Positions 1 through 40,601 of a DNA stretch of 40,601 nt are shown here, piece after piece. This stretch comes from a virus. The stretch lies in the IMG/VR virus record IMGVR_UViG_3300045988_091682; one strand, 5' to 3'. Below the pieces are notes generated by a model. That model searched no databases. It was not told the DNA's origin and saw nothing but the letters and a program-made list of their open reading frames with translations. Position 1 is the stretch's first letter; every line of letters begins with the position of its first letter. The position numbers and the translations under genes were made by a program.

Positions 1-55
1 GTTTCCTAAACATTGGGGCAGAGCGGAACACGACATTCGGGCGGAACTATATACA
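1..55. repeat. 55-bp terminal direct repeat, left copy (identical to 40547..40601)
   Basis: The first 55 nt (gtttcctaaacattgggg...ggaactatataca) are repeated exactly as the last 55 nt of the window. This is consistent with circular-contig overlap or a DTR. Confidence 0.95.
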
Positions 56-88
56 ACTTTTTCGCCGGATTATATATAACAGATGTAA

Positions 89-160
89 GCCTTTGTAGTT
101 CAACGGATAGAACGGCGGTTTCCTAAACCGCAAATCCGGGTTCGATTCCCGGCGAGGGTA
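89..160 (+). tRNA. tRNA-Arg (anticodon CCT), 72 nt, no encoded CCA
   Basis: Hand-folded cloverleaf. Acceptor is gcctttg/cgagggt. D arm is gttc-aacggata-gaac with GG. Anticodon arm is gcggt-ttCCTaa-accgc. The variable loop is 4 nt. T arm is ccggg-ttcgatt-cccgg, and the discriminator is A. The acceptor stem holds 3 G-U pairs. Confidence 0.8.
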
Positions 161-163
161 CAA

Positions 164-199
164 GAAGCGACGGAATTTTCCGTCGCTTCGTTCATTTTT
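164..199 (+). terminator. Intrinsic terminator after the tRNA
   Basis: 10-bp perfect stem gaagcgacgg / ccgtcgcttc with a 6-nt loop, followed by gttcattttt. Confidence 0.7.
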
Positions 200-230
200 G
201 CACGCTTCGTTTGTATATTTGCTCGCAAAT

Positions 231-248
231 GTTGTCATATAGTTGTCA
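231..248. promoter_or_regulatory. Two GTTGTCA repeats spaced 11 bp apart (putative integrase arm-type or autoregulatory sites)
   Basis: gttgtca occurs at 231..237 and 242..248. The same heptamer pair with the same 11-bp spacing occurs at 40466..40472 and 40477..40483, across the circular junction. Confidence 0.4.
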
Positions 249-260
249 AAAACCTGCACC

Positions 261-1643
261 ATGCCGACCACATTCAAACCTGTTGTCTACGCCGACAATA
301 AACGGCAGGACGGAACCTACAACGTAAAGATACGAGTAACCCATCGACGGCAGACATTGAAGCTGTCAACGAATATGTACGTCGCCGCACACCAAATGAC
401 GCGCGCGCTTAAACTCAAAGACCAAAGCATAATCGACGAGGCGAAACGAATCATCGACAACTGGCGCGCCATCGTCGGACGGCTCGGAGCTGCGGCCGAC
501 GTTATGACCGTCCGGCAGGTAGTCGACCACATCAAGCAGACGGAGCAGAACAACATGGCTTTCGAACTTGATTTTATCGCCTATGGACGCAAAAAGGCTG
601 AAACGATGCGCCCCGGAACGGGCATCGGGTATCAGATCGCCTTAAATGCGTTGGTGCGGTATATCGGCTCGGAAACACTTGACATCAGCCGGATAAATGC
701 CCGATTCCTTACGGGCTTCGAACGGTTCATCGAGGCCGAACCCGTTCTGACGCACAGTAGAAAGGGTGCAATCCGCCAACTGCACAAGACCAAGAAAGGC
801 GGCCGCGCCGTATCATCCTATCTTGCCTGCGTTCGCCACATCCATAATCTCGCAAAACAGGAGTTTAACGACGAGGAATTGGGCGTCATCCGCATACCGC
901 AATCACCGTTCAAAACCTACAAGGTCAAGCAACCGCCAAAGGTCAAAAAACGAGCCGTCAACCCCGATATACTCCAACAAATAATCAACCTCGGCGACGA
1001 ACCGCGCCGTGCTGGGTCAATCTCCGATTTCACGCGCCGCGATCTTGCCCGCGATTGTTTCCTCCTGTCTTTCGGCCTTGCAGGCATGAACGCAGCCGAC
1101 CTGCTATCCTGCCCTGCGCAGCCCCTCGATGGCGACGTTATCGTCTACAACCGACAAAAGACCGCGAGCCGTCGAGAAGACGAGGCGGAAATGCACATCA
1201 GAATCGAACCACAGATCGCGCCGTTGGTCGAGAAATTCAAAGACCCGACAGGCGCACGACTATTCCGGTTCCATCTACACTACCGGGATGGCAACACATT
1301 TAACGGAGCGCTGAATCAAGGTCTGAAACGAATTGACGATGCGTTGCGGGCGACCCGAGACGTCGACCAACATCAGAACGACGCTGCGGGCGAAGATCGG
1401 CCCCTGCCGGAACATATCACGTTCTACGCCGCGCGCCATAGCTGGGCAACGATAGCCCGTTCAGCAGCGCTCAAAATCGACAAATACACCGTACACGAGG
1501 CGCTGAACCACGTCGACGCAGATATGAAAATAACCGACCGATATATCGACCGCGATTGGTCGGTCATTTGGCAGGCAAATGCAAAAGTACTTGGCCTGCT
1601 CAACTGGTCGGAACTAAAAAAAAGAGAGGAAAACCGGAAATAA
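261..1643 (+). CDS. int: Tyrosine site-specific integrase
   Basis: ORF 243..1643; the ATG at 261 is preferred over the TTG at 243. The C-terminal catalytic region contains YAARHSWAT (HxxR box), HEALNH and TDRYI (catalytic Tyr context). The gene is adjacent to a tRNA and to the junction. Confidence 0.85.
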   Translation: MPTTFKPVVYADNKRQDGTYNVKIRVTHRRQTLKLSTNMYVAAHQMTRALKLKDQSIIDEAKRIIDNWRAIVGRLGAAADVMTVRQVVDHIKQTEQNNMAFELDFIAYGRKKAETMRPGTGIGYQIALNALVRYIGSETLDISRINARFLTGFERFIEAEPVLTHSRKGAIRQLHKTKKGGRAVSSYLACVRHIHNLAKQEFNDEELGVIRIPQSPFKTYKVKQPPKVKKRAVNPDILQQIINLGDEPRRAGSISDFTRRDLARDCFLLSFGLAGMNAADLLSCPAQPLDGDVIVYNRQKTASRREDEAEMHIRIEPQIAPLVEKFKDPTGARLFRFHLHYRDGNTFNGALNQGLKRIDDALRATRDVDQHQNDAAGEDRPLPEHITFYAARHSWATIARSAALKIDKYTVHEALNHVDADMKITDRYIDRDWSVIWQANAKVLGLLNWSELKKREENRK

Positions 1644-1678
1644 TTGGCGGGAATCTTGCATAATAAACAAATGTTTAT

Positions 1679-1686
1679 TATATTTG
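1679..1686 (+). promoter_or_regulatory. Bacteroidota-type -7 box TATATTTG
   Basis: Matches TAnnTTTG, with cTTG about 20 nt upstream. It lies 25 nt upstream of the small ORF at 1711. Confidence 0.35.
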
Positions 1687-1710
1687 CATTGTCAATAAAG
1701 CCAAAAGGAT

Positions 1711-1869
1711 ATGAAAAAACCAAGTAAGGAACAAAAGGAGTTCGAAGCAGAGCTAATTTACTATTTAAGGCTTTACAGCGAACTAAAAGGAAGAGAGGGA
1801 GCCGCAAAAATCCTCGCTTCCATTGAGGAAGAAATCAACAAGCTGGTCGAAATCCTCAAAGAATTGTAA
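1711..1869 (+). CDS. Small hypothetical protein (52 aa, below the ORF-track cutoff)
   Basis: Hand translation gives MKKPSKEQKEFEAELIYYLRLYSELKGREGAAKILASIEEEINKLVEILKEL. A strong hairpin follows immediately. Confidence 0.45.
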   Translation: MKKPSKEQKEFEAELIYYLRLYSELKGREGAAKILASIEEEINKLVEILKEL

Positions 1870-1875
1870 AACACA

Positions 1876-1901
1876 GCTCCCCGCCTTGCGGGGCGGGGAG
1901 C
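1876..1901 (+). terminator. GC-rich hairpin (terminator-like, no clear T-run)
   Basis: 10-bp stem gctccccgcc / ggcggggagc with a 6-nt loop. Confidence 0.45.
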
Positions 1902-1917
1902 ATAAACAAAATAGACT

Positions 1918-2310
1918 ATGGCAACCAAGAAAGAAATGGACGATTTGAAACGTCGTTTTATAAGCGCAGAAACGGAAGAAGAACGCAACGAAATCGGCAA
2001 GGAGATTTCTGCGGCAATCGAACAAAACGCCGAGGAGGTCGCCGCGATTACCCTTTCACAGCTCAAAGAAACGAACGAACGAGCACAGGACGAATTAGTG
2101 CGCAATCGCCTTAAATCGGTGCTCCCGGCAATTTCGTTGTCTTACATCGCCAAGACCTATTTCAATAAAAGCCGTAGTTGGCTGAATCAGCGAATTAACG
2201 GCAATACGGTTAATGGGGTACAGGCCAAATTCTCACAGGAGGAGTTGCGCACGCTCGATTTTGCACTAAAAGACCTTTCGGCAAAACTTGCAGAGATTCG
2301 CGTTTCATAG
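1918..2310 (+). CDS. Hypothetical protein, possibly DNA-binding (resembles Bacteroidales DUF5053-type proteins from memory)
   Basis: 130-aa ORF with a coiled-coil N-terminus. The motif SRSWLNQRINGNTVNG is recalled from that family but not verified. Confidence 0.55.
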   Translation: MATKKEMDDLKRRFISAETEEERNEIGKEISAAIEQNAEEVAAITLSQLKETNERAQDELVRNRLKSVLPAISLSYIAKTYFNKSRSWLNQRINGNTVNGVQAKFSQEELRTLDFALKDLSAKLAEIRVS

Positions 2311-2348
2311 CCTTTGCTTTATTGACAATCTCGCAGAAGCGAAACGCG

Positions 2349-2378
2349 ACGCCCCGGCCAAACGGTCGGGGCGTTTTC
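2349..2378. terminator. Bidirectional terminator between convergent genes
   Basis: Stem acgccccg / cggggcgt with inner pairing, followed by tttt. It lies between 1918..2310 (+) and 2440..2679 (-). Confidence 0.55.
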
Positions 2379-2439
2379 TGTACATATTTTCACGGGAAAA
2401 ATTAACCCTTGCGGACATAATTTTTTACATATTTTCGGG

Positions 2440-2679
2440 CTATTTCGTAAACATCTGCCCCCGGCCTGTCAGCAGCCAGCGAGGCGAAACGCCGTAATGC
2501 TCGACGATAAACGTCAGCCACGCCGTCGGAATCTCCCGACGGCTATCCGTGTTGTCGCGCTTTTTATAAAAATTGCGCTTGTCGATGCCCCCCTCGCGGC
2601 AAAACGTCTGTATCTTCGTTTCGCCCATCGCAAGCAAGGCATCGAACGCCTCGAAAAATCTGTCCGCAACAGTTTGCAT
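2440..2679 (-). CDS. CI-type helix-turn-helix DNA-binding protein
   Basis: 79 aa. The C-terminal motif PRWLLTGRG matches the WLLTGxG signature of phage CI-repressor HTH domains. Confidence 0.6.
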   Translation of the reverse strand: MQTVADRFFEAFDALLAMGETKIQTFCREGGIDKRNFYKKRDNTDSRREIPTAWLTFIVEHYGVSPRWLLTGRGQMFTK

Positions 2680-2682
2680 AGA

Positions 2683-3771
2683 TCAATACATTTTGCAAGC
2701 AGCTATGATTTCATCCTTATACTTGTAAATATCGTCCAATGATTCAAGCAGGTGTTTCTGTCCCCATTTCTCCACGTTGCAAGTTTCGAGATACTTATTT
2801 GAACTATTGAAATACAGGCGACAGATCGGTTTTCGGTTATTGTCGTCAAGCAGGATTCCGAAATACGACATCGTATCACGGTACTGCACGCGATTAATAT
2901 CGTCGACCTCCGGGTAAAGAATTGACCGAACGATATAAAATCCCTGCAATTCCTCTTCCGTAGTTACGATTCGGTTATCCTCTATTTTTTCTGCCTCATC
3001 CGAAGTTGCGGCCACATCCGCCCCCTGTTCGGTCTTATCGACCTTGTTTTCTACTACCGTATCGGCAGAGATCGCCGATTTAAGGCGTTCATTTATGTAA
3101 TCGTTGGTGTATTGTACAAATGCCTGTTTCACAATCGCGCGGAATTGCCCCATTACAACGTCGTTGAAACGGCCGGGATAAATCGGCCGGGCAAAGTATT
3201 TGACGAACTCGTCGCTGGGATTGTTGATTTCCCGGTCAATGGCATTTCGAATTTCATTTGTAAACTTCAATTCACTGGCGGTGTTGAGAATCGTGTCTAC
3301 ATCGAAATAACTCTTGTGGAACTCACGCAATTTATCGACCTGCGATTCCCGGTATTTCTCCATATTGAATTCGAAGAACGGTTTTTCATCCATCTTGTTT
3401 TTCTCTACCAAGTCGGTATAAAAACGATAGATAATGCCGTTGGTCAGAATACCGAAGCGGGCGTTGGATACATGGAAATAACGAAACAGTTGCCCGTTAT
3501 GCGATGTAAGGTCTTCTTTCCAATGTTTGCACTCAATCAGAATAATCGGCTGGCCGTCTTTATGAATGGCATAGTCGATCTTTTCCCCTTTTTTAATCCC
3601 TAAATCGCAAGTGTATTCGGGGACAACTTCCGTCGGGTCAAATACATCGTATCCGAGGGTTTGAAGAAACGGCATAATGAACGCCGTTTTGGTCGCCTCT
3701 TCGGTTTGGGTATTCTCTTTAAGTTTGATAACCCGTTCACTCAACAGCTTGATTTGATCTTTGAAATCCAT
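2683..3771 (-). CDS. HsdR-N (type I restriction R-subunit N-terminal, PD-(D/E)xK-like) domain protein
   Basis: 362 aa. The N-terminus reads EEATKTAFIMPFLQTLGYDVF...GEKIDYAI...PIILIECK, the typical HSDR_N / Mrr-like nuclease core pattern. The C-terminal domain has unknown function. Confidence 0.6.
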   Translation of the reverse strand: MDFKDQIKLLSERVIKLKENTQTEEATKTAFIMPFLQTLGYDVFDPTEVVPEYTCDLGIKKGEKIDYAIHKDGQPIILIECKHWKEDLTSHNGQLFRYFHVSNARFGILTNGIIYRFYTDLVEKNKMDEKPFFEFNMEKYRESQVDKLREFHKSYFDVDTILNTASELKFTNEIRNAIDREINNPSDEFVKYFARPIYPGRFNDVVMGQFRAIVKQAFVQYTNDYINERLKSAISADTVVENKVDKTEQGADVAATSDEAEKIEDNRIVTTEEELQGFYIVRSILYPEVDDINRVQYRDTMSYFGILLDDNNRKPICRLYFNSSNKYLETCNVEKWGQKHLLESLDDIYKYKDEIIAACKMY

Positions 3772-3783
3772 TTTGATATGTTT

Positions 3784-4305
3784 TTACTGGTTATTGGCAG
3801 ATTGGAAACCCGATTCGAGGGGTACATCTTCAAACTTAACGGCAACCCCGGACGCTTGCCACACAGGGCGTTTGTTTGCATCCAATTCCCGGTAGATTCT
3901 TACACCGATCAAGCCGTTCGCCCCTCGCGTTTTAGCTCTTTCGACAAGCATATCAAGTATTTTATTAGGGGTTATATCATCCGCTGCGCCGGGGCCGAAC
4001 TCCTCTCCGTACTCCATCGCAATCGAGGCAATAGGGAGGTATTTATATGTAGTTTGAGCCTCTGACGGAAAAATCCAAAAACCGCTGTTGATATAATCTG
4101 CATAGTCAACAGAATACCTTACCGTATAGGCTTGGTATGTGCAACACGTCAAACACAAAACGGCGCAAAGTGCGACAATTCTACCAATCCCAAGACGAAG
4201 TATCGGCCCTTTCAGAATCTTCGAGGGGGGGGGGAATTTTATAATCCCTACGCGTCGTAAAACGCAAGCCCCGACAGAGGCGAAGCCCGAAGCAAGTTTT
4301 TTCAT
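3784..4305 (-). CDS. Membrane-anchored or lipoprotein-like protein with a YbjQ/UPF0145-like C-terminal domain
   Basis: The ATG at 4305 (MKKLASG...) lies just downstream of the repressor stop. Features are the hydrophobic segment IVALCAVLCLTCC and a C-terminal RGANGLIGVRIY...ASGVAVKF. A C10 tract encodes FPPP at codons 24-27. Confidence 0.55.
   Translation of the reverse strand: MKKLASGFASVGACVLRRVGIIKFPPPSKILKGPILRLGIGRIVALCAVLCLTCCTYQAYTVRYSVDYADYINSGFWIFPSEAQTTYKYLPIASIAMEYGEEFGPGAADDITPNKILDMLVERAKTRGANGLIGVRIYRELDANKRPVWQASGVAVKFEDVPLESGFQSANNQ
4225..4234 (+). repeat. G10 homopolymer (C10 in the mRNA of 3784..4305)
   Basis: tcgaGGGGGGGGGGaatt, counted directly from the sequence. Confidence 0.9.
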
Positions 4306-4334
4306 AAATTCAAGGGTTAAAGTGTTTATATTAA

Positions 4335-4988
4335 CTATTTTAAGGACATGCACATCAATACGCGATACATTCCGTAAATATCGGCGAATCGCACGGCAAA
4401 AGGCTGATATTTCGGGTCGGGATTCAAAGAATAGCACTGTACGGAATCGTCATCGTCCCCCTTCCGCACCTCCTTTATAACACTACCGTTACAAGTATCG
4501 AGGACATAAACCCGCCCCCATTCGATGAACGCCGTTTCGTCGACCTTTTTAATAAGAACCTGCGCCCCGTTCGGATAGTCCGGGGCCATGCTGTCACCCG
4601 TTACCGTCATAACAAAATCAACGTCACGAATCGGCGTGACAACGCGCTCACACTCGGCAATCTTAATTGACACAACAAAGTCGTTAAGTGTCCCGCCTTG
4701 CGCCGCGAGAGGCAGCAGCGGAGCAGTAAATACATTCGGCGTTTCGGCTTTGTTTGTCGCCGTCGAGGTCTTCACAGAGCCGCCGCGGGTCATAGGCCCA
4801 ACGCCCGTCATCAACCATTCTGTATTAAGGTCAGGATAACGTGATGCAATGCGTTGTAGTTTATCCGGCTGAACAGATACGCGGATTGTGTTCACATAAC
4901 CAATCGTCAGCCCTGCTTCGCGCTCAAAAGCACGCACAGAACGCTCTTTCGATTTAGCGAACTTGACAAGTCTTTCTTTTATAGTCAT
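4335..4988 (-). CDS. cI/LexA-like repressor (HTH plus S24 peptidase domain)
   Basis: 217 aa. The N-terminal HTH has TEWLMTGVG. The C-terminal part has the VTGDSMAPDYPNG Ser-nucleophile motif and a downstream LIKK lysine. The gene is divergent from the early operon. Confidence 0.85.
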   Translation of the reverse strand: MTIKERLVKFAKSKERSVRAFEREAGLTIGYVNTIRVSVQPDKLQRIASRYPDLNTEWLMTGVGPMTRGGSVKTSTATNKAETPNVFTAPLLPLAAQGGTLNDFVVSIKIAECERVVTPIRDVDFVMTVTGDSMAPDYPNGAQVLIKKVDETAFIEWGRVYVLDTCNGSVIKEVRKGDDDDSVQCYSLNPDPKYQPFAVRFADIYGMYRVLMCMSLK

Positions 4989-5159
4989 ATATAAAAAAAT
5001 TTCACAAAACTTTCACAAAATGCTTTATAAAGTTTGCATAATATGATGCTTTGCTTTATATTTGCATCATAATTCACAGGGATTACGCATGAATTACGCA
5101 CAAATATAACAAAAATTGTTTAATGCAATACATTATTATCACATAAAGCACAACGCACG
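4989..5159. promoter_or_regulatory. Immunity/switch region with divergent promoters and phased repeats
   Basis: AT-rich 171-bp gap between divergent genes. The rightward promoter has -33 TTTG (5033..5036) and -7 TATATTTG (5057..5064). The leftward candidate is CAAATATA at 5101..5108. Repeats are tttcacaaaa x2 (5000, 5011), attacgca x2 (5082, 5093), and TGCTTTATA(aag)TTTGCAT-like boxes at 5021..5039 and 5052..5067 (the second copy lacks the aag). Confidence 0.6.
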
Positions 5160-5456
5160 ATGAACACGAAATTTTTTAACCGAGCCGTAGGTCATGCAAA
5201 CATCCTCGTCGGGGATAACATCGACCAACTCGTCAGCGAGGCCATGAACCACGTTGCCCGCCTCCGGGATTACTACCGGAACGACATCCGTCAATCGTTG
5301 CAGGATTTAGGCGCAGCCTGCGTATCGAATCATTCCACAGGAGACAAGAGGAGTTTGTTTGTTGTTCTCGACAAAGAGCATCAAGTATCGGACGAGGATT
5401 GGCAAAACATGGCCATACGTGACATCGAAAGGAAATACAACATCCGAATCCTATGA
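5160..5456 (+). CDS. Hypothetical early protein
   Basis: 98-aa ORF. It is the first gene of the rightward operon. Confidence 0.55.
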   Translation: MNTKFFNRAVGHANILVGDNIDQLVSEAMNHVARLRDYYRNDIRQSLQDLGAACVSNHSTGDKRSLFVVLDKEHQVSDEDWQNMAIRDIERKYNIRIL

Positions 5457-5752
5457 AAACGGCGACCAATCTCAACAGCGCGACGGGCAGCGTGCTCGGA
5501 CTTGCCGAACTTATCGGAATAAGCCACGGTAAAATGCGCACTCTTATCGGCCACCTATGCGCCGCAGGACTGATAACGAGTGAATCATCGAACAAAGGAA
5601 CGGCATTTCGACTTACTGACCGCGGCGAACAGGTATTGAATTTCACATCGGCAGACGTCGACGATTTTTCGACCATTCTGTCGGTTATCCAACGGCCTTT
5701 CGGCATAGCTATTTTACATATTATTAAACAACTAACGCACAACGCACTATGA
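5453..5752 (+). CDS. Putative winged-helix DNA-binding protein
   Basis: 99 aa. LGLAELIGISHGKMRTLIGHLCAAGLITSE...FRLTDRGEQVL resembles a MarR-type wHTH. Start and stop overlap the neighbouring genes. Confidence 0.5.
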   Translation: MKTATNLNSATGSVLGLAELIGISHGKMRTLIGHLCAAGLITSESSNKGTAFRLTDRGEQVLNFTSADVDDFSTILSVIQRPFGIAILHIIKQLTHNAL

Positions 5753-6207
5753 AAAATAACATCGAAAATGGGATTTACATCCCCGAGGAACAGCGCAACC
5801 TTATCCCCGTCGACGAATGGGTGAAGCGCGAAGATCCGACCACAGCGCAGACCGTTGTACTTGTAACCGATTTCGGAATGCTCGAAATCGCCAAAGAAGA
5901 CCTACCGGGCGGATTCAATTTCGAGGGCGCACAGAAAGCTGCCGCCGAATACCGCAAGGGCTTCCGCTGCCCGACCCGGCATGAAGCAATTGAAATGTAC
6001 GACGCCCGGTTCCGTGGCCTCGACGAAGCGTTCAAGAAGATCGGCGGCGAACCCGCAACGACTATCGGCTGGACGAGCGAAGCCGACCCCGGCCCGGAGT
6101 ACAATTCCACCGGCGCGTTCGTCTACGACGGCCTCACGGGCGGCGTGAACATCTACAACAAGGGTAACGCGTTCGCCGTGCGTCCGGTTTCCGCTTTCAA
6201 GAAATAG
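5749..6207 (+). CDS. DGR variable protein 2: small leaderless DUF1566/C-type-lectin-fold-like protein with a C-terminal VR
   Basis: 152 aa. FRCPTRHEAIEMY corresponds to the W(R/W)LP(T/S)xxE motif of target 1. The C-terminus EYNSTGAFVYDGLTGGVNIYNKGNAFAVRPVSAFKK is encoded by a TR-matching VR. Confidence 0.8.
   Translation: MKNNIENGIYIPEEQRNLIPVDEWVKREDPTTAQTVVLVTDFGMLEIAKEDLPGGFNFEGAQKAAAEYRKGFRCPTRHEAIEMYDARFRGLDEAFKKIGGEPATTIGWTSEADPGPEYNSTGAFVYDGLTGGVNIYNKGNAFAVRPVSAFKK
6097..6193 (+). repeat. DGR variable repeat VR2
   Basis: 97 nt align without gaps to TR 37057..37153. There are 16 substitutions: 15 at TR adenines and one T-to-G (tat to ggt). Confidence 0.8.
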
Positions 6208-6225
6208 TTTCACAGTTCAATCATT

Positions 6226-6249
6226 CCCGCGCCCTTTACGGGGCGCGGG
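6226..6249 (+). promoter_or_regulatory. GC hairpin downstream of VR2
   Basis: 9-bp stem cccgcgccc / gggcgcggg with loop tttacg. It is preceded by attcccgcgcc, the same flank as downstream of VR1. Confidence 0.6.
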
Positions 6250-6273
6250 GTTAACCCCAAAGACCAAACAGAA

Positions 6274-6480
6274 ATGAAAAAAGGCACGATCATCAAACGC
6301 ACCGACTACGTGGCGACGATGCTCGCTATTCCCGTCGGAGAAGAACACGAATTCACGCTGACGGGGCGCGACTACGCATCGTATATGAACGCCGTCAGCC
6401 GTTTCAACGAGAACGGCAAGGCGAAATTCGAAGCCCGCACCGCTTCCGCATCCACCATCGTAATTAAACGCCTTTCGTAA
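6274..6480 (+). CDS. Hypothetical protein
   Basis: 68-aa ORF in the co-directional, tightly packed array. Confidence 0.5.
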   Translation: MKKGTIIKRTDYVATMLAIPVGEEHEFTLTGRDYASYMNAVSRFNENGKAKFEARTASASTIVIKRLS

Positions 6481-6481
6481 T

Positions 6482-6796
6482 ATGTCGCTCCCCGAATTAT
6501 ACGAATTACAGCATTGCCTCGTCCACGTCGCCGATGTCGTTGCTTGCGCAATCATCAAGCGCCAGCAGCCAGCCGCCGACCTCGTAACGAAACGCGCGCT
6601 GTATCGGGAATTCGGTCGGGGCTGGGTCGATAAGCATATCGCCCCGCATGGGAAGATCGAGGGCAAGCGATTCGGAACGGCCCCGAATTCACCGATCAAA
6701 TACAGCCGCACGGAATTCGTCGCCCTACTCGAAGCCGAACGCCTGCAACGCGCAGAAATCGTCGGTAAATACGGACAACAAGAGCAGGCAAAATAA
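6482..6796 (+). CDS. Hypothetical protein
   Basis: 104-aa ORF. It starts 1 nt after the preceding stop codon. Confidence 0.55.
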   Translation: MSLPELYELQHCLVHVADVVACAIIKRQQPAADLVTKRALYREFGRGWVDKHIAPHGKIEGKRFGTAPNSPIKYSRTEFVALLEAERLQRAEIVGKYGQQEQAK

Positions 6797-6884
6797 GCTG
6801 TTTTGCAGCCTTTACCACTCCAAGCGAACGAATACACGACGACAGCCCGAAAGTCGATAAAACAGGAAATTCGATAAAAATAAC

Positions 6885-7103
6885 ATGCAAGCACTCAAAT
6901 ACACATCAAGGGAGGTAAACCGGAATTTCCGCATCAAGGTTTCGGGCCTCGGCATCCATGAACTCAAAGGCTTTACGGGATTCGTCGGGTTGGTGGGGAG
7001 CGAACTCGCAAACAACCTGCTTGACCGGGCATTTCGAAGCAAGGCGGATAAAGTAGAATGCAAACTGCGGCGCGGCTTGAAAATAACCTTTTACTACAAG
7101 TAG
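6885..7103 (+). CDS. Hypothetical protein
   Basis: 72-aa ORF. Confidence 0.45.
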   Translation: MQALKYTSREVNRNFRIKVSGLGIHELKGFTGFVGLVGSELANNLLDRAFRSKADKVECKLRRGLKITFYYK

Positions 7104-7105
7104 AC

Positions 7106-7267
7106 ATGAAAACCAAAATTTTAGCTATCCCGTGGTGGCTGTCGCTGGTCGCGCTCGGCGGAGCAATGGATGCAGACCCGATTTCATGGGTCGCCGTTGC
7201 CGTAACATTCGCCGCGTTCGTAACACTTTCCGCAGCCATAATCAGAGAACAAAGGAAAACCGCATAA
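7106..7267 (+). CDS. Small membrane protein
   Basis: The internal ATG of ORF 7058..7267 gives MKTKILAIPWWLSLVALGG...VAVAVTFAAFVTLSAAII, with two hydrophobic segments. It starts right after the previous stop. Confidence 0.45.
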   Translation: MKTKILAIPWWLSLVALGGAMDADPISWVAVAVTFAAFVTLSAAIIREQRKTA

Positions 7268-7296
7268 TAACCAATCATCACAAAACGCACGATGCT

Positions 7297-9366
7297 ATGA
7301 ACATCAAGATCAAATCAATTACCCTGCGCAATTTCAAAGGACTGCGCGACGTATCGTTCGATTTCGACGGCCGTAACGCCACGATCATAGGCGACAACGG
7401 TACGGGAAAGACAACCATTTTCGACGCCCTGACATGGGTATTGTTCGGCAAGGATTCGCACAACAGCACCGACATCGACATCAAGACAATAGACGCCACG
7501 GGCGAACCTATGCACCGCGCCGAGCATTTCGTCGAGGTGGCATTGGACGTGGACGGCTCCGCACAGACGCTGCGCCGCACGTACCGCGAGATTTGGAGCA
7601 AGCCGCGCGGGTCGTCCGACCTGCGATTCGTCGGACACGAAAGTGCGTTTGCCGTCAATGGCGTGGAGGTCGGAACCAAGGCGGCATACGACAAAATCAT
7701 TTCGGAATGGATCAACGACAATGTATTCCGGATGCTGACCGACCCGATGTATTTCAATACTCGCGTCGATTGGAAAGGCCGTCGCGCTGCCCTTTTAGCC
7801 CTCGTCGGGGATAACATCGACCGCACGGCGATACAGGCGCAGTTTGCCGACCTGCTCGCCGAAATGAACGGCGAACCCCTCGCAGATTTCAAAGCGCGGC
7901 TTGCGACCGAGAAGCGCAAGAACAAAAAGGAACTCGAAACATTCGGCCCAAAGATCGAAGCATATCAAAACACGATGCCCCCGGCGGAAGACTACGCCGC
8001 GCTGGAACAGGAGATCACGCAGCGCGAATCCGTGGCCGCAAACGAGATCGCAGCGTACCAGCGGCAAATCGACGCACTCGACACGCAGATCGCCGACGCA
8101 TCGAAAATAGACGAGGAAACGCAGGCCGCCCACGACCGAAGACTGAAAAAGGTGCTCGACATCAAAAAGTCGTTGTCCGATCATATCGACGCTCGACTGA
8201 CCGCGGCCCGTCGGTATAACTCCGACCGCGACGCGGCCATCATGGACGCACAGGCGAAAGCGGATTCAATTCTGCGCGAAATCGAGAAAACCGAAACGAC
8301 GGCAAACTCGAAACGGGACACCCTCGAAGCCTGCGTAAAGAAGCAGGCGAATATCAAATCGGCACTCGATAGCATGCGTGCGAAATACGAGGCTGAGAAA
8401 AAGGCGGCATTTGAATACGTCGACGCGACCACCTGCTACGCTTGCGGCCAGCCGTTACCCGCCGCAACCATCGAAGAAGCCCGCCGCGCGGCCCGCGAGA
8501 GCTTCGAGAAGCACCAGCGCGAAATACTCGACAAGTTGATCGCCGACGCCAATCTCGAAAAGGATACTTACAGCAAGTTAACAAAGCCGGTTTCGACCAC
8601 CGAACAGGAAATCGCAATGCTCGATCAACGCCTATCGCAACTGCGCGCGGAACATCACGCTGTGACGCTGGCTATCACAACCGCGAAAGACGTTCCCGCA
8701 ATCGACCTCGAAACGGAGGAAGAACAGGCGAAATTATCTTCCGAATACCGGAAGCTCTCCGACGAGCTTACCCGCGCGCAAACCGCCCTCGAAGCCTCGG
8801 CAACCACGAAAATCACGGCCGCTACGCTCACGGCACGCCGCCGGGATATATCCGCACAGATCGACACTGTGCGTCAGAACCTCGCAACCGCAACCACCGA
8901 CCTGCGCCGTCGCCTTGCCAATAAGGAGCGCGCCGCAGAGGTACAACGCCTTATAGACGAGGCCAAAGAATCGGAAAAGAAGATCGCCGAACGTATCGCC
9001 GAACTCGAACGCCTCGAATTCGCAGCGGCGGCCTACACGAAAGCGAACATCGAAGCCGTCGAAGCAGCGATAAATTCGCGGTTCAACCTCGTGCGCTGGC
9101 GAATGTACGAACAGACCATCGAGGGCGCGGACGTCGAAACATGCGTCGCCACCATCGACGGCGTGCCGTTCAACTCGCTGAACAGCGCCGGGCAGGTACT
9201 CGCCGGACTTGACATCATCCGCACGTTCTGCCGCTACTACGGCGCAACCGCGCCCGTCTTCATCGACAACGCCGAAAGTATTTCGCAGACCGATTTTGCG
9301 CTCGATTCGCAGGTCATTCGTCTGCAAGTGGTCGAGGGTGCTGCACTCGAACTTAAAACAGCGTAA
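7297..9366 (+). CDS. Rad50/SbcC-like SMC-family ATPase
   Basis: The start is set at MNIKIKSITLRNFKGL. Features are Walker A GDNGTGKTT, a long central coiled coil interrupted by CYAC (a CxxC hook-like motif), and C-terminal VFIDNAES (Walker B / D-loop). Confidence 0.75.
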   Translation: MNIKIKSITLRNFKGLRDVSFDFDGRNATIIGDNGTGKTTIFDALTWVLFGKDSHNSTDIDIKTIDATGEPMHRAEHFVEVALDVDGSAQTLRRTYREIWSKPRGSSDLRFVGHESAFAVNGVEVGTKAAYDKIISEWINDNVFRMLTDPMYFNTRVDWKGRRAALLALVGDNIDRTAIQAQFADLLAEMNGEPLADFKARLATEKRKNKKELETFGPKIEAYQNTMPPAEDYAALEQEITQRESVAANEIAAYQRQIDALDTQIADASKIDEETQAAHDRRLKKVLDIKKSLSDHIDARLTAARRYNSDRDAAIMDAQAKADSILREIEKTETTANSKRDTLEACVKKQANIKSALDSMRAKYEAEKKAAFEYVDATTCYACGQPLPAATIEEARRAARESFEKHQREILDKLIADANLEKDTYSKLTKPVSTTEQEIAMLDQRLSQLRAEHHAVTLAITTAKDVPAIDLETEEEQAKLSSEYRKLSDELTRAQTALEASATTKITAATLTARRRDISAQIDTVRQNLATATTDLRRRLANKERAAEVQRLIDEAKESEKKIAERIAELERLEFAAAAYTKANIEAVEAAINSRFNLVRWRMYEQTIEGADVETCVATIDGVPFNSLNSAGQVLAGLDIIRTFCRYYGATAPVFIDNAESISQTDFALDSQVIRLQVVEGAALELKTA

Positions 9367-9370
9367 CGAC

Positions 9371-9640
9371 ATGGCACAGATCGTCAGCAACGAAAAAGGA
9401 TTCAAGGTTATCCACGTCGAAACGCTCGACATGCGGGTCATCGGAAGCCCCGCGAAATGCGACTACTGCACGGCGGATATGGCGACCCCCGACGGCGGCT
9501 ATTACATCGCCGTGCTGAATAAGATATACTGTCCGCAATGCTATAAACGCTGGCTTTCCGAGGCACGCCGCCACCCGCAGGACGCCCCTATCGAAGCCCG
9601 AAACTACAACACGTATCGTCAAATCTTTTATTTCAAATAA
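9371..9640 (+). CDS. Hypothetical Cys-rich protein
   Basis: The internal ATG gives MAQIVSNEKG..., with CDYC...CPQC, two CxxC pairs. Confidence 0.5.
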   Translation: MAQIVSNEKGFKVIHVETLDMRVIGSPAKCDYCTADMATPDGGYYIAVLNKIYCPQCYKRWLSEARRHPQDAPIEARNYNTYRQIFYFK

Positions 9641-9642
9641 CT

Positions 9643-10626
9643 ATGGCACAGAATAGCAATCAGAACGGAGCGCAGACCGCCCCGGCGACGCAATCGAAAG
9701 CGATTGCCGCAATGAAAGATGAACTTGCGAACAGCGTCCTGCGACGCATCGAGGAGCTGCAAGCGAACGGCGGGCTGGTCGTCCCGAAAGACTACGCCGT
9801 AACTAACCAAATGAACCTTGCATGGCTTCGTATCTCCGAAATGCTTTGGGAGGATTCCAACAAAGTACAACACCCGGTTTTGGAGGTCGTAACCAAAGCA
9901 TCGGTGGCAAATTCGCTGCTCGATATGGTGCTGCAAGGCATGGACATCCAAAAGAAGCAAGGATACTTTATCCCGGTCAAAAACAAGGCGTCGGGGCAGC
10001 TCGAACTGACGTTCTGGCGATCGTATTTCGGCGACGAGAAACTGGCCCGCGCACAGGGTATGAAGAAAGTCCGTTCGGTCGTCGTTTACGAGGGTGACGA
10101 TTTCGAATACATGTACACGGAAGACGGCGAAACCAAAGTAACGAAACACGTTCCGAGCCTGTCGAGAATCGACAAAGACAAGATCGTCGCCGTCTACGCC
10201 GTAACGACTATGTCCGACGGCTCGCACTCGACGACAATCAAGACGATGACCGAAATCCGGCAAGCATGGATGCAGGGCGCAATGCGGGGCAACTCGCCTG
10301 CGCACCGAAATTTCACCAGCGAAATGGCAGGGCGAACGGTCGAGCGTTCCGCCATGAAGCACATTATCAACTCGTCATCCGACGCATGGCTGTTGAGCGA
10401 AGACGAGAAAGAACGCCGCGTAACGAACGAAACGGCGGCCGCGCCCGCCGGGGCAAATATCGAAGATGCGAAATTCGAGGAGGTCGCCCCAGCCGCAATC
10501 GCAGCACAATCGGCCACACCCGCCGAAACGATGCCGCCGATCCCTACGCCGACGCCCGTTCCGCGCGAGGAGGTAACCGAAGAGGCAGCCCCCGCGGCCA
10601 TTGAAGACGACCCGTTCAACGTGTAA
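9643..10626 (+). CDS. recT: RecT-family single-strand annealing protein
   Basis: 327 aa. The core region (GYFIPVKNK...LTFWRSYFG...VVVYEGDDFEY) resembles RecT, followed by an acidic, Pro/Ala-rich tail. Genomic context is an ATPase and a nuclease-like hydrolase. Confidence 0.65.
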   Translation: MAQNSNQNGAQTAPATQSKAIAAMKDELANSVLRRIEELQANGGLVVPKDYAVTNQMNLAWLRISEMLWEDSNKVQHPVLEVVTKASVANSLLDMVLQGMDIQKKQGYFIPVKNKASGQLELTFWRSYFGDEKLARAQGMKKVRSVVVYEGDDFEYMYTEDGETKVTKHVPSLSRIDKDKIVAVYAVTTMSDGSHSTTIKTMTEIRQAWMQGAMRGNSPAHRNFTSEMAGRTVERSAMKHIINSSSDAWLLSEDEKERRVTNETAAAPAGANIEDAKFEEVAPAAIAAQSATPAETMPPIPTPTPVPREEVTEEAAPAAIEDDPFNV

Positions 10627-10630
10627 CCCG

Positions 10631-11380
10631 ATGAAGCTGCACGTCATATCATCATCGTCGGCTGGTAACTGCTACGTTTTGGAGAGCGAAGCGTCTGCGC
10701 TCGTTATCGAGTGCGGCGCATCGCCCGAAACGATGTTTGCCAGGACTGGGATCGACGCCCGAAAGTTCGTCGGTGCAGTAGTAACGCACGAGCACGGCGA
10801 CCACGCGGCCCACATCGGCAAATACGCCGACCGGGCAATCGACGTCTATGCCTCGCAGGGAACGCTCGCGGCGTGTCGCATCGACAAAGCGCACCGCGCG
10901 CACACATTACGACCGATGCAGTCCGTCATGGTCGGCGATTTCGTCGTCCGGGCGTTCGACGTGAAGCACGACGCAGCGGAACCGTTCGGGTATATTATCG
11001 AACACGAGGAATGCGGAAAAGTGCTATTTGCTACCGACACGCATTTTATCCGGTACAACTTCAAATCCCTGCGACTGAATCATATTCTGATCGAGGCGAA
11101 CTATTCACAAGAGGAGCTGGACGATAATATCGCCCGCGGGACGATGAACCCGGCACAGGCAGCGCGCGTACGAACGTCGCATCTATCAATCGACGCGGCG
11201 TGTGATATGGTAAAGGCGAACGAAACGGCGGAACTTTCGACGGTCGTTCTACTGCACCTTTCGAACGCAAACAGTCTTGCCGATGCTTTTGCCGCGCAAA
11301 TGCGCAAAACAGCCCATTTCGCGCGTGTTTTCGTCGCAGACAAGGGTTTAATCGTCAAACTGAACAAAAGCGAAATTTAA
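10631..11380 (+). CDS. MBL-fold metallo-hydrolase
   Basis: The start is set at MKLHVISSSSAGNCYV. The THEHGDH motif (HxHxDH) is present. Confidence 0.75.
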   Translation: MKLHVISSSSAGNCYVLESEASALVIECGASPETMFARTGIDARKFVGAVVTHEHGDHAAHIGKYADRAIDVYASQGTLAACRIDKAHRAHTLRPMQSVMVGDFVVRAFDVKHDAAEPFGYIIEHEECGKVLFATDTHFIRYNFKSLRLNHILIEANYSQEELDDNIARGTMNPAQAARVRTSHLSIDAACDMVKANETAELSTVVLLHLSNANSLADAFAAQMRKTAHFARVFVADKGLIVKLNKSEI

Positions 11381-11398
11381 CGGGTCAAATCAGCGTCA

Positions 11399-12457
11399 AT
11401 GGCAAACGAAACAAATACTGGTTGGGTGCGGTTGTATCGCAGCACGCTCGGATGGGAGTGGTTCGACGACCCGCTCACGCTGCAACTGTGGGTCGTTTGT
11501 CTGCTCAAGGCGAATTACCTGCCTACGAGATGGCGAGGAGTGGAGATTGAGCGCGGGGCTTTCGTTACCTCCGTCGATGGTTTGTGCGCAGAAACAGGAC
11601 AGACGACACGACAGATTAGAACCCGTTTAGCTCGTTTGCAGGCGTCCGGCGAAATATCCGTCCGTGCGACAAACTACAAAAGCATTATAACAGTTTGTAA
11701 ATTCGACACTTACCAGCCATTAGAAAATGAAAACGACAAACGACCGACAAACAGTTACGAGGGTTTGCGGAGGGTACCGGGAAAGAAAGCCGCCAAAATC
11801 GACAAACCAAACGACAAACCGGAAACACCTATAATTAACATTAATACAGACGATTATAGTGATAACACCGAACAAAACGACAAACAGAACGACAATCAAT
11901 CGACAAACGACCGACAAACGCAACTGTTTTCAAGCGACAACAGTATAAGAATATATAAAGAGGAATATAAAGAATTAAAAGAATCTCTCTCTTCTCGCGC
12001 ACGCGCGAAGGAGGCAGAGAGAGAGAGAGAGACATTTTTTGAAATTTTCTTTTTCAAGAATTTTATAAATCCCGATTACGAAGTCGAACGATTCTGCGCT
12101 AATTACGAGGCATCGGGCTGGATTCGTAAAAACGGACAAGCCGCTATCGACCGCCCGGCGCTTGCGCGGACATGGACGCAGGAAGATAAAAACGCCACGC
12201 CACGCTTCAACGCCGATTTTCTTGCGAAATACCGACGTTTCTACGACCTCGTAAAGCAAACGAATCCGGTGCTTGCGCCGATATTCATTCACGATCTGGA
12301 ATTGGTATTTATCGACGCCGAGCGCAAACGGCTAACATTCCGCTGCACGCGGCAGATGGCCGAAGCCGTCGAGGCCAATGTCCGGTTCTTTCGGGATAAC
12401 TTTTTCGACAAACATTTCGCGGGCTGGACGCTACACTACCAAACCCCGCGAATCTAA
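11399..12457 (+). CDS. Putative replication initiator / replisome organiser (N-terminal wHTH)
   Basis: 352 aa. The N-terminus (GWVRLYRSTLGWEWFDDP...GAFVTSVDGLCAETGQTTRQIRTRLARLQASGEI) is typical of phage replication-initiation wHTH domains. A central low-complexity region is encoded by the iterons. Confidence 0.55.
   Translation: MANETNTGWVRLYRSTLGWEWFDDPLTLQLWVVCLLKANYLPTRWRGVEIERGAFVTSVDGLCAETGQTTRQIRTRLARLQASGEISVRATNYKSIITVCKFDTYQPLENENDKRPTNSYEGLRRVPGKKAAKIDKPNDKPETPIININTDDYSDNTEQNDKQNDNQSTNDRQTQLFSSDNSIRIYKEEYKELKESLSSRARAKEAERERETFFEIFFFKNFINPDYEVERFCANYEASGWIRKNGQAAIDRPALARTWTQEDKNATPRFNADFLAKYRRFYDLVKQTNPVLAPIFIHDLELVFIDAERKRLTFRCTRQMAEAVEANVRFFRDNFFDKHFAGWTLHYQTPRI
11734..12033. 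repeat. Iteron array plus AT-rich tract plus (TC)n/(AG)n inverted element: candidate origin of replication
   Basis: CGACAAAC occurs 7 times (11734, 11745, 11800, 11812, 11878, 11901, 11912), plus variants. The 19-mer cgacaaacgaccgacaaac occurs twice (11734, 11901). An AT-rich stretch spans 11941..11983. An imperfect palindrome runs from tctctctct through cgcgcacgcgcg to (ag)8 and ends at 12032. Confidence 0.55.
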
Positions 12458-12472
12458 AAACAACAACGCACG

Positions 12473-12823
12473 ATGAAAAACAAAAACGACAAGCGGGGCA
12501 AGTCCCCGGCAAATTTCTACGACAGAATCGCCGAAATGCTCAACAAGGCGGCTATTCCGCAGACGATCACAGTCGAGGCCGAGGGAGTTTCGCCCGAAAC
12601 ATTCTTGGCGACAGGGATCACGAAACGCGAACTGTATGCCACCGTCGCAATGGCAAGCCTTGCGCACGCCGTCGTAACCACCCCACCCACCGGAGGCGGC
12701 AGGCTTCGTTCAGACTGGGCGCGGCGCGTGGCTACACAAGCCGCAGAGCTGGCCTACTACCTCGACGAAGCACTCGGCGAGATCGAACGAAACGGCGAAC
12801 CCGCAAAAGATTCAAGACGATGA
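12473..12823 (+). CDS. Hypothetical protein
   Basis: 116-aa ORF. Confidence 0.55.
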   Translation: MKNKNDKRGKSPANFYDRIAEMLNKAAIPQTITVEAEGVSPETFLATGITKRELYATVAMASLAHAVVTTPPTGGGRLRSDWARRVATQAAELAYYLDEALGEIERNGEPAKDSRR

Positions 12824-13158
12824 AAATTCTGTATTTGCCACTCAAAAAGGAGTGGTACGAAATGATCGAGCGGGGCGATAAGCGCGAAGAGTACCGCGAA
12901 AATACCCGTTACTGGAAAACGCGGCTTATCGACACGGTAATATACGACGAGGGGGACGAGGAGACCGAAAGCCCGGTATTTATATTCTTCAAAGACTACG
13001 ACGCAGTTTGTTTTTCCTACGGCTACACCCGCCGCCGGATGCTATGGGAGAGCAAAGGCGTTGATTTTGGCCGAGGTCGCCCGGAATGGGGTGCGCCCGA
13101 TCACGAAACATTTATCATCAAACTTGGAAACCGACTGAACGATGAGAGATTACAGTAA
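12820..13158 (+). CDS. ASCH/PUA-like domain protein
   Basis: 112 aa. MKILYLPLKKEWYEMIERGDKREEYRE is the usual N-terminal pattern of phage ASCH-like proteins (from memory). Confidence 0.5.
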   Translation: MKILYLPLKKEWYEMIERGDKREEYRENTRYWKTRLIDTVIYDEGDEETESPVFIFFKDYDAVCFSYGYTRRRMLWESKGVDFGRGRPEWGAPDHETFIIKLGNRLNDERLQ

Positions 13159-13417
13159 AGATTTCGCCGAATGGCGAAAATGGCGCGACGAAAAAGGGTT
13201 GCCGCCTATCTACGACAACCCGGCCGACGCGGGTATCGAAACGGATTTCCGGGTCGGGCAGCAAGTGTCGTTCACGAACGAATACGGCGTGCGGTTCGAA
13301 CCGCACGTGATAATGGGATTCTGCAAACCGGAGCTTTCGGGCCGGTGCGTCTACCTCGACTACGACTGCTACTGGTTCCCGACGGAACTCAAATCGTTAA
13401 AACCCTATCGGAAATGA
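13142..13417 (+). CDS. Hypothetical protein
   Basis: 91-aa ORF that overlaps both neighbours by a few nt. Confidence 0.5.
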   Translation: MRDYSKDFAEWRKWRDEKGLPPIYDNPADAGIETDFRVGQQVSFTNEYGVRFEPHVIMGFCKPELSGRCVYLDYDCYWFPTELKSLKPYRK

Positions 13418-14183
13418 TGTCCCAGCCGACTTACATAGCCTCGTGTTCGTTTGGCAAGGATAGTATCGCAACAATTCTCCTTGCCCTCGAACATGACGAA
13501 CCACTCGACCGGGTGGTATTCTCGGAAGTGATGTTTGATCACGCACGCAACATCAGCGGCGAGATTCCGGAGCACATCGGGTGGATATACGACACAGCTA
13601 TCCCGAAGCTGCACGACATGGGCATCCACGTCGACGTGGTACGCGCCGAACGGGACTACTGCTATTTTTTCGCAAATGCCGTCGGGGGGGGGAGAATGCA
13701 GGAAAGATTTACGGGTTCCCGCTCGGCGGCAAATGCTTCATCAATCGGGATTGCAAAGTCGCGCCCATACGAAAATACCTCGCCGAAATTGCTGGCGGTC
13801 CCCTGCGTGCCAAAACGAATATCGTGCAGTACATCGGTATCGCCGCAGACGAACCGCGACGACTTGCCAAACTCACGGAGAACCGAATGTCGCTCTTGGC
13901 GAAATACGGCTACACCGAGCAGATGGCGAAACAGCTTTGCGCCACTCACGGGTTACTGTCGCCGATCTACACGACCGGGACACGCGGCGGATGCTGGTTC
14001 TGCCCGAACTGCAAAATACAACATTTCGTCAACCTGCGACGCAATCATCCCGAACTATGGGCAGAATTGGTCGAGTTGAGCCATACGCCGAACTTGTGCA
14101 GCTACGGATTCAAATACGGCCTTACCGTGCAGGAGGTCGAAAAACGGATGAATGCAGAAGAACAACAGCTAAAACTTTTTTAA
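13414..14183 (+). pseudogene. PAPS-reductase-family (PP-loop ATPase-like) gene interrupted by a frameshift in a G9 tract
   Basis: The N-terminal half is in one frame (MMSQPTYIASCSFGKDSIA...). The C-terminal half is in another (GKIYGFPLGG...IVQYIGIAADEPRRL...GGCWFCPN...). The frames switch at G9 (13684..13692). Total length is 770 nt, one nt short of a multiple of 3. Confidence 0.75.
13684..13692 (+). repeat. G9 homopolymer at the frameshift site
   Basis: gtcGGGGGGGGGagaatg, counted directly from the sequence. Confidence 0.9.
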
Positions 14184-14195
14184 TCACAACTTTCC

Positions 14196-14744
14196 ATGAA
14201 AGACATTCATCATACCTGCCGATGCACCGGGCAACAGTTTACGTTCAAAGAGTGGTGCGCGTGGCTTGATAACCACAAAAAAGCCGGACAGGATAGCGGT
14301 AAATTCGTGGCGTTATCGTACAACGGTTTCGATTTCAACATTCACGACGTATGCCTAACGCCTAACAGACCTGTCCGATTATTCAACCACCATTGTATCG
14401 TGGAGGTTAAAACGGCGCAGTCGCCGACAGGACGCTGGGATTACGGGCTGGATGTCAACTTGCACAATTCGGGCCATTACGTCGGGGCCGGATTCGTCGA
14501 CGATGTGCAAAAGGGATACCCAACGGAAGCCGCCGCGATTCTTGCCGCCCTGCTCGATGCCCGCAAATCAGCCGAACGTGAACTGGCGAACTGTTCCGGT
14601 CGCTCCCGGTCGAATCTCGACAACGAGGACGACGAAGACGGATTCATCAAAGACAGCACGCTGGCCCCGTATATTCGGAATATCATCAAGCAAATCGACG
14701 ATCAGCGCCGTGCAACGGCGTTCAAACAACTAACCCTATTTTGA
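14196..14744 (+). CDS. Hypothetical protein
   Basis: 182-aa ORF. Confidence 0.6.
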   Translation: MKDIHHTCRCTGQQFTFKEWCAWLDNHKKAGQDSGKFVALSYNGFDFNIHDVCLTPNRPVRLFNHHCIVEVKTAQSPTGRWDYGLDVNLHNSGHYVGAGFVDDVQKGYPTEAAAILAALLDARKSAERELANCSGRSRSNLDNEDDEDGFIKDSTLAPYIRNIIKQIDDQRRATAFKQLTLF

Positions 14745-14746
14745 TT

Positions 14747-15244
14747 ATGACGCGACACGTTGAATCGCACATGCAACGAATGTGCGTCGGTTGGTTCCGG
14801 CTCCAATACCCCGCCGTCGGCAAACTCCTGTTCGCCGTTCCGAACGGTGGCGCACGGAGCCGCACGGAAGCCGCGATAATGAAAGCAGAGGGCGTAACCG
14901 CAGGCGTTACCGACCTTATCCTGCTGCTCGGACGCGGAGGCTTCAACGCCCTATGTATCGAAATGAAGACTACCGACCGACGTTCCGCCCTATCGGACGC
15001 ACAAATCGAATGGCGCTCGCTCACAATCGCGAACGGAAACAGACACGTCGTCTGCCGGACGTTAGAGGAATTCCAGTCGGAAATACGCTGGTACATGGCG
15101 CGCCCGGCAAATAACGAACCACGGGACGAAATCACCTGTGTCCGCCCGATAGTTCCGCCGTCCGTCGAAGAGATCGAGCGAGCATTTGGGAAAATCAGGC
15201 GACGCAAAATCAATCATCAACCAACAAAAACCGAGAAACAATGA
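14747..15244 (+). CDS. VRR-NUC domain nuclease
   Basis: The ATG at 14747 lies 3 nt after the previous stop. The PD-(D/E)xK pattern is GVTDLILL...ALCIEMK. Confidence 0.65.
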   Translation: MTRHVESHMQRMCVGWFRLQYPAVGKLLFAVPNGGARSRTEAAIMKAEGVTAGVTDLILLLGRGGFNALCIEMKTTDRRSALSDAQIEWRSLTIANGNRHVVCRTLEEFQSEIRWYMARPANNEPRDEITCVRPIVPPSVEEIERAFGKIRRRKINHQPTKTEKQ

Positions 15245-15726
15245 CAACACACAACCCGAAATTCAGAGGGACGCCCGGCCCGTGGCGGGTCGACGGACAC
15301 GAACACAAAAACGGCGTCGTAGAATATACCATCGTTTCGATTTCCGGCGACGCTGTCGGCTGCGCTCCCGTCGCAGAAGTACTGCGCAATAACCCGCGCC
15401 CGATGCCGGAGCAACGCATCGAGGCCAACGCCCGACTATTGGCCGCCGCGCCCGACTTGCTCGCCGTGCTCGAAATCATCGTCGGGATATTTGAACCGAA
15501 CAAACTGACCCCATATCGGTCTGCGCGCGAAACGGTAGATCTGGCGAAACAGATCATCGGATACGTCTACGGAGCGGACGAGCGAAACCGCCCAACCAAC
15601 GAATCGCCCTCAAACGACGCCGAATTCCTCGAATGGCTGTACGTCCGACTGGTCGGCACCCACGGCGAAAATCCGAATACGGACTTTATGCAGAACCTCA
15701 ACTCTATAATCGAAAAATTACGGTAA
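15241..15726 (+). CDS. Hypothetical protein
   Basis: 161-aa ORF. It carries the GPW...ANARLLAAAPDLL motif common in phage proteins of unknown function. Confidence 0.6.
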   Translation: MTTHNPKFRGTPGPWRVDGHEHKNGVVEYTIVSISGDAVGCAPVAEVLRNNPRPMPEQRIEANARLLAAAPDLLAVLEIIVGIFEPNKLTPYRSARETVDLAKQIIGYVYGADERNRPTNESPSNDAEFLEWLYVRLVGTHGENPNTDFMQNLNSIIEKLR

Positions 15727-15728
15727 TT

Positions 15729-16109
15729 ATGAAAACAGTCGAAGACCTTAACAGACTTATCCGCGACGAAATCACAGCTATCGAAGCGCTCCGAAGCGAA
15801 GACGAAAAAATATGGTCGGTTCGGGGGGGGGTAACGGAAGCCAATGCCAAACGCAGCAAGAAGATCCGCCGCATGATCGGCGACCACAACAACGAGATCG
15901 CCCACTTGCGCCGCCTTATCCGCCTTGTCGAGGCAACCCCGGAAGAGGGTATACGAATGATGCTCGACCAGCTGCGCGGACAGGTAGATCGAATCACCGC
16001 ATCTGCCGACCGCTACAAATTGAAAGAGCAGAAAAAAGAGTATCTGACACGTGCAGGCGCGCAGCTCAAACACACGCAAATCGCCGAACTTGAATTCTTA
16101 TTACAATGA
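15729..16109 (+). CDS. Hypothetical coiled-coil protein
   Basis: An internal ATG gives [10 protein letters not shown].... The G9 tract at 15823..15831 is read through in frame (RGGV). Confidence 0.55.
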
Positions 16110-16327
16110 ATAACAAAGCTATTGCCCCGGAAACTACCGTACAGGAACGGTGTGCCATCTGCGGCCGCCCGAGGATTTACAAATACGACGGTTATTGTCG
16201 TCCCATCTGCGAACGATGCGCCAACGGAGGTGGCAGGACATACGTTCGAAGCGGAGAGAAGATTGGCCGCAACGAACCGTGCCCATGCGGTAGTGGTTTG
16301 AAATACAAGAAATGTTGCGGCAAATGA
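16106..16327 (+). CDS. SEC-C motif metal-binding protein
   Basis: 73 aa with C-terminal [17 protein letters not shown]. Confidence 0.65.
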
Positions 16328-16361
16328 ATGCCGCCCTTAATAACTCAAAACCAAAATAAAG

Positions 16362-16664
16362 ATGGACAAAAAACAAACGACCGCGACTTGCCCCAAATGT
16401 GGGGAAGAAATTGTGCAGTGCGAAAACTGCGAGAATATGGGCTGCCCCGATTGCGACGGGTTTGTAGTTACCCGCGACGACGTGATTCTGTGCCCGGAAT
16501 GTGCCGCCGCTTGCAAGGAGGACTGCGACAAGATGCGCGCTGTCGGTTGCGGTAGTTGCGCCCTTTTCGCTGACGAAGACGACGAGGGGCAGGGTTGGTG
16601 CGAACTGCATCAGGAATCCGTGTGCTTCATTGATAAATGCAGCGACCGAATTTCGAAAGTCTGA
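16362..16664 (+). CDS. Cys-rich zinc-ribbon-like protein
   Basis: 100 aa with multiple CxxC pairs (CPKC, CENC, CPDC, CPEC). Confidence 0.55.
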   Translation: MDKKQTTATCPKCGEEIVQCENCENMGCPDCDGFVVTRDDVILCPECAAACKEDCDKMRAVGCGSCALFADEDDEGQGWCELHQESVCFIDKCSDRISKV

Positions 16665-16685
16665 TCGCTGATAAAATCTTACCCG

Positions 16686-16723
16686 AAAGCGTGTATTATT
16701 TACACGCTTTTTACATATCTTTG
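16686..16723 (+). terminator. Hairpin terminator plus -7 box cassette, copy A
   Basis: Stem aaagcgtgta / tacacgcttt, loop ttatt, then a T-run, then TATCTTTG (16716..16723). Copy B at 28614..28651 has an identical stem. Confidence 0.6.
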
Positions 16724-16760
16724 TGCTGGTAACCAATACAGAGTAAACGCAACCGGGCCT

Positions 16761-17693
16761 ATGAAAATTCCGCAAACTATCGAAATGCAGGTTGGCGCGC
16801 TCAATGCCAGCGAGCACAACCCGCGACAAATCACCGAAGACGATTTCGCCGAACTGGTCAAATCCCTGCTACTGCTGCCGAAAGGCTTGTATTACCGCCC
16901 CGTCGTCGTGGACGACCGGAATATCGCCCTTGCCGGAAATATGCGCCTGCGGGCGCTGAAATACATTCACGAACTCGGATTCGACGACCTCGCAGAAATC
17001 TTGCGGGCGTCGTATCGGTTCCGGCATTTCGACGAGGCGAAACAATCCGCGCTGCTGAACTACTGGCGCGAATGGCAGATGCACCCGACCGTGCCGACGC
17101 TTTACGCCTCGGAACTCGACGAAGACGAGCAACAGCAGTTCATCATCAAAGACAACCTATCGTTCGGCACGTTCGATATTGACATGTTGGCAAACGAGTA
17201 CGACATCGCGGCGATCATCGACGATGGTTTCGACATCGACCTGCTCCCAAAATCGGCCATCGAGGCGTTGGCCGCGGCAAATGGTATCGACCCTAACGAT
17301 ATAACAGGGCGACGCTGTGGCGGCGACGGGGAAGCCGACGAGCACTACACGCACAAAATCACGTCGCCCGTCTACGAGCCGAAGAACGAAAAACCGGACT
17401 TATCGACGCTGACCGACAGCGGCCGAACCGACGAACTGCTGGCAAAGATCGAAGCGTCGAACGTATCGCCCGACGAAAAAGAGTTTCTGCGGCAGGCTGC
17501 CGCACGACATACGGTGTTCGATTACGCCAAGATCGCCGACTACTACGCACACGCCTCGAAAGAAATGCAGGAGCTTATGGAAGATTCGGCGCTGGTCATT
17601 ATCGACTTCGGCAAAGCCATCGAAAAGGGCTACATCCGATTGTCGGACGAAATACGAAACGAATACACACGGGAGTATGGCAATGAGGCATAA
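16761..17693 (+). CDS. ParB N-terminal (ParB/Srx-like) domain protein
   Basis: 310 aa. NASEHNPRQI and ALAGNMRLRAL correspond to the ParB-box motifs. Confidence 0.6.
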   Translation: MKIPQTIEMQVGALNASEHNPRQITEDDFAELVKSLLLLPKGLYYRPVVVDDRNIALAGNMRLRALKYIHELGFDDLAEILRASYRFRHFDEAKQSALLNYWREWQMHPTVPTLYASELDEDEQQQFIIKDNLSFGTFDIDMLANEYDIAAIIDDGFDIDLLPKSAIEALAAANGIDPNDITGRRCGGDGEADEHYTHKITSPVYEPKNEKPDLSTLTDSGRTDELLAKIEASNVSPDEKEFLRQAAARHTVFDYAKIADYYAHASKEMQELMEDSALVIIDFGKAIEKGYIRLSDEIRNEYTREYGNEA

Positions 17694-18564
17694 CGGGTTC
17701 GTTGCGTTCATTCTGACGCACGGACGCCCCGACCGGGTGCTGACCTACGAGAAACTGCGCAAACACGGGTACACGGGGAAAATATACATCGTCTGCGACG
17801 ACGAAGACAAGACGCTGCCGGAGTATCGCAAACGCTTCGGCGACGTGCTCGTCTTTTCCAAATCGGAGATCGCAAAGACATTCGACGAGGGCGACAATTT
17901 CGGCGACCGCCGGGCAATCATCTACGCCCGTAACGCCTGTTTCGAGCTGGCCCGGCAGATCGGGGCGACGCATTTCATCGAGCTGGACGACGACTACACG
18001 TATTTCAAATTCCGGTTCGACGCCCAGCTACGCTGGCACGGCGCAGACGTCCAAGACCTCGACGCGGTATTCGACATGCTGCTCGACTATTTCAATTCCG
18101 CTCCAATGCTGACCCTTGCAATCGGACAAGGCGGCGATTATATCGGCGGCGAAAAGGCGACGAGATTCAACGACGGAATACAGCCGATGCGCAAGGCCAT
18201 GAACTCGTTCATCTGCTCCGTCGACCGACCGTTTCAATTCATCGGCCGTATCAACGAAGACGTCAATACCTACGTCCTGCTGGGGTCGCGGGGGGGGGTA
18301 TTTCTGTCTATCCTACAAATCGGCCTCGACCAACTCGAAACGCAGAGCAACAGCGGCGGTATGACGGAATTATACTTGGACGCGGGCACGTATGTAAAGA
18401 GTTTTTACACGGTCATGTATTGTCCGTCATGCGTGGTTGTTTCGGCAATGGGAACCGCCCATCGGCGGCTGCATCATCACATCAAATGGCGGTACGCCGT
18501 GCCGAAGATACTGCACGAATCGGTAAAAAAAGTAACGACCAATGGCATCACACCCAAGCAATAA
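17677..18564 (+). CDS. Putative GT-A-fold glycosyltransferase-like protein
   Basis: 295 aa. An N-terminal beta-alpha start (FVAFILTHGRPDRV) and a DxD-like motif (FIELDDDYTYF) are present. The G9 tract at 18290..18298 is in frame (SRGGV). The assignment is tentative. Confidence 0.4.
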   Translation: MAMRHNGFVAFILTHGRPDRVLTYEKLRKHGYTGKIYIVCDDEDKTLPEYRKRFGDVLVFSKSEIAKTFDEGDNFGDRRAIIYARNACFELARQIGATHFIELDDDYTYFKFRFDAQLRWHGADVQDLDAVFDMLLDYFNSAPMLTLAIGQGGDYIGGEKATRFNDGIQPMRKAMNSFICSVDRPFQFIGRINEDVNTYVLLGSRGGVFLSILQIGLDQLETQSNSGGMTELYLDAGTYVKSFYTVMYCPSCVVVSAMGTAHRRLHHHIKWRYAVPKILHESVKKVTTNGITPKQ

Positions 18565-19186
18565 CAAATCGGCGAAAGACCGCCGGAATGCCCGTCTGCC
18601 GCTCGTGTCGCATCTGCGCCTCGAACGGCGGATGCCGTTTCGTCAGATAGCCGCAGAGGTCGAACGGCAGTTGGGGTATTCGGTAACGCCGAAGACGATC
18701 AAGACCGATTGGGATTTGCTCGTCAGCGAATGGCGGGCCGAAGCCGCGAGCAACACACAGCAGGCGTGCGACGAGGCGCTGATGGAGTGCGACCGCGCTA
18801 TTGCGGAGCTATGGCGGCTGTACGAAGCCAGCAAGCAGAAACGAGTTGTCAAGCGGGCAAAGGTTCGCACGGCACTCGTCGATATAAACACGTTCGGAAA
18901 CCCTGTCGTCGGCAAGCCTCTCGACGCCCCCGTTCCGCTCGAATCGGAAACGTCGAGTGTCACGGAGGAACCCGTCGGCGACGTGCGAATCCTCGCCGAA
19001 ATCCGCAAATGGGAGGAACGCCGCGACAAACTGCTCGGCCTCGACAAGGTACAGGTCGACATCACATCGGGCGGAAAGGAATTCAAGGGCTTTTCGTCGG
19101 TGCTACCCGTCATGCCGGGCATCGACGAAATCGTCCGCCGTATCGACGAGGAGCGCGAACGGAAACTATCGGAAGAAGACGAATAA
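18542..19186 (+). CDS. terS: Putative terminase small subunit
   Basis: 214 aa. There is an HTH-like N-terminus (RMPFRQIAAEVERQLGYSVTPKTI) and a coiled coil. The gene lies immediately upstream of the large terminase subunit. Confidence 0.55.
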   Translation: MASHPSNNKSAKDRRNARLPLVSHLRLERRMPFRQIAAEVERQLGYSVTPKTIKTDWDLLVSEWRAEAASNTQQACDEALMECDRAIAELWRLYEASKQKRVVKRAKVRTALVDINTFGNPVVGKPLDAPVPLESETSSVTEEPVGDVRILAEIRKWEERRDKLLGLDKVQVDITSGGKEFKGFSSVLPVMPGIDEIVRRIDEERERKLSEEDE

Positions 19187-19189
19187 CGC

Positions 19190-20542
19190 ATGTTTACCGA
19201 CGGACTACAACAGCGCGAGGAACAGCAACGCGTCAACTACAAACAGTTGCTTGCCTACCGCCACTTGGCCGACCCACGAATCCGATACGTCGTCTATGGC
19301 GGCGCAGCGGGTGGCGGCAAATCGTGGCTGGGGTGCGACTGGCTTATGCGTTGCTGCTGGGCGTTCCCGAAAACGCGCTGGTTCGTCGGCCGAAACAACA
19401 TCAAGGACAGCCGCGAATCCGTGCTGGTCACGTTCGGCAAGGTCGCCGATTCCTACGGGTTCACGGACTACCGGATAACAGACGACGGCATCAAGTTTAC
19501 GAACGGGTCGGAAATCGTACTGCTCGACTTGACATTCTATCCGCAGAAAGACCCGATGTTCGAGCGGTTGGGGTCGAAAGAGTTTACAGGTGGTTGGATA
19601 GAGGAGGCCGGAGAGGTTCATTATATGGCCTACGAGGTGCTGAAATCCCGAATCGGGCGGCATCTCAACGAGGAATACGGACTGGAAGCGAAGATGCTCA
19701 TAACCTGTAACCCGAAAAAGAATTGGCTGTATAAGCATTTCTACAAACCGCATATCGACGGAACGTTACCGAAAGACTGCGCATTCGTTCAGGCGTTGGT
19801 CTACGACAACCCGTTTATCACGCCCGATTACATTCGAACGCTCGAATCAATCGGCGTCAAGTCGATTCGGCTACGTCTACTGCTCGGCAAATGGGAATAC
19901 GAGAGCAACGCAAACCAACTCGCCGACTACGACGCCATCCTCGACTGCTTCACGAACGAGCGGCAGACGGGCGACGGCGTGCGGCGTATCAGCGCCGACC
20001 TTGCCATGAAAGGCCGTGACCGCTTTGTCGCGTTCAACTGGACGGGAATGGCCGCTAAACTCGCTATCGACAAACCGTACAGCACGGGCAAGGAGATCGA
20101 AACCGACCTGCGCGACGAATCGAGGCGGCACGGCGTCCGGCGCTCTAACATCATCGCCGATTCTGACGGGCTGGGGCAGTACCTCGATTCGTATTTGGAG
20201 GGCATCAAGACGTTTCACGGAGGAGCGCCCGCGCCGGATAACACGTATTTCAACCTCAAATCGCAATGCGCGTTCAAACTGGCGGAGGTTATCAATGCAG
20301 GGCTGCTCTACATCGACTGCCCGGAAGAACTACAATCGACCATTGCCGAAGAGCTGGAAGCCTGCCTTGTCGCCCGCGACGTCGACGCCGATACGAGCAA
20401 GAAACGAATCATCGACAAACGAGAGATGAAAGCCGTACTTGGTCGGTCGCCCGACTATTTCGACCCGCTGATGATGCGCATGTACTACGAAATCGTCCCG
20501 CAGCCGAAAGGTATGCGCGTCCACGTCGGGCGGCTTTCGTGA
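19190..20542 (+). CDS. terL: Terminase large subunit
   Basis: 450 aa. Features are Walker A GGAAGGGKSW, a Walker B-like GGWIEEAGE, and a C-terminal nuclease-like region. Confidence 0.8.
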   Translation: MFTDGLQQREEQQRVNYKQLLAYRHLADPRIRYVVYGGAAGGGKSWLGCDWLMRCCWAFPKTRWFVGRNNIKDSRESVLVTFGKVADSYGFTDYRITDDGIKFTNGSEIVLLDLTFYPQKDPMFERLGSKEFTGGWIEEAGEVHYMAYEVLKSRIGRHLNEEYGLEAKMLITCNPKKNWLYKHFYKPHIDGTLPKDCAFVQALVYDNPFITPDYIRTLESIGVKSIRLRLLLGKWEYESNANQLADYDAILDCFTNERQTGDGVRRISADLAMKGRDRFVAFNWTGMAAKLAIDKPYSTGKEIETDLRDESRRHGVRRSNIIADSDGLGQYLDSYLEGIKTFHGGAPAPDNTYFNLKSQCAFKLAEVINAGLLYIDCPEELQSTIAEELEACLVARDVDADTSKKRIIDKREMKAVLGRSPDYFDPLMMRMYYEIVPQPKGMRVHVGRLS

Positions 20543-20633
20543 AAAGCTGTTTTTAGGCTGTTTCTGCTGGTAAAATTTGAAAGACAAATAAACTACCGCC
20601 CCGGCGGCAAAAGTGGATTAAACAGGAAAACTG

Positions 20634-21185
20634 ATGAAAATAACAATCAAGAAACGGACGACCCGGCAGGTGCTCGCTATCGAACGAGTACTGACGCCCG
20701 AATCGCGTGCAGCATTGCAAACCCTGCCGAAGCCAGACAAAGTATGCGGCGTGCGCACGCCGCGAAACCTCAACGATCTAACTATCGGCGATCTGTTCAG
20801 CTTGCAGGCAGACGGGACGCACGCCCTTATAGAGCGAATCGCGTCCGTCATTCTCAAAGTACATCCCCGGCGCTGCTACAACGAACGGGCAGACAAAATG
20901 CTCGGTTTTGTCTTTTGGGTCGGGCGAGAATTGGAGCGCATCGCAGCGTTGTTCGCAAGCACAAGCAACCAGCCGACGCCCGAAGAGATCAAAGCCGGAA
21001 TAAACGACCTTGATTTCGGGCCGTTCGGCATCATCGACTGGTACGCCCACCGACAGGGCTACCAAGACCAAGACGACGCCGCAAAGGTGGCATGGGTGCG
21101 CGTCTGCGAGTGTATGCGAATCGACAACGAGCGGATTGCCTTTGAACGGCGCTTGCGCGAAATAATGGCCAACAAAAACAAATAG
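20634..21185 (+). CDS. Hypothetical protein
   Basis: 183-aa ORF. Confidence 0.6.
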   Translation: MKITIKKRTTRQVLAIERVLTPESRAALQTLPKPDKVCGVRTPRNLNDLTIGDLFSLQADGTHALIERIASVILKVHPRRCYNERADKMLGFVFWVGRELERIAALFASTSNQPTPEEIKAGINDLDFGPFGIIDWYAHRQGYQDQDDAAKVAWVRVCECMRIDNERIAFERRLREIMANKNK

Positions 21186-21189
21186 ACCT

Positions 21190-21678
21190 ATGGAAAAACA
21201 GACAGTCGAAAACAAAGTCAAGGAGATCGCCGAGGCGATGGGCCTTACCTATCTGTGCGAATCGTGGTTCCGCGCCAATCAAGCGTTCGACCGATTCCGG
21301 CGTCAAGGAGAGAGCCGCGAGGTTACGCACCCCGACGGCCTCACGCTGCCCGCCTGCCTCTACGTACAACCCGTGGCGGGTTTTCTGAATTTCACGTCGC
21401 AGGGCTTCGTGCGCGACGCTCCGTCCTGCCTTATCTCCTTTGCCGACGCTATGCCGCTCGACTACAAAGGAGCCGATGCGCAGGAGATCGCCGAGCGGCT
21501 GAAAGGTCTTGCCGTGCGATTCATCGTCGCCGTAAACGAAAGCGGCTTTTTCGTTCCGGTCGCCGGGCAAATCAATTACCGCGTCGCGTTCGACAAGATG
21601 GACGCAAACCTATGTATCGTAACGCTGTCGCTGACACTCCAAGAACAGGCGGGCGTCTGCTTCGATTACGGCTTGTAG
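21190..21678 (+). CDS. Hypothetical protein
   Basis: 162-aa ORF. Confidence 0.6.
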   Translation: MEKQTVENKVKEIAEAMGLTYLCESWFRANQAFDRFRRQGESREVTHPDGLTLPACLYVQPVAGFLNFTSQGFVRDAPSCLISFADAMPLDYKGADAQEIAERLKGLAVRFIVAVNESGFFVPVAGQINYRVAFDKMDANLCIVTLSLTLQEQAGVCFDYGL

Positions 21679-21680
21679 CT

Positions 21681-22184
21681 ATGGACGTACAAAGAATAGA
21701 ACTCGAAGCCGACCGAATCGTCGCCGAAGAACTCGACCGGGCACGGCAGAAAATTATCGAGAACCACGTCGCCGCGGGACAACGGACGACGGGCACAACC
21801 GCCGACAGCATCACAATAGCCGTAACGACCAATGGCGGCGTAACCACGGGGACGATGGACGCCCGCCCATATTTTGCAGCACTCGAAACCGGCACGCAAC
21901 CGTGGCAGTCGCAACATTTTCGCCGACGCCGCGACGGGTCGGTCTATCCGTCCGCCCCGAAATGGTTTATCGACATCATCGCGGACTGGGCCGCAACAAA
22001 GGGTGTAGATATTTCAGCGTGGGGAGCAGCGACCAAAATAATGACGGAGGGGTCGGCCCTATTCCGTAACGGCGGCCGCGAAGACATCTTCACGCCCGAA
22101 ATAGCGGCCCTATCCGACCGCATCGCCGATAGGCTGGCGGGGCTTTTCGATGCACAGATCGTCGAATCAATTTTAAGACAATAG
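21681..22184 (+). CDS. Hypothetical virion protein (possibly HK97 gp10-like)
   Basis: An internal ATG gives MDVQRIELEADRI.... ARPYFAALETGTQPW resembles the YAxxVExGT motif. The assignment is weak. Confidence 0.5.
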   Translation: MDVQRIELEADRIVAEELDRARQKIIENHVAAGQRTTGTTADSITIAVTTNGGVTTGTMDARPYFAALETGTQPWQSQHFRRRRDGSVYPSAPKWFIDIIADWAATKGVDISAWGAATKIMTEGSALFRNGGREDIFTPEIAALSDRIADRLAGLFDAQIVESILRQ

Positions 22185-22187
22185 ACC

Positions 22188-23306
22188 ATGAGCAGAACAT
22201 TTACACACAGCAGCACGGGAACAGTAGTCGAATATCCCAATGCAACGCATTTCGCATTCGTCCCGGCGATTTTCAAAATCACGAAAATTCCCACAACGTA
22301 TGACAAATTAGAAATGGTCTTAACCGACCGCCAAGCGCAGCAATCGTACAGCGAAGAGCGCGAGCCGCTCAATGGGGCCGCATATTTCGATGTACGGCGG
22401 TATCTGCAACTGTTGTTCAATAACGTTGCGCAGGGAGTGATTGATTACAGCAAGGCGTTCGTCGATTCCCCGCTGAAAAAGAATATCTACGCTACGATAT
22501 ACTGGTATCGCAACGGCAGTCAATTCTATCTCGGCACGTTTGGGATAGACGCTATTTGGGGCACAATATCCGCCCGCGAATCATCCGGCGGCATCATGCG
22601 TCGCAAATGGTTCGTCCGCTATCCGTTTACGGTTGATGTCTTCGCCAAGAACGGAACATCGTTCGACGTGCTGATCGACGGTAAACAGTCCGACATCATG
22701 TTTTACAACCACAACGAGGACGCGGAAGGTGCGACCCCATACCACCGCTACCTGCTGAATCCGGCAAGAGTGATCGACCCCTCGACCGTCGCCCGTTCGG
22801 TGCATATCGCCGTACCGCATAGCCTCGTGCTGAAAAACGACGAGGAGGCTGTCGGCATGGTTGGCTATACACTCGACATAGACCGGAGCGCAAACGGTGT
22901 CTATCTGCGCTGGATAGACCAACAGGGGCGCTATTGTTACTACCTGTTCAAGGAGATCGGCAGCGCGTCGACCGTTTCGACATCCTCGACATGGGAGCGT
23001 AACGATATGAATGTCCCGACCGCTTACATAGACGGCGTGAATATCGAAACGTCAGTCCGGCAAAGCCTATCCCGGAAAAAGACCCGTTCGCTGGGAGCAA
23101 AGTTGGTCGATTCCGAAACGTATGATTTCCTGCTCACACTCGCGCAGTCGGTCGTCGTGGATGTTTTCGACGGATACGACGCCAACGACGCGCCGCTGTG
23201 GCACCGCGTCAATATCGTTGCTGGCAGCTACGAGAAGACGACGAAGCATTACCAAGATTTTATTTTCTCAATCGAGGAACCTGCGCAGAGCGCACAAATG
23301 CTGTAA
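22188..23306 (+). CDS. Hypothetical structural protein
   Basis: 372-aa ORF in the virion module. Confidence 0.6.
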   Translation: MSRTFTHSSTGTVVEYPNATHFAFVPAIFKITKIPTTYDKLEMVLTDRQAQQSYSEEREPLNGAAYFDVRRYLQLLFNNVAQGVIDYSKAFVDSPLKKNIYATIYWYRNGSQFYLGTFGIDAIWGTISARESSGGIMRRKWFVRYPFTVDVFAKNGTSFDVLIDGKQSDIMFYNHNEDAEGATPYHRYLLNPARVIDPSTVARSVHIAVPHSLVLKNDEEAVGMVGYTLDIDRSANGVYLRWIDQQGRYCYYLFKEIGSASTVSTSSTWERNDMNVPTAYIDGVNIETSVRQSLSRKKTRSLGAKLVDSETYDFLLTLAQSVVVDVFDGYDANDAPLWHRVNIVAGSYEKTTKHYQDFIFSIEEPAQSAQML

Positions 23307-23308
23307 CC

Positions 23309-25480
23309 ATGACGGAGGGATTATATATCAACGGCGAGGCCGTCGACCTTAAACCGGATGCGGCGACGACCCTCAACTACAAGTCTAACCTGCTCGGCGA
23401 CATATCGAAAATTACGTCGTCGAATTCGCAGACGATTCAATGCCCGAAGACAACACGCAACCGAAAGATATTCGACAATCCGGGGGCGCCCGCCTATGTG
23501 TCCGATAAGCGATACAACCGATATTCGGCCCGCCTTGTTCGGAATGGAATCGAGGTCGTCCGCGTCGGATATGCCGTGCTACTATCTTCGTCTGAAACCT
23601 ACGAAATCGCGCTTTATTGGGGCGTGATGGCAAACTTTCAAACGTGGGTCGACAAAGCGGCCAAGTTGAACGAGTTGACCGGAACCGAAGCGCTGGCGTG
23701 GAATGCAAATACCACACCGACGACCCTGTCGCAAATGAAATCCACCGGATACGGATTTGCAAAATACAACTGCGGCGTGTCGAATGCCAACCTTGCCAAT
23801 TTCCACCCCAGCGCTACCGCATGGTGGATTCTCGACAAGATAACCAAGCAGGCCGGATTCACGTTCGAAATGCCGAGCAAGTACGCCAGCGCATTGCGAA
23901 CGATAGCGATTCCATGCTTGAGCCGAAACGCATCAGACGCAAGCAATGAGGCGGAGGCCACGGTATCTATATATCCATTCATAACGTACAGCAACGGCTT
24001 TTGGGGATATTCTATCGCGGGCAATAACGGGACAGATAGACACGGTGTTTTCGACCCGGATGATAATACCAAAATCCGTAAGGTCGACAACGCAACAAAG
24101 GTGATTATATCCATTGTAAACCGATCGGGGGCACAGTTGGGAATGGTTCTATATTCCAATAGCTCCAACGGATTCCCCAGCCGCGTATATATCCGAGCGA
24201 CACGATACAGCGACCGCGACGAAACAACGACGCAAATAGCCGTCAGTATCAGGTCATCGTCGGTATCGTCGTCAACAGGAACGTATGCGTATCAAAAAAC
24301 GTATTATTTCGCCGACATTGAAGAGGAAATCACGTGGGGAGAATATGACTACCTGCGCCTGTTTCCACATAACGGGACATCGGTAATTTCCGGTTCGAGA
24401 TTGGGAAATACCAAACTTACGATTACGGAAGACTTCGAAAATATCATCTATCCGAGTTTATTTCCGATACCTCAAAACCTGCCCGAAATCTCGCAAATCG
24501 ACTTCATCAAGGCGATCTGCGGAATGTTCGGCATCTTTGCCGTACCCGACCCTACAAACGTCAATAATCTGAAATTCGTATCGCTCGACACCTTACAGGA
24601 GAACAAAGCGCAGGCGTGCGATTGGTCGGATAAATTCGTCCGAAGCAATGACGACGAGCCGAAGACCACGGAATACAAAATCAACGACTACTGCCGCAAC
24701 AACTATTTCAAGTACAAAGAAGACGATACGGTTTTCACGAATGCCGACGGCAATCTGAAAATCGACAGCGAGATTTTAGACGCCGAAAAGACCGTTATAA
24801 CATTGCCTTTCGCTCCATCGGACGGCTCGACGATACGGCACTACGAACTGAACGATGACGGAACAGCCGTCGACACCGTACAAGTCAAAGACCGGATTAT
24901 GCGCCTTATCAGCGACGGTTCCGGGCTGGCTATGCTTGCATTCGACGACCTCGATTTCACGACCTTGCTATCGAAATACTATTCCACCCTATCGCGTCTG
25001 CTCAACAGCGCAATAACCATTACGGAGCAGATCATGTTGGACGAATACGATTTGAAATCGCTGGACTATTCAATCCCGTTCTACCTGCGCCAATATGGGA
25101 AATTCTACGGCATCGTCAGCATCCAGTCGACAGCGAATAAAGCCTGCGAGGTCAAGGCCGTACAGTTGCCGGAAACGGTTGTCCAAGAACCGGAACGCCC
25201 ATCGCAAACGGTTGCTATTGGCTGGCAATGGGAAGATGCCGCCATTTACATAACGGCCAGCGCTGCGCCTGCGTCAGACCTCGATGTCGTAATAACCCTT
25301 TACACGTATGACGGCGTTTCCCTCGGGCCGGAAACAATTATCTTTCCTGCCGGGCAAGTGAAAGTGATAGGCCCGACGATTACGCGAATAGTCGGCGGAA
25401 TCGAAATAAACTCCATTACCCCGGAATATGACGACACGTATAGCTACATCATCGCAGAACAAACCACGAAAAACGCATAA
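23309..25480 (+). CDS. Large structural protein (putative tail or host-interaction component)
   Basis: The start is set at MTEGLYINGEAV (723 aa). It lies directly upstream of the tape measure gene. Confidence 0.55.
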   Translation: MTEGLYINGEAVDLKPDAATTLNYKSNLLGDISKITSSNSQTIQCPKTTRNRKIFDNPGAPAYVSDKRYNRYSARLVRNGIEVVRVGYAVLLSSSETYEIALYWGVMANFQTWVDKAAKLNELTGTEALAWNANTTPTTLSQMKSTGYGFAKYNCGVSNANLANFHPSATAWWILDKITKQAGFTFEMPSKYASALRTIAIPCLSRNASDASNEAEATVSIYPFITYSNGFWGYSIAGNNGTDRHGVFDPDDNTKIRKVDNATKVIISIVNRSGAQLGMVLYSNSSNGFPSRVYIRATRYSDRDETTTQIAVSIRSSSVSSSTGTYAYQKTYYFADIEEEITWGEYDYLRLFPHNGTSVISGSRLGNTKLTITEDFENIIYPSLFPIPQNLPEISQIDFIKAICGMFGIFAVPDPTNVNNLKFVSLDTLQENKAQACDWSDKFVRSNDDEPKTTEYKINDYCRNNYFKYKEDDTVFTNADGNLKIDSEILDAEKTVITLPFAPSDGSTIRHYELNDDGTAVDTVQVKDRIMRLISDGSGLAMLAFDDLDFTTLLSKYYSTLSRLLNSAITITEQIMLDEYDLKSLDYSIPFYLRQYGKFYGIVSIQSTANKACEVKAVQLPETVVQEPERPSQTVAIGWQWEDAAIYITASAAPASDLDVVITLYTYDGVSLGPETIIFPAGQVKVIGPTITRIVGGIEINSITPEYDDTYSYIIAEQTTKNA

Positions 25481-25483
25481 CAA

Positions 25484-28345
25484 ATGGCAGAAAACACAAC
25501 AACCCGCGTCGTCGAGGTGCAAGTCGACAACGCGGAAGCTATCAAGCTGATAGCCGACTACAACGCCAAGATCGAGGAATCGACGGCAAAGGAAAAAGCC
25601 CTGCGCGAGGCGATCAAGAAAAAGGGAGAAGCCACCGCCGCCGACCGCGAGGAACTGGCGAAGCTACGCGCCGAACAGACCGCCTACAAGCGCGAGTTGC
25701 GCGAGGTTGAAAAGGAGGTGCAGAACAACATCAAGGCGGCCCGCGAGGAAGAGGGGTCGAACCGAAAACTGCGCGCCGAACTGTCGAACCTCACAAAACA
25801 GTACGATTCAATGAGTGCAGCCATGCAGAAAAGCGCAGAGGGCGAGGCACTCAAAAAACAGATCAACGAAATAACCGATGCGCTGCTCGAATCGGAAGAG
25901 GGTACGCAAAGGTTTTACCGGAACGTGGGTAACTATCCCGACATCAAGCCGCTCGAAACGCAATTAGGTGTAATTCGTCAGCAACTCGCGCAGATGAAAT
26001 ACGAGGGCAAAGAAACGACGCAAGAGTATCAAGACCTGCTGGGCGTCGCCGCAAATATGAAAGACGCCCTTGCTGACGTCGAGGCTGGCATCAATGCCGG
26101 GGCATCCGACACAGCGCAACTCGACGTGCTCATCAAGGGGACGCAAAATCTTTTGCAGCTATGGGCACAATGGTCGATACTTTCAAAGCAGTTAGGGGTC
26201 GAAAATAAAGACCTCGACAAAGCTATCGGCATTATAACGCAGATGCTCGGCGCACTCGTGGCCATCCAATCCGTGCAGAACATGTTGCAGAAACAGTCTA
26301 TCGTCATGCAAAAAGCACAAGCGGTTGCAACATGGGCACAGACGAAAGCGGAAACCGCCCGGACGTCGGCGATGGCCGCCGGGACGGTTGCCACAAACGC
26401 CGGAACCGCCGCAGTATGGAAATTCACGGCGGCGCTTTTTGCAAATCCAATCGGGGTTATCGTCGCGGCAATTATCGCGGCAATCGCGGCCGTTTATGCC
26501 CTCGTCAAGGCGTTTAGTTGGTTCAATTCGTCGACCGAAAAAGCGAAAGAGAATCTGAAAAAACAAGGCGAAGAACTCGATAAGCTCAATAAGAAATACG
26601 ACGAGCACATCGAGAAAATGAAAGCCCTCGGCAAAACCGACGAGGAAATAACGCTGACGCGCCTTGCCCTGCTGAAAGACCTTGCCAACAAGCGCGCCGA
26701 ACATTTCAAAGCGGCACAGCGGCTCTACAAAAAGGACAGCGAGGAATACAAGGCATCACAAGACGCCAAGAAAAAAGCGGACGAAGACTACCGATCAGCG
26801 CTGAACGATACAGCGAACCACCTGCGCAGCCTCGCGTCCGCCTATAACGACGCGGCGTTAAAAAAGAAACTGGGTACGGTCAAATACGCGACGCAACAAG
26901 CCAATGAGGAATTCAAGAATCAGCGCAAACTACTCGTCGAATTGGTGTATGCAGGTAAGGTAGCCAGCAGCGAAGCGAAAGATATTCTTGCGAGCCTCGA
27001 AGCCGCACGCGACAAGACAATAAAGGAAGCCTACAAAGAAGCCGCAGAAAAGCAGAAACAAGCCCTTGCGACCGAACTTGCCGCCGTGCGCGCAGCGACC
27101 GACGCCAAAGTCGCCTTGATGAAAGAGGGCATCAGCAAGCAGTTGACGCAGGAAGAGGTCGCATACCGCCGTCGGGTCGCCGATCTGAAAAAACGCCTCG
27201 AAACCGAAAAGGGGTTGACGAAAAAGGCAAAGGCAGCAATTCAGCAGCAAATCGAGCTGGCCGAACAGCAGCACGTCTTGAACGTCGAGAAGATCAACCG
27301 CGCGGGCCTCGACAAGAAAATCCGGCAAGAGCAGCAGAATATCGCCCTGCGGCTGGCCGCCGTCAAACAAGGAACCGACGCTGAATATACGCTGAAAGTC
27401 GAACAGTTACGGAAACAGCAGGAAGCCGAACTTGCCAACATCGAACTGACCGAGCAGCAAAAGGTTCTCATCCGGGAGAAATACAACAAGCAACTGGACG
27501 ACCTTTCGAACCAATGGATAAACGCCAACCTGCAAAAACAGAACGACGCTCTACGGCTCGAATGGGAGAACCGAATCAACGCCGCCGCCGTACAGGGGCA
27601 AAACACCCTGCAATTACAGTTGCAGATGCGGCAAGCGGAACTCATAGCCTTACAACAAATGGAGGGTGAAAGCGACGCCGCATTCAAGGCTCGACAGCTC
27701 GGCGCGCAGCAGGCATACGTCGACGCGAAACGAGCCATCAACGATTACGAGGTGCAAATCGAACAAGCAAAACTGGAAGCCCTCGCAGCAGTTACGAACG
27801 GCCTGTCGGGTTTACTCGAAGAGTTGGGCGAAGACAATAAGACTTTCGCCGTTTTGAGCAAGACACTTGCATTGGCCGAGATCGCCATCAACACCGGAAA
27901 GGCTATCGCAGCGGGTACGGCGCAGGCTCAAAGCGTCCCATTCCCCGGCAACCTTATCGCAATCGCTACGACTGTTGCGACGATCATGGCGAATATCACA
28001 TCGGCGATTAAAACCGTCAAATCGGCAAAATTCTCGACGGGTGGTTATGTGTCCGGGCCGGGAACGTCGACAAGCGACAGTATACCCGCCATGCTGTCGG
28101 ACGGCGAATCGGTAAACGCAGCCTTGCCGACGTCTATGTTTGCCCCGATCTACTCGGCACTAAACCAGCTCGGAGGCGGTGCGCCGATAGTCGCCGCACA
28201 GTCGAGCAATCAGATCGCAGGCGAAGATATGCTTGCCCGCGCATTCGCAAAGGGGGTTTCGCAACTCGACATGCGCGTCGGAGTGGACGAAATAACCCGT
28301 GTATCTGACCGGGTGAAAGTGGTCGAATCATTAGGCGATTTGTAG
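25484..28345 (+). CDS. Tail tape measure protein
   Basis: 953 aa with extended coiled coils and a central hydrophobic block (IGVIVAAIIAAIAAVYALV). The C-terminal motif is FSTGGYVSGPGTSTSDSIPAMLSDGESV. Confidence 0.8.
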   Translation: MAENTTTRVVEVQVDNAEAIKLIADYNAKIEESTAKEKALREAIKKKGEATAADREELAKLRAEQTAYKRELREVEKEVQNNIKAAREEEGSNRKLRAELSNLTKQYDSMSAAMQKSAEGEALKKQINEITDALLESEEGTQRFYRNVGNYPDIKPLETQLGVIRQQLAQMKYEGKETTQEYQDLLGVAANMKDALADVEAGINAGASDTAQLDVLIKGTQNLLQLWAQWSILSKQLGVENKDLDKAIGIITQMLGALVAIQSVQNMLQKQSIVMQKAQAVATWAQTKAETARTSAMAAGTVATNAGTAAVWKFTAALFANPIGVIVAAIIAAIAAVYALVKAFSWFNSSTEKAKENLKKQGEELDKLNKKYDEHIEKMKALGKTDEEITLTRLALLKDLANKRAEHFKAAQRLYKKDSEEYKASQDAKKKADEDYRSALNDTANHLRSLASAYNDAALKKKLGTVKYATQQANEEFKNQRKLLVELVYAGKVASSEAKDILASLEAARDKTIKEAYKEAAEKQKQALATELAAVRAATDAKVALMKEGISKQLTQEEVAYRRRVADLKKRLETEKGLTKKAKAAIQQQIELAEQQHVLNVEKINRAGLDKKIRQEQQNIALRLAAVKQGTDAEYTLKVEQLRKQQEAELANIELTEQQKVLIREKYNKQLDDLSNQWINANLQKQNDALRLEWENRINAAAVQGQNTLQLQLQMRQAELIALQQMEGESDAAFKARQLGAQQAYVDAKRAINDYEVQIEQAKLEALAAVTNGLSGLLEELGEDNKTFAVLSKTLALAEIAINTGKAIAAGTAQAQSVPFPGNLIAIATTVATIMANITSAIKTVKSAKFSTGGYVSGPGTSTSDSIPAMLSDGESVNAALPTSMFAPIYSALNQLGGGAPIVAAQSSNQIAGEDMLARAFAKGVSQLDMRVGVDEITRVSDRVKVVESLGDL

Positions 28346-28347
28346 TT

Positions 28348-28587
28348 ATGAAAGTGCATGAAATTTTACAACAGAACGCCGATCTGCTCCGGGCGCTCGC
28401 TCGCGCAGGCGCGGCTATTGAAGATGTCCGCTACATCCCTCTGTGGAGCGACTACGAACGGCTTCGCCGCGACGGGTTCAAAGTAGCGTATATCGTCGCC
28501 TACTTGTGCGATACCTACGAGGTCAGCGAACGCACCGTCTATCGCATTATCCGACGATTCGGCCGCGACGTCAATACGAGCCGCTGA
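28348..28587 (+). CDS. Small HTH protein (possible late regulator)
   Basis: 79 aa. YEVSERTVYRIIRRFG is HTH-like. The gene lies just before hairpin/-7 box cassette copy B. Confidence 0.5.
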   Translation: MKVHEILQQNADLLRALARAGAAIEDVRYIPLWSDYERLRRDGFKVAYIVAYLCDTYEVSERTVYRIIRRFGRDVNTSR

Positions 28588-28613
28588 CACGGCGTGTCAG
28601 TTGATTGTGCCTC

Positions 28614-28651
28614 AAAGCGTGTATTTATTACACGCTTTTTATTTAGCTTTG
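28614..28651 (+). terminator. Hairpin terminator plus -7 box cassette, copy B
   Basis: Stem aaagcgtgta / tacacgcttt, loop tttat, T-run, then TAGCTTTG (28644..28651). Confidence 0.6.
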
Positions 28652-28669
28652 TTTCGTAAAATCAAATCT

Positions 28670-29902
28670 ATGGCAACTCTCAAGCTCTACAATCCGATTC
28701 TTTCCGAAGCGACAAAAGAATGCTACTGGTTCTGCGACGAGGCCGGAACGAGTTTCAAGGACGTGGACGAATTCATCAACGGCATCCCAGCAGGCGACGA
28801 TAATATCGAATTACTATTGCACTGCGACGGCGGCGAGGTAAACGAGGGCTGGGCCATCGTCGACAAGCTGCGGAGCACGGGCAAGAAGATAACCGCGACC
28901 ATCGAGGGGAATTGCGCGTCGATGGCTACCGTCGTTTTGCTGGCCGCTTCCGAACGCCGAGCATACCCGCACGCCTCGTTGCTCATTCACAAGCCCTACT
29001 ATCCCGAATACACGCTGGCCGACGCATACCGTGCCGATGATCTCGAATCGCTGGCCGCCTCGTTACGGGACGACGAACAGAAAATGCTCGATTTCTACGT
29101 CGAGCGAACCGGAGCGGATCGCGCGGAACTCGAAGCGCTTATGAACGAAGACAAGTTTATCGGGATGGAGCGAGCAAAGGAACTCGGATTCATCCAGACG
29201 ATCATTCCCGCAGCGTCGGCATCGGCAGGCGGCCCGAACAGCGCGAAATCGGCTGCGTGGAAGCAGCAAAATTCAATAACCAACAATCAAAATTCTATGG
29301 CAACAAAAACCACGAAAAGCGAAGACAAAAGCGTGCTTCGCAAAGCCCTCGCAGCGCTGGCCGTTGCGCTGGGACTGGAAGCCCCGCAGCCCGTCAATTA
29401 CGAGCTGAACACCGAATCGGGCGACACGATCACGATTGACAAGCCGGACGGCGAAGACCCCGCCGTCGGCGACAGCGCATCGCCGGACGGAGAACACAAG
29501 ATGCCCGACGGCAAGACAATCGTCATCGAAGACGGTAAAATCACGGAAATCCGCGACGCCGAAGACGAGGGCGACGGAGGGGGCGATGGTGGCGACGGCA
29601 GCGGAAACGACCCCGATTCCGATGCGCTGGCGGCGGCTAACGCACGTATCGCCGAACTCGAAACCGAACTTGCGGACGCCCGCAAGAACGCAAAAACGAC
29701 CGACGAGAAACGCATCTTGAATCTCGTCGCCATCGCGGGCGGCGAAGCGTGGCTTGTCAAGGCCAAGTCCGACTACAAGCCCGCTGCACGTCAAACCACG
29801 ACCACAGCCGCAGGAGAAGGCAAGAAGAACGCCGCGAAACCGCAGTCGCGCGTTCAGCAGCGCATCGCCGAACTCGAAGCAGCACATCAGAAAACGGAGT
29901 AA
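28670..29902 (+). CDS. ClpP-family (S14) prohead protease fused to a scaffold-like C-terminal region
   Basis: The start is set at MATLKLYNP. GNCASMATVVL (Ser) and LLIHKP (His) are the protease motifs. The C-terminus is acidic and coiled-coil (ARIAELETELADARK). Confidence 0.75.
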   Translation: MATLKLYNPILSEATKECYWFCDEAGTSFKDVDEFINGIPAGDDNIELLLHCDGGEVNEGWAIVDKLRSTGKKITATIEGNCASMATVVLLAASERRAYPHASLLIHKPYYPEYTLADAYRADDLESLAASLRDDEQKMLDFYVERTGADRAELEALMNEDKFIGMERAKELGFIQTIIPAASASAGGPNSAKSAAWKQQNSITNNQNSMATKTTKSEDKSVLRKALAALAVALGLEAPQPVNYELNTESGDTITIDKPDGEDPAVGDSASPDGEHKMPDGKTIVIEDGKITEIRDAEDEGDGGGDGGDGSGNDPDSDALAAANARIAELETELADARKNAKTTDEKRILNLVAIAGGEAWLVKAKSDYKPAARQTTTTAAGEGKKNAAKPQSRVQQRIAELEAAHQKTE

Positions 29903-29925
29903 ATCACAAACAACACCAATCAATT

Positions 29926-31008
29926 ATGGCAAGTACAGGACTTAACTTTGCGAATCTGACCCCCGACGACGGGGCCGTCAAAGACCTCAAACGTCTGATC
30001 TTCCTTGCGGTCACCGACCCCGAATCGCTCGGAAAGATTTTCAATTTCCTGCCGAAACAGAAGCACGGCGAAAAGGTCGGTTTCATCGGCGAATTCGGCA
30101 TGGTCGGCAAAGCCTCACAGGGCTGTAATCCGACGTTCGGAACCAGCGTCATTGCGACGAGCGAAAAAGAGTGGGACATCCACGAATGGGAGGTCGCCGA
30201 AAAAATCTGCTACAAGGATTTGGAGGGCACGGTCGCACAGGTCGCCATGCGTACCAAGACGAACATCGCCGACCTCACGGGCACGGAATATACCGACTAT
30301 ATCCTCGCGCCCCGGCTCGAACTCGCCATCCGCAAGATGCTGATGCGTTACGCATGGTTCGGCGACAAGGCAGCCGATACGGTCACAGACGGCGGCAACC
30401 TGCTCGATTCCATCGACCCGGCGTATTTTACCCTCGTCGACGGTTTCTGGAAGCGTCTGTTTACGCTGGCCGCCGCAACGCCCGACCGTCGCACCACATG
30501 CGCAGCCAACGCCGCCACAACGTTCGCCGAGCAGAAAGCCGCCATGCGTCAGAACTATGCCGCCGTCGATTTCCTCGACGCGCTGATCTCCGACGCCTCA
30601 ACGGTTCTGCGGCAGGCCAACGGTCAGCTCATCTACATCACGCAGGCGCTGAAAGACGCGCTGGACGCCGACCTCAAACGAAACAACAAAGGTTCAGAAT
30701 TGCAGTGGACGGCGCTGTTCGATGGCATCACGGAGACGAACTACAACGGTGTGCAAATGCTCGCCATCCCGTTCCTCGACGAGATCATCAAAGGCTGCGA
30801 AACCGTCAGCGGCGGCAAGGCGTGGAACAAGCCTTATCGCGCGCTCTACACGATCAAAGACGACCTGCTCGTCGGTATGGAGAGCGAAAGCGAAGTCGCC
30901 GACATTCAGGTATGGTTCAACAAGGACGAGCAGATGAACAAAATTCTGTCGAAAGACAAGATCGGAACGCTGATCGCCGACGATAACCTCGTGCAGGTAG
31001 GTTTCTAA
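29926..31008 (+). CDS. Major capsid protein (by position)
   Basis: The start is set at MASTGLNFANL (360 aa). It lies directly downstream of the protease/scaffold gene. Confidence 0.6.
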   Translation: MASTGLNFANLTPDDGAVKDLKRLIFLAVTDPESLGKIFNFLPKQKHGEKVGFIGEFGMVGKASQGCNPTFGTSVIATSEKEWDIHEWEVAEKICYKDLEGTVAQVAMRTKTNIADLTGTEYTDYILAPRLELAIRKMLMRYAWFGDKAADTVTDGGNLLDSIDPAYFTLVDGFWKRLFTLAAATPDRRTTCAANAATTFAEQKAAMRQNYAAVDFLDALISDASTVLRQANGQLIYITQALKDALDADLKRNNKGSELQWTALFDGITETNYNGVQMLAIPFLDEIIKGCETVSGGKAWNKPYRALYTIKDDLLVGMESESEVADIQVWFNKDEQMNKILSKDKIGTLIADDNLVQVGF

Positions 31009-31029
31009 CCCTCAAAACTCGATTACACT

Positions 31030-31650
31030 ATGAATTGCGATAGCTTCATCAAGGCGAAAATCGAAAAGAACTGCGCGGAACCGATCGCGCGAGGCGTCGA
31101 GCGTATCGCGTGGATCGGAAACCGGGCGCAGCTCGACATCGCCAATCTTGAATTTGTCGAGGGTTCGACGAATCAAGTGCTGAATCTGCCGCTTATCAAA
31201 GGCGCGCAGTTGTACCCGATCATCCAGTACGGGACAAAGCCGTTCGAGGGGCTGAAAACCGATCTCGACGGCAGCGGCAAGCTGGGCGGCACGGCTTCGA
31301 CCGAATTTCCGTTCATCGTGCCCGACAACAGCCCGGCGGTTTGCGAGAATATCATCGACCCGCTGCTCGACGGAGAGTTTTTCGTCATTTGGCAGAACCG
31401 ACACAAGAACCTGCGGGCCACGAACGAAGCGGAGCGCGGAGCGTCTGCATACCAAATCGCCGGACTTTTCAACGGCCTCACGCTGTCGGCCGGGTCGTGC
31501 GAGAAATACAGCGACGACACCCTGTCGGGCTGGGCTATTACGCTCAAAGAGGAGAAAGCGCCCCGCTCGGCGATGTTCCTCAACGCGGGTTCGCTCGCAG
31601 CCACCGAGGCGCTCATCAAAACGATGCTCACCCCCTCGGAGACGGAGTAA
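31030..31650 (+). CDS. Hypothetical virion protein
   Basis: 206-aa ORF. Confidence 0.6.
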   Translation: MNCDSFIKAKIEKNCAEPIARGVERIAWIGNRAQLDIANLEFVEGSTNQVLNLPLIKGAQLYPIIQYGTKPFEGLKTDLDGSGKLGGTASTEFPFIVPDNSPAVCENIIDPLLDGEFFVIWQNRHKNLRATNEAERGASAYQIAGLFNGLTLSAGSCEKYSDDTLSGWAITLKEEKAPRSAMFLNAGSLAATEALIKTMLTPSETE

Positions 31651-31656
31651 TGCACT

Positions 31657-32427
31657 ATGACCGTCGACGAGGTAAAAATCCTGCTTTCGGACTTGAATAG
31701 GGGTTACAATACCCCCTATTCGAGCGCCGAACAGGCAACTATCGAAAGACTTTATTACGAGGTCTTGGGAAAGCGCTTGAGCGGCTGCCGATGTCCCGAC
31801 AGGTGGCACGACGCCGTGCTCGAAATCAACTCGTACATCAAAAAACACGGAAAAATGAAAGAAAAATCGAATTACAAACTGCGTGCAGGGGTTATTCTGC
31901 AAATCGCAGGGTCTTCGGAAATTTACACGAACGACAATCTGACCGACGAGGTGGCCGCGGCGTTCCTCAAAGAGCACCCGAACGCCGCTGGGCGTTTCGA
32001 GGTTATCCCTACGGCGAAGAAAGACGCCGAAGCGCCGAAAGCTGGCGGGGAATCGTCGGAACTCGAAGCGGCACACAACCGTATCGCCATCCTCGAATCC
32101 GAGAAAGCGGAACTTGAAAGCCGTTGCGCCGCATTGCAGGCCCGAATCGACGCCGCGGCGGCCACCGAAACGGCGGCCACCAACGACGAGAAGCCCGGCA
32201 GCGGTGACACCGGAGCCGAAAGCGCTGACGAAGCCGACGAACAGCCCGCCGGATACAATGGCAATACTGCCGATGACGCTATCCGGCAGGCTATCGCCGC
32301 CGAACTCGTGGCCGGAAAGTCGAAAACGGCTATCAAGCAGGAGTTGGCGGGCAAGGAGATCGGCGGCGTGAAGCTCACGCACCGCCTTATTTCCGACTAC
32401 ATCGAGAAGATCACCGCAGAGGAGTAA
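31657..32427 (+). CDS. Hypothetical protein with an acidic Ala-rich C-terminal region
   Basis: 256-aa ORF. Confidence 0.6.
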   Translation: MTVDEVKILLSDLNRGYNTPYSSAEQATIERLYYEVLGKRLSGCRCPDRWHDAVLEINSYIKKHGKMKEKSNYKLRAGVILQIAGSSEIYTNDNLTDEVAAAFLKEHPNAAGRFEVIPTAKKDAEAPKAGGESSELEAAHNRIAILESEKAELESRCAALQARIDAAAATETAATNDEKPGSGDTGAESADEADEQPAGYNGNTADDAIRQAIAAELVAGKSKTAIKQELAGKEIGGVKLTHRLISDYIEKITAEE

Positions 32428-32433
32428 CCACCC

Positions 32434-33615
32434 ATGAACGTAAAGCACACAAAGAAGCCCGAAACGCGTGTAGACGTCAAATATCTGTCGTCGTTAGGTA
32501 TCAAAACCTACGGCGACAATAACCTATACCCGCAAACGGTGCGCGATATTGTCGATTCGTCGCCCACAGGTCGCACCTGTGTCGAACGGCGTTCGACATA
32601 TATCGAGGGGAACGGCCTTGCATCGCAAGCGTTGGCCGAAACCGTGTGCGACACGCGAGGGAATACGGTAGACGACGTACATCACTTGTGCGCCGACGAT
32701 GTAGCCTACCAAGACGGCCTTGCCCTACACGTCAATTACAATATTCTCGGACAGATCGTGTCGATGGCGCACGTTCCGTTCGAGAATTGCCGCCTTGAAG
32801 AGGAAGACGACGACGGCGTTATAAGCCATATCGTCGTACATCCCGATTGGCGGGGTAAAAAGACGCGCGGCGGCAAGGCCGTAAAGGTAACCATCGAAAC
32901 AATCGAGGTGTTCCCGGTCTTCAATCCGTCGCCCGATGTCGTGCAGTTGCAGATACAGGCCGCAGGCGGTATCGAATTCTACAAGGGTCAGATTCTCTAC
33001 ATTTCACGTGCCGGGCGAAATGCCTATCCCCTGCCGTTGGTCGACGTCGTATTGACCGACATGTCGACGGACGAGGGGCTTTCGAACGTCAACAACCGAA
33101 ACGTCCGAAATAATTTCCTCACGGCGGGAATGCTCATCACGAAGCGCGGACAAGGCAGCAGCACAGTCGACGGCGACAAAGACGGCGTATCGTCCGACGA
33201 CGGATTTACGGAGGAATTCGAAAAACTGCAAGGCGATACGAATTCGCTTAAAATCATGCAGGTTGAGATTGAAACCGACGAGGATAAGCCCGAATTCGTA
33301 CCGTTCAAGACGAACAACTACGACAAGGAGTTTACAGCCACAACGAAAGCTGTAACCGATAATATCTATGCGGCGCTCAACCAAGAAACGTTCGGAAGAT
33401 TACGCAGCGGCAGTATCGGGTTCACAGGCGACCTTGCGAACGACGTGAAGCGTGAATACTGCGAGCAGGTAGCGAAGCAGCAACGGATGTTATCGCGTGC
33501 GTATCGGGCTATTTTCAGCCATTGGGAACCGAACACGATTCCGTACACCGGAGCGGGCGATGCTGCCATCGAACCGCTCGTAAAATCTATTGCCAACGAT
33601 GCGACATCTGATTGA
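32434..33615 (+). CDS. Putative portal protein
   Basis: 393 aa. Its size and general sequence character resemble portal proteins. The assignment is not motif-proven. Confidence 0.45.
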   Translation: MNVKHTKKPETRVDVKYLSSLGIKTYGDNNLYPQTVRDIVDSSPTGRTCVERRSTYIEGNGLASQALAETVCDTRGNTVDDVHHLCADDVAYQDGLALHVNYNILGQIVSMAHVPFENCRLEEEDDDGVISHIVVHPDWRGKKTRGGKAVKVTIETIEVFPVFNPSPDVVQLQIQAAGGIEFYKGQILYISRAGRNAYPLPLVDVVLTDMSTDEGLSNVNNRNVRNNFLTAGMLITKRGQGSSTVDGDKDGVSSDDGFTEEFEKLQGDTNSLKIMQVEIETDEDKPEFVPFKTNNYDKEFTATTKAVTDNIYAALNQETFGRLRSGSIGFTGDLANDVKREYCEQVAKQQRMLSRAYRAIFSHWEPNTIPYTGAGDAAIEPLVKSIANDATSD

Positions 33616-34102
33616 ACCGTGCGACGTCGATAAATACGCCCGCCCCTGCGACATGGACGACGAGATTATCGCCCGCGCCATCGAAGAGGCCGAATTGCTC
33701 GACATCAAACCGAAGCTGGGCGACGAACTGTTCATGCGACTGCTTACACACGTGCAATTCGCCGTACTCCTTAATGGCGGCGAATATACCGACGAGTGTA
33801 GAAACCGACGACATTTCGTCGGTTTGCGCCGGGCGCTGGCCTACTACGTTTGGGCACGCCTCGTCAAAACGAGCGTAAGCCATTTGACACGCTTCGGCTT
33901 CGTGCAGAAGCGCGACGAGTATTCACAGGCGACCGAATATCGCGAGCGGCAAACGGCGTACAACGACGCTTTCGCCATCGCTGACGGTTATATGAAAGAG
34001 TGCCTTGCCTACATCCAAGCAAAGCCCGAAATTTTCGCTGATTATACGCTCAAGGGGAAAGTCAAGGCCAATCGAACGAAATTCAAAATTTTAGGCAATT
34101 AA
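33590..34102 (+). CDS. Hypothetical protein (possible head-tail connector)
   Basis: 170-aa ORF. An alternative start lies at 33599. Confidence 0.55.
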   Translation: MPTMRHLIEPCDVDKYARPCDMDDEIIARAIEEAELLDIKPKLGDELFMRLLTHVQFAVLLNGGEYTDECRNRRHFVGLRRALAYYVWARLVKTSVSHLTRFGFVQKRDEYSQATEYRERQTAYNDAFAIADGYMKECLAYIQAKPEIFADYTLKGKVKANRTKFKILGN

Positions 34103-34104
34103 CT

Positions 34105-35166
34105 ATGTATGACATCAAATTAGGGCAGGGATGCGGCATCAAAGCCACGATGTTGACCCCGGCAGGCGGCGTCTGCGATCTGCGCCGAGCACGGTATATC
34201 GCAGCGTCGCTCGTACTGGTATCCGGCGCAACGATGAATTGCGAAGACGTCACGTTCAATGAGGTGACGAACGCTGTTTATGTGCGCCTGCTCGGAACCC
34301 GCGAACTGACCGCCACCGGGCGCTATGGCATCATCTTCAACGTCAAACTGGAAGACAAGACGATGTATTCGACGCCCGTTGTGTGGTTCGCGGAAGTCAA
34401 AGAGAACGCCCCGACAGGCTATCACGAACTGACGCTATCGCTGTCGCTCACCGTCGTAAATTTCCCGGACAATGTCTCCTATACGGGAGCGTCGCCAAAG
34501 ATCGGCGACAAAAATACGTGGCTGGTCTACGACGACAATCTCAACGCGTATGTCGATACGGGTATCGAGGTCGGATATGCGAACCTGTTGTCACGCTACG
34601 ACGGTAAGTTTGCCGAAATCGTCGTCCCGTGTACCGAGGCAACCAACGCGGCCGCAGCGGCCACGGTCGCCGCAAACAACGCGGCCGCAGCAGCCAATAG
34701 CGCAGCAGGAAGTGCATCGACGGAGACAACAGCAGCGAATACAGCCGCAGGCAAGGCCAACGCCGCAACGACGGCCGCAAATAACGCAGCAACAGCGGCC
34801 AACACAGCCACGGGTAAGGCAAACGAGGCGGCGACAGCAGCAAATAATGCAGCGGAATCCGCACAGCGCGTCGTCGACACCTACGACGACGTTATCAATA
34901 CGCTCGCGCACTCCGACTGCACCCTCGACGAGCGGGTCGAGGCACTCGAAAAGGCGCTTATAGCCGTCTTGTCGGGTGCTGTCGTGATTCCCAAATTGCA
35001 GATCAAGGAATTGAACGTATGGGGCAATAACAGCCTTGCCCCCGTCGGCGACGGCGCACCGACGAAAGCCCCGGACAGAGCCGGGCAGTTCTACATCGAC
35101 AAGACCGCCCGCGCGCTCTATTTCTCAACGGGTAACGCGGCCGTGTCAGACTGGAAAATTCAATAA
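34105..35166 (+). CDS. Fibre-like protein with Ala/Asn/Thr-rich repeats
   Basis: 353 aa. The central region has imperfect 22-aa repeats, with the unit AANTA(A/T)GKAN(A/E)A(A/T)TAANNAA occurring twice. Confidence 0.6.
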   Translation: MYDIKLGQGCGIKATMLTPAGGVCDLRRARYIAASLVLVSGATMNCEDVTFNEVTNAVYVRLLGTRELTATGRYGIIFNVKLEDKTMYSTPVVWFAEVKENAPTGYHELTLSLSLTVVNFPDNVSYTGASPKIGDKNTWLVYDDNLNAYVDTGIEVGYANLLSRYDGKFAEIVVPCTEATNAAAAATVAANNAAAAANSAAGSASTETTAANTAAGKANAATTAANNAATAANTATGKANEAATAANNAAESAQRVVDTYDDVINTLAHSDCTLDERVEALEKALIAVLSGAVVIPKLQIKELNVWGNNSLAPVGDGAPTKAPDRAGQFYIDKTARALYFSTGNAAVSDWKIQ

Positions 35167-35178
35167 TGCAAACGGAAT

Positions 35179-36525
35179 ATGGCACAGGTTAACAAATACG
35201 CAGATCGGGCCGCTTATACGGCCGACGCGAAACGTCTTTCAACGAAATCGGCCGTTTCGTTCATCGAAAATGAAACGACAACGATTTACGACGGTGTGAA
35301 TACCGTCGTCGGAAAATCGGCTGCCGCCATCGGGGATCTCGCCGTTTTCGATAAAACGGACGGGGTTATCAAATACATCAAAAGCGCAACGATTGCCAAG
35401 GCGCAGATTCCAGCAAACCTTGTACCGCTGGCCGTCGTCTATGCGCGACAAGGTGAACAGCTATTGATCGTATCGCTCGACCATGTTTCGGGCAGCATCC
35501 GCTGGGCACATACCTACGAGGTTGCATTGTCGGGTTTCGATCTCGCTGCGGGCGGCACAATCGTGTTGAAGCTCGGTTCCGACCCTGCCGCCGCAGAGGT
35601 GTCGATAGCGTATACCGCAGGCGCAACGCTCGCGGATGTTGCATCGGCTATCAACGCGAAACTCAAAGGTGGGACACCCAATTACTCCTCGACGGATTAT
35701 GGCGGATGGGCGGCGACTGCGGCGGACAATTTCGTCGTGATGGGTTCGAACACGTATAACGCCTCCCGTGCGGCGATTGCCGTTGTTGGCGGTTGTCAGA
35801 TCGCAAGGACACCGGAAGACATTAACTACCAAACAACGTTGACGGGGGTGTTGATCGAGGGGTCAACCGAATATGTCCGCCGCAACAACGGCGTTAATTC
35901 GTCGTTTGCGGGCTGTAATCCCGAAAAATTCCTGCAATACTATTCGGCCAACGGAACCGATACCACAGGAATCAAACCCGGAAGTAGCACCATAATTCGG
36001 GAAAGCGCTTTTACGGAAGAGGCCAACCCGGAACTGGTCGCCGCCTATCCAACCTACCGGGATTATCTGTTCGGAGAACATTTGCTGCAATATCCCGCAG
36101 CCTACGGCGCGCTGCTTCGTGATGGCAAGGCCAACACGCACCTGATCGGCGGTCTGCGGTTCGTCGACATCCACGGCGAAAGCGTTCCCCGTTATCCGGC
36201 CGCTGCGGCCGCTCTCGACTACGGCGTCACGGTCGAGGGCGCAACTACCGGACTGGAAGCGGGCGCATGGTGGCTGCCGTCCGTCGATGAAGTCTACCTG
36301 CTCATGCACGACCGCGTGCTAACGTCCGCCGACCGGGAAAGCGACCCTGTAAACCGCACGCTGTCGCGCCTCGGTAAGACGACCTGCTACGGATCGGGTT
36401 ATTATCCGTGGACATCGTGCGAGTACAATTCCATCAACGCGTTCTTCTACAACGGCAACGCGGGCAACGTGAACAACAACAACAAGTATAGCACGCTCGC
36501 CGTGCGTCCGGTTTCCGCTTTGTAA
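35179..36525 (+). CDS. DGR variable protein 1: putative receptor-binding/tail-fibre protein with a DUF1566/C-type-lectin-fold-like C-terminus
   Basis: 448 aa. The motif GAWWLPSVDEVYLLM is present. The C-terminus EYNSINAFFYNGNAGNVNNNNKYSTLAVRPVSAL is encoded by VR1. Confidence 0.85.
   Translation: MAQVNKYADRAAYTADAKRLSTKSAVSFIENETTTIYDGVNTVVGKSAAAIGDLAVFDKTDGVIKYIKSATIAKAQIPANLVPLAVVYARQGEQLLIVSLDHVSGSIRWAHTYEVALSGFDLAAGGTIVLKLGSDPAAAEVSIAYTAGATLADVASAINAKLKGGTPNYSSTDYGGWAATAADNFVVMGSNTYNASRAAIAVVGGCQIARTPEDINYQTTLTGVLIEGSTEYVRRNNGVNSSFAGCNPEKFLQYYSANGTDTTGIKPGSSTIIRESAFTEEANPELVAAYPTYRDYLFGEHLLQYPAAYGALLRDGKANTHLIGGLRFVDIHGESVPRYPAAAAALDYGVTVEGATTGLEAGAWWLPSVDEVYLLMHDRVLTSADRESDPVNRTLSRLGKTTCYGSGYYPWTSCEYNSINAFFYNGNAGNVNNNNKYSTLAVRPVSAL
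36419..36517 (+). repeat. DGR variable repeat VR1
   Basis: 99 nt align without gaps to TR 37055..37153. There are 6 substitutions, all at TR adenines. Confidence 0.9.
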
Positions 36526-36547
36526 AAACAGTTTTCAGTTTTTAATT

Positions 36548-36580
36548 CCCGCGCCGCATCGCGTCGGCGTGCGGTGCGGG
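36548..36580 (+). promoter_or_regulatory. GC hairpin downstream of VR1
   Basis: 10-bp stem cccgcgccgc / gcggtgcggg (one G-T pair) with a 13-nt loop. It is preceded by attcccgcgcc. Confidence 0.6.
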
Positions 36581-36596
36581 TTCGCAAGTTAGACCT

Positions 36597-36991
36597 ATGG
36601 CAAAGAAATTATCTATCCTCGACAAAACGTTCCAACTGGCGTTGCTCCTGCATCGCCGGACGGCGGAATTCAATCGCAAATACAAATTCACTATCGGCGA
36701 CCGCATCGACGTTGTGGCAGAGGAAGCGCAGGAAATGATACTGCGGGCGAATCATCAAACCGACCCGAAACGGGCCGCAAAATCATCTACGATTTCGTCC
36801 TGCGTATTGACACCCTGTCGCTAAAACTGCGGATGGCCGTTGCGCTGGGTCTGATGAGTGACGACGCAAAAGCACAATGCGATATGCTTATCGCAAAGAT
36901 TAAAGACGAGGCGAGGGGTTGGCGAAACTATTTTCTGCGTGGCGAGGGTGTCGTCGGCAAGAGCAACGGGCCGTCGGCAGAGAGCCTATAA
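36597..36991 (+). pseudogene. avd: Avd (DGR accessory variability determinant, four-helix-bundle family) with a frameshift
   Basis: The N-terminal half is MAKKLSILDKTFQLALLLHRR...ILRANHQTDPKR. The C-terminal half, read by hand in the other frame, is IIYDFVLRIDTLSLKLRMAVALGLMSDDAKAQCDMLIAKIKDEARGWRNYFLR.... The frames meet near the A4 run at 36779..36782. Length is 395 nt, one nt short of a multiple of 3. Confidence 0.7.
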
Positions 36992-37041
36992 TTATTATTT
37001 TGAAAAGGGTTTGCATACTATCATTCATAGTTATACCGACA

Positions 37042-38439
37042 ATGCAAAAAACTGGCGAGTACAATTCCAACAACGCGTTCATCTACAACGGCAACACGGG
37101 CAACGTGAACAACAACAACAAGTATAACACGAACGCCGTGCGTCCGGTTTCCGAATTTCAAGGTAATGTAGACCCTTTCGCCTCGTTCTATAAATCAATG
37201 CGGGCGGCATATCGCCTATGCTTAAAAAACAAAGTGCATACCGCTAACGCGATACGCTTTTGGCTTGATGAAGAAAGCGAGCTTGTCGCGCTCGCCCGCG
37301 AGGTGTTCAACTGCGAATATGTCCCGCGGCAATCCATCGCATTTATCGTTACGAAACCATGCCTGCGCGAAGTGGTAGCCGCCGATTTCCGCGACCGAAT
37401 CGTGCAGCACTATATCGTCATGCGCCTCGAAGCTCTTTTCGAGGAATGCGGAACACTCGACGATAACATGTTCAGTTGCCGCGTCGGGAAAGGCAACCTT
37501 GCGGCCATACAGGCCCTACAACAGCAGATATTCCACCAGTCGAAAGGTTATACCGCCGACTGTTATGTGGCAAAATTCGACCTGCAATCATTCTTTATGA
37601 GCATCGACAAACGCCGTCTTTACGACGAGTTGGTCGCATTGGTCGCCAAACGCTACGAGGGATGGGATAAGGATACGCTGTTGTATCTTATCCGCGTCGT
37701 TACGCTGCATAATCCGCAGGACAACGCCGTGCGGAAAACTCCACTTTGCGATTGGGCTGACCTGCCGCGCTCGAAGAGCCTCTACAATGTCGATTGGTTC
37801 CTCGGTTTAGCCATCGGGAACCTCACGTCGCAATCCGACGCGAATTTCTACAACGCACCCGCGATGCGGTGGATGCGCTCCGTTGGCCTCGCTCCTGTGA
37901 ACTACGTCGATGATTTCGCATTCGTCGTCCGGGATAAGGCATCGTTTCTTACGGCCATGCCTTATATTCGAAACTATTTCGCCGCAGAACGGGGACTGAC
38001 GATGCACCCGCGGAAATTCTACCTGCAACACTACTCGAAAGGCATCAAGTTTTTAGGTGCGGTTATCAAATACAACCGCGTCTACACGAACAACCAAACC
38101 GTCGCACGGTGTTTCGGAAAGATTCACTACTACAACGAAGCGTGCCGACACAGTAGCCGCCGCAAGGCCCGGCATGTCGAGAAGCTGGCGACAATCCTAA
38201 ACTCCTATTTGGGGTTGATGCGGCATTTCGATACGTTCAACATTCGTAAACGCATCGCCGCAGAGGTCGGAACCGTATGGTGCGACTATATCCGTTTCGA
38301 CGACGACATCACGACGGCAACGGTCGTCAAACATTTCCGGCAACGGGAAATCTGCAAATACAACGTCCGCAAACAACGCAGACGCGATTTATTCACACTC
38401 AAAAACTTACTCAACGATGGAAACACAGCAGCAAATTAA
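37042..38439 (+). CDS. DGR reverse transcriptase (start uncertain: ATG 37042 or ATG 37198)
   Basis: The catalytic motif is NYVDDFAFVV (YxDD). The DGR-RT signature is LAIGNLTSQSDANFYN (xGNxxSQ). The conserved N-terminal region FASFYKSMRAAYRLCLKNK begins upstream of the ATG at 37198. Confidence 0.9.
   Translation: MQKTGEYNSNNAFIYNGNTGNVNNNNKYNTNAVRPVSEFQGNVDPFASFYKSMRAAYRLCLKNKVHTANAIRFWLDEESELVALAREVFNCEYVPRQSIAFIVTKPCLREVVAADFRDRIVQHYIVMRLEALFEECGTLDDNMFSCRVGKGNLAAIQALQQQIFHQSKGYTADCYVAKFDLQSFFMSIDKRRLYDELVALVAKRYEGWDKDTLLYLIRVVTLHNPQDNAVRKTPLCDWADLPRSKSLYNVDWFLGLAIGNLTSQSDANFYNAPAMRWMRSVGLAPVNYVDDFAFVVRDKASFLTAMPYIRNYFAAERGLTMHPRKFYLQHYSKGIKFLGAVIKYNRVYTNNQTVARCFGKIHYYNEACRHSSRRKARHVEKLATILNSYLGLMRHFDTFNIRKRIAAEVGTVWCDYIRFDDDITTATVVKHFRQREICKYNVRKQRRRDLFTLKNLLNDGNTAAN
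37055..37153 (+). repeat. DGR template repeat (TR)
   Basis: 99 nt with 33 adenines and 11 AAC codons in the VR reading frame. It is the donor-like copy, because the positions where VR1 and VR2 differ are A in TR. Confidence 0.9.
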
Positions 38440-38677
38440 CGAATTACAGTCGCGCCAGTTGGAACTGCGCGCGATCATGGCATCGTCGGACGAACGGGCC
38501 GCGAAATGCTTCAAAAACGGAACGTCGTTTCGTGAAACATACCCCGACGATTTCGCCCGATACGAGGCCGCAAACACCGAATACAACCGAAACGAACAGA
38601 CGCTGGCCAAACTCGAAGCGACGCGAGATGCGGAACGAGCCGAGGAAGAGCAGGCGCATAACATCGACGCCGTATGA
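38417..38677 (+). CDS. Hypothetical coiled-coil protein
   Basis: 86-aa ORF that overlaps the end of the RT gene. Confidence 0.5.
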   Translation: METQQQINELQSRQLELRAIMASSDERAAKCFKNGTSFRETYPDDFARYEAANTEYNRNEQTLAKLEATRDAERAEEEQAHNIDAV

Positions 38678-39162
38678 ACCCGCTAACCGAACAATCGACA
38701 ATGACCGAAACCGTCGTGCGGAACTCGGCGACAGCGATATTGACGTCGATTTTCTATCAAGCGCTTGCGGATTCGATCATTTGGTTGGTCGTTGCAGCTG
38801 TGGTTATCGTCTGCGATCTCTTTTTCGGCTGTGAAGCAGCCCGAAAAAGGGGTGAGCGTGTGCGCATTTCGCGGGCAGTTCGCCGCACGGTCAACAAAAT
38901 GTGCGAATACCTGTGCTGGGTCATGCTCGGCATTACTATTTCGATAGGATTTGCCGCCGACTGGCTGAAATACCTGATTTTCGCCATCATTTACGGTAAT
39001 GAACTATCGTCGTGCTTGTCTAACTATTTTGCAGCAAAAGGCAAGCGGATAACATTTAACGTCTTTTCGTTGCTGGGGCGACGGCTCGGTATTGACGAAC
39101 TCGAACAATGCCACATCGAGGAAGACAACCGGGCTGAAAAAGTAAATAAAGACACATATTAA
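38674..39162 (+). CDS. Putative holin
   Basis: 162 aa with 3-4 hydrophobic segments (IIWLVVAAVVIVCDLFFG, YLCWVMLGITISIGF, YLIFAIIYGNEL). It lies upstream of the endolysin. Confidence 0.6.
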   Translation: MNPLTEQSTMTETVVRNSATAILTSIFYQALADSIIWLVVAAVVIVCDLFFGCEAARKRGERVRISRAVRRTVNKMCEYLCWVMLGITISIGFAADWLKYLIFAIIYGNELSSCLSNYFAAKGKRITFNVFSLLGRRLGIDELEQCHIEEDNRAEKVNKDTY

Positions 39163-39174
39163 ATCGGATTCGAT

Positions 39175-39450
39175 ATGAATTACATTTTGAAAAAGGCCCT
39201 CGAAATGGCCGCAGTTTTGGAAAAAGTGAGCGACTTTTTCCTGTTCAAGTCGAACCGCATTCTGCACCTGCTCGGATGCCTTATCGGTTCAGCTTTACTC
39301 GGCTGGGAATTTGGCGTCGGCGCAGGATTGACGGCTGAAATCAAAGATATGCAAAGCGGCGGACGCTGGGACTGGCTCGATATTGCCGCCGACGCTATCG
39401 GTACGCTGGTCGGCGAGATCGTACATTTCGCAATCTTCAAACGCTGGTAG
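39175..39450 (+). CDS. Small membrane protein in the lysis cassette
   Basis: 91 aa with hydrophobic segments. Confidence 0.5.
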   Translation: MNYILKKALEMAAVLEKVSDFFLFKSNRILHLLGCLIGSALLGWEFGVGAGLTAEIKDMQSGGRWDWLDIAADAIGTLVGEIVHFAIFKRW

Positions 39451-39452
39451 GT

Positions 39453-39860
39453 ATGGCACAGCATTTCACTCTTTCCGAATTGCTCCACTCTGACACGGCG
39501 GAAGCAAGGGGAATCCAGAACACGCCGCCACACGACGTTCTCCGACGCCTGAATTACCTAATGGATAACTGCCTCGACCCAATCCGTCGGCTATGGGGCA
39601 AACCTATCGGCGTAAACAGCGGGTATCGGTCGCCAGCCCTCAATGCTGCCGTCGGAGGCGTGGCGACCAGCCAGCACGTCAAAGGCGAAGCCGCTGATAT
39701 AACGACGGGAACGGTCGAGGGGAACAAGCAACTATTCGACATGATCTGCGCAAGCGATATTTCGTTCGACCAACTTATCGACGAACGCAATTTCCGCTGG
39801 CTTCACATTTCCTGTAAAATGGGAGGCATCGGTAATCGTCGTGCTATCCTGCATTTGTAA
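39453..39860 (+). CDS. Peptidase M15-family endolysin
   Basis: 135 aa. SGYRSPALNAAVGGVATSQHVKGEAADI and WLHIS correspond to the Zn-ligand H..D...H pattern of the M15 family. Confidence 0.75.
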   Translation: MAQHFTLSELLHSDTAEARGIQNTPPHDVLRRLNYLMDNCLDPIRRLWGKPIGVNSGYRSPALNAAVGGVATSQHVKGEAADITTGTVEGNKQLFDMICASDISFDQLIDERNFRWLHISCKMGGIGNRRAILHL

Positions 39861-39864
39861 GCCT

Positions 39865-40383
39865 ATGAAAAGATACTATTTCGCAATAGTGGCAGCCGTT
39901 CTACTTTGCGCGTGTGCATCCACGCGCAACACCTCGCGTTCATCCACACAGGAGCGCGTCGAAGAGCGGGCCGAATCGGAGCGGCAAACCTCAACGCAGG
40001 AGCAGACGGAGGAGCAGCGCGACGTCGTAACGATTTCGAAAACCACGACGGAAACGAAATCGACGACAACCATCTACGATACGAGCAGCCCCGCTGCCGA
40101 CAGCTTGGGAATCCCGCCGCCCCAGCAGACGACCACAACGGAAACGAAAACCACAAACACGACGGCAACCGTCGATAAATCCGTTATTCGTCAGATCGTC
40201 GACGAGCAATTACGCGAAGCCGCCAACGAACAAACCACGACGAACAAACAGGAAGACACAAGCACGGAAGAGATCAAAGAGGATTCGACACCGAAGAACC
40301 TGCGTTGGCTCGGCATCATTGCAATCTGCACAACTGTCATTATGGGATGTTTTTTCGTACTCCGTTTTGTCGGTCGAAAATAA
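39865..40383 (+). CDS. Unimolecular-spanin candidate (N-terminal lipoprotein signal plus C-terminal transmembrane domain)
   Basis: The start is set at MKRYYFAIVAAVLLCAC (lipobox-like). A Thr/Glu/Gln-rich linker follows. The C-terminal segment is WLGIIAICTTVIMGCFFVLRFV. It is the last gene of the lysis cassette. Confidence 0.55.
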   Translation: MKRYYFAIVAAVLLCACASTRNTSRSSTQERVEERAESERQTSTQEQTEEQRDVVTISKTTTETKSTTTIYDTSSPAADSLGIPPPQQTTTTETKTTNTTATVDKSVIRQIVDEQLREAANEQTTTNKQEDTSTEEIKEDSTPKNLRWLGIIAICTTVIMGCFFVLRFVGRK

Positions 40384-40396
40384 GTTTATATCTTTG
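40366..40396 (+). promoter_or_regulatory. Bacteroidota-type promoter (-33 TTTG, -7 TATCTTTG)
   Basis: TTTG lies at 40366..40369 and TATCTTTG at 40389..40396, with 19-nt spacing. The promoter straddles the stop codon of the spanin candidate. Confidence 0.4.
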
Positions 40397-40427
40397 TACC
40401 GATGTCGTTTTACGGCATCGTGCGTTG

Positions 40428-40459
40428 TGCGGGTGTTGCTTCGGCGACCCCGCATTTTT
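40428..40459 (+). terminator. Intrinsic terminator with a UUCG-capped stem
   Basis: The sequence is tgcggg(t)gttgc-ttcg-gcgaccccgca. The stem is about 11 bp with one bulge, followed by T5 (40455..40459). Confidence 0.7.
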
Positions 40460-40465
40460 GCAAAA

Positions 40466-40485
40466 GTTGTCAAATTGTTGTCAAA
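40466..40485. promoter_or_regulatory. Two GTTGTCAAA repeats spaced 11 bp apart (putative arm-type sites)
   Basis: gttgtcaaa occurs at 40466..40474 and 40477..40485. Confidence 0.4.
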
Positions 40486-40546
40486 TATTTTTCACCTCGA
40501 TTCGCAATTTGCTGAATATAGGGTTTATACGTTAGATAAATACAAG

Positions 40547-40601
40547 GTTTCCTAAACATTGGGGCAGAGCGGAACACGACATTCGGGCGGAACTATATAC
40601 A
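40547..40601. repeat. 55-bp terminal direct repeat, right copy
   Basis: Identical to 1..55. Confidence 0.95.

Follow-up and report, generated by a model that had tools for sequence, protein, structure and literature searches.

Results

Organization of the DGR Cassette and the Early Region

The window, by which we mean the entire stretch of viral DNA analyzed (40,601 nt; IMG/VR record IMGVR_UViG_3300045988_091682), is a circular assembly of 40,546 bp, positions 1-55 being the same as 40547-40601. It carries a DGR cassette in canonical order (VR1 target, avd, TR, RT) and, in the early region, a gene for a 152-aa protein, here called T152, whose 3′ end contains VR2 (Table 1). The VR1 target is preceded by a tail-fibre-like gene (34105..35166). 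The RT combines an RVT_1 match with the [I/L/V]GxxxSQ and YxDD motifs of DGR-clade enzymes and shares 42-44% identity with its counterparts in Bacteroides uniformis phages F1, F2, and F4. The avd reading frame is interrupted by a frame switch in the window genome, a defect that the original prediction had missed; an intact 131-aa Avd is present in 38/38 relatives. If the avd deletion is real, the DGR of this individual genome is inactive at present, and its two VRs are snapshots.

Table 1. Coordinates of the DGR and early-region features in the window
Feature	Position	Strand	Description
cI-like repressor	4335..4988	-	PHROG 4 transcriptional repressor, E 5.5e-21; CI-like repressor family
Divergent AT-rich control region	4989..5159	.	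Between repressor and early operon; TAnnTTTG boxes 5057-5064 (+) and 5101-5108 (-)
orf98 + orf99	5160..5752	+	Two genes upstream of T152; weak winged-helix/HTH matches
T152	5749..6207	+	152-aa stand-alone variable protein, C-type-lectin fold predicted (DUF1566/Lcl_C-like); second DGR target
VR2	6097..6193	+	Codons 117-149 of T152; 16 differences from TR
VR2 homing end (IMH-like)	6175..6198	+	Invariant 19-mer, then CTTT; AATT in TR
GC-rich hairpin after VR2	6226..6249	+	10-bp stem, 4-nt loop, 32 nt downstream; z = -2.5
VR1 target	35179..36525	+	448 aa, end of tail module; DUF1566-like C-terminal domain (weak Lcl_C match)
VR1	36421..36517	+	6 differences from TR, all at adenines
GC-rich hairpin after VR1	36548..36580	+	30 nt downstream; DNA fold z = -3.7
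avd	36597..36991	+	PHROG 3206 'Avd protein of DGR', E 1.9e-13; 1-nt deletion near 36780
TR	37057..37153	+	Template repeat, 33 adenines in 97 nt
DGR reverse transcriptase	37198..38439	+	RVT_1, E 2.6e-10; IGNLTSQ and YVDD in translation

In the early region, the successive stop and start codons of orf98, orf99, and T152 overlap. The gene order (cI, orf98, orf99, T152, SbcC, RecT, hydrolase, DnaD) supports the predicted placement of the target in a rightward early operon beside a cI-like repressor, outside the tail module. Judging from motif matches, the operon's promoter may possibly lie at the TAnnTTTG boxes of the control region; this Bacteroidetes-type motif is not enriched genome-wide (22 found versus 16.7 expected). 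A scan for sigma-70 promoters and terminators was uninformative, with about as many hits as expected in shuffled sequence, and promoters of Bacteroidetes are of another type.

Two VRs Correspond to One TR

Ungapped comparison of TR with VR2 confirmed that the two match codon for codon and reproduced exactly the codon changes listed in the original prediction. The matching segment is 97 nt long and 84% identical, lies in frame at the 3′ end of the T152 gene, and is surrounded by DNA that cannot be aligned. Fifteen of the 16 substitutions fall at TR adenines (P(>=15/16) = 1.0e-6, given the 33 adenines of TR), the sole exception being T37123>G within a TAT>GGT change. The same restriction applies to VR1 (6/6) and to the VRs of relatives. 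The claimed invariant 3′ block is a 19-mer, GCCGTGCGTCCGGTTTCCG, of which the window has exactly three copies, at 6175, 36499, and 37135 (chance expectation 0 in shuffled sequence); scanning the whole window with a TR pattern in which every adenine was replaced by N recovered the same three copies only. VR2 and TR are ~30.9 kb apart in window order and ~9.5 kb apart across the circular junction, and the predicted distance of ~7.9 kb from the RT gene end to the start of the T152 ORF across the junction was also recovered.

Immediately after the 19-mer, VR1 and VR2 share CTTT, where TR has AATT. Each VR is followed by a GC-rich hairpin, while DNA folding found none downstream of TR. Both VRs thus appear to possess a GC-rich IMH distinct from the IMH* of TR together with a downstream hairpin, and the one at VR2 is a candidate target-recognition hairpin or cruciform. 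Degenerate homing ends accompany frozen copies: an identical VR1 is present in nine contigs that lack TR, and three independent sources of a 157-aa T152 lineage with a degenerate end yielded an identical VR.

In the DGR of phage BPP-1, the genes are ordered mtd-avd-TR-brt, information passes from TR to VR in an adenine-specific manner, and VR forms the C terminus of a C-type lectin fold; VR has a GC-rich homing end, differs from TR right after it, and is followed by a GC hairpin. The window phage matches BPP-1 in cassette order (for VR1), adenine-specific transfer, C-terminal position of VR in a lectin fold, homing end, and hairpin. In contrast to BPP-1, it has a second target, ~31 kb away in prophage order and outside the structural genes; its lectin domain is of the DUF1566/Lcl_C rather than the Mtd type, and T152 consists of the domain only, in 152 aa.

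VR2 Varies in Related Phages

TR searches gave 23 matches; one is a VR2, one is a VR1 that keeps these adenines, and the remaining 21 are related contigs whose TR is identical or nearly so. Among related Alistipes phages, we found 32 distinct VR2 and 17 distinct VR1 sequences. Across related contigs, the frequency of change per TR adenine was equal at the two sites (VR2, 0.40; VR1, 0.38), and adenine restriction, on which the original prediction depended, held as well, other bases changing at 0.027 in VR2 and 0.010 in VR1. Consistently, in 98 homologues of 152 aa, high protein entropy is confined to codons 119-142, which are the codons with TR adenines.

Individual genomes give the same picture. 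Three of them (L004, L011, and L012) have flanking genes that are 100% identical and T152 genes that are 99.1-99.4% identical outside VR, and yet their VR2s are different; the differences among VR2s of such near-identical genomes are at adenine positions. The exact orf98 and orf99 sequences each occur on at least 1000 contigs, compared with 3 for the exact T152 and 2 for the exact VR1 target, and 90% clusters contain 9044 and 3222 T152 variants versus 411-487 for neighboring genes. The contig counts of the neighboring genes also indicate that the phage is highly prevalent in the gut. These near-identical genomes with different VR2s, and the high variant counts relative to neighbors, lend indirect support to mutagenic retrohoming that would be current at VR2. 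We conclude that VR2 is most likely not a fossil in the window's own lineage.

Outside VR, there was no sign of positive selection in the T152 relatives compared. In the seven closest relatives, this part of the gene has diverged by 0.6-0.9% at the nucleotide level, with 1-2 amino acid changes, which is too little for a selection test; in the single more divergent relative compared (L015), dN/dS was about 0.24, as for neighboring genes.

T152 Is Predicted to Be a Leaderless, Single-Domain Lectin-Fold Protein

An AlphaFold2 model of T152 (pLDDT 96.2, pTM 0.90) folds all 152 residues into one domain, and a Foldseek search agreed with the predicted CLec-like fold, specifying it as the DUF1566/Lcl_C type. 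The best PDB match was the C-terminal domain of Legionella pneumophila Lcl (8q4e; E 7e-6; TM 0.54/0.62; 23% identity over 115 columns); snake C-type lectins ranked next. In BFVD, T152 matched DUF1566 proteins and large phage proteins, the latter in their C-terminal domains. Strands 122-127, 133-137, and 147-149 of the model fall within VR (residues 117-149), which would place VR2 on the C-terminal strands of the CLec fold.

Lcl is also the best sequence match, a W/F-R-x-P-T-R-x-E motif being aligned with T152, and both proteins have N-terminal strands ahead of the DUF1566 core. Lcl is a secreted protein with a trimeric collagen-like stalk that binds glycosaminoglycans and is not diversified by a DGR (PMC11162425); T152 differs in having neither stalk nor leader and in its Pfam score, which for Lcl_C (PF07603, DUF1566) is 13.8 bits (E 0.071), under the gathering threshold of 34.9 bits. 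Weak Lcl_C matches are found in 26 of 40 T152 family members (best E 2.6e-6). Kinship between T152 and Lcl_C at the superfamily level is supported by the fold and by the match of the T152 family profile to 8q4e (E 1.3e-6). The same profile aligns to residues 361-448 of the VR1 target with a probability of 96%. For T152 itself, Pfam, PHROGs, NCBIfam, and PADLOC returned no significant family. Neither the DNA of the region nor T152 nor two distant homologues matched the cultured phages of INPHARED; no cultured phage supplies a functional annotation for T152.

Hydropathy analysis bore out the claim that T152 lacks a signal peptide and transmembrane segment: no hydrophobic leader or membrane-spanning stretch was detected (maximum 19-residue hydropathy, 0.93), nor was a lipobox, the N terminus being hydrophilic and free of Cys before residue 74. 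Charged residues make up 11 of the first 30, a pattern repeated across 40 family members, and in the AlphaFold2 model residues 8-12 are built into the domain as a strand.

T152 Homologues Occupy Early Regions of Different Phages

The suggested search for homologous small targets revealed a family of roughly 130 clusters. In each of five different phage backgrounds, homologues lie in the region of early, replication, or recombination genes and never in the structural module. Besides the window type, T152 is found amid ERF, SSB, NinG, and YopX genes, beside SSB, before RecT, or in the interval between regulatory genes and primase. T152 is thus neither a structural-module gene nor equipped with a virion-anchoring domain, as would be expected of a receptor-binding or tail-fibre target. 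We also considered orf99 as a conserved partner of T152 and rejected it because upstream genes differ between backgrounds.

Whole-collection scans found no TR on the otherwise unrelated T152-bearing contigs (up to 132 kb), and a search for close relatives of the RT found RTs in the window's own lineage only. T152 alleles with intact homing ends are among those on these TR-less backgrounds, and one allele, from a DGR-less phage, is identical on 14 contigs; T152 therefore appears also to persist without ongoing diversification.

Discussion

The data support the view that the TR serving VR1 has a true second target in VR2. The notion that the resemblance arose by chance, or by plain paralogy of two lectin domains without any DGR, draws on the fold class common to T152 and the VR1 target, and we regard it as refuted by the repeat copies, the adenine-restricted substitutions (P about 1e-6), and the population rates; a segment of this identity amid otherwise unalignable DNA, with no matches expected in shuffled sequence, leaves it a negligible probability. 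It is also improbable that VR2 is a fossil, that is, a past homing product or duplicated C terminus whose diversification has ended. The frameshifted avd of the window genome would fit such a relic, as would the frozen T152 and VR1 lineages that do occur and the allele shared by 14 contigs of a DGR-less phage, but the window's own lineage has kept the homing end and hairpin intact, every relative has an intact Avd, near-identical genomes differ in VR2 at adenine positions, and the per-adenine rate of VR2 equals that of VR1. A recent duplication is further disfavored by the similarity of T152 to the VR1 target outside VR, which is at the profile level only.

Our preferred reading, to which we assign a probability of roughly 80%, is that the only DGR of the phage has T152 as a second target, not adjacent to the cassette, and that T152 is an early, soluble, non-structural binder. 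By analogy with BPP-1-type DGRs, the RT and Avd would copy TR RNA into adenine-randomized cDNA, which would then replace either VR1 in the tail-module protein or VR2 in T152, homing at both sites via the 19-mer, the CTTT-type end, and the GC hairpin ~30 nt downstream. The outcome would be randomization of ~15 codons in the C-terminal β strands of the lectin-fold domain. T152 would be transcribed with the early rightward operon beside the cI-like switch, to which it presumably belongs as part of one transcript. Since T152 has no export signal, it is most likely a soluble variable-surface binder made inside the infected cell; its cytoplasmic location, and any ligand, we infer. It is also most likely an accessory rather than a virion-building protein.

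The main competitor, which we consider unlikely, sees T152 as an adhesin, either associated with the virion or released by lysis, and thereby as an ordinary receptor-binding DGR target whose gene merely happens to be placed early; it could be a free receptor-binding 'head' that docks on tail or capsid, or could act extracellularly after lysis. Virion proteins need no signal peptide, and a leaderless protein could be assembled in the cytoplasm or released by lysis. Large phage proteins, one of them annotated as a tail fibre, have C-terminal domains on which T152 can be superposed over its entire fold (TM normalized to query, 0.67-0.83), the DUF1566 core is common to T152 and the tail-module VR1 target, and in Lcl the C-terminal domain serves as the head of a trimeric adhesin outside the cell (PMC11162425). 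Set against this are the location of the gene in five unrelated backgrounds, the lack of any recognizable anchoring or stalk domain, and the overlapping stop and start codons that tie T152 to small regulatory-type genes. T152 is, moreover, dispensable, having been cut to ~20 of its own codons in five contigs, and is absent from DGR-less contigs with a fossil VR1.

If T152 is indeed an intracellular binder, members of its family could be DGR-randomized, early-expressed 'antibodies' of Bacteroidales phages that neutralize variable host or competitor factors, candidate ligands being defense proteins or proteins of superinfecting phages. We offer this as a speculative and rather doubtful proposal. 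The aim at host defense or anti-defense targets suggested in the original prediction is likewise a conjecture, drawn from gene position and the absent leader. A role as a decoy matched to the tail protein is unlikely, the two VRs being randomized independently from one TR.

The original prediction also called the target unusual, which stands in part. Wu et al. 2018 (PMC5758913) described many phage-associated DGRs with an adjacent and a non-adjacent target within about 50 kb, and about half of the DUF1566-class targets in that survey are short and domain-only ('category d', CLec2). The window phage shares both properties, having an adjacent and a non-adjacent target in one prophage and a short DUF1566-only target, so remoteness and size are not new; the leaderless early position is what remains distinctive, the survey having included no functional-module placement or export-signal analysis. 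The class exemplar, Legionella LdtA, is a surface lipoprotein, whereas T152 is leaderless and lies in an early operon in several phage backgrounds. Phage genomes with two VRs have been documented (PMC10743442, PMC11792537): the tentaclins/Hoc-like proteins (PMC10743442) and the Faecalibacterium phages Lelie, Lagaffe, and CP11 (PMC11792537) likewise have one TR and two population-variable VRs. Tentaclins differ from T152 in being 313-649 aa long, carrying Ig-like anchoring domains, being encoded in the cassette, and being presumed to be displayed on the virion. Intracellular DGR targets are known from cells, namely cyanobacterial signaling proteins (PMC7517822) and STAND-type putative antigen sensors (PMC10907252). 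They are precedents for lectin-fold variable domains inside the cell, as proposed for T152, but are large, multidomain, and cell-encoded, while T152 is phage-encoded, single-domain, and early.

A conserved family of leaderless early-operon DGR targets seems undescribed; the largest metagenomic survey of DGRs was blind to remote targets (PMC8144416). The existence of Alistipes lysogens makes the role of T152 directly testable. Phage DGRs are generally viewed as devices for switching host receptors. The two targets of this gut Alistipes phage suggest that phage DGRs diversify more than receptor-binding proteins, and they provide a clean example of one TR that diversifies a tail-module protein and, equally strongly, a small leaderless early-operon protein. 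If T152 is a virion accessory, it shows that phages can encode a receptor-binding module among their early genes and regulate it with them. If its site of action is intracellular, phages employ targeted hypermutation for a purpose beyond adsorption, and the 'antibody' reading, if true, would make that purpose a counter-defense use of targeted hypermutation, mirroring the DGR-diversified sensor proteins of bacteria.

The Template Repeat Has Two Adenine-Mutated Copies in the Window

In an ungapped alignment with the template repeat (TR) of the diversity-generating retroelement (DGR), VR2, the variable repeat within the gene for the 152-aa protein T152, shows 16 substitutions, 15 of them at TR adenines and one a T>G change inside TAT>GGT; the codon changes listed in the original prediction were reproduced exactly. 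Since 33 of the 97 TR nucleotides are adenines, the probability of at least 15 of 16 substitutions falling at adenines is 1.0e-6. VR1, the repeat in the 448-aa tail-module target, differs from the TR at six positions, all six adenines. The 19-mer GCCGTGCGTCCGGTTTCCG, proposed to be an invariant 3' block, is present exactly three times in the window (6175, 36499, and 37135; chance expectation none), at the VR2, VR1, and TR sites alone. A scan of the window with the TR pattern carrying N at every adenine matched these three copies and nothing else. Beyond 97 nt the copies are unalignable, save for CTTT 3' of both VRs versus AATT in the TR. We conclude that the repeat is real; a chance origin of the VR2 match is excluded. 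Just upstream of the homology boundary, T152 codon 115 (6091-6093) is Gly (GGC) in the window and Asp (GAC) in 96 of 98 homologues, an A>G difference.

VR2 is followed after 32 nt by a GC hairpin with a 10-bp stem, and VR1 after 30 nt by an equivalent one; fold analysis revealed none downstream of the TR. In more distant members of the T152 family, too, the 3' end is VR-like and a GC hairpin comes after it.

T152 Lies in the Early Region of a Temperate Phage

The window was assembled as a circle of 40,546 bp (positions 1-55 are the same as 40547-40601), and the predicted distances of VR2, about 31 kb from the TR and about 7.9 kb from the reverse transcriptase (RT) across the circular junction, are therefore correct. 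The genome is that of a temperate siphovirus-like phage.

Features of the phage genome in gene order
Feature	Position	Strand	Remarks
tRNA-Arg(CCT)	89..161		complete
Integrase	243..1643
cI-like repressor	4335..4988	-	followed by AT-rich divergent control region
orf98, orf99	5160..5752	+	rightward early block
T152	5749..6207	+	rightward early block
VR2	6097..6193		in T152
Three small ORFs, SbcC-like ATPase, RecT, metallo-hydrolase, DnaD-like initiator			rightward early block
Terminase	19190
Tape-measure-like protein, head protease, portal, tail-fibre-like gene			after terminase
VR1 target (448 aa)	35179..36525
VR1	36421..36517		in VR1 target
avd	36597..36991		3' of VR1 target
TR	37057..37153
RT	37198..38439		motifs IGNLTSQ and YVDD
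Endolysin			after RT

The order of the DGR cassette, VR1 target-avd-TR-RT, is canonical. While an intact 131-aa Avd was found in 38 of 38 relatives, avd is split here by a 1-nt deletion at 36775-36790 (GCA-AAATC versus GCACAAATC in relatives), attributable either to misassembly or to a real inactivation yielding a DGR-dead individual genome. If the deletion is real, VR1 and VR2 of this genome are frozen snapshots.

Because the stop and start codons of orf98, orf99, and T152 overlap, and because no Bacteroidetes-type TAnnTTTG box was found from the box at 5057 to T152, it can reasonably be inferred that T152 is co-transcribed early with the two upstream genes. Other elements were noted along the genome. 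The tRNA gene, just upstream of the integrase, may be phage-borne or attachment-site-related. Between the repressor and the early operon (5020-5075), repeated ATGCTTT and TTTGCAT(A/C)ATA around TATATTTG boxes are candidate immunity-switch operators. The motif AACGCACAACGCAC[G/T]ATGAA, at the start codons of orf98 (5145-5171), T152 (5734-5760), and the ORF at 12473 (12458-12484), may represent a common translation-initiation or regulatory context. Two 87% identical copies of a palindromic hairpin, AAAGCGTGTA-TTATT-TACACGCTTT (16686-16724 and 28614-28652), each followed by TA(T/G)CTTTG and located before the genes at 16761 and 28601, may be terminator-plus-promoter units at module boundaries.

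The predicted early-operon, non-tail position of T152, in the rightward block near cI, is not accidental, because in all phage backgrounds examined the homologues are early-region genes. T152 adjoins cI, before SbcC and RecT, in phages of the window type and lies among ERF, SSB, NinG, and YopX in a different Alistipes prophage; a 42%-identical relative adjoins SSB, a 46%-identical one directly precedes RecT, and a 211-aa relative lies between regulatory genes and primase. Hosts of these phages are Alistipes and Rikenellaceae. The gene is dispensable, since in five viral contigs (L044-L048; e.g., L047, 10001-10087) it is deleted to its first 20 codons, which continue into unrelated sequence, leaving an ORF of 28-39 codons. 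One 39-kb viral contig (IMGVR_UViG_3300045988_118231; L026 and L043) carries two T152 copies, one frameshifted, and one contig of a cultured Rikenellaceae isolate (L107 and L108) has two T152-bearing prophage regions 55 kb apart.

VR2 Is Diversified in Related Phages

Several independent lines (entropy, DNA diversity, near-identical genomes, copy counts, a decayed-end control, and the homing signals) indicate that VR2 is a live target in the window's phage lineage, not a fossil. Across the 98 homologues that are exactly 152 aa long, most columns of the protein have near-zero entropy, and values of 2-3 bits are reached solely at codons 119, 121, 122, 125, 127, 129, 132, 134-137, 140, and 142, which are the TR adenine codons; residues there follow the N/S/Y/G/I/F/D/H spectrum expected from AAC randomisation. 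IMG/VR contigs yielded 32 distinct VR2 and 17 distinct VR1 sequences, in which the fraction of TR adenine sites changed is 0.40 (VR2) and 0.38 (VR1), compared with 0.027 and 0.010 at other bases; the predicted adenine restriction thus extends to related genomes. In three contigs (L004, L011, and L012) the flanking genes are 100% identical to the window in nucleotide sequence and the non-VR part of T152 is 99.1-99.4% identical, while the VR2s are wholly different at adenine positions. For each of orf98, orf99, orf104, and RecT, the exact window version recurs on at least 1000 contigs; the corresponding count is 3 for T152 and 2 for the VR1 target. In 90% clusters, 9044 and 3222 T152 variants were counted versus 411-487 for its neighbours.

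A natural negative control is provided by a 453-aa VR1-type tail protein in which the homing end (the 19-mer and CTTT-type end of a VR) has decayed to GCCGTGCGTACGGTCAGTG. The same VR is present in nine independent viral contigs, being identical in seven (L129-L131, L135, L138, L140, and L143) and differing by two bases in L139 and L141; the decayed end in L129 is a distinct variant, and the VR in L137 is different. No TR was found on contigs of this lineage, and its VRs are fossils left after DGR loss. In two viral contigs and one Rikenellaceae isolate genome, a 157-aa lineage of T152 likewise combines a decayed end with one and the same VR. For the window's lineage, we consider a fossil VR2 very unlikely.

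T152 with pristine VR2, homing end, and downstream sequence was also seen in unrelated phage backgrounds (L109/L110, also L024 and L073; L020, L022, L025, and L033), on contigs of up to 132 kb in which no TR was found; one such allele (P0118) is identical on 14 contigs. In the L110 phage, the VR of the VR1-target homologue is decayed, having 28 mismatches of which 12 fall at non-adenines, and no RT follows it. These copies may have been acquired recently by lateral transfer, or a co-resident DGR prophage may serve them in trans. At L001 and L106, the VR2 end of T152 runs directly into TR-downstream sequence and the RT; these are probably assembly chimeras across the VR/TR repeat. At L006, VR2 (with its own downstream sequence retained), VR1, and TR lie within ~2 kb. 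Many contigs terminate at a VR or TR.

T152 Has a C-Type Lectin-Like Fold

No Pfam, PHROG, NCBIfam, or PADLOC family scored above threshold for T152. Clustered at 50% identity, the family defined by an exhaustive search comprises 132 clusters; most members are stand-alone proteins 145-175 aa long. The family shares the motif FRCPTRxE..IYDARFxGLDxAL..IGG...WTCExDxDP and, after it, a variable tail ending in VRPV. AlphaFold2 with the family alignment gave a confident single-domain model (pLDDT 96.2, pTM 0.90), in which VR2 is predicted to form the last three strands. The nearest Foldseek match was the Legionella Lcl C-terminal domain (8Q4E; E 7e-6, TM 0.54/0.62), followed by snake-venom and animal C-type lectins; the family profile matched 8Q4E with E 1.3e-6, and 26 of 40 family members had sub-threshold Lcl_C/DUF1566 matches. 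The profile also aligned with residues 361-448 of the VR1 target (probability 96%), and the viral structure models on which T152 superposed over its full length were DUF1566 proteins and large phage proteins, in the latter case their C-terminal domains. The description of T152 as a bare DUF1566/CLec-like domain therefore holds for fold and superfamily, but not for formal Pfam membership.

The expected lack of a signal peptide or transmembrane segment was borne out by hydropathy and the model, on which the call rests. The first 30 residues contain 11 charged ones (mean hydropathy -1.1), the hydropathy maximum in a 19-residue window is 0.93, there is no Cys before position 74, and residues 8-12 are modelled as a strand of the fold. 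All 40 aligned family members behave alike in hydropathy, even those whose N terminus is extended by 60-80 aa of helix.

Possible Role of T152

We conclude that T152 is a second target of the same DGR, probably recognized via the homing end and hairpin common to both VRs, with its lectin-fold surface randomised independently of VR1. The protein itself is most likely an accessory early product made in the cytoplasm. An anti-defence role would be compatible with the early accessory position, the lack of a leader, and dispensability, though we hold it to be quite improbable. The main rival is that T152 is a virion-associated or lysis-released adhesin, because its fold matches phage fibre heads; we regard this as rather unlikely.

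The interpretation in the original prediction is partly supported: its structural and positional claims hold, and rarity was overstated. Wu et al. (2018, PMC5758913) already described phage-associated DGRs that have an adjacent target plus a single non-adjacent one within 50 kb, and noted that short proteins consisting of the domain alone make up about half of the DUF1566-class targets; two-VR phage genomes have also been described (PMC10743442, PMC11792537). The survey of Roux et al. (2021) could not, by its own statement, detect remote targets, and its viral targets are mostly tail proteins (PMC8144416). In a large Bacteroides survey, prophage targets were classed as pilin-like, TaqVP-like, or large and multidomain. 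The searchable literature yielded no account of a DGR target family that is leaderless and encoded in an early operon, and such an absence is not proof that none exists. The mechanism by which T152 is targeted is not new; the novelty lies in what sort of protein is targeted and in its genomic niche.

Follow-up and report, generated by a model that had tools for sequence, protein, structure and literature searches.

The window analysed here, a stretch of 40,601 nt from an uncultivated viral genome (IMGVR_UViG_3300045988_091682), raises the question of whether the segment at 35179–38439 is a complete and working diversity-generating retroelement (DGR), as an earlier note made from the sequence had proposed, and of which proteins it would diversify. 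Our study confirmed the core identification as a DGR, and we consider it very likely that the locus as a whole is a DGR of the Bordetella-phage type, with the gene order target, avd (accessory variability determinant), template repeat (TR) and reverse transcriptase (RT), with two targets, and with a window copy that is probably frozen. The genome is circular, is 40,546 bp long and encodes a tyrosine integrase; it belongs to a temperate phage whose host is the gut bacterium Alistipes, in agreement with the earlier description of a temperate Bacteroidota phage. The repeats, the hairpins, avd, the RT gene and both target genes lie on the plus strand.

Template repeat, first variable repeat and reverse transcriptase

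The TR (37055–37153) aligned without gaps over 99 nt to the first variable repeat (VR1, 36419–36517), which makes up the C-terminal 33 codons of a 448-aa ORF (target gene 1, 35179–36525) and ends 5 nt 5' of the TAA stop of that ORF. A repeat search and direct per-base tabulation on realignment both reproduced the six mismatches previously noted, neither more nor fewer, and all six were found at adenines of the TR (37070, 37081, 37096, 37127, 37132 and 37133), where relative to the TR they change the codons AAC>ATC, ATC>TTC, ACG>GCG, AAC>AGC and AAC>CTC. Given the composition of the repeat, the chance of all six hitting an adenine is about 1e-3. The counts of 33 adenines and, in the VR reading frame, 11 AAC codons were likewise confirmed for the TR, which could template a theoretical repertoire of about 2.8e19 peptides with only one codon (AAG) able to turn into a stop.

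The RT (37198–38439) is 413 aa long when read from the ATG at 37198 and matched Pfam RVT_1 with an E value of 1.5e-10; its ORF is open in the 5' direction through the TR, and gene callers place the start at the ATG at 37042 (465 aa). The YVDD box and the IGNLTSQ hallmark that had been read from this ORF are both present, as NYVDDF and LAIGNLTSQ. The best solved relative was 8ub7 (E 9e-13), in which IGSLTSQ aligned with IGNLTSQ, and other solved RTs were far weaker (group II maturase, 0.05; retron-type RTs, 0.4). The listing of 8ub7 says only 'Reverse transcriptase'; we take it to be the Bordetella bRT. Judged by its motifs, an IGxxxSQ motif and a YxDD box, the protein is assigned to the DGR clade of RTs. 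The nearest RTs from isolated phages are those of the Bacteroides uniformis phages F1, F2 and F4, known DGR phages (PMC8143477), which were 42–44 % identical over 85 % of the protein.

Variation between samples

The comparison set comprised 27 near-identical loci (25 from IMG/VR and 2 on MAG contigs of Alistipes) with RTs ≥96 % identical, and the DNA flanking the relatives' loci was 97–99.6 % identical to the window. Across independent assemblies the TR was nearly invariant, with 20 of 25 copies identical and four copies of a sister clade carrying two changes, G50A and G76A. VR1, in contrast, was present as 15 alleles among 18 contigs. Of its A sites, 29 of 33 were variable, versus 3 of 64 non-A sites, and A>N changes numbered 176 versus 7 others, of which 6 track the sister-clade TR. 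All loci spanning the VR1 site were recovered by the pattern search, and this allele count is therefore not biased by it. The second variable repeat (VR2), described below, was found as 26 alleles among 31 contigs; 31 of its 33 A sites varied versus 11 of 64 non-A sites (338 A>N changes versus 23 others), and the variable non-A sites were mostly those of one single allele or tracked the sister-clade TR. The sister-clade VRs bear the same bases as their own TR at G50A and G76A, as is predicted by one-way transfer from TR to VR. Furthermore, many of the relatives' contigs end within ≤100 nt of VR1, and such breaks are expected of a hypervariable locus (PMC8008677). The variation at A sites between samples is the strongest evidence, beyond chance, for a DGR.

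We propose that, across the lineage, an RNA containing the TR would be copied by the RT working with Avd, that the adenines of the TR would be miscopied at random during reverse transcription, and that the resulting cDNA would replace two homologous 3' gene ends, VR1 in the gene for the 448-aa protein and VR2 in that for a 152-aa protein. One round of homing could in this way redraw up to 20 codons per target protein.

Second variable repeat and 3' elements

The extent given in the earlier note, 35179–38439, covers the core cassette, whereas VR2 (6097–6193) falls outside those coordinates. VR2 aligned with the TR over 97 nt without gaps and forms the end of target gene 2 (5749–6207), which encodes 152 aa. 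Of its 16 mismatches to the TR, 15 are at TR adenines (P about 9e-8), the sole exception in the window being at T37123 of the TR, where VR2 has G. On the linear map VR2 lies 31 kb from the TR, and around the circle it is about 9.5 kb downstream. Target gene 2 is the third gene of an early operon, shows translational coupling to the two genes that precede it and is divergent from an S24/CI-like repressor gene, recognized by Pfam match; a defence-type neighbour was not found by PADLOC.

An A-free, GC-rich and IMH-like 3' segment of 19 nt, GCCGTGCGTCCGGTTTCCG, is found exactly in VR1 (36499–36517), VR2 (6175–6193) and TR (37135–37153), and is directly followed by CTTT in both VRs and by AATTT in the TR. 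Computed folding placed a GC-rich hairpin 30 nt 3' of VR1 (36548–36580; −23.9 kcal/mol, z = −3.7) and another 32 nt 3' of VR2 (6226–6249), the two having the 5' arm TTCCCGCGCC in common, while the equivalent stretch 3' of the TR gave no fold (z = −0.1). In diverged relatives the hairpin after VR2 has a conserved stem and a variable loop. The direction of transfer from TR to VR would probably be set by the shared A-free, GC-rich segment, the CTTT/AATTT difference in its flank and the VR-specific hairpin. The hairpins could also simply be transcription terminators; a T-run is absent after the one at 36548–36580.

The frameshifted avd

Between target gene 1 and the TR, where an Avd-type gene had been reported, an avd homologue is indeed present (36597–36991). 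It is not, however, a single intact gene, as a 1-nt deletion after 36779 interrupts it. In three-frame translation it reads as a 75-aa ORF (36597–36824) and a 52-aa ORF (36833–36991) in a different frame, with the C-terminal part of avd, about 36782–36991, continuing in the −1 frame. In 15 relatives a C occupies the site of the deletion and the ORF of 131 aa is uninterrupted, and among the 16 aligned sequences the deletion is unique to the window genome. Once repaired, the protein matched Pfam bAvd (positions 4–106 of 107, E 1.6e-4) and NCBIfam DivGenRetAVD (positions 1–102 of 104, E 7.7e-6), in both cases below the curated cut-off, and a relative with 67 % identity carries a precomputed PF22296 match. 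Its pI of 9.5 agrees with the value reported for Avd proteins, 9.5 ± 0.7 (PMC5758913). An avd homologue adjoining the TR, as in architecture B, occurs in 74 % of DGRs.

The frameshift also recurs in other samples, the truncated 75-aa product occurring in at least three independent ones, and is therefore not an assembly error. Of the components of the window copy, avd is broken, and RT, TR and the ORFs of the two targets are intact. The earlier description as a complete DGR is thus upheld for the DGR itself and for its order of target, avd, TR and RT, and is not upheld for completeness; with avd frameshifted, this copy of the cassette is probably unable to home alone. The most likely reading of the sequence is that the window copy cannot home by itself and that its VR1 and VR2, now frozen, were produced in previous rounds of homing.

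The two target proteins

The virion module ends with target gene 1. Its upstream neighbours are a portal-family gene, a DUF6712 gene and then a gene for a 353-aa protein, whose low-scoring matches to tail-fibre PHROGs are confined to an Ala/Asn-rich repeat segment, and the earlier statement that the target follows fibre genes consequently has a weak footing in this last gene, those before it being of the DUF6712 and portal families. The gene closes the structural block, and the DGR and the lysis genes come directly after it. Homologues of the 448-aa protein are 68–98 % identical to it, with the differences concentrated in the VR residues, and the cluster to which it belongs at 90 % identity (P0121) comprises 14,780 distinct sequences; among GenBank phage records it had no match. 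The cluster of target 2 (P0001) holds 9,044 distinct sequences.

A C-terminus of the DUF1566/CLec-like kind with a WWLPSxxE motif had been suggested for target 1. The motif is present, as AWWLPSVDE, and transitive homology supports the assignment, whereas direct Pfam matches are sub-threshold. With the Lcl_C profile (PF07603), target 1 reached 18.1 bits (E 0.0035) and target 2 reached 13.8 bits (E 0.071), both below the gathering score of 34.9, and only 9 of 40 homologues of target 1 matched Lcl_C at E ≤0.01. In a phmmer search, target 2 retrieved proteins at E values of 4e-13 to 7e-8 that bear three to four Lcl_C domains (98–156 bits), and through these multi-domain relatives it is homologous to bona fide members of the family. 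The two targets in turn align by profile over their last ~55 residues (hhalign probability 98 %), a stretch that includes the VR and some 20 preceding residues. Target 2 consists of one DUF1566/Lcl_C-like domain, with neither a signal peptide nor a lipobox. AlphaFold2 models were poor for both proteins (pLDDT 42 for target 2; 51 overall for target 1 and below 50 over residues 211–448), and Foldseek on these models gave no match at E ≤1e-3. Neither single-sequence nor profile comparison showed similarity of the targets to Mtd or to any solved structure.

Alternative explanations

The three repeats might be ordinary paralogous gene ends, altered by point mutation or gene conversion, beside an RT that belongs to an unrelated retron or group II element. 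The existence of the repeats and a weak match of the RT to the NCBIfam profile for group II RT/maturase (60 bits, with the cut-off at 300) are in keeping with this, but group II and retron RTs are far more distant from the RT than the 8ub7 chain is, an avd homologue sits between target and TR, and variation affects 29–31 of 33 A sites beside a TR that is invariant across samples. Undirected mutation cannot account for the repeats in view of this A-restricted variation, by which the explanation is effectively refuted, and we give it practically no probability. Within the DGR reading, it is also conceivable that the window copy is still active despite the avd frameshift, through slippage, through Avd supplied in trans or through an RT that needs Avd only in part. 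The deletion creates GCA-AAA-T, and a −1 slip on AAA would yield a full-length Avd with a Q>K substitution as its sole difference; four adenines are not, however, a canonical slippery heptamer. Truncation to the 75-aa form arose via two different 1-nt deletions on two SNP backgrounds, but no other form comes near the intact avd in frequency, its cluster having 616 members against 1–3 members for the clusters of 75-aa forms, and the population also holds many other avd frameshifts, in-frame deletions and an avd::RT deletion, varied losses that look like plain loss of function and not like a conserved recoding signal. Since 26 % of DGRs are without avd (PMC5758913), its loss may not abolish activity, and avd, TR and brt are functional in trans (PMC5758913), for which a co-resident related phage could be the source; in the Bordetella phage system, on the other hand, Avd is essential (PMC5758913). 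We judge continued activity of the window copy to be unlikely.

For the 448-aa target, by analogy with known phage DGRs, the role of a receptor-binding protein is plausible, and so is tropism switching through VR1. Receptor binding is the function of Mtd from Bordetella phage BPP-1, the phage DGR target that has been studied by experiment (PMC5758913), and the end of a structural block, where this gene lies, is the usual site of tail-fibre genes and DGR targets (PMC8008677, PMC12629997). It is possible, if somewhat improbable, that the protein is instead a virion surface protein that does not determine receptor binding, and that its diversification brings no switch of tropism; it could then serve as a decoration or as an adhesin for mucus or other gut ligands. 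This would suit a gene that comes after portal-family, DUF6712 and weakly fibre-like genes and not after a clear baseplate or tail-tip module. Residues 113–210, the only part of the protein modelled with confidence, bear a weak likeness to exposed domains of tail sheaths and flagellins, and 31 of 40 homologues have a Flagellin_IN-like motif in the N-terminal half. Among published two-target DGRs of gut phages there are also proteins proposed to be adhesins for cells of the intestine or the immune system (PMC10743442).

Comparison with known systems

The DGR of Bordetella phage BPP-1 (mtd-avd-TR-brt) and the locus described here are alike in the order of target, avd, TR and RT, in a VR at the 3' end of the target with A-specific differences from an AAC-rich TR, in repeat ends that are GC-rich and A-free, in an inverted repeat 3' of the VR, in a basic Avd of similar size (131 aa here and 128 aa in BPP-1) and in an RT with IGxxxSQ and YxDD. 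They differ in that BPP-1 has one target and the present phage two, of the DUF1566 (CLec2) class and not of the Mtd class; in that the hairpin here lies 30–32 nt past the VR and not immediately after it; and in that here the TR shares the reading frame of the RT ORF, only 44 nt separating it from the earliest plausible start of that ORF, and the avd of the window copy is frameshifted.

DGRs with one structural and one distal target have already been published for phages of gut Bacteroidota, and our locus is a further example. Quimbyvirus ('Quimbyviridae'), of gut Bacteroidota, likewise has a single TR and two targets, of the C-type-lectin class to which ours probably belong too, one after tail-fibre or structural genes and the other distal and inferred to be non-structural (PMC8008677), and its A-specific variation was demonstrated by comparing near-identical genomes, the approach taken here (PMC8008677). 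Its genome is, however, about 75 kb with an RT split over three frames (PMC8008677), compared to 40.5 kb and a single-ORF RT here, and its distal target is on the opposite strand among methyltransferase, nuclease and tRNA-ligase genes (PMC8008677), whereas ours is the third gene of an early operon beside a repressor. Among cultured phages of gut Bacteroidota, in which DGRs were found in 43 % of the phage species of the collection (Nature 2025, PMC12629997), there are temperate phages, as here, with a second distal VR; that VR has counter-defence genes in its vicinity, for example one for a DNA methyltransferase, and no Alistipes phage is described in that work. We found no described DGR phage for the host genus Alistipes in the literature, and the present locus is a phage DGR seen working in the human gut in this genus. 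The B. uniformis phages F1, F2 and F4 (Bacuni), the closest by RT, are lytic siphoviruses whose host belongs to another genus (PMC8143477), unlike the temperate phage described here, which has no nucleotide similarity to them.

With dozens of independent alleles, two targets and one invariant template, the locus is a natural data set, and its avd-null and RT-deleted alleles beside intact ones allow frozen and active hypermutation to be compared in nature. The minimal 152-aa DUF1566 target in the early, lysogeny-control region joins the published distal phage DGR targets taken as non-structural as a third, compact case; neither this target nor the alleles with avd or RT loss alter the known mechanism of DGRs. 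A tentative and rather doubtful suggestion is that the 152-aa protein is a cytoplasmic, non-virion, early-expressed, single-domain DUF1566 protein diversified by the DGR for intracellular conflict, whose ligands could be, for example, variable defence proteins of the host or proteins made by competing phages. Were this so, a single TR would tune both adsorption and an interaction inside the cell, and the repeated independent loss of avd or RT would reflect selection that halts hypermutation once a good variant has arisen.

In DGRs associated with phages, targets that do not adjoin the cassette but lie within 50 kb are common (PMC5758913). In the 'category d' (CLec2) DUF1566 targets, such as Legionella LdtA (PMC5758913), the VR overlaps a weak DUF1566/Lcl_C match, as it does here; LdtA is a bacterial surface lipoprotein (PMC5758913), unlike the phage-encoded 152-aa protein. 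About half of the category d targets are short and have only the DUF1566 domain, and the rest have N-terminal extensions (PMC5758913); of these two forms, the 152-aa target resembles the former and the 448-aa target the latter.

Template repeat, variable repeats and a second target

The window carries a real and well-supported diversity-generating retroelement (DGR). A repeat search of the window reported a sole direct repeat, of 99 nt and 94 % identity, between 36419–36517 (VR1), at the 3′ end of a 448-aa ORF (target 1, 35179–36525), and the template repeat (TR) at 37055–37153, and the homology between these copies ends sharply at both sides. Compared base by base, VR1 and TR differ at six positions and the TR base is A in each, an outcome with a probability of about 1e-3 from composition alone. 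The TR contains 33 A and, in the frame of the 448-aa ORF, 11 AAC codons; a single codon (AAG) is able to mutate to stop, and the theoretical repertoire is about 2.8e19 peptides. In translation, target 1 shows the motif AWWLPSVDE, and the downstream ORF shows LAIGNLTSQ and NYVDDF. An earlier note had described a complete DGR at 35179–38439; its TR/VR1 alignment and A-only mismatches were reproduced, with codon changes identical to those it listed, and its repeats and motifs hold, but its word 'complete' does not, as no single ORF lies between target 1 and the TR.

Scanning the whole window with the TR, each A being treated as a wildcard, revealed a third copy near 6095, in the same orientation. 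This repeat, VR2 (6097–6193), aligns to the TR ungapped; of its 16 mismatches, 15 coincide with TR adenines (P about 9e-8). VR2 makes up the 3′ end of a gene for a 152-aa protein (target 2, 5749–6207), the third of three plus-strand ORFs with overlapping stop and start codons (5160–5456, 5453–5752 and 5749–6207), from which the minus-strand gene of an S24-peptidase, CI/LexA-like repressor (4335–4988) diverges. The linear map places 31 kb between VR2 and the TR; followed around the circle, VR2 is about 9.5 kb downstream of the TR. A second, minimal target in an early operon is a finding that we consider worth keeping. The exact target 2 sequence was found, among the matches listed, in contigs of the same MetaHIT run and in one NCBI assembly. 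One related phage contig (IMGVR_UViG_3300045988_118231, 39 212 nt) carries two copies of a small DUF1566 target gene (L053 and L070), 78 % and 62 % identical to the window's target 2.

The order target–avd–TR–RT is the commonest DGR architecture, and DGRs associated with phages often have non-adjacent targets within 50 kb (PMC5758913). Quimbyvirus likewise uses one TR for a structural target and a distal, apparently non-structural target (PMC8008677), and the same structural and distal arrangement is found in four cultured temperate phages of gut Bacteroidota, from a collection in which 43 % of Bacteroidota phage species have DGRs (PMC12629997); PMC10743442 likewise treats gut phage DGRs with two targets. 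The phage of the window is abundant in IMG/VR and metagenome-assembled genomes (MAGs). Our literature search found no paper on this Alistipes phage, and GenBank phages gave no match to the whole cassette by megablast or to the 448-aa target by tblastn.

Reverse transcriptase and cis elements

The reverse transcriptase (RT, 37198–38439) matches Pfam RVT_1. Among solved structures its best match by a wide margin was 8ub7 (chain of 328 aa, E 9e-13), an entry titled simply 'Reverse transcriptase' that we take to be the Bordetella phage bRT; IGNLTSQ of the RT aligns opposite IGSLTSQ. Group II maturase and retron-type RTs gave E values of 0.05 and 0.4, respectively. The TR is in frame with the RT ORF, and the start chosen by gene callers (ATG 37042) yields a 465-aa product containing the TR; an alternative start, ATG 37198, is a better fit to the 8ub7 alignment. 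Of isolated phages, F1, F2 and F4, which are DGR phages of Bacteroides uniformis, have the nearest RTs, at 42–44 % identity (PMC8143477).

VR1, VR2 and TR have in common a GC-rich, A-free 3′ end of 19 nt, directly followed by CTTT in both VRs and by AATTT in the TR. A strong GC hairpin stands 30 nt after VR1 and 32 nt after VR2, with a shared 5′ arm, TTCCCGCGCC, and no T-run after either. The stem of the VR2 hairpin is retained in diverged relatives, whereas its loop varies. The stretch 3′ of the TR folds no better than shuffled sequence, and an Rfam search returned tRNA only. The 3′ segment and hairpins parallel the IMH and downstream inverted repeat of the Bordetella phage element (PMC5758913), and by this analogy we infer that they may have the same roles in the window. 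The ~45 nt after the VRs (36518–36560 and 6194–6236) are also alike, with the pattern CTTT..AA..AGTTT.CA.AGTT..AAT..TTCCCGCGCC, so that the resemblance between the two target sites extends on the 3′ side far past the TR homology.

Variation across samples

A search with the RT protein yielded, at 96–100 % identity, 25 loci from IMG/VR and two Alistipes MAG contigs; outside the repeats, these loci are 97–99.6 % identical to the window. Of 25 TR copies, 20 were the same as that of the window; four, from a 96 % sister clade, have two G>A changes, and the last (L017), located where a contig begins, is VR-like. VR1 was found as 15 alleles in 18 contigs, varying at 29 of the 33 A sites and 3 of the 64 other sites, two of which are the sister-clade TR changes, present in the VRs of that clade too. 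Substitutions in VR1 were A>G (109), A>T (55) and A>C (12). Because all loci spanning the VR1 site were recovered, this count is unbiased by the wildcard search. The 152-aa protein retrieved 48 further loci, and VR2, counted only in loci close enough to share the window's TR, had 26 alleles in 31 contigs, with 31 of 33 A sites and 11 of 64 others varying; most of these 11 vary in a single allele or follow the sister-clade TR. At 90 % identity, the protein clusters of targets 1 and 2 hold 14 780 and 9 044 distinct sequences, and variation in the target alignments is concentrated in AAC-templated residues. At least nine contigs break off <100 nt from VR1, as assemblies are known to do at the variable repeats of DGRs (PMC8008677).

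This comparison took the place of the read mapping suggested by the earlier note and is one of samples rather than of reads within one sample. The pattern of VR variation relative to the TR is evidence that the DGR is functional in this lineage.

Frameshift and recurrent loss of avd

The accessory variability determinant (avd, 36597–36991) is represented between target 1 and the TR by a 75-aa ORF and a 52-aa ORF in differing frames, which, joined over a 1-nt shift, give a 131-aa protein. This repaired protein aligns to positions 4–106 of 107 of Pfam bAvd (E 1.6e-4) and 1–102 of 104 of NCBIfam DivGenRetAVD (E 7.7e-6), both below the curated cut-offs. Its pI of 9.5 is in line with published Avd proteins (PMC5758913), and a sequence search of the PDB with it gave no meaningful match. 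In an alignment of the VR1–TR spacer, all 15 related loci have an intact avd ORF, with one more C than the window, following position 36779. The intact form is the large protein cluster (616 members).

The missing base is not an assembly error. The identical 75-aa product was called on contigs of four assemblies, two of which have the window's VR1 allele. One of these contigs (L078) reaches the same 75-aa protein by a separate 1-nt deletion of the neighbouring A (site GCACAAA), and another (L079) has the C deletion, but on the other SNP haplotype. A programmed recoding site was rejected, as relatives have a plain intact ORF. The protein database further holds avd frameshifts at four other sites (at least five sites in all), five in-frame deletions and one fusion in which the N-terminus of Avd is joined to the C-terminus of the RT, with the TR and most of the RT deleted. 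As these disrupting alleles (proteins P0244–P0275) are many and independent, loss of DGR function is recurrent in the phage population and the window is one case of it. Conceivably, an avd-null lineage might carry a single frozen VR allele in many people. We regard these natural knock-outs of avd and RT, that of the window included, as worth keeping.

Target proteins

Lcl_C/DUF1566 in Pfam scored 18.1 bits with target 1 and 13.8 bits with target 2 (threshold 34.9), and the PF07603 check that the earlier note had proposed for the 448-aa target thus came out below the Pfam threshold. An exhaustive phmmer search with the 152-aa query found 132 representatives, mostly stand-alone proteins of 150–170 aa, and some multi-domain relatives with three or four Lcl_C domains at 98–156 bits. 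Given these strong domains, target 2 is a divergent single DUF1566 domain; it lacks a hydrophobic N-terminus. It matches the 'category d/CLec2' target class, half of which are short DUF1566-only proteins (PMC5758913). In profile alignment, targets 1 and 2 correspond over their last ~55 residues only.

AlphaFold2 models of the two targets, from alignments of 33 and 40 close homologues, were poor (pLDDT 42 and 51). Foldseek gave no match for the target 1 model at E ≤1e-3, its sheath- and flagellin-like matches being confined to the N-terminal domain. Against solved structures, single sequences and profiles of both targets found only a marginal match (E 0.1–0.2) to the C-terminus of PDB 8q4e 'HbP1', a name for which the literature returned only an unrelated human transcription factor. 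The exact 448-aa sequence was absent from the records searched.

Target 1 is the last gene of the structural block. The genes listed for this block begin with the terminase (at 19190), followed by a tape-measure-like 953-aa protein and a protease; a portal-family protein (at 32434) precedes a DUF6712 protein and a 353-aa protein with weak fibre-like matches, and target 1 is followed by the DGR, a holin and an M15 peptidase. Target 1 may act in receptor binding, a role that its position and analogy make reasonable. Within the gene for the 353-aa protein, imperfect 33-nt and 22-nt tandem repeats (34639–34848) encode an Ala/Asn/Thr-rich segment, and the weak tail-fibre PHROG matches fall in this segment only.

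Genome form and gene content

Positions 1–55 and 40547–40601 are identical, and several IMG/VR contigs, including L008 and L012, read through from about 40546 to position 1, so the window is a circular assembly of 40 546 bp; its 55-nt end repeat is probably an assembly overlap (k=55). Next to the tyrosine integrase (243–1643) is a complete gene for tRNA-Arg(CCT) (89–161). The phage end GGTTTCCTAAAC (40545–40557) equals the anticodon stem-loop of this tRNA, and in an Alistipes MAG contig (L027, 7340–7400) GGTTTCCTAAAC is joined at the right prophage junction to the 3′ half of another tRNA, one of the host. The anticodon loop of a host tRNA-Arg seems to be the integration site, with the phage bringing its own replacement copy.

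In L015/L028 (IMGVR_UViG_3300029578_000309) and L026 (Alistipes MAG CALUNH010000034.1), the VR2 gene is joined to sequence downstream of the TR; their crossover points differ and lie inside the repeat, and 31 kb of phage is skipped. A further contig, L009, joins window position 6234 to 35364. These three junctions are either assembly chimeras formed via the repeats or real deletions by VR2–TR recombination.

Between integrase and repressor, on the minus strand, are genes for a PD-(D/E)XK/HSDR_N-domain protein (2683–3771) and a 217-aa protein (3784–4437), for neither of which PADLOC found a match. This interval is the usual place of prophage-expressed exclusion or 'moron' genes. The early region also holds a recombination module (7132–11380) with a 744-aa SMC/AAA_15-type ATPase, a RecT-family annealase and a metallo-beta-lactamase-fold protein; among the VR2 neighbours, PADLOC returned only generic ABC/SMC-type ATPase matches, for the 744-aa protein. 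At 39132–39906, between the holin and a small membrane protein and with the M15 peptidase gene inside, unrelated sequence replaces that of the window in L007–L009, L012–L014, L016 and L020–L023. This difference is an endolysin cassette swap, and in L079 the replacement encodes a Glyco_hydro_108/PG_binding_3 lysin.
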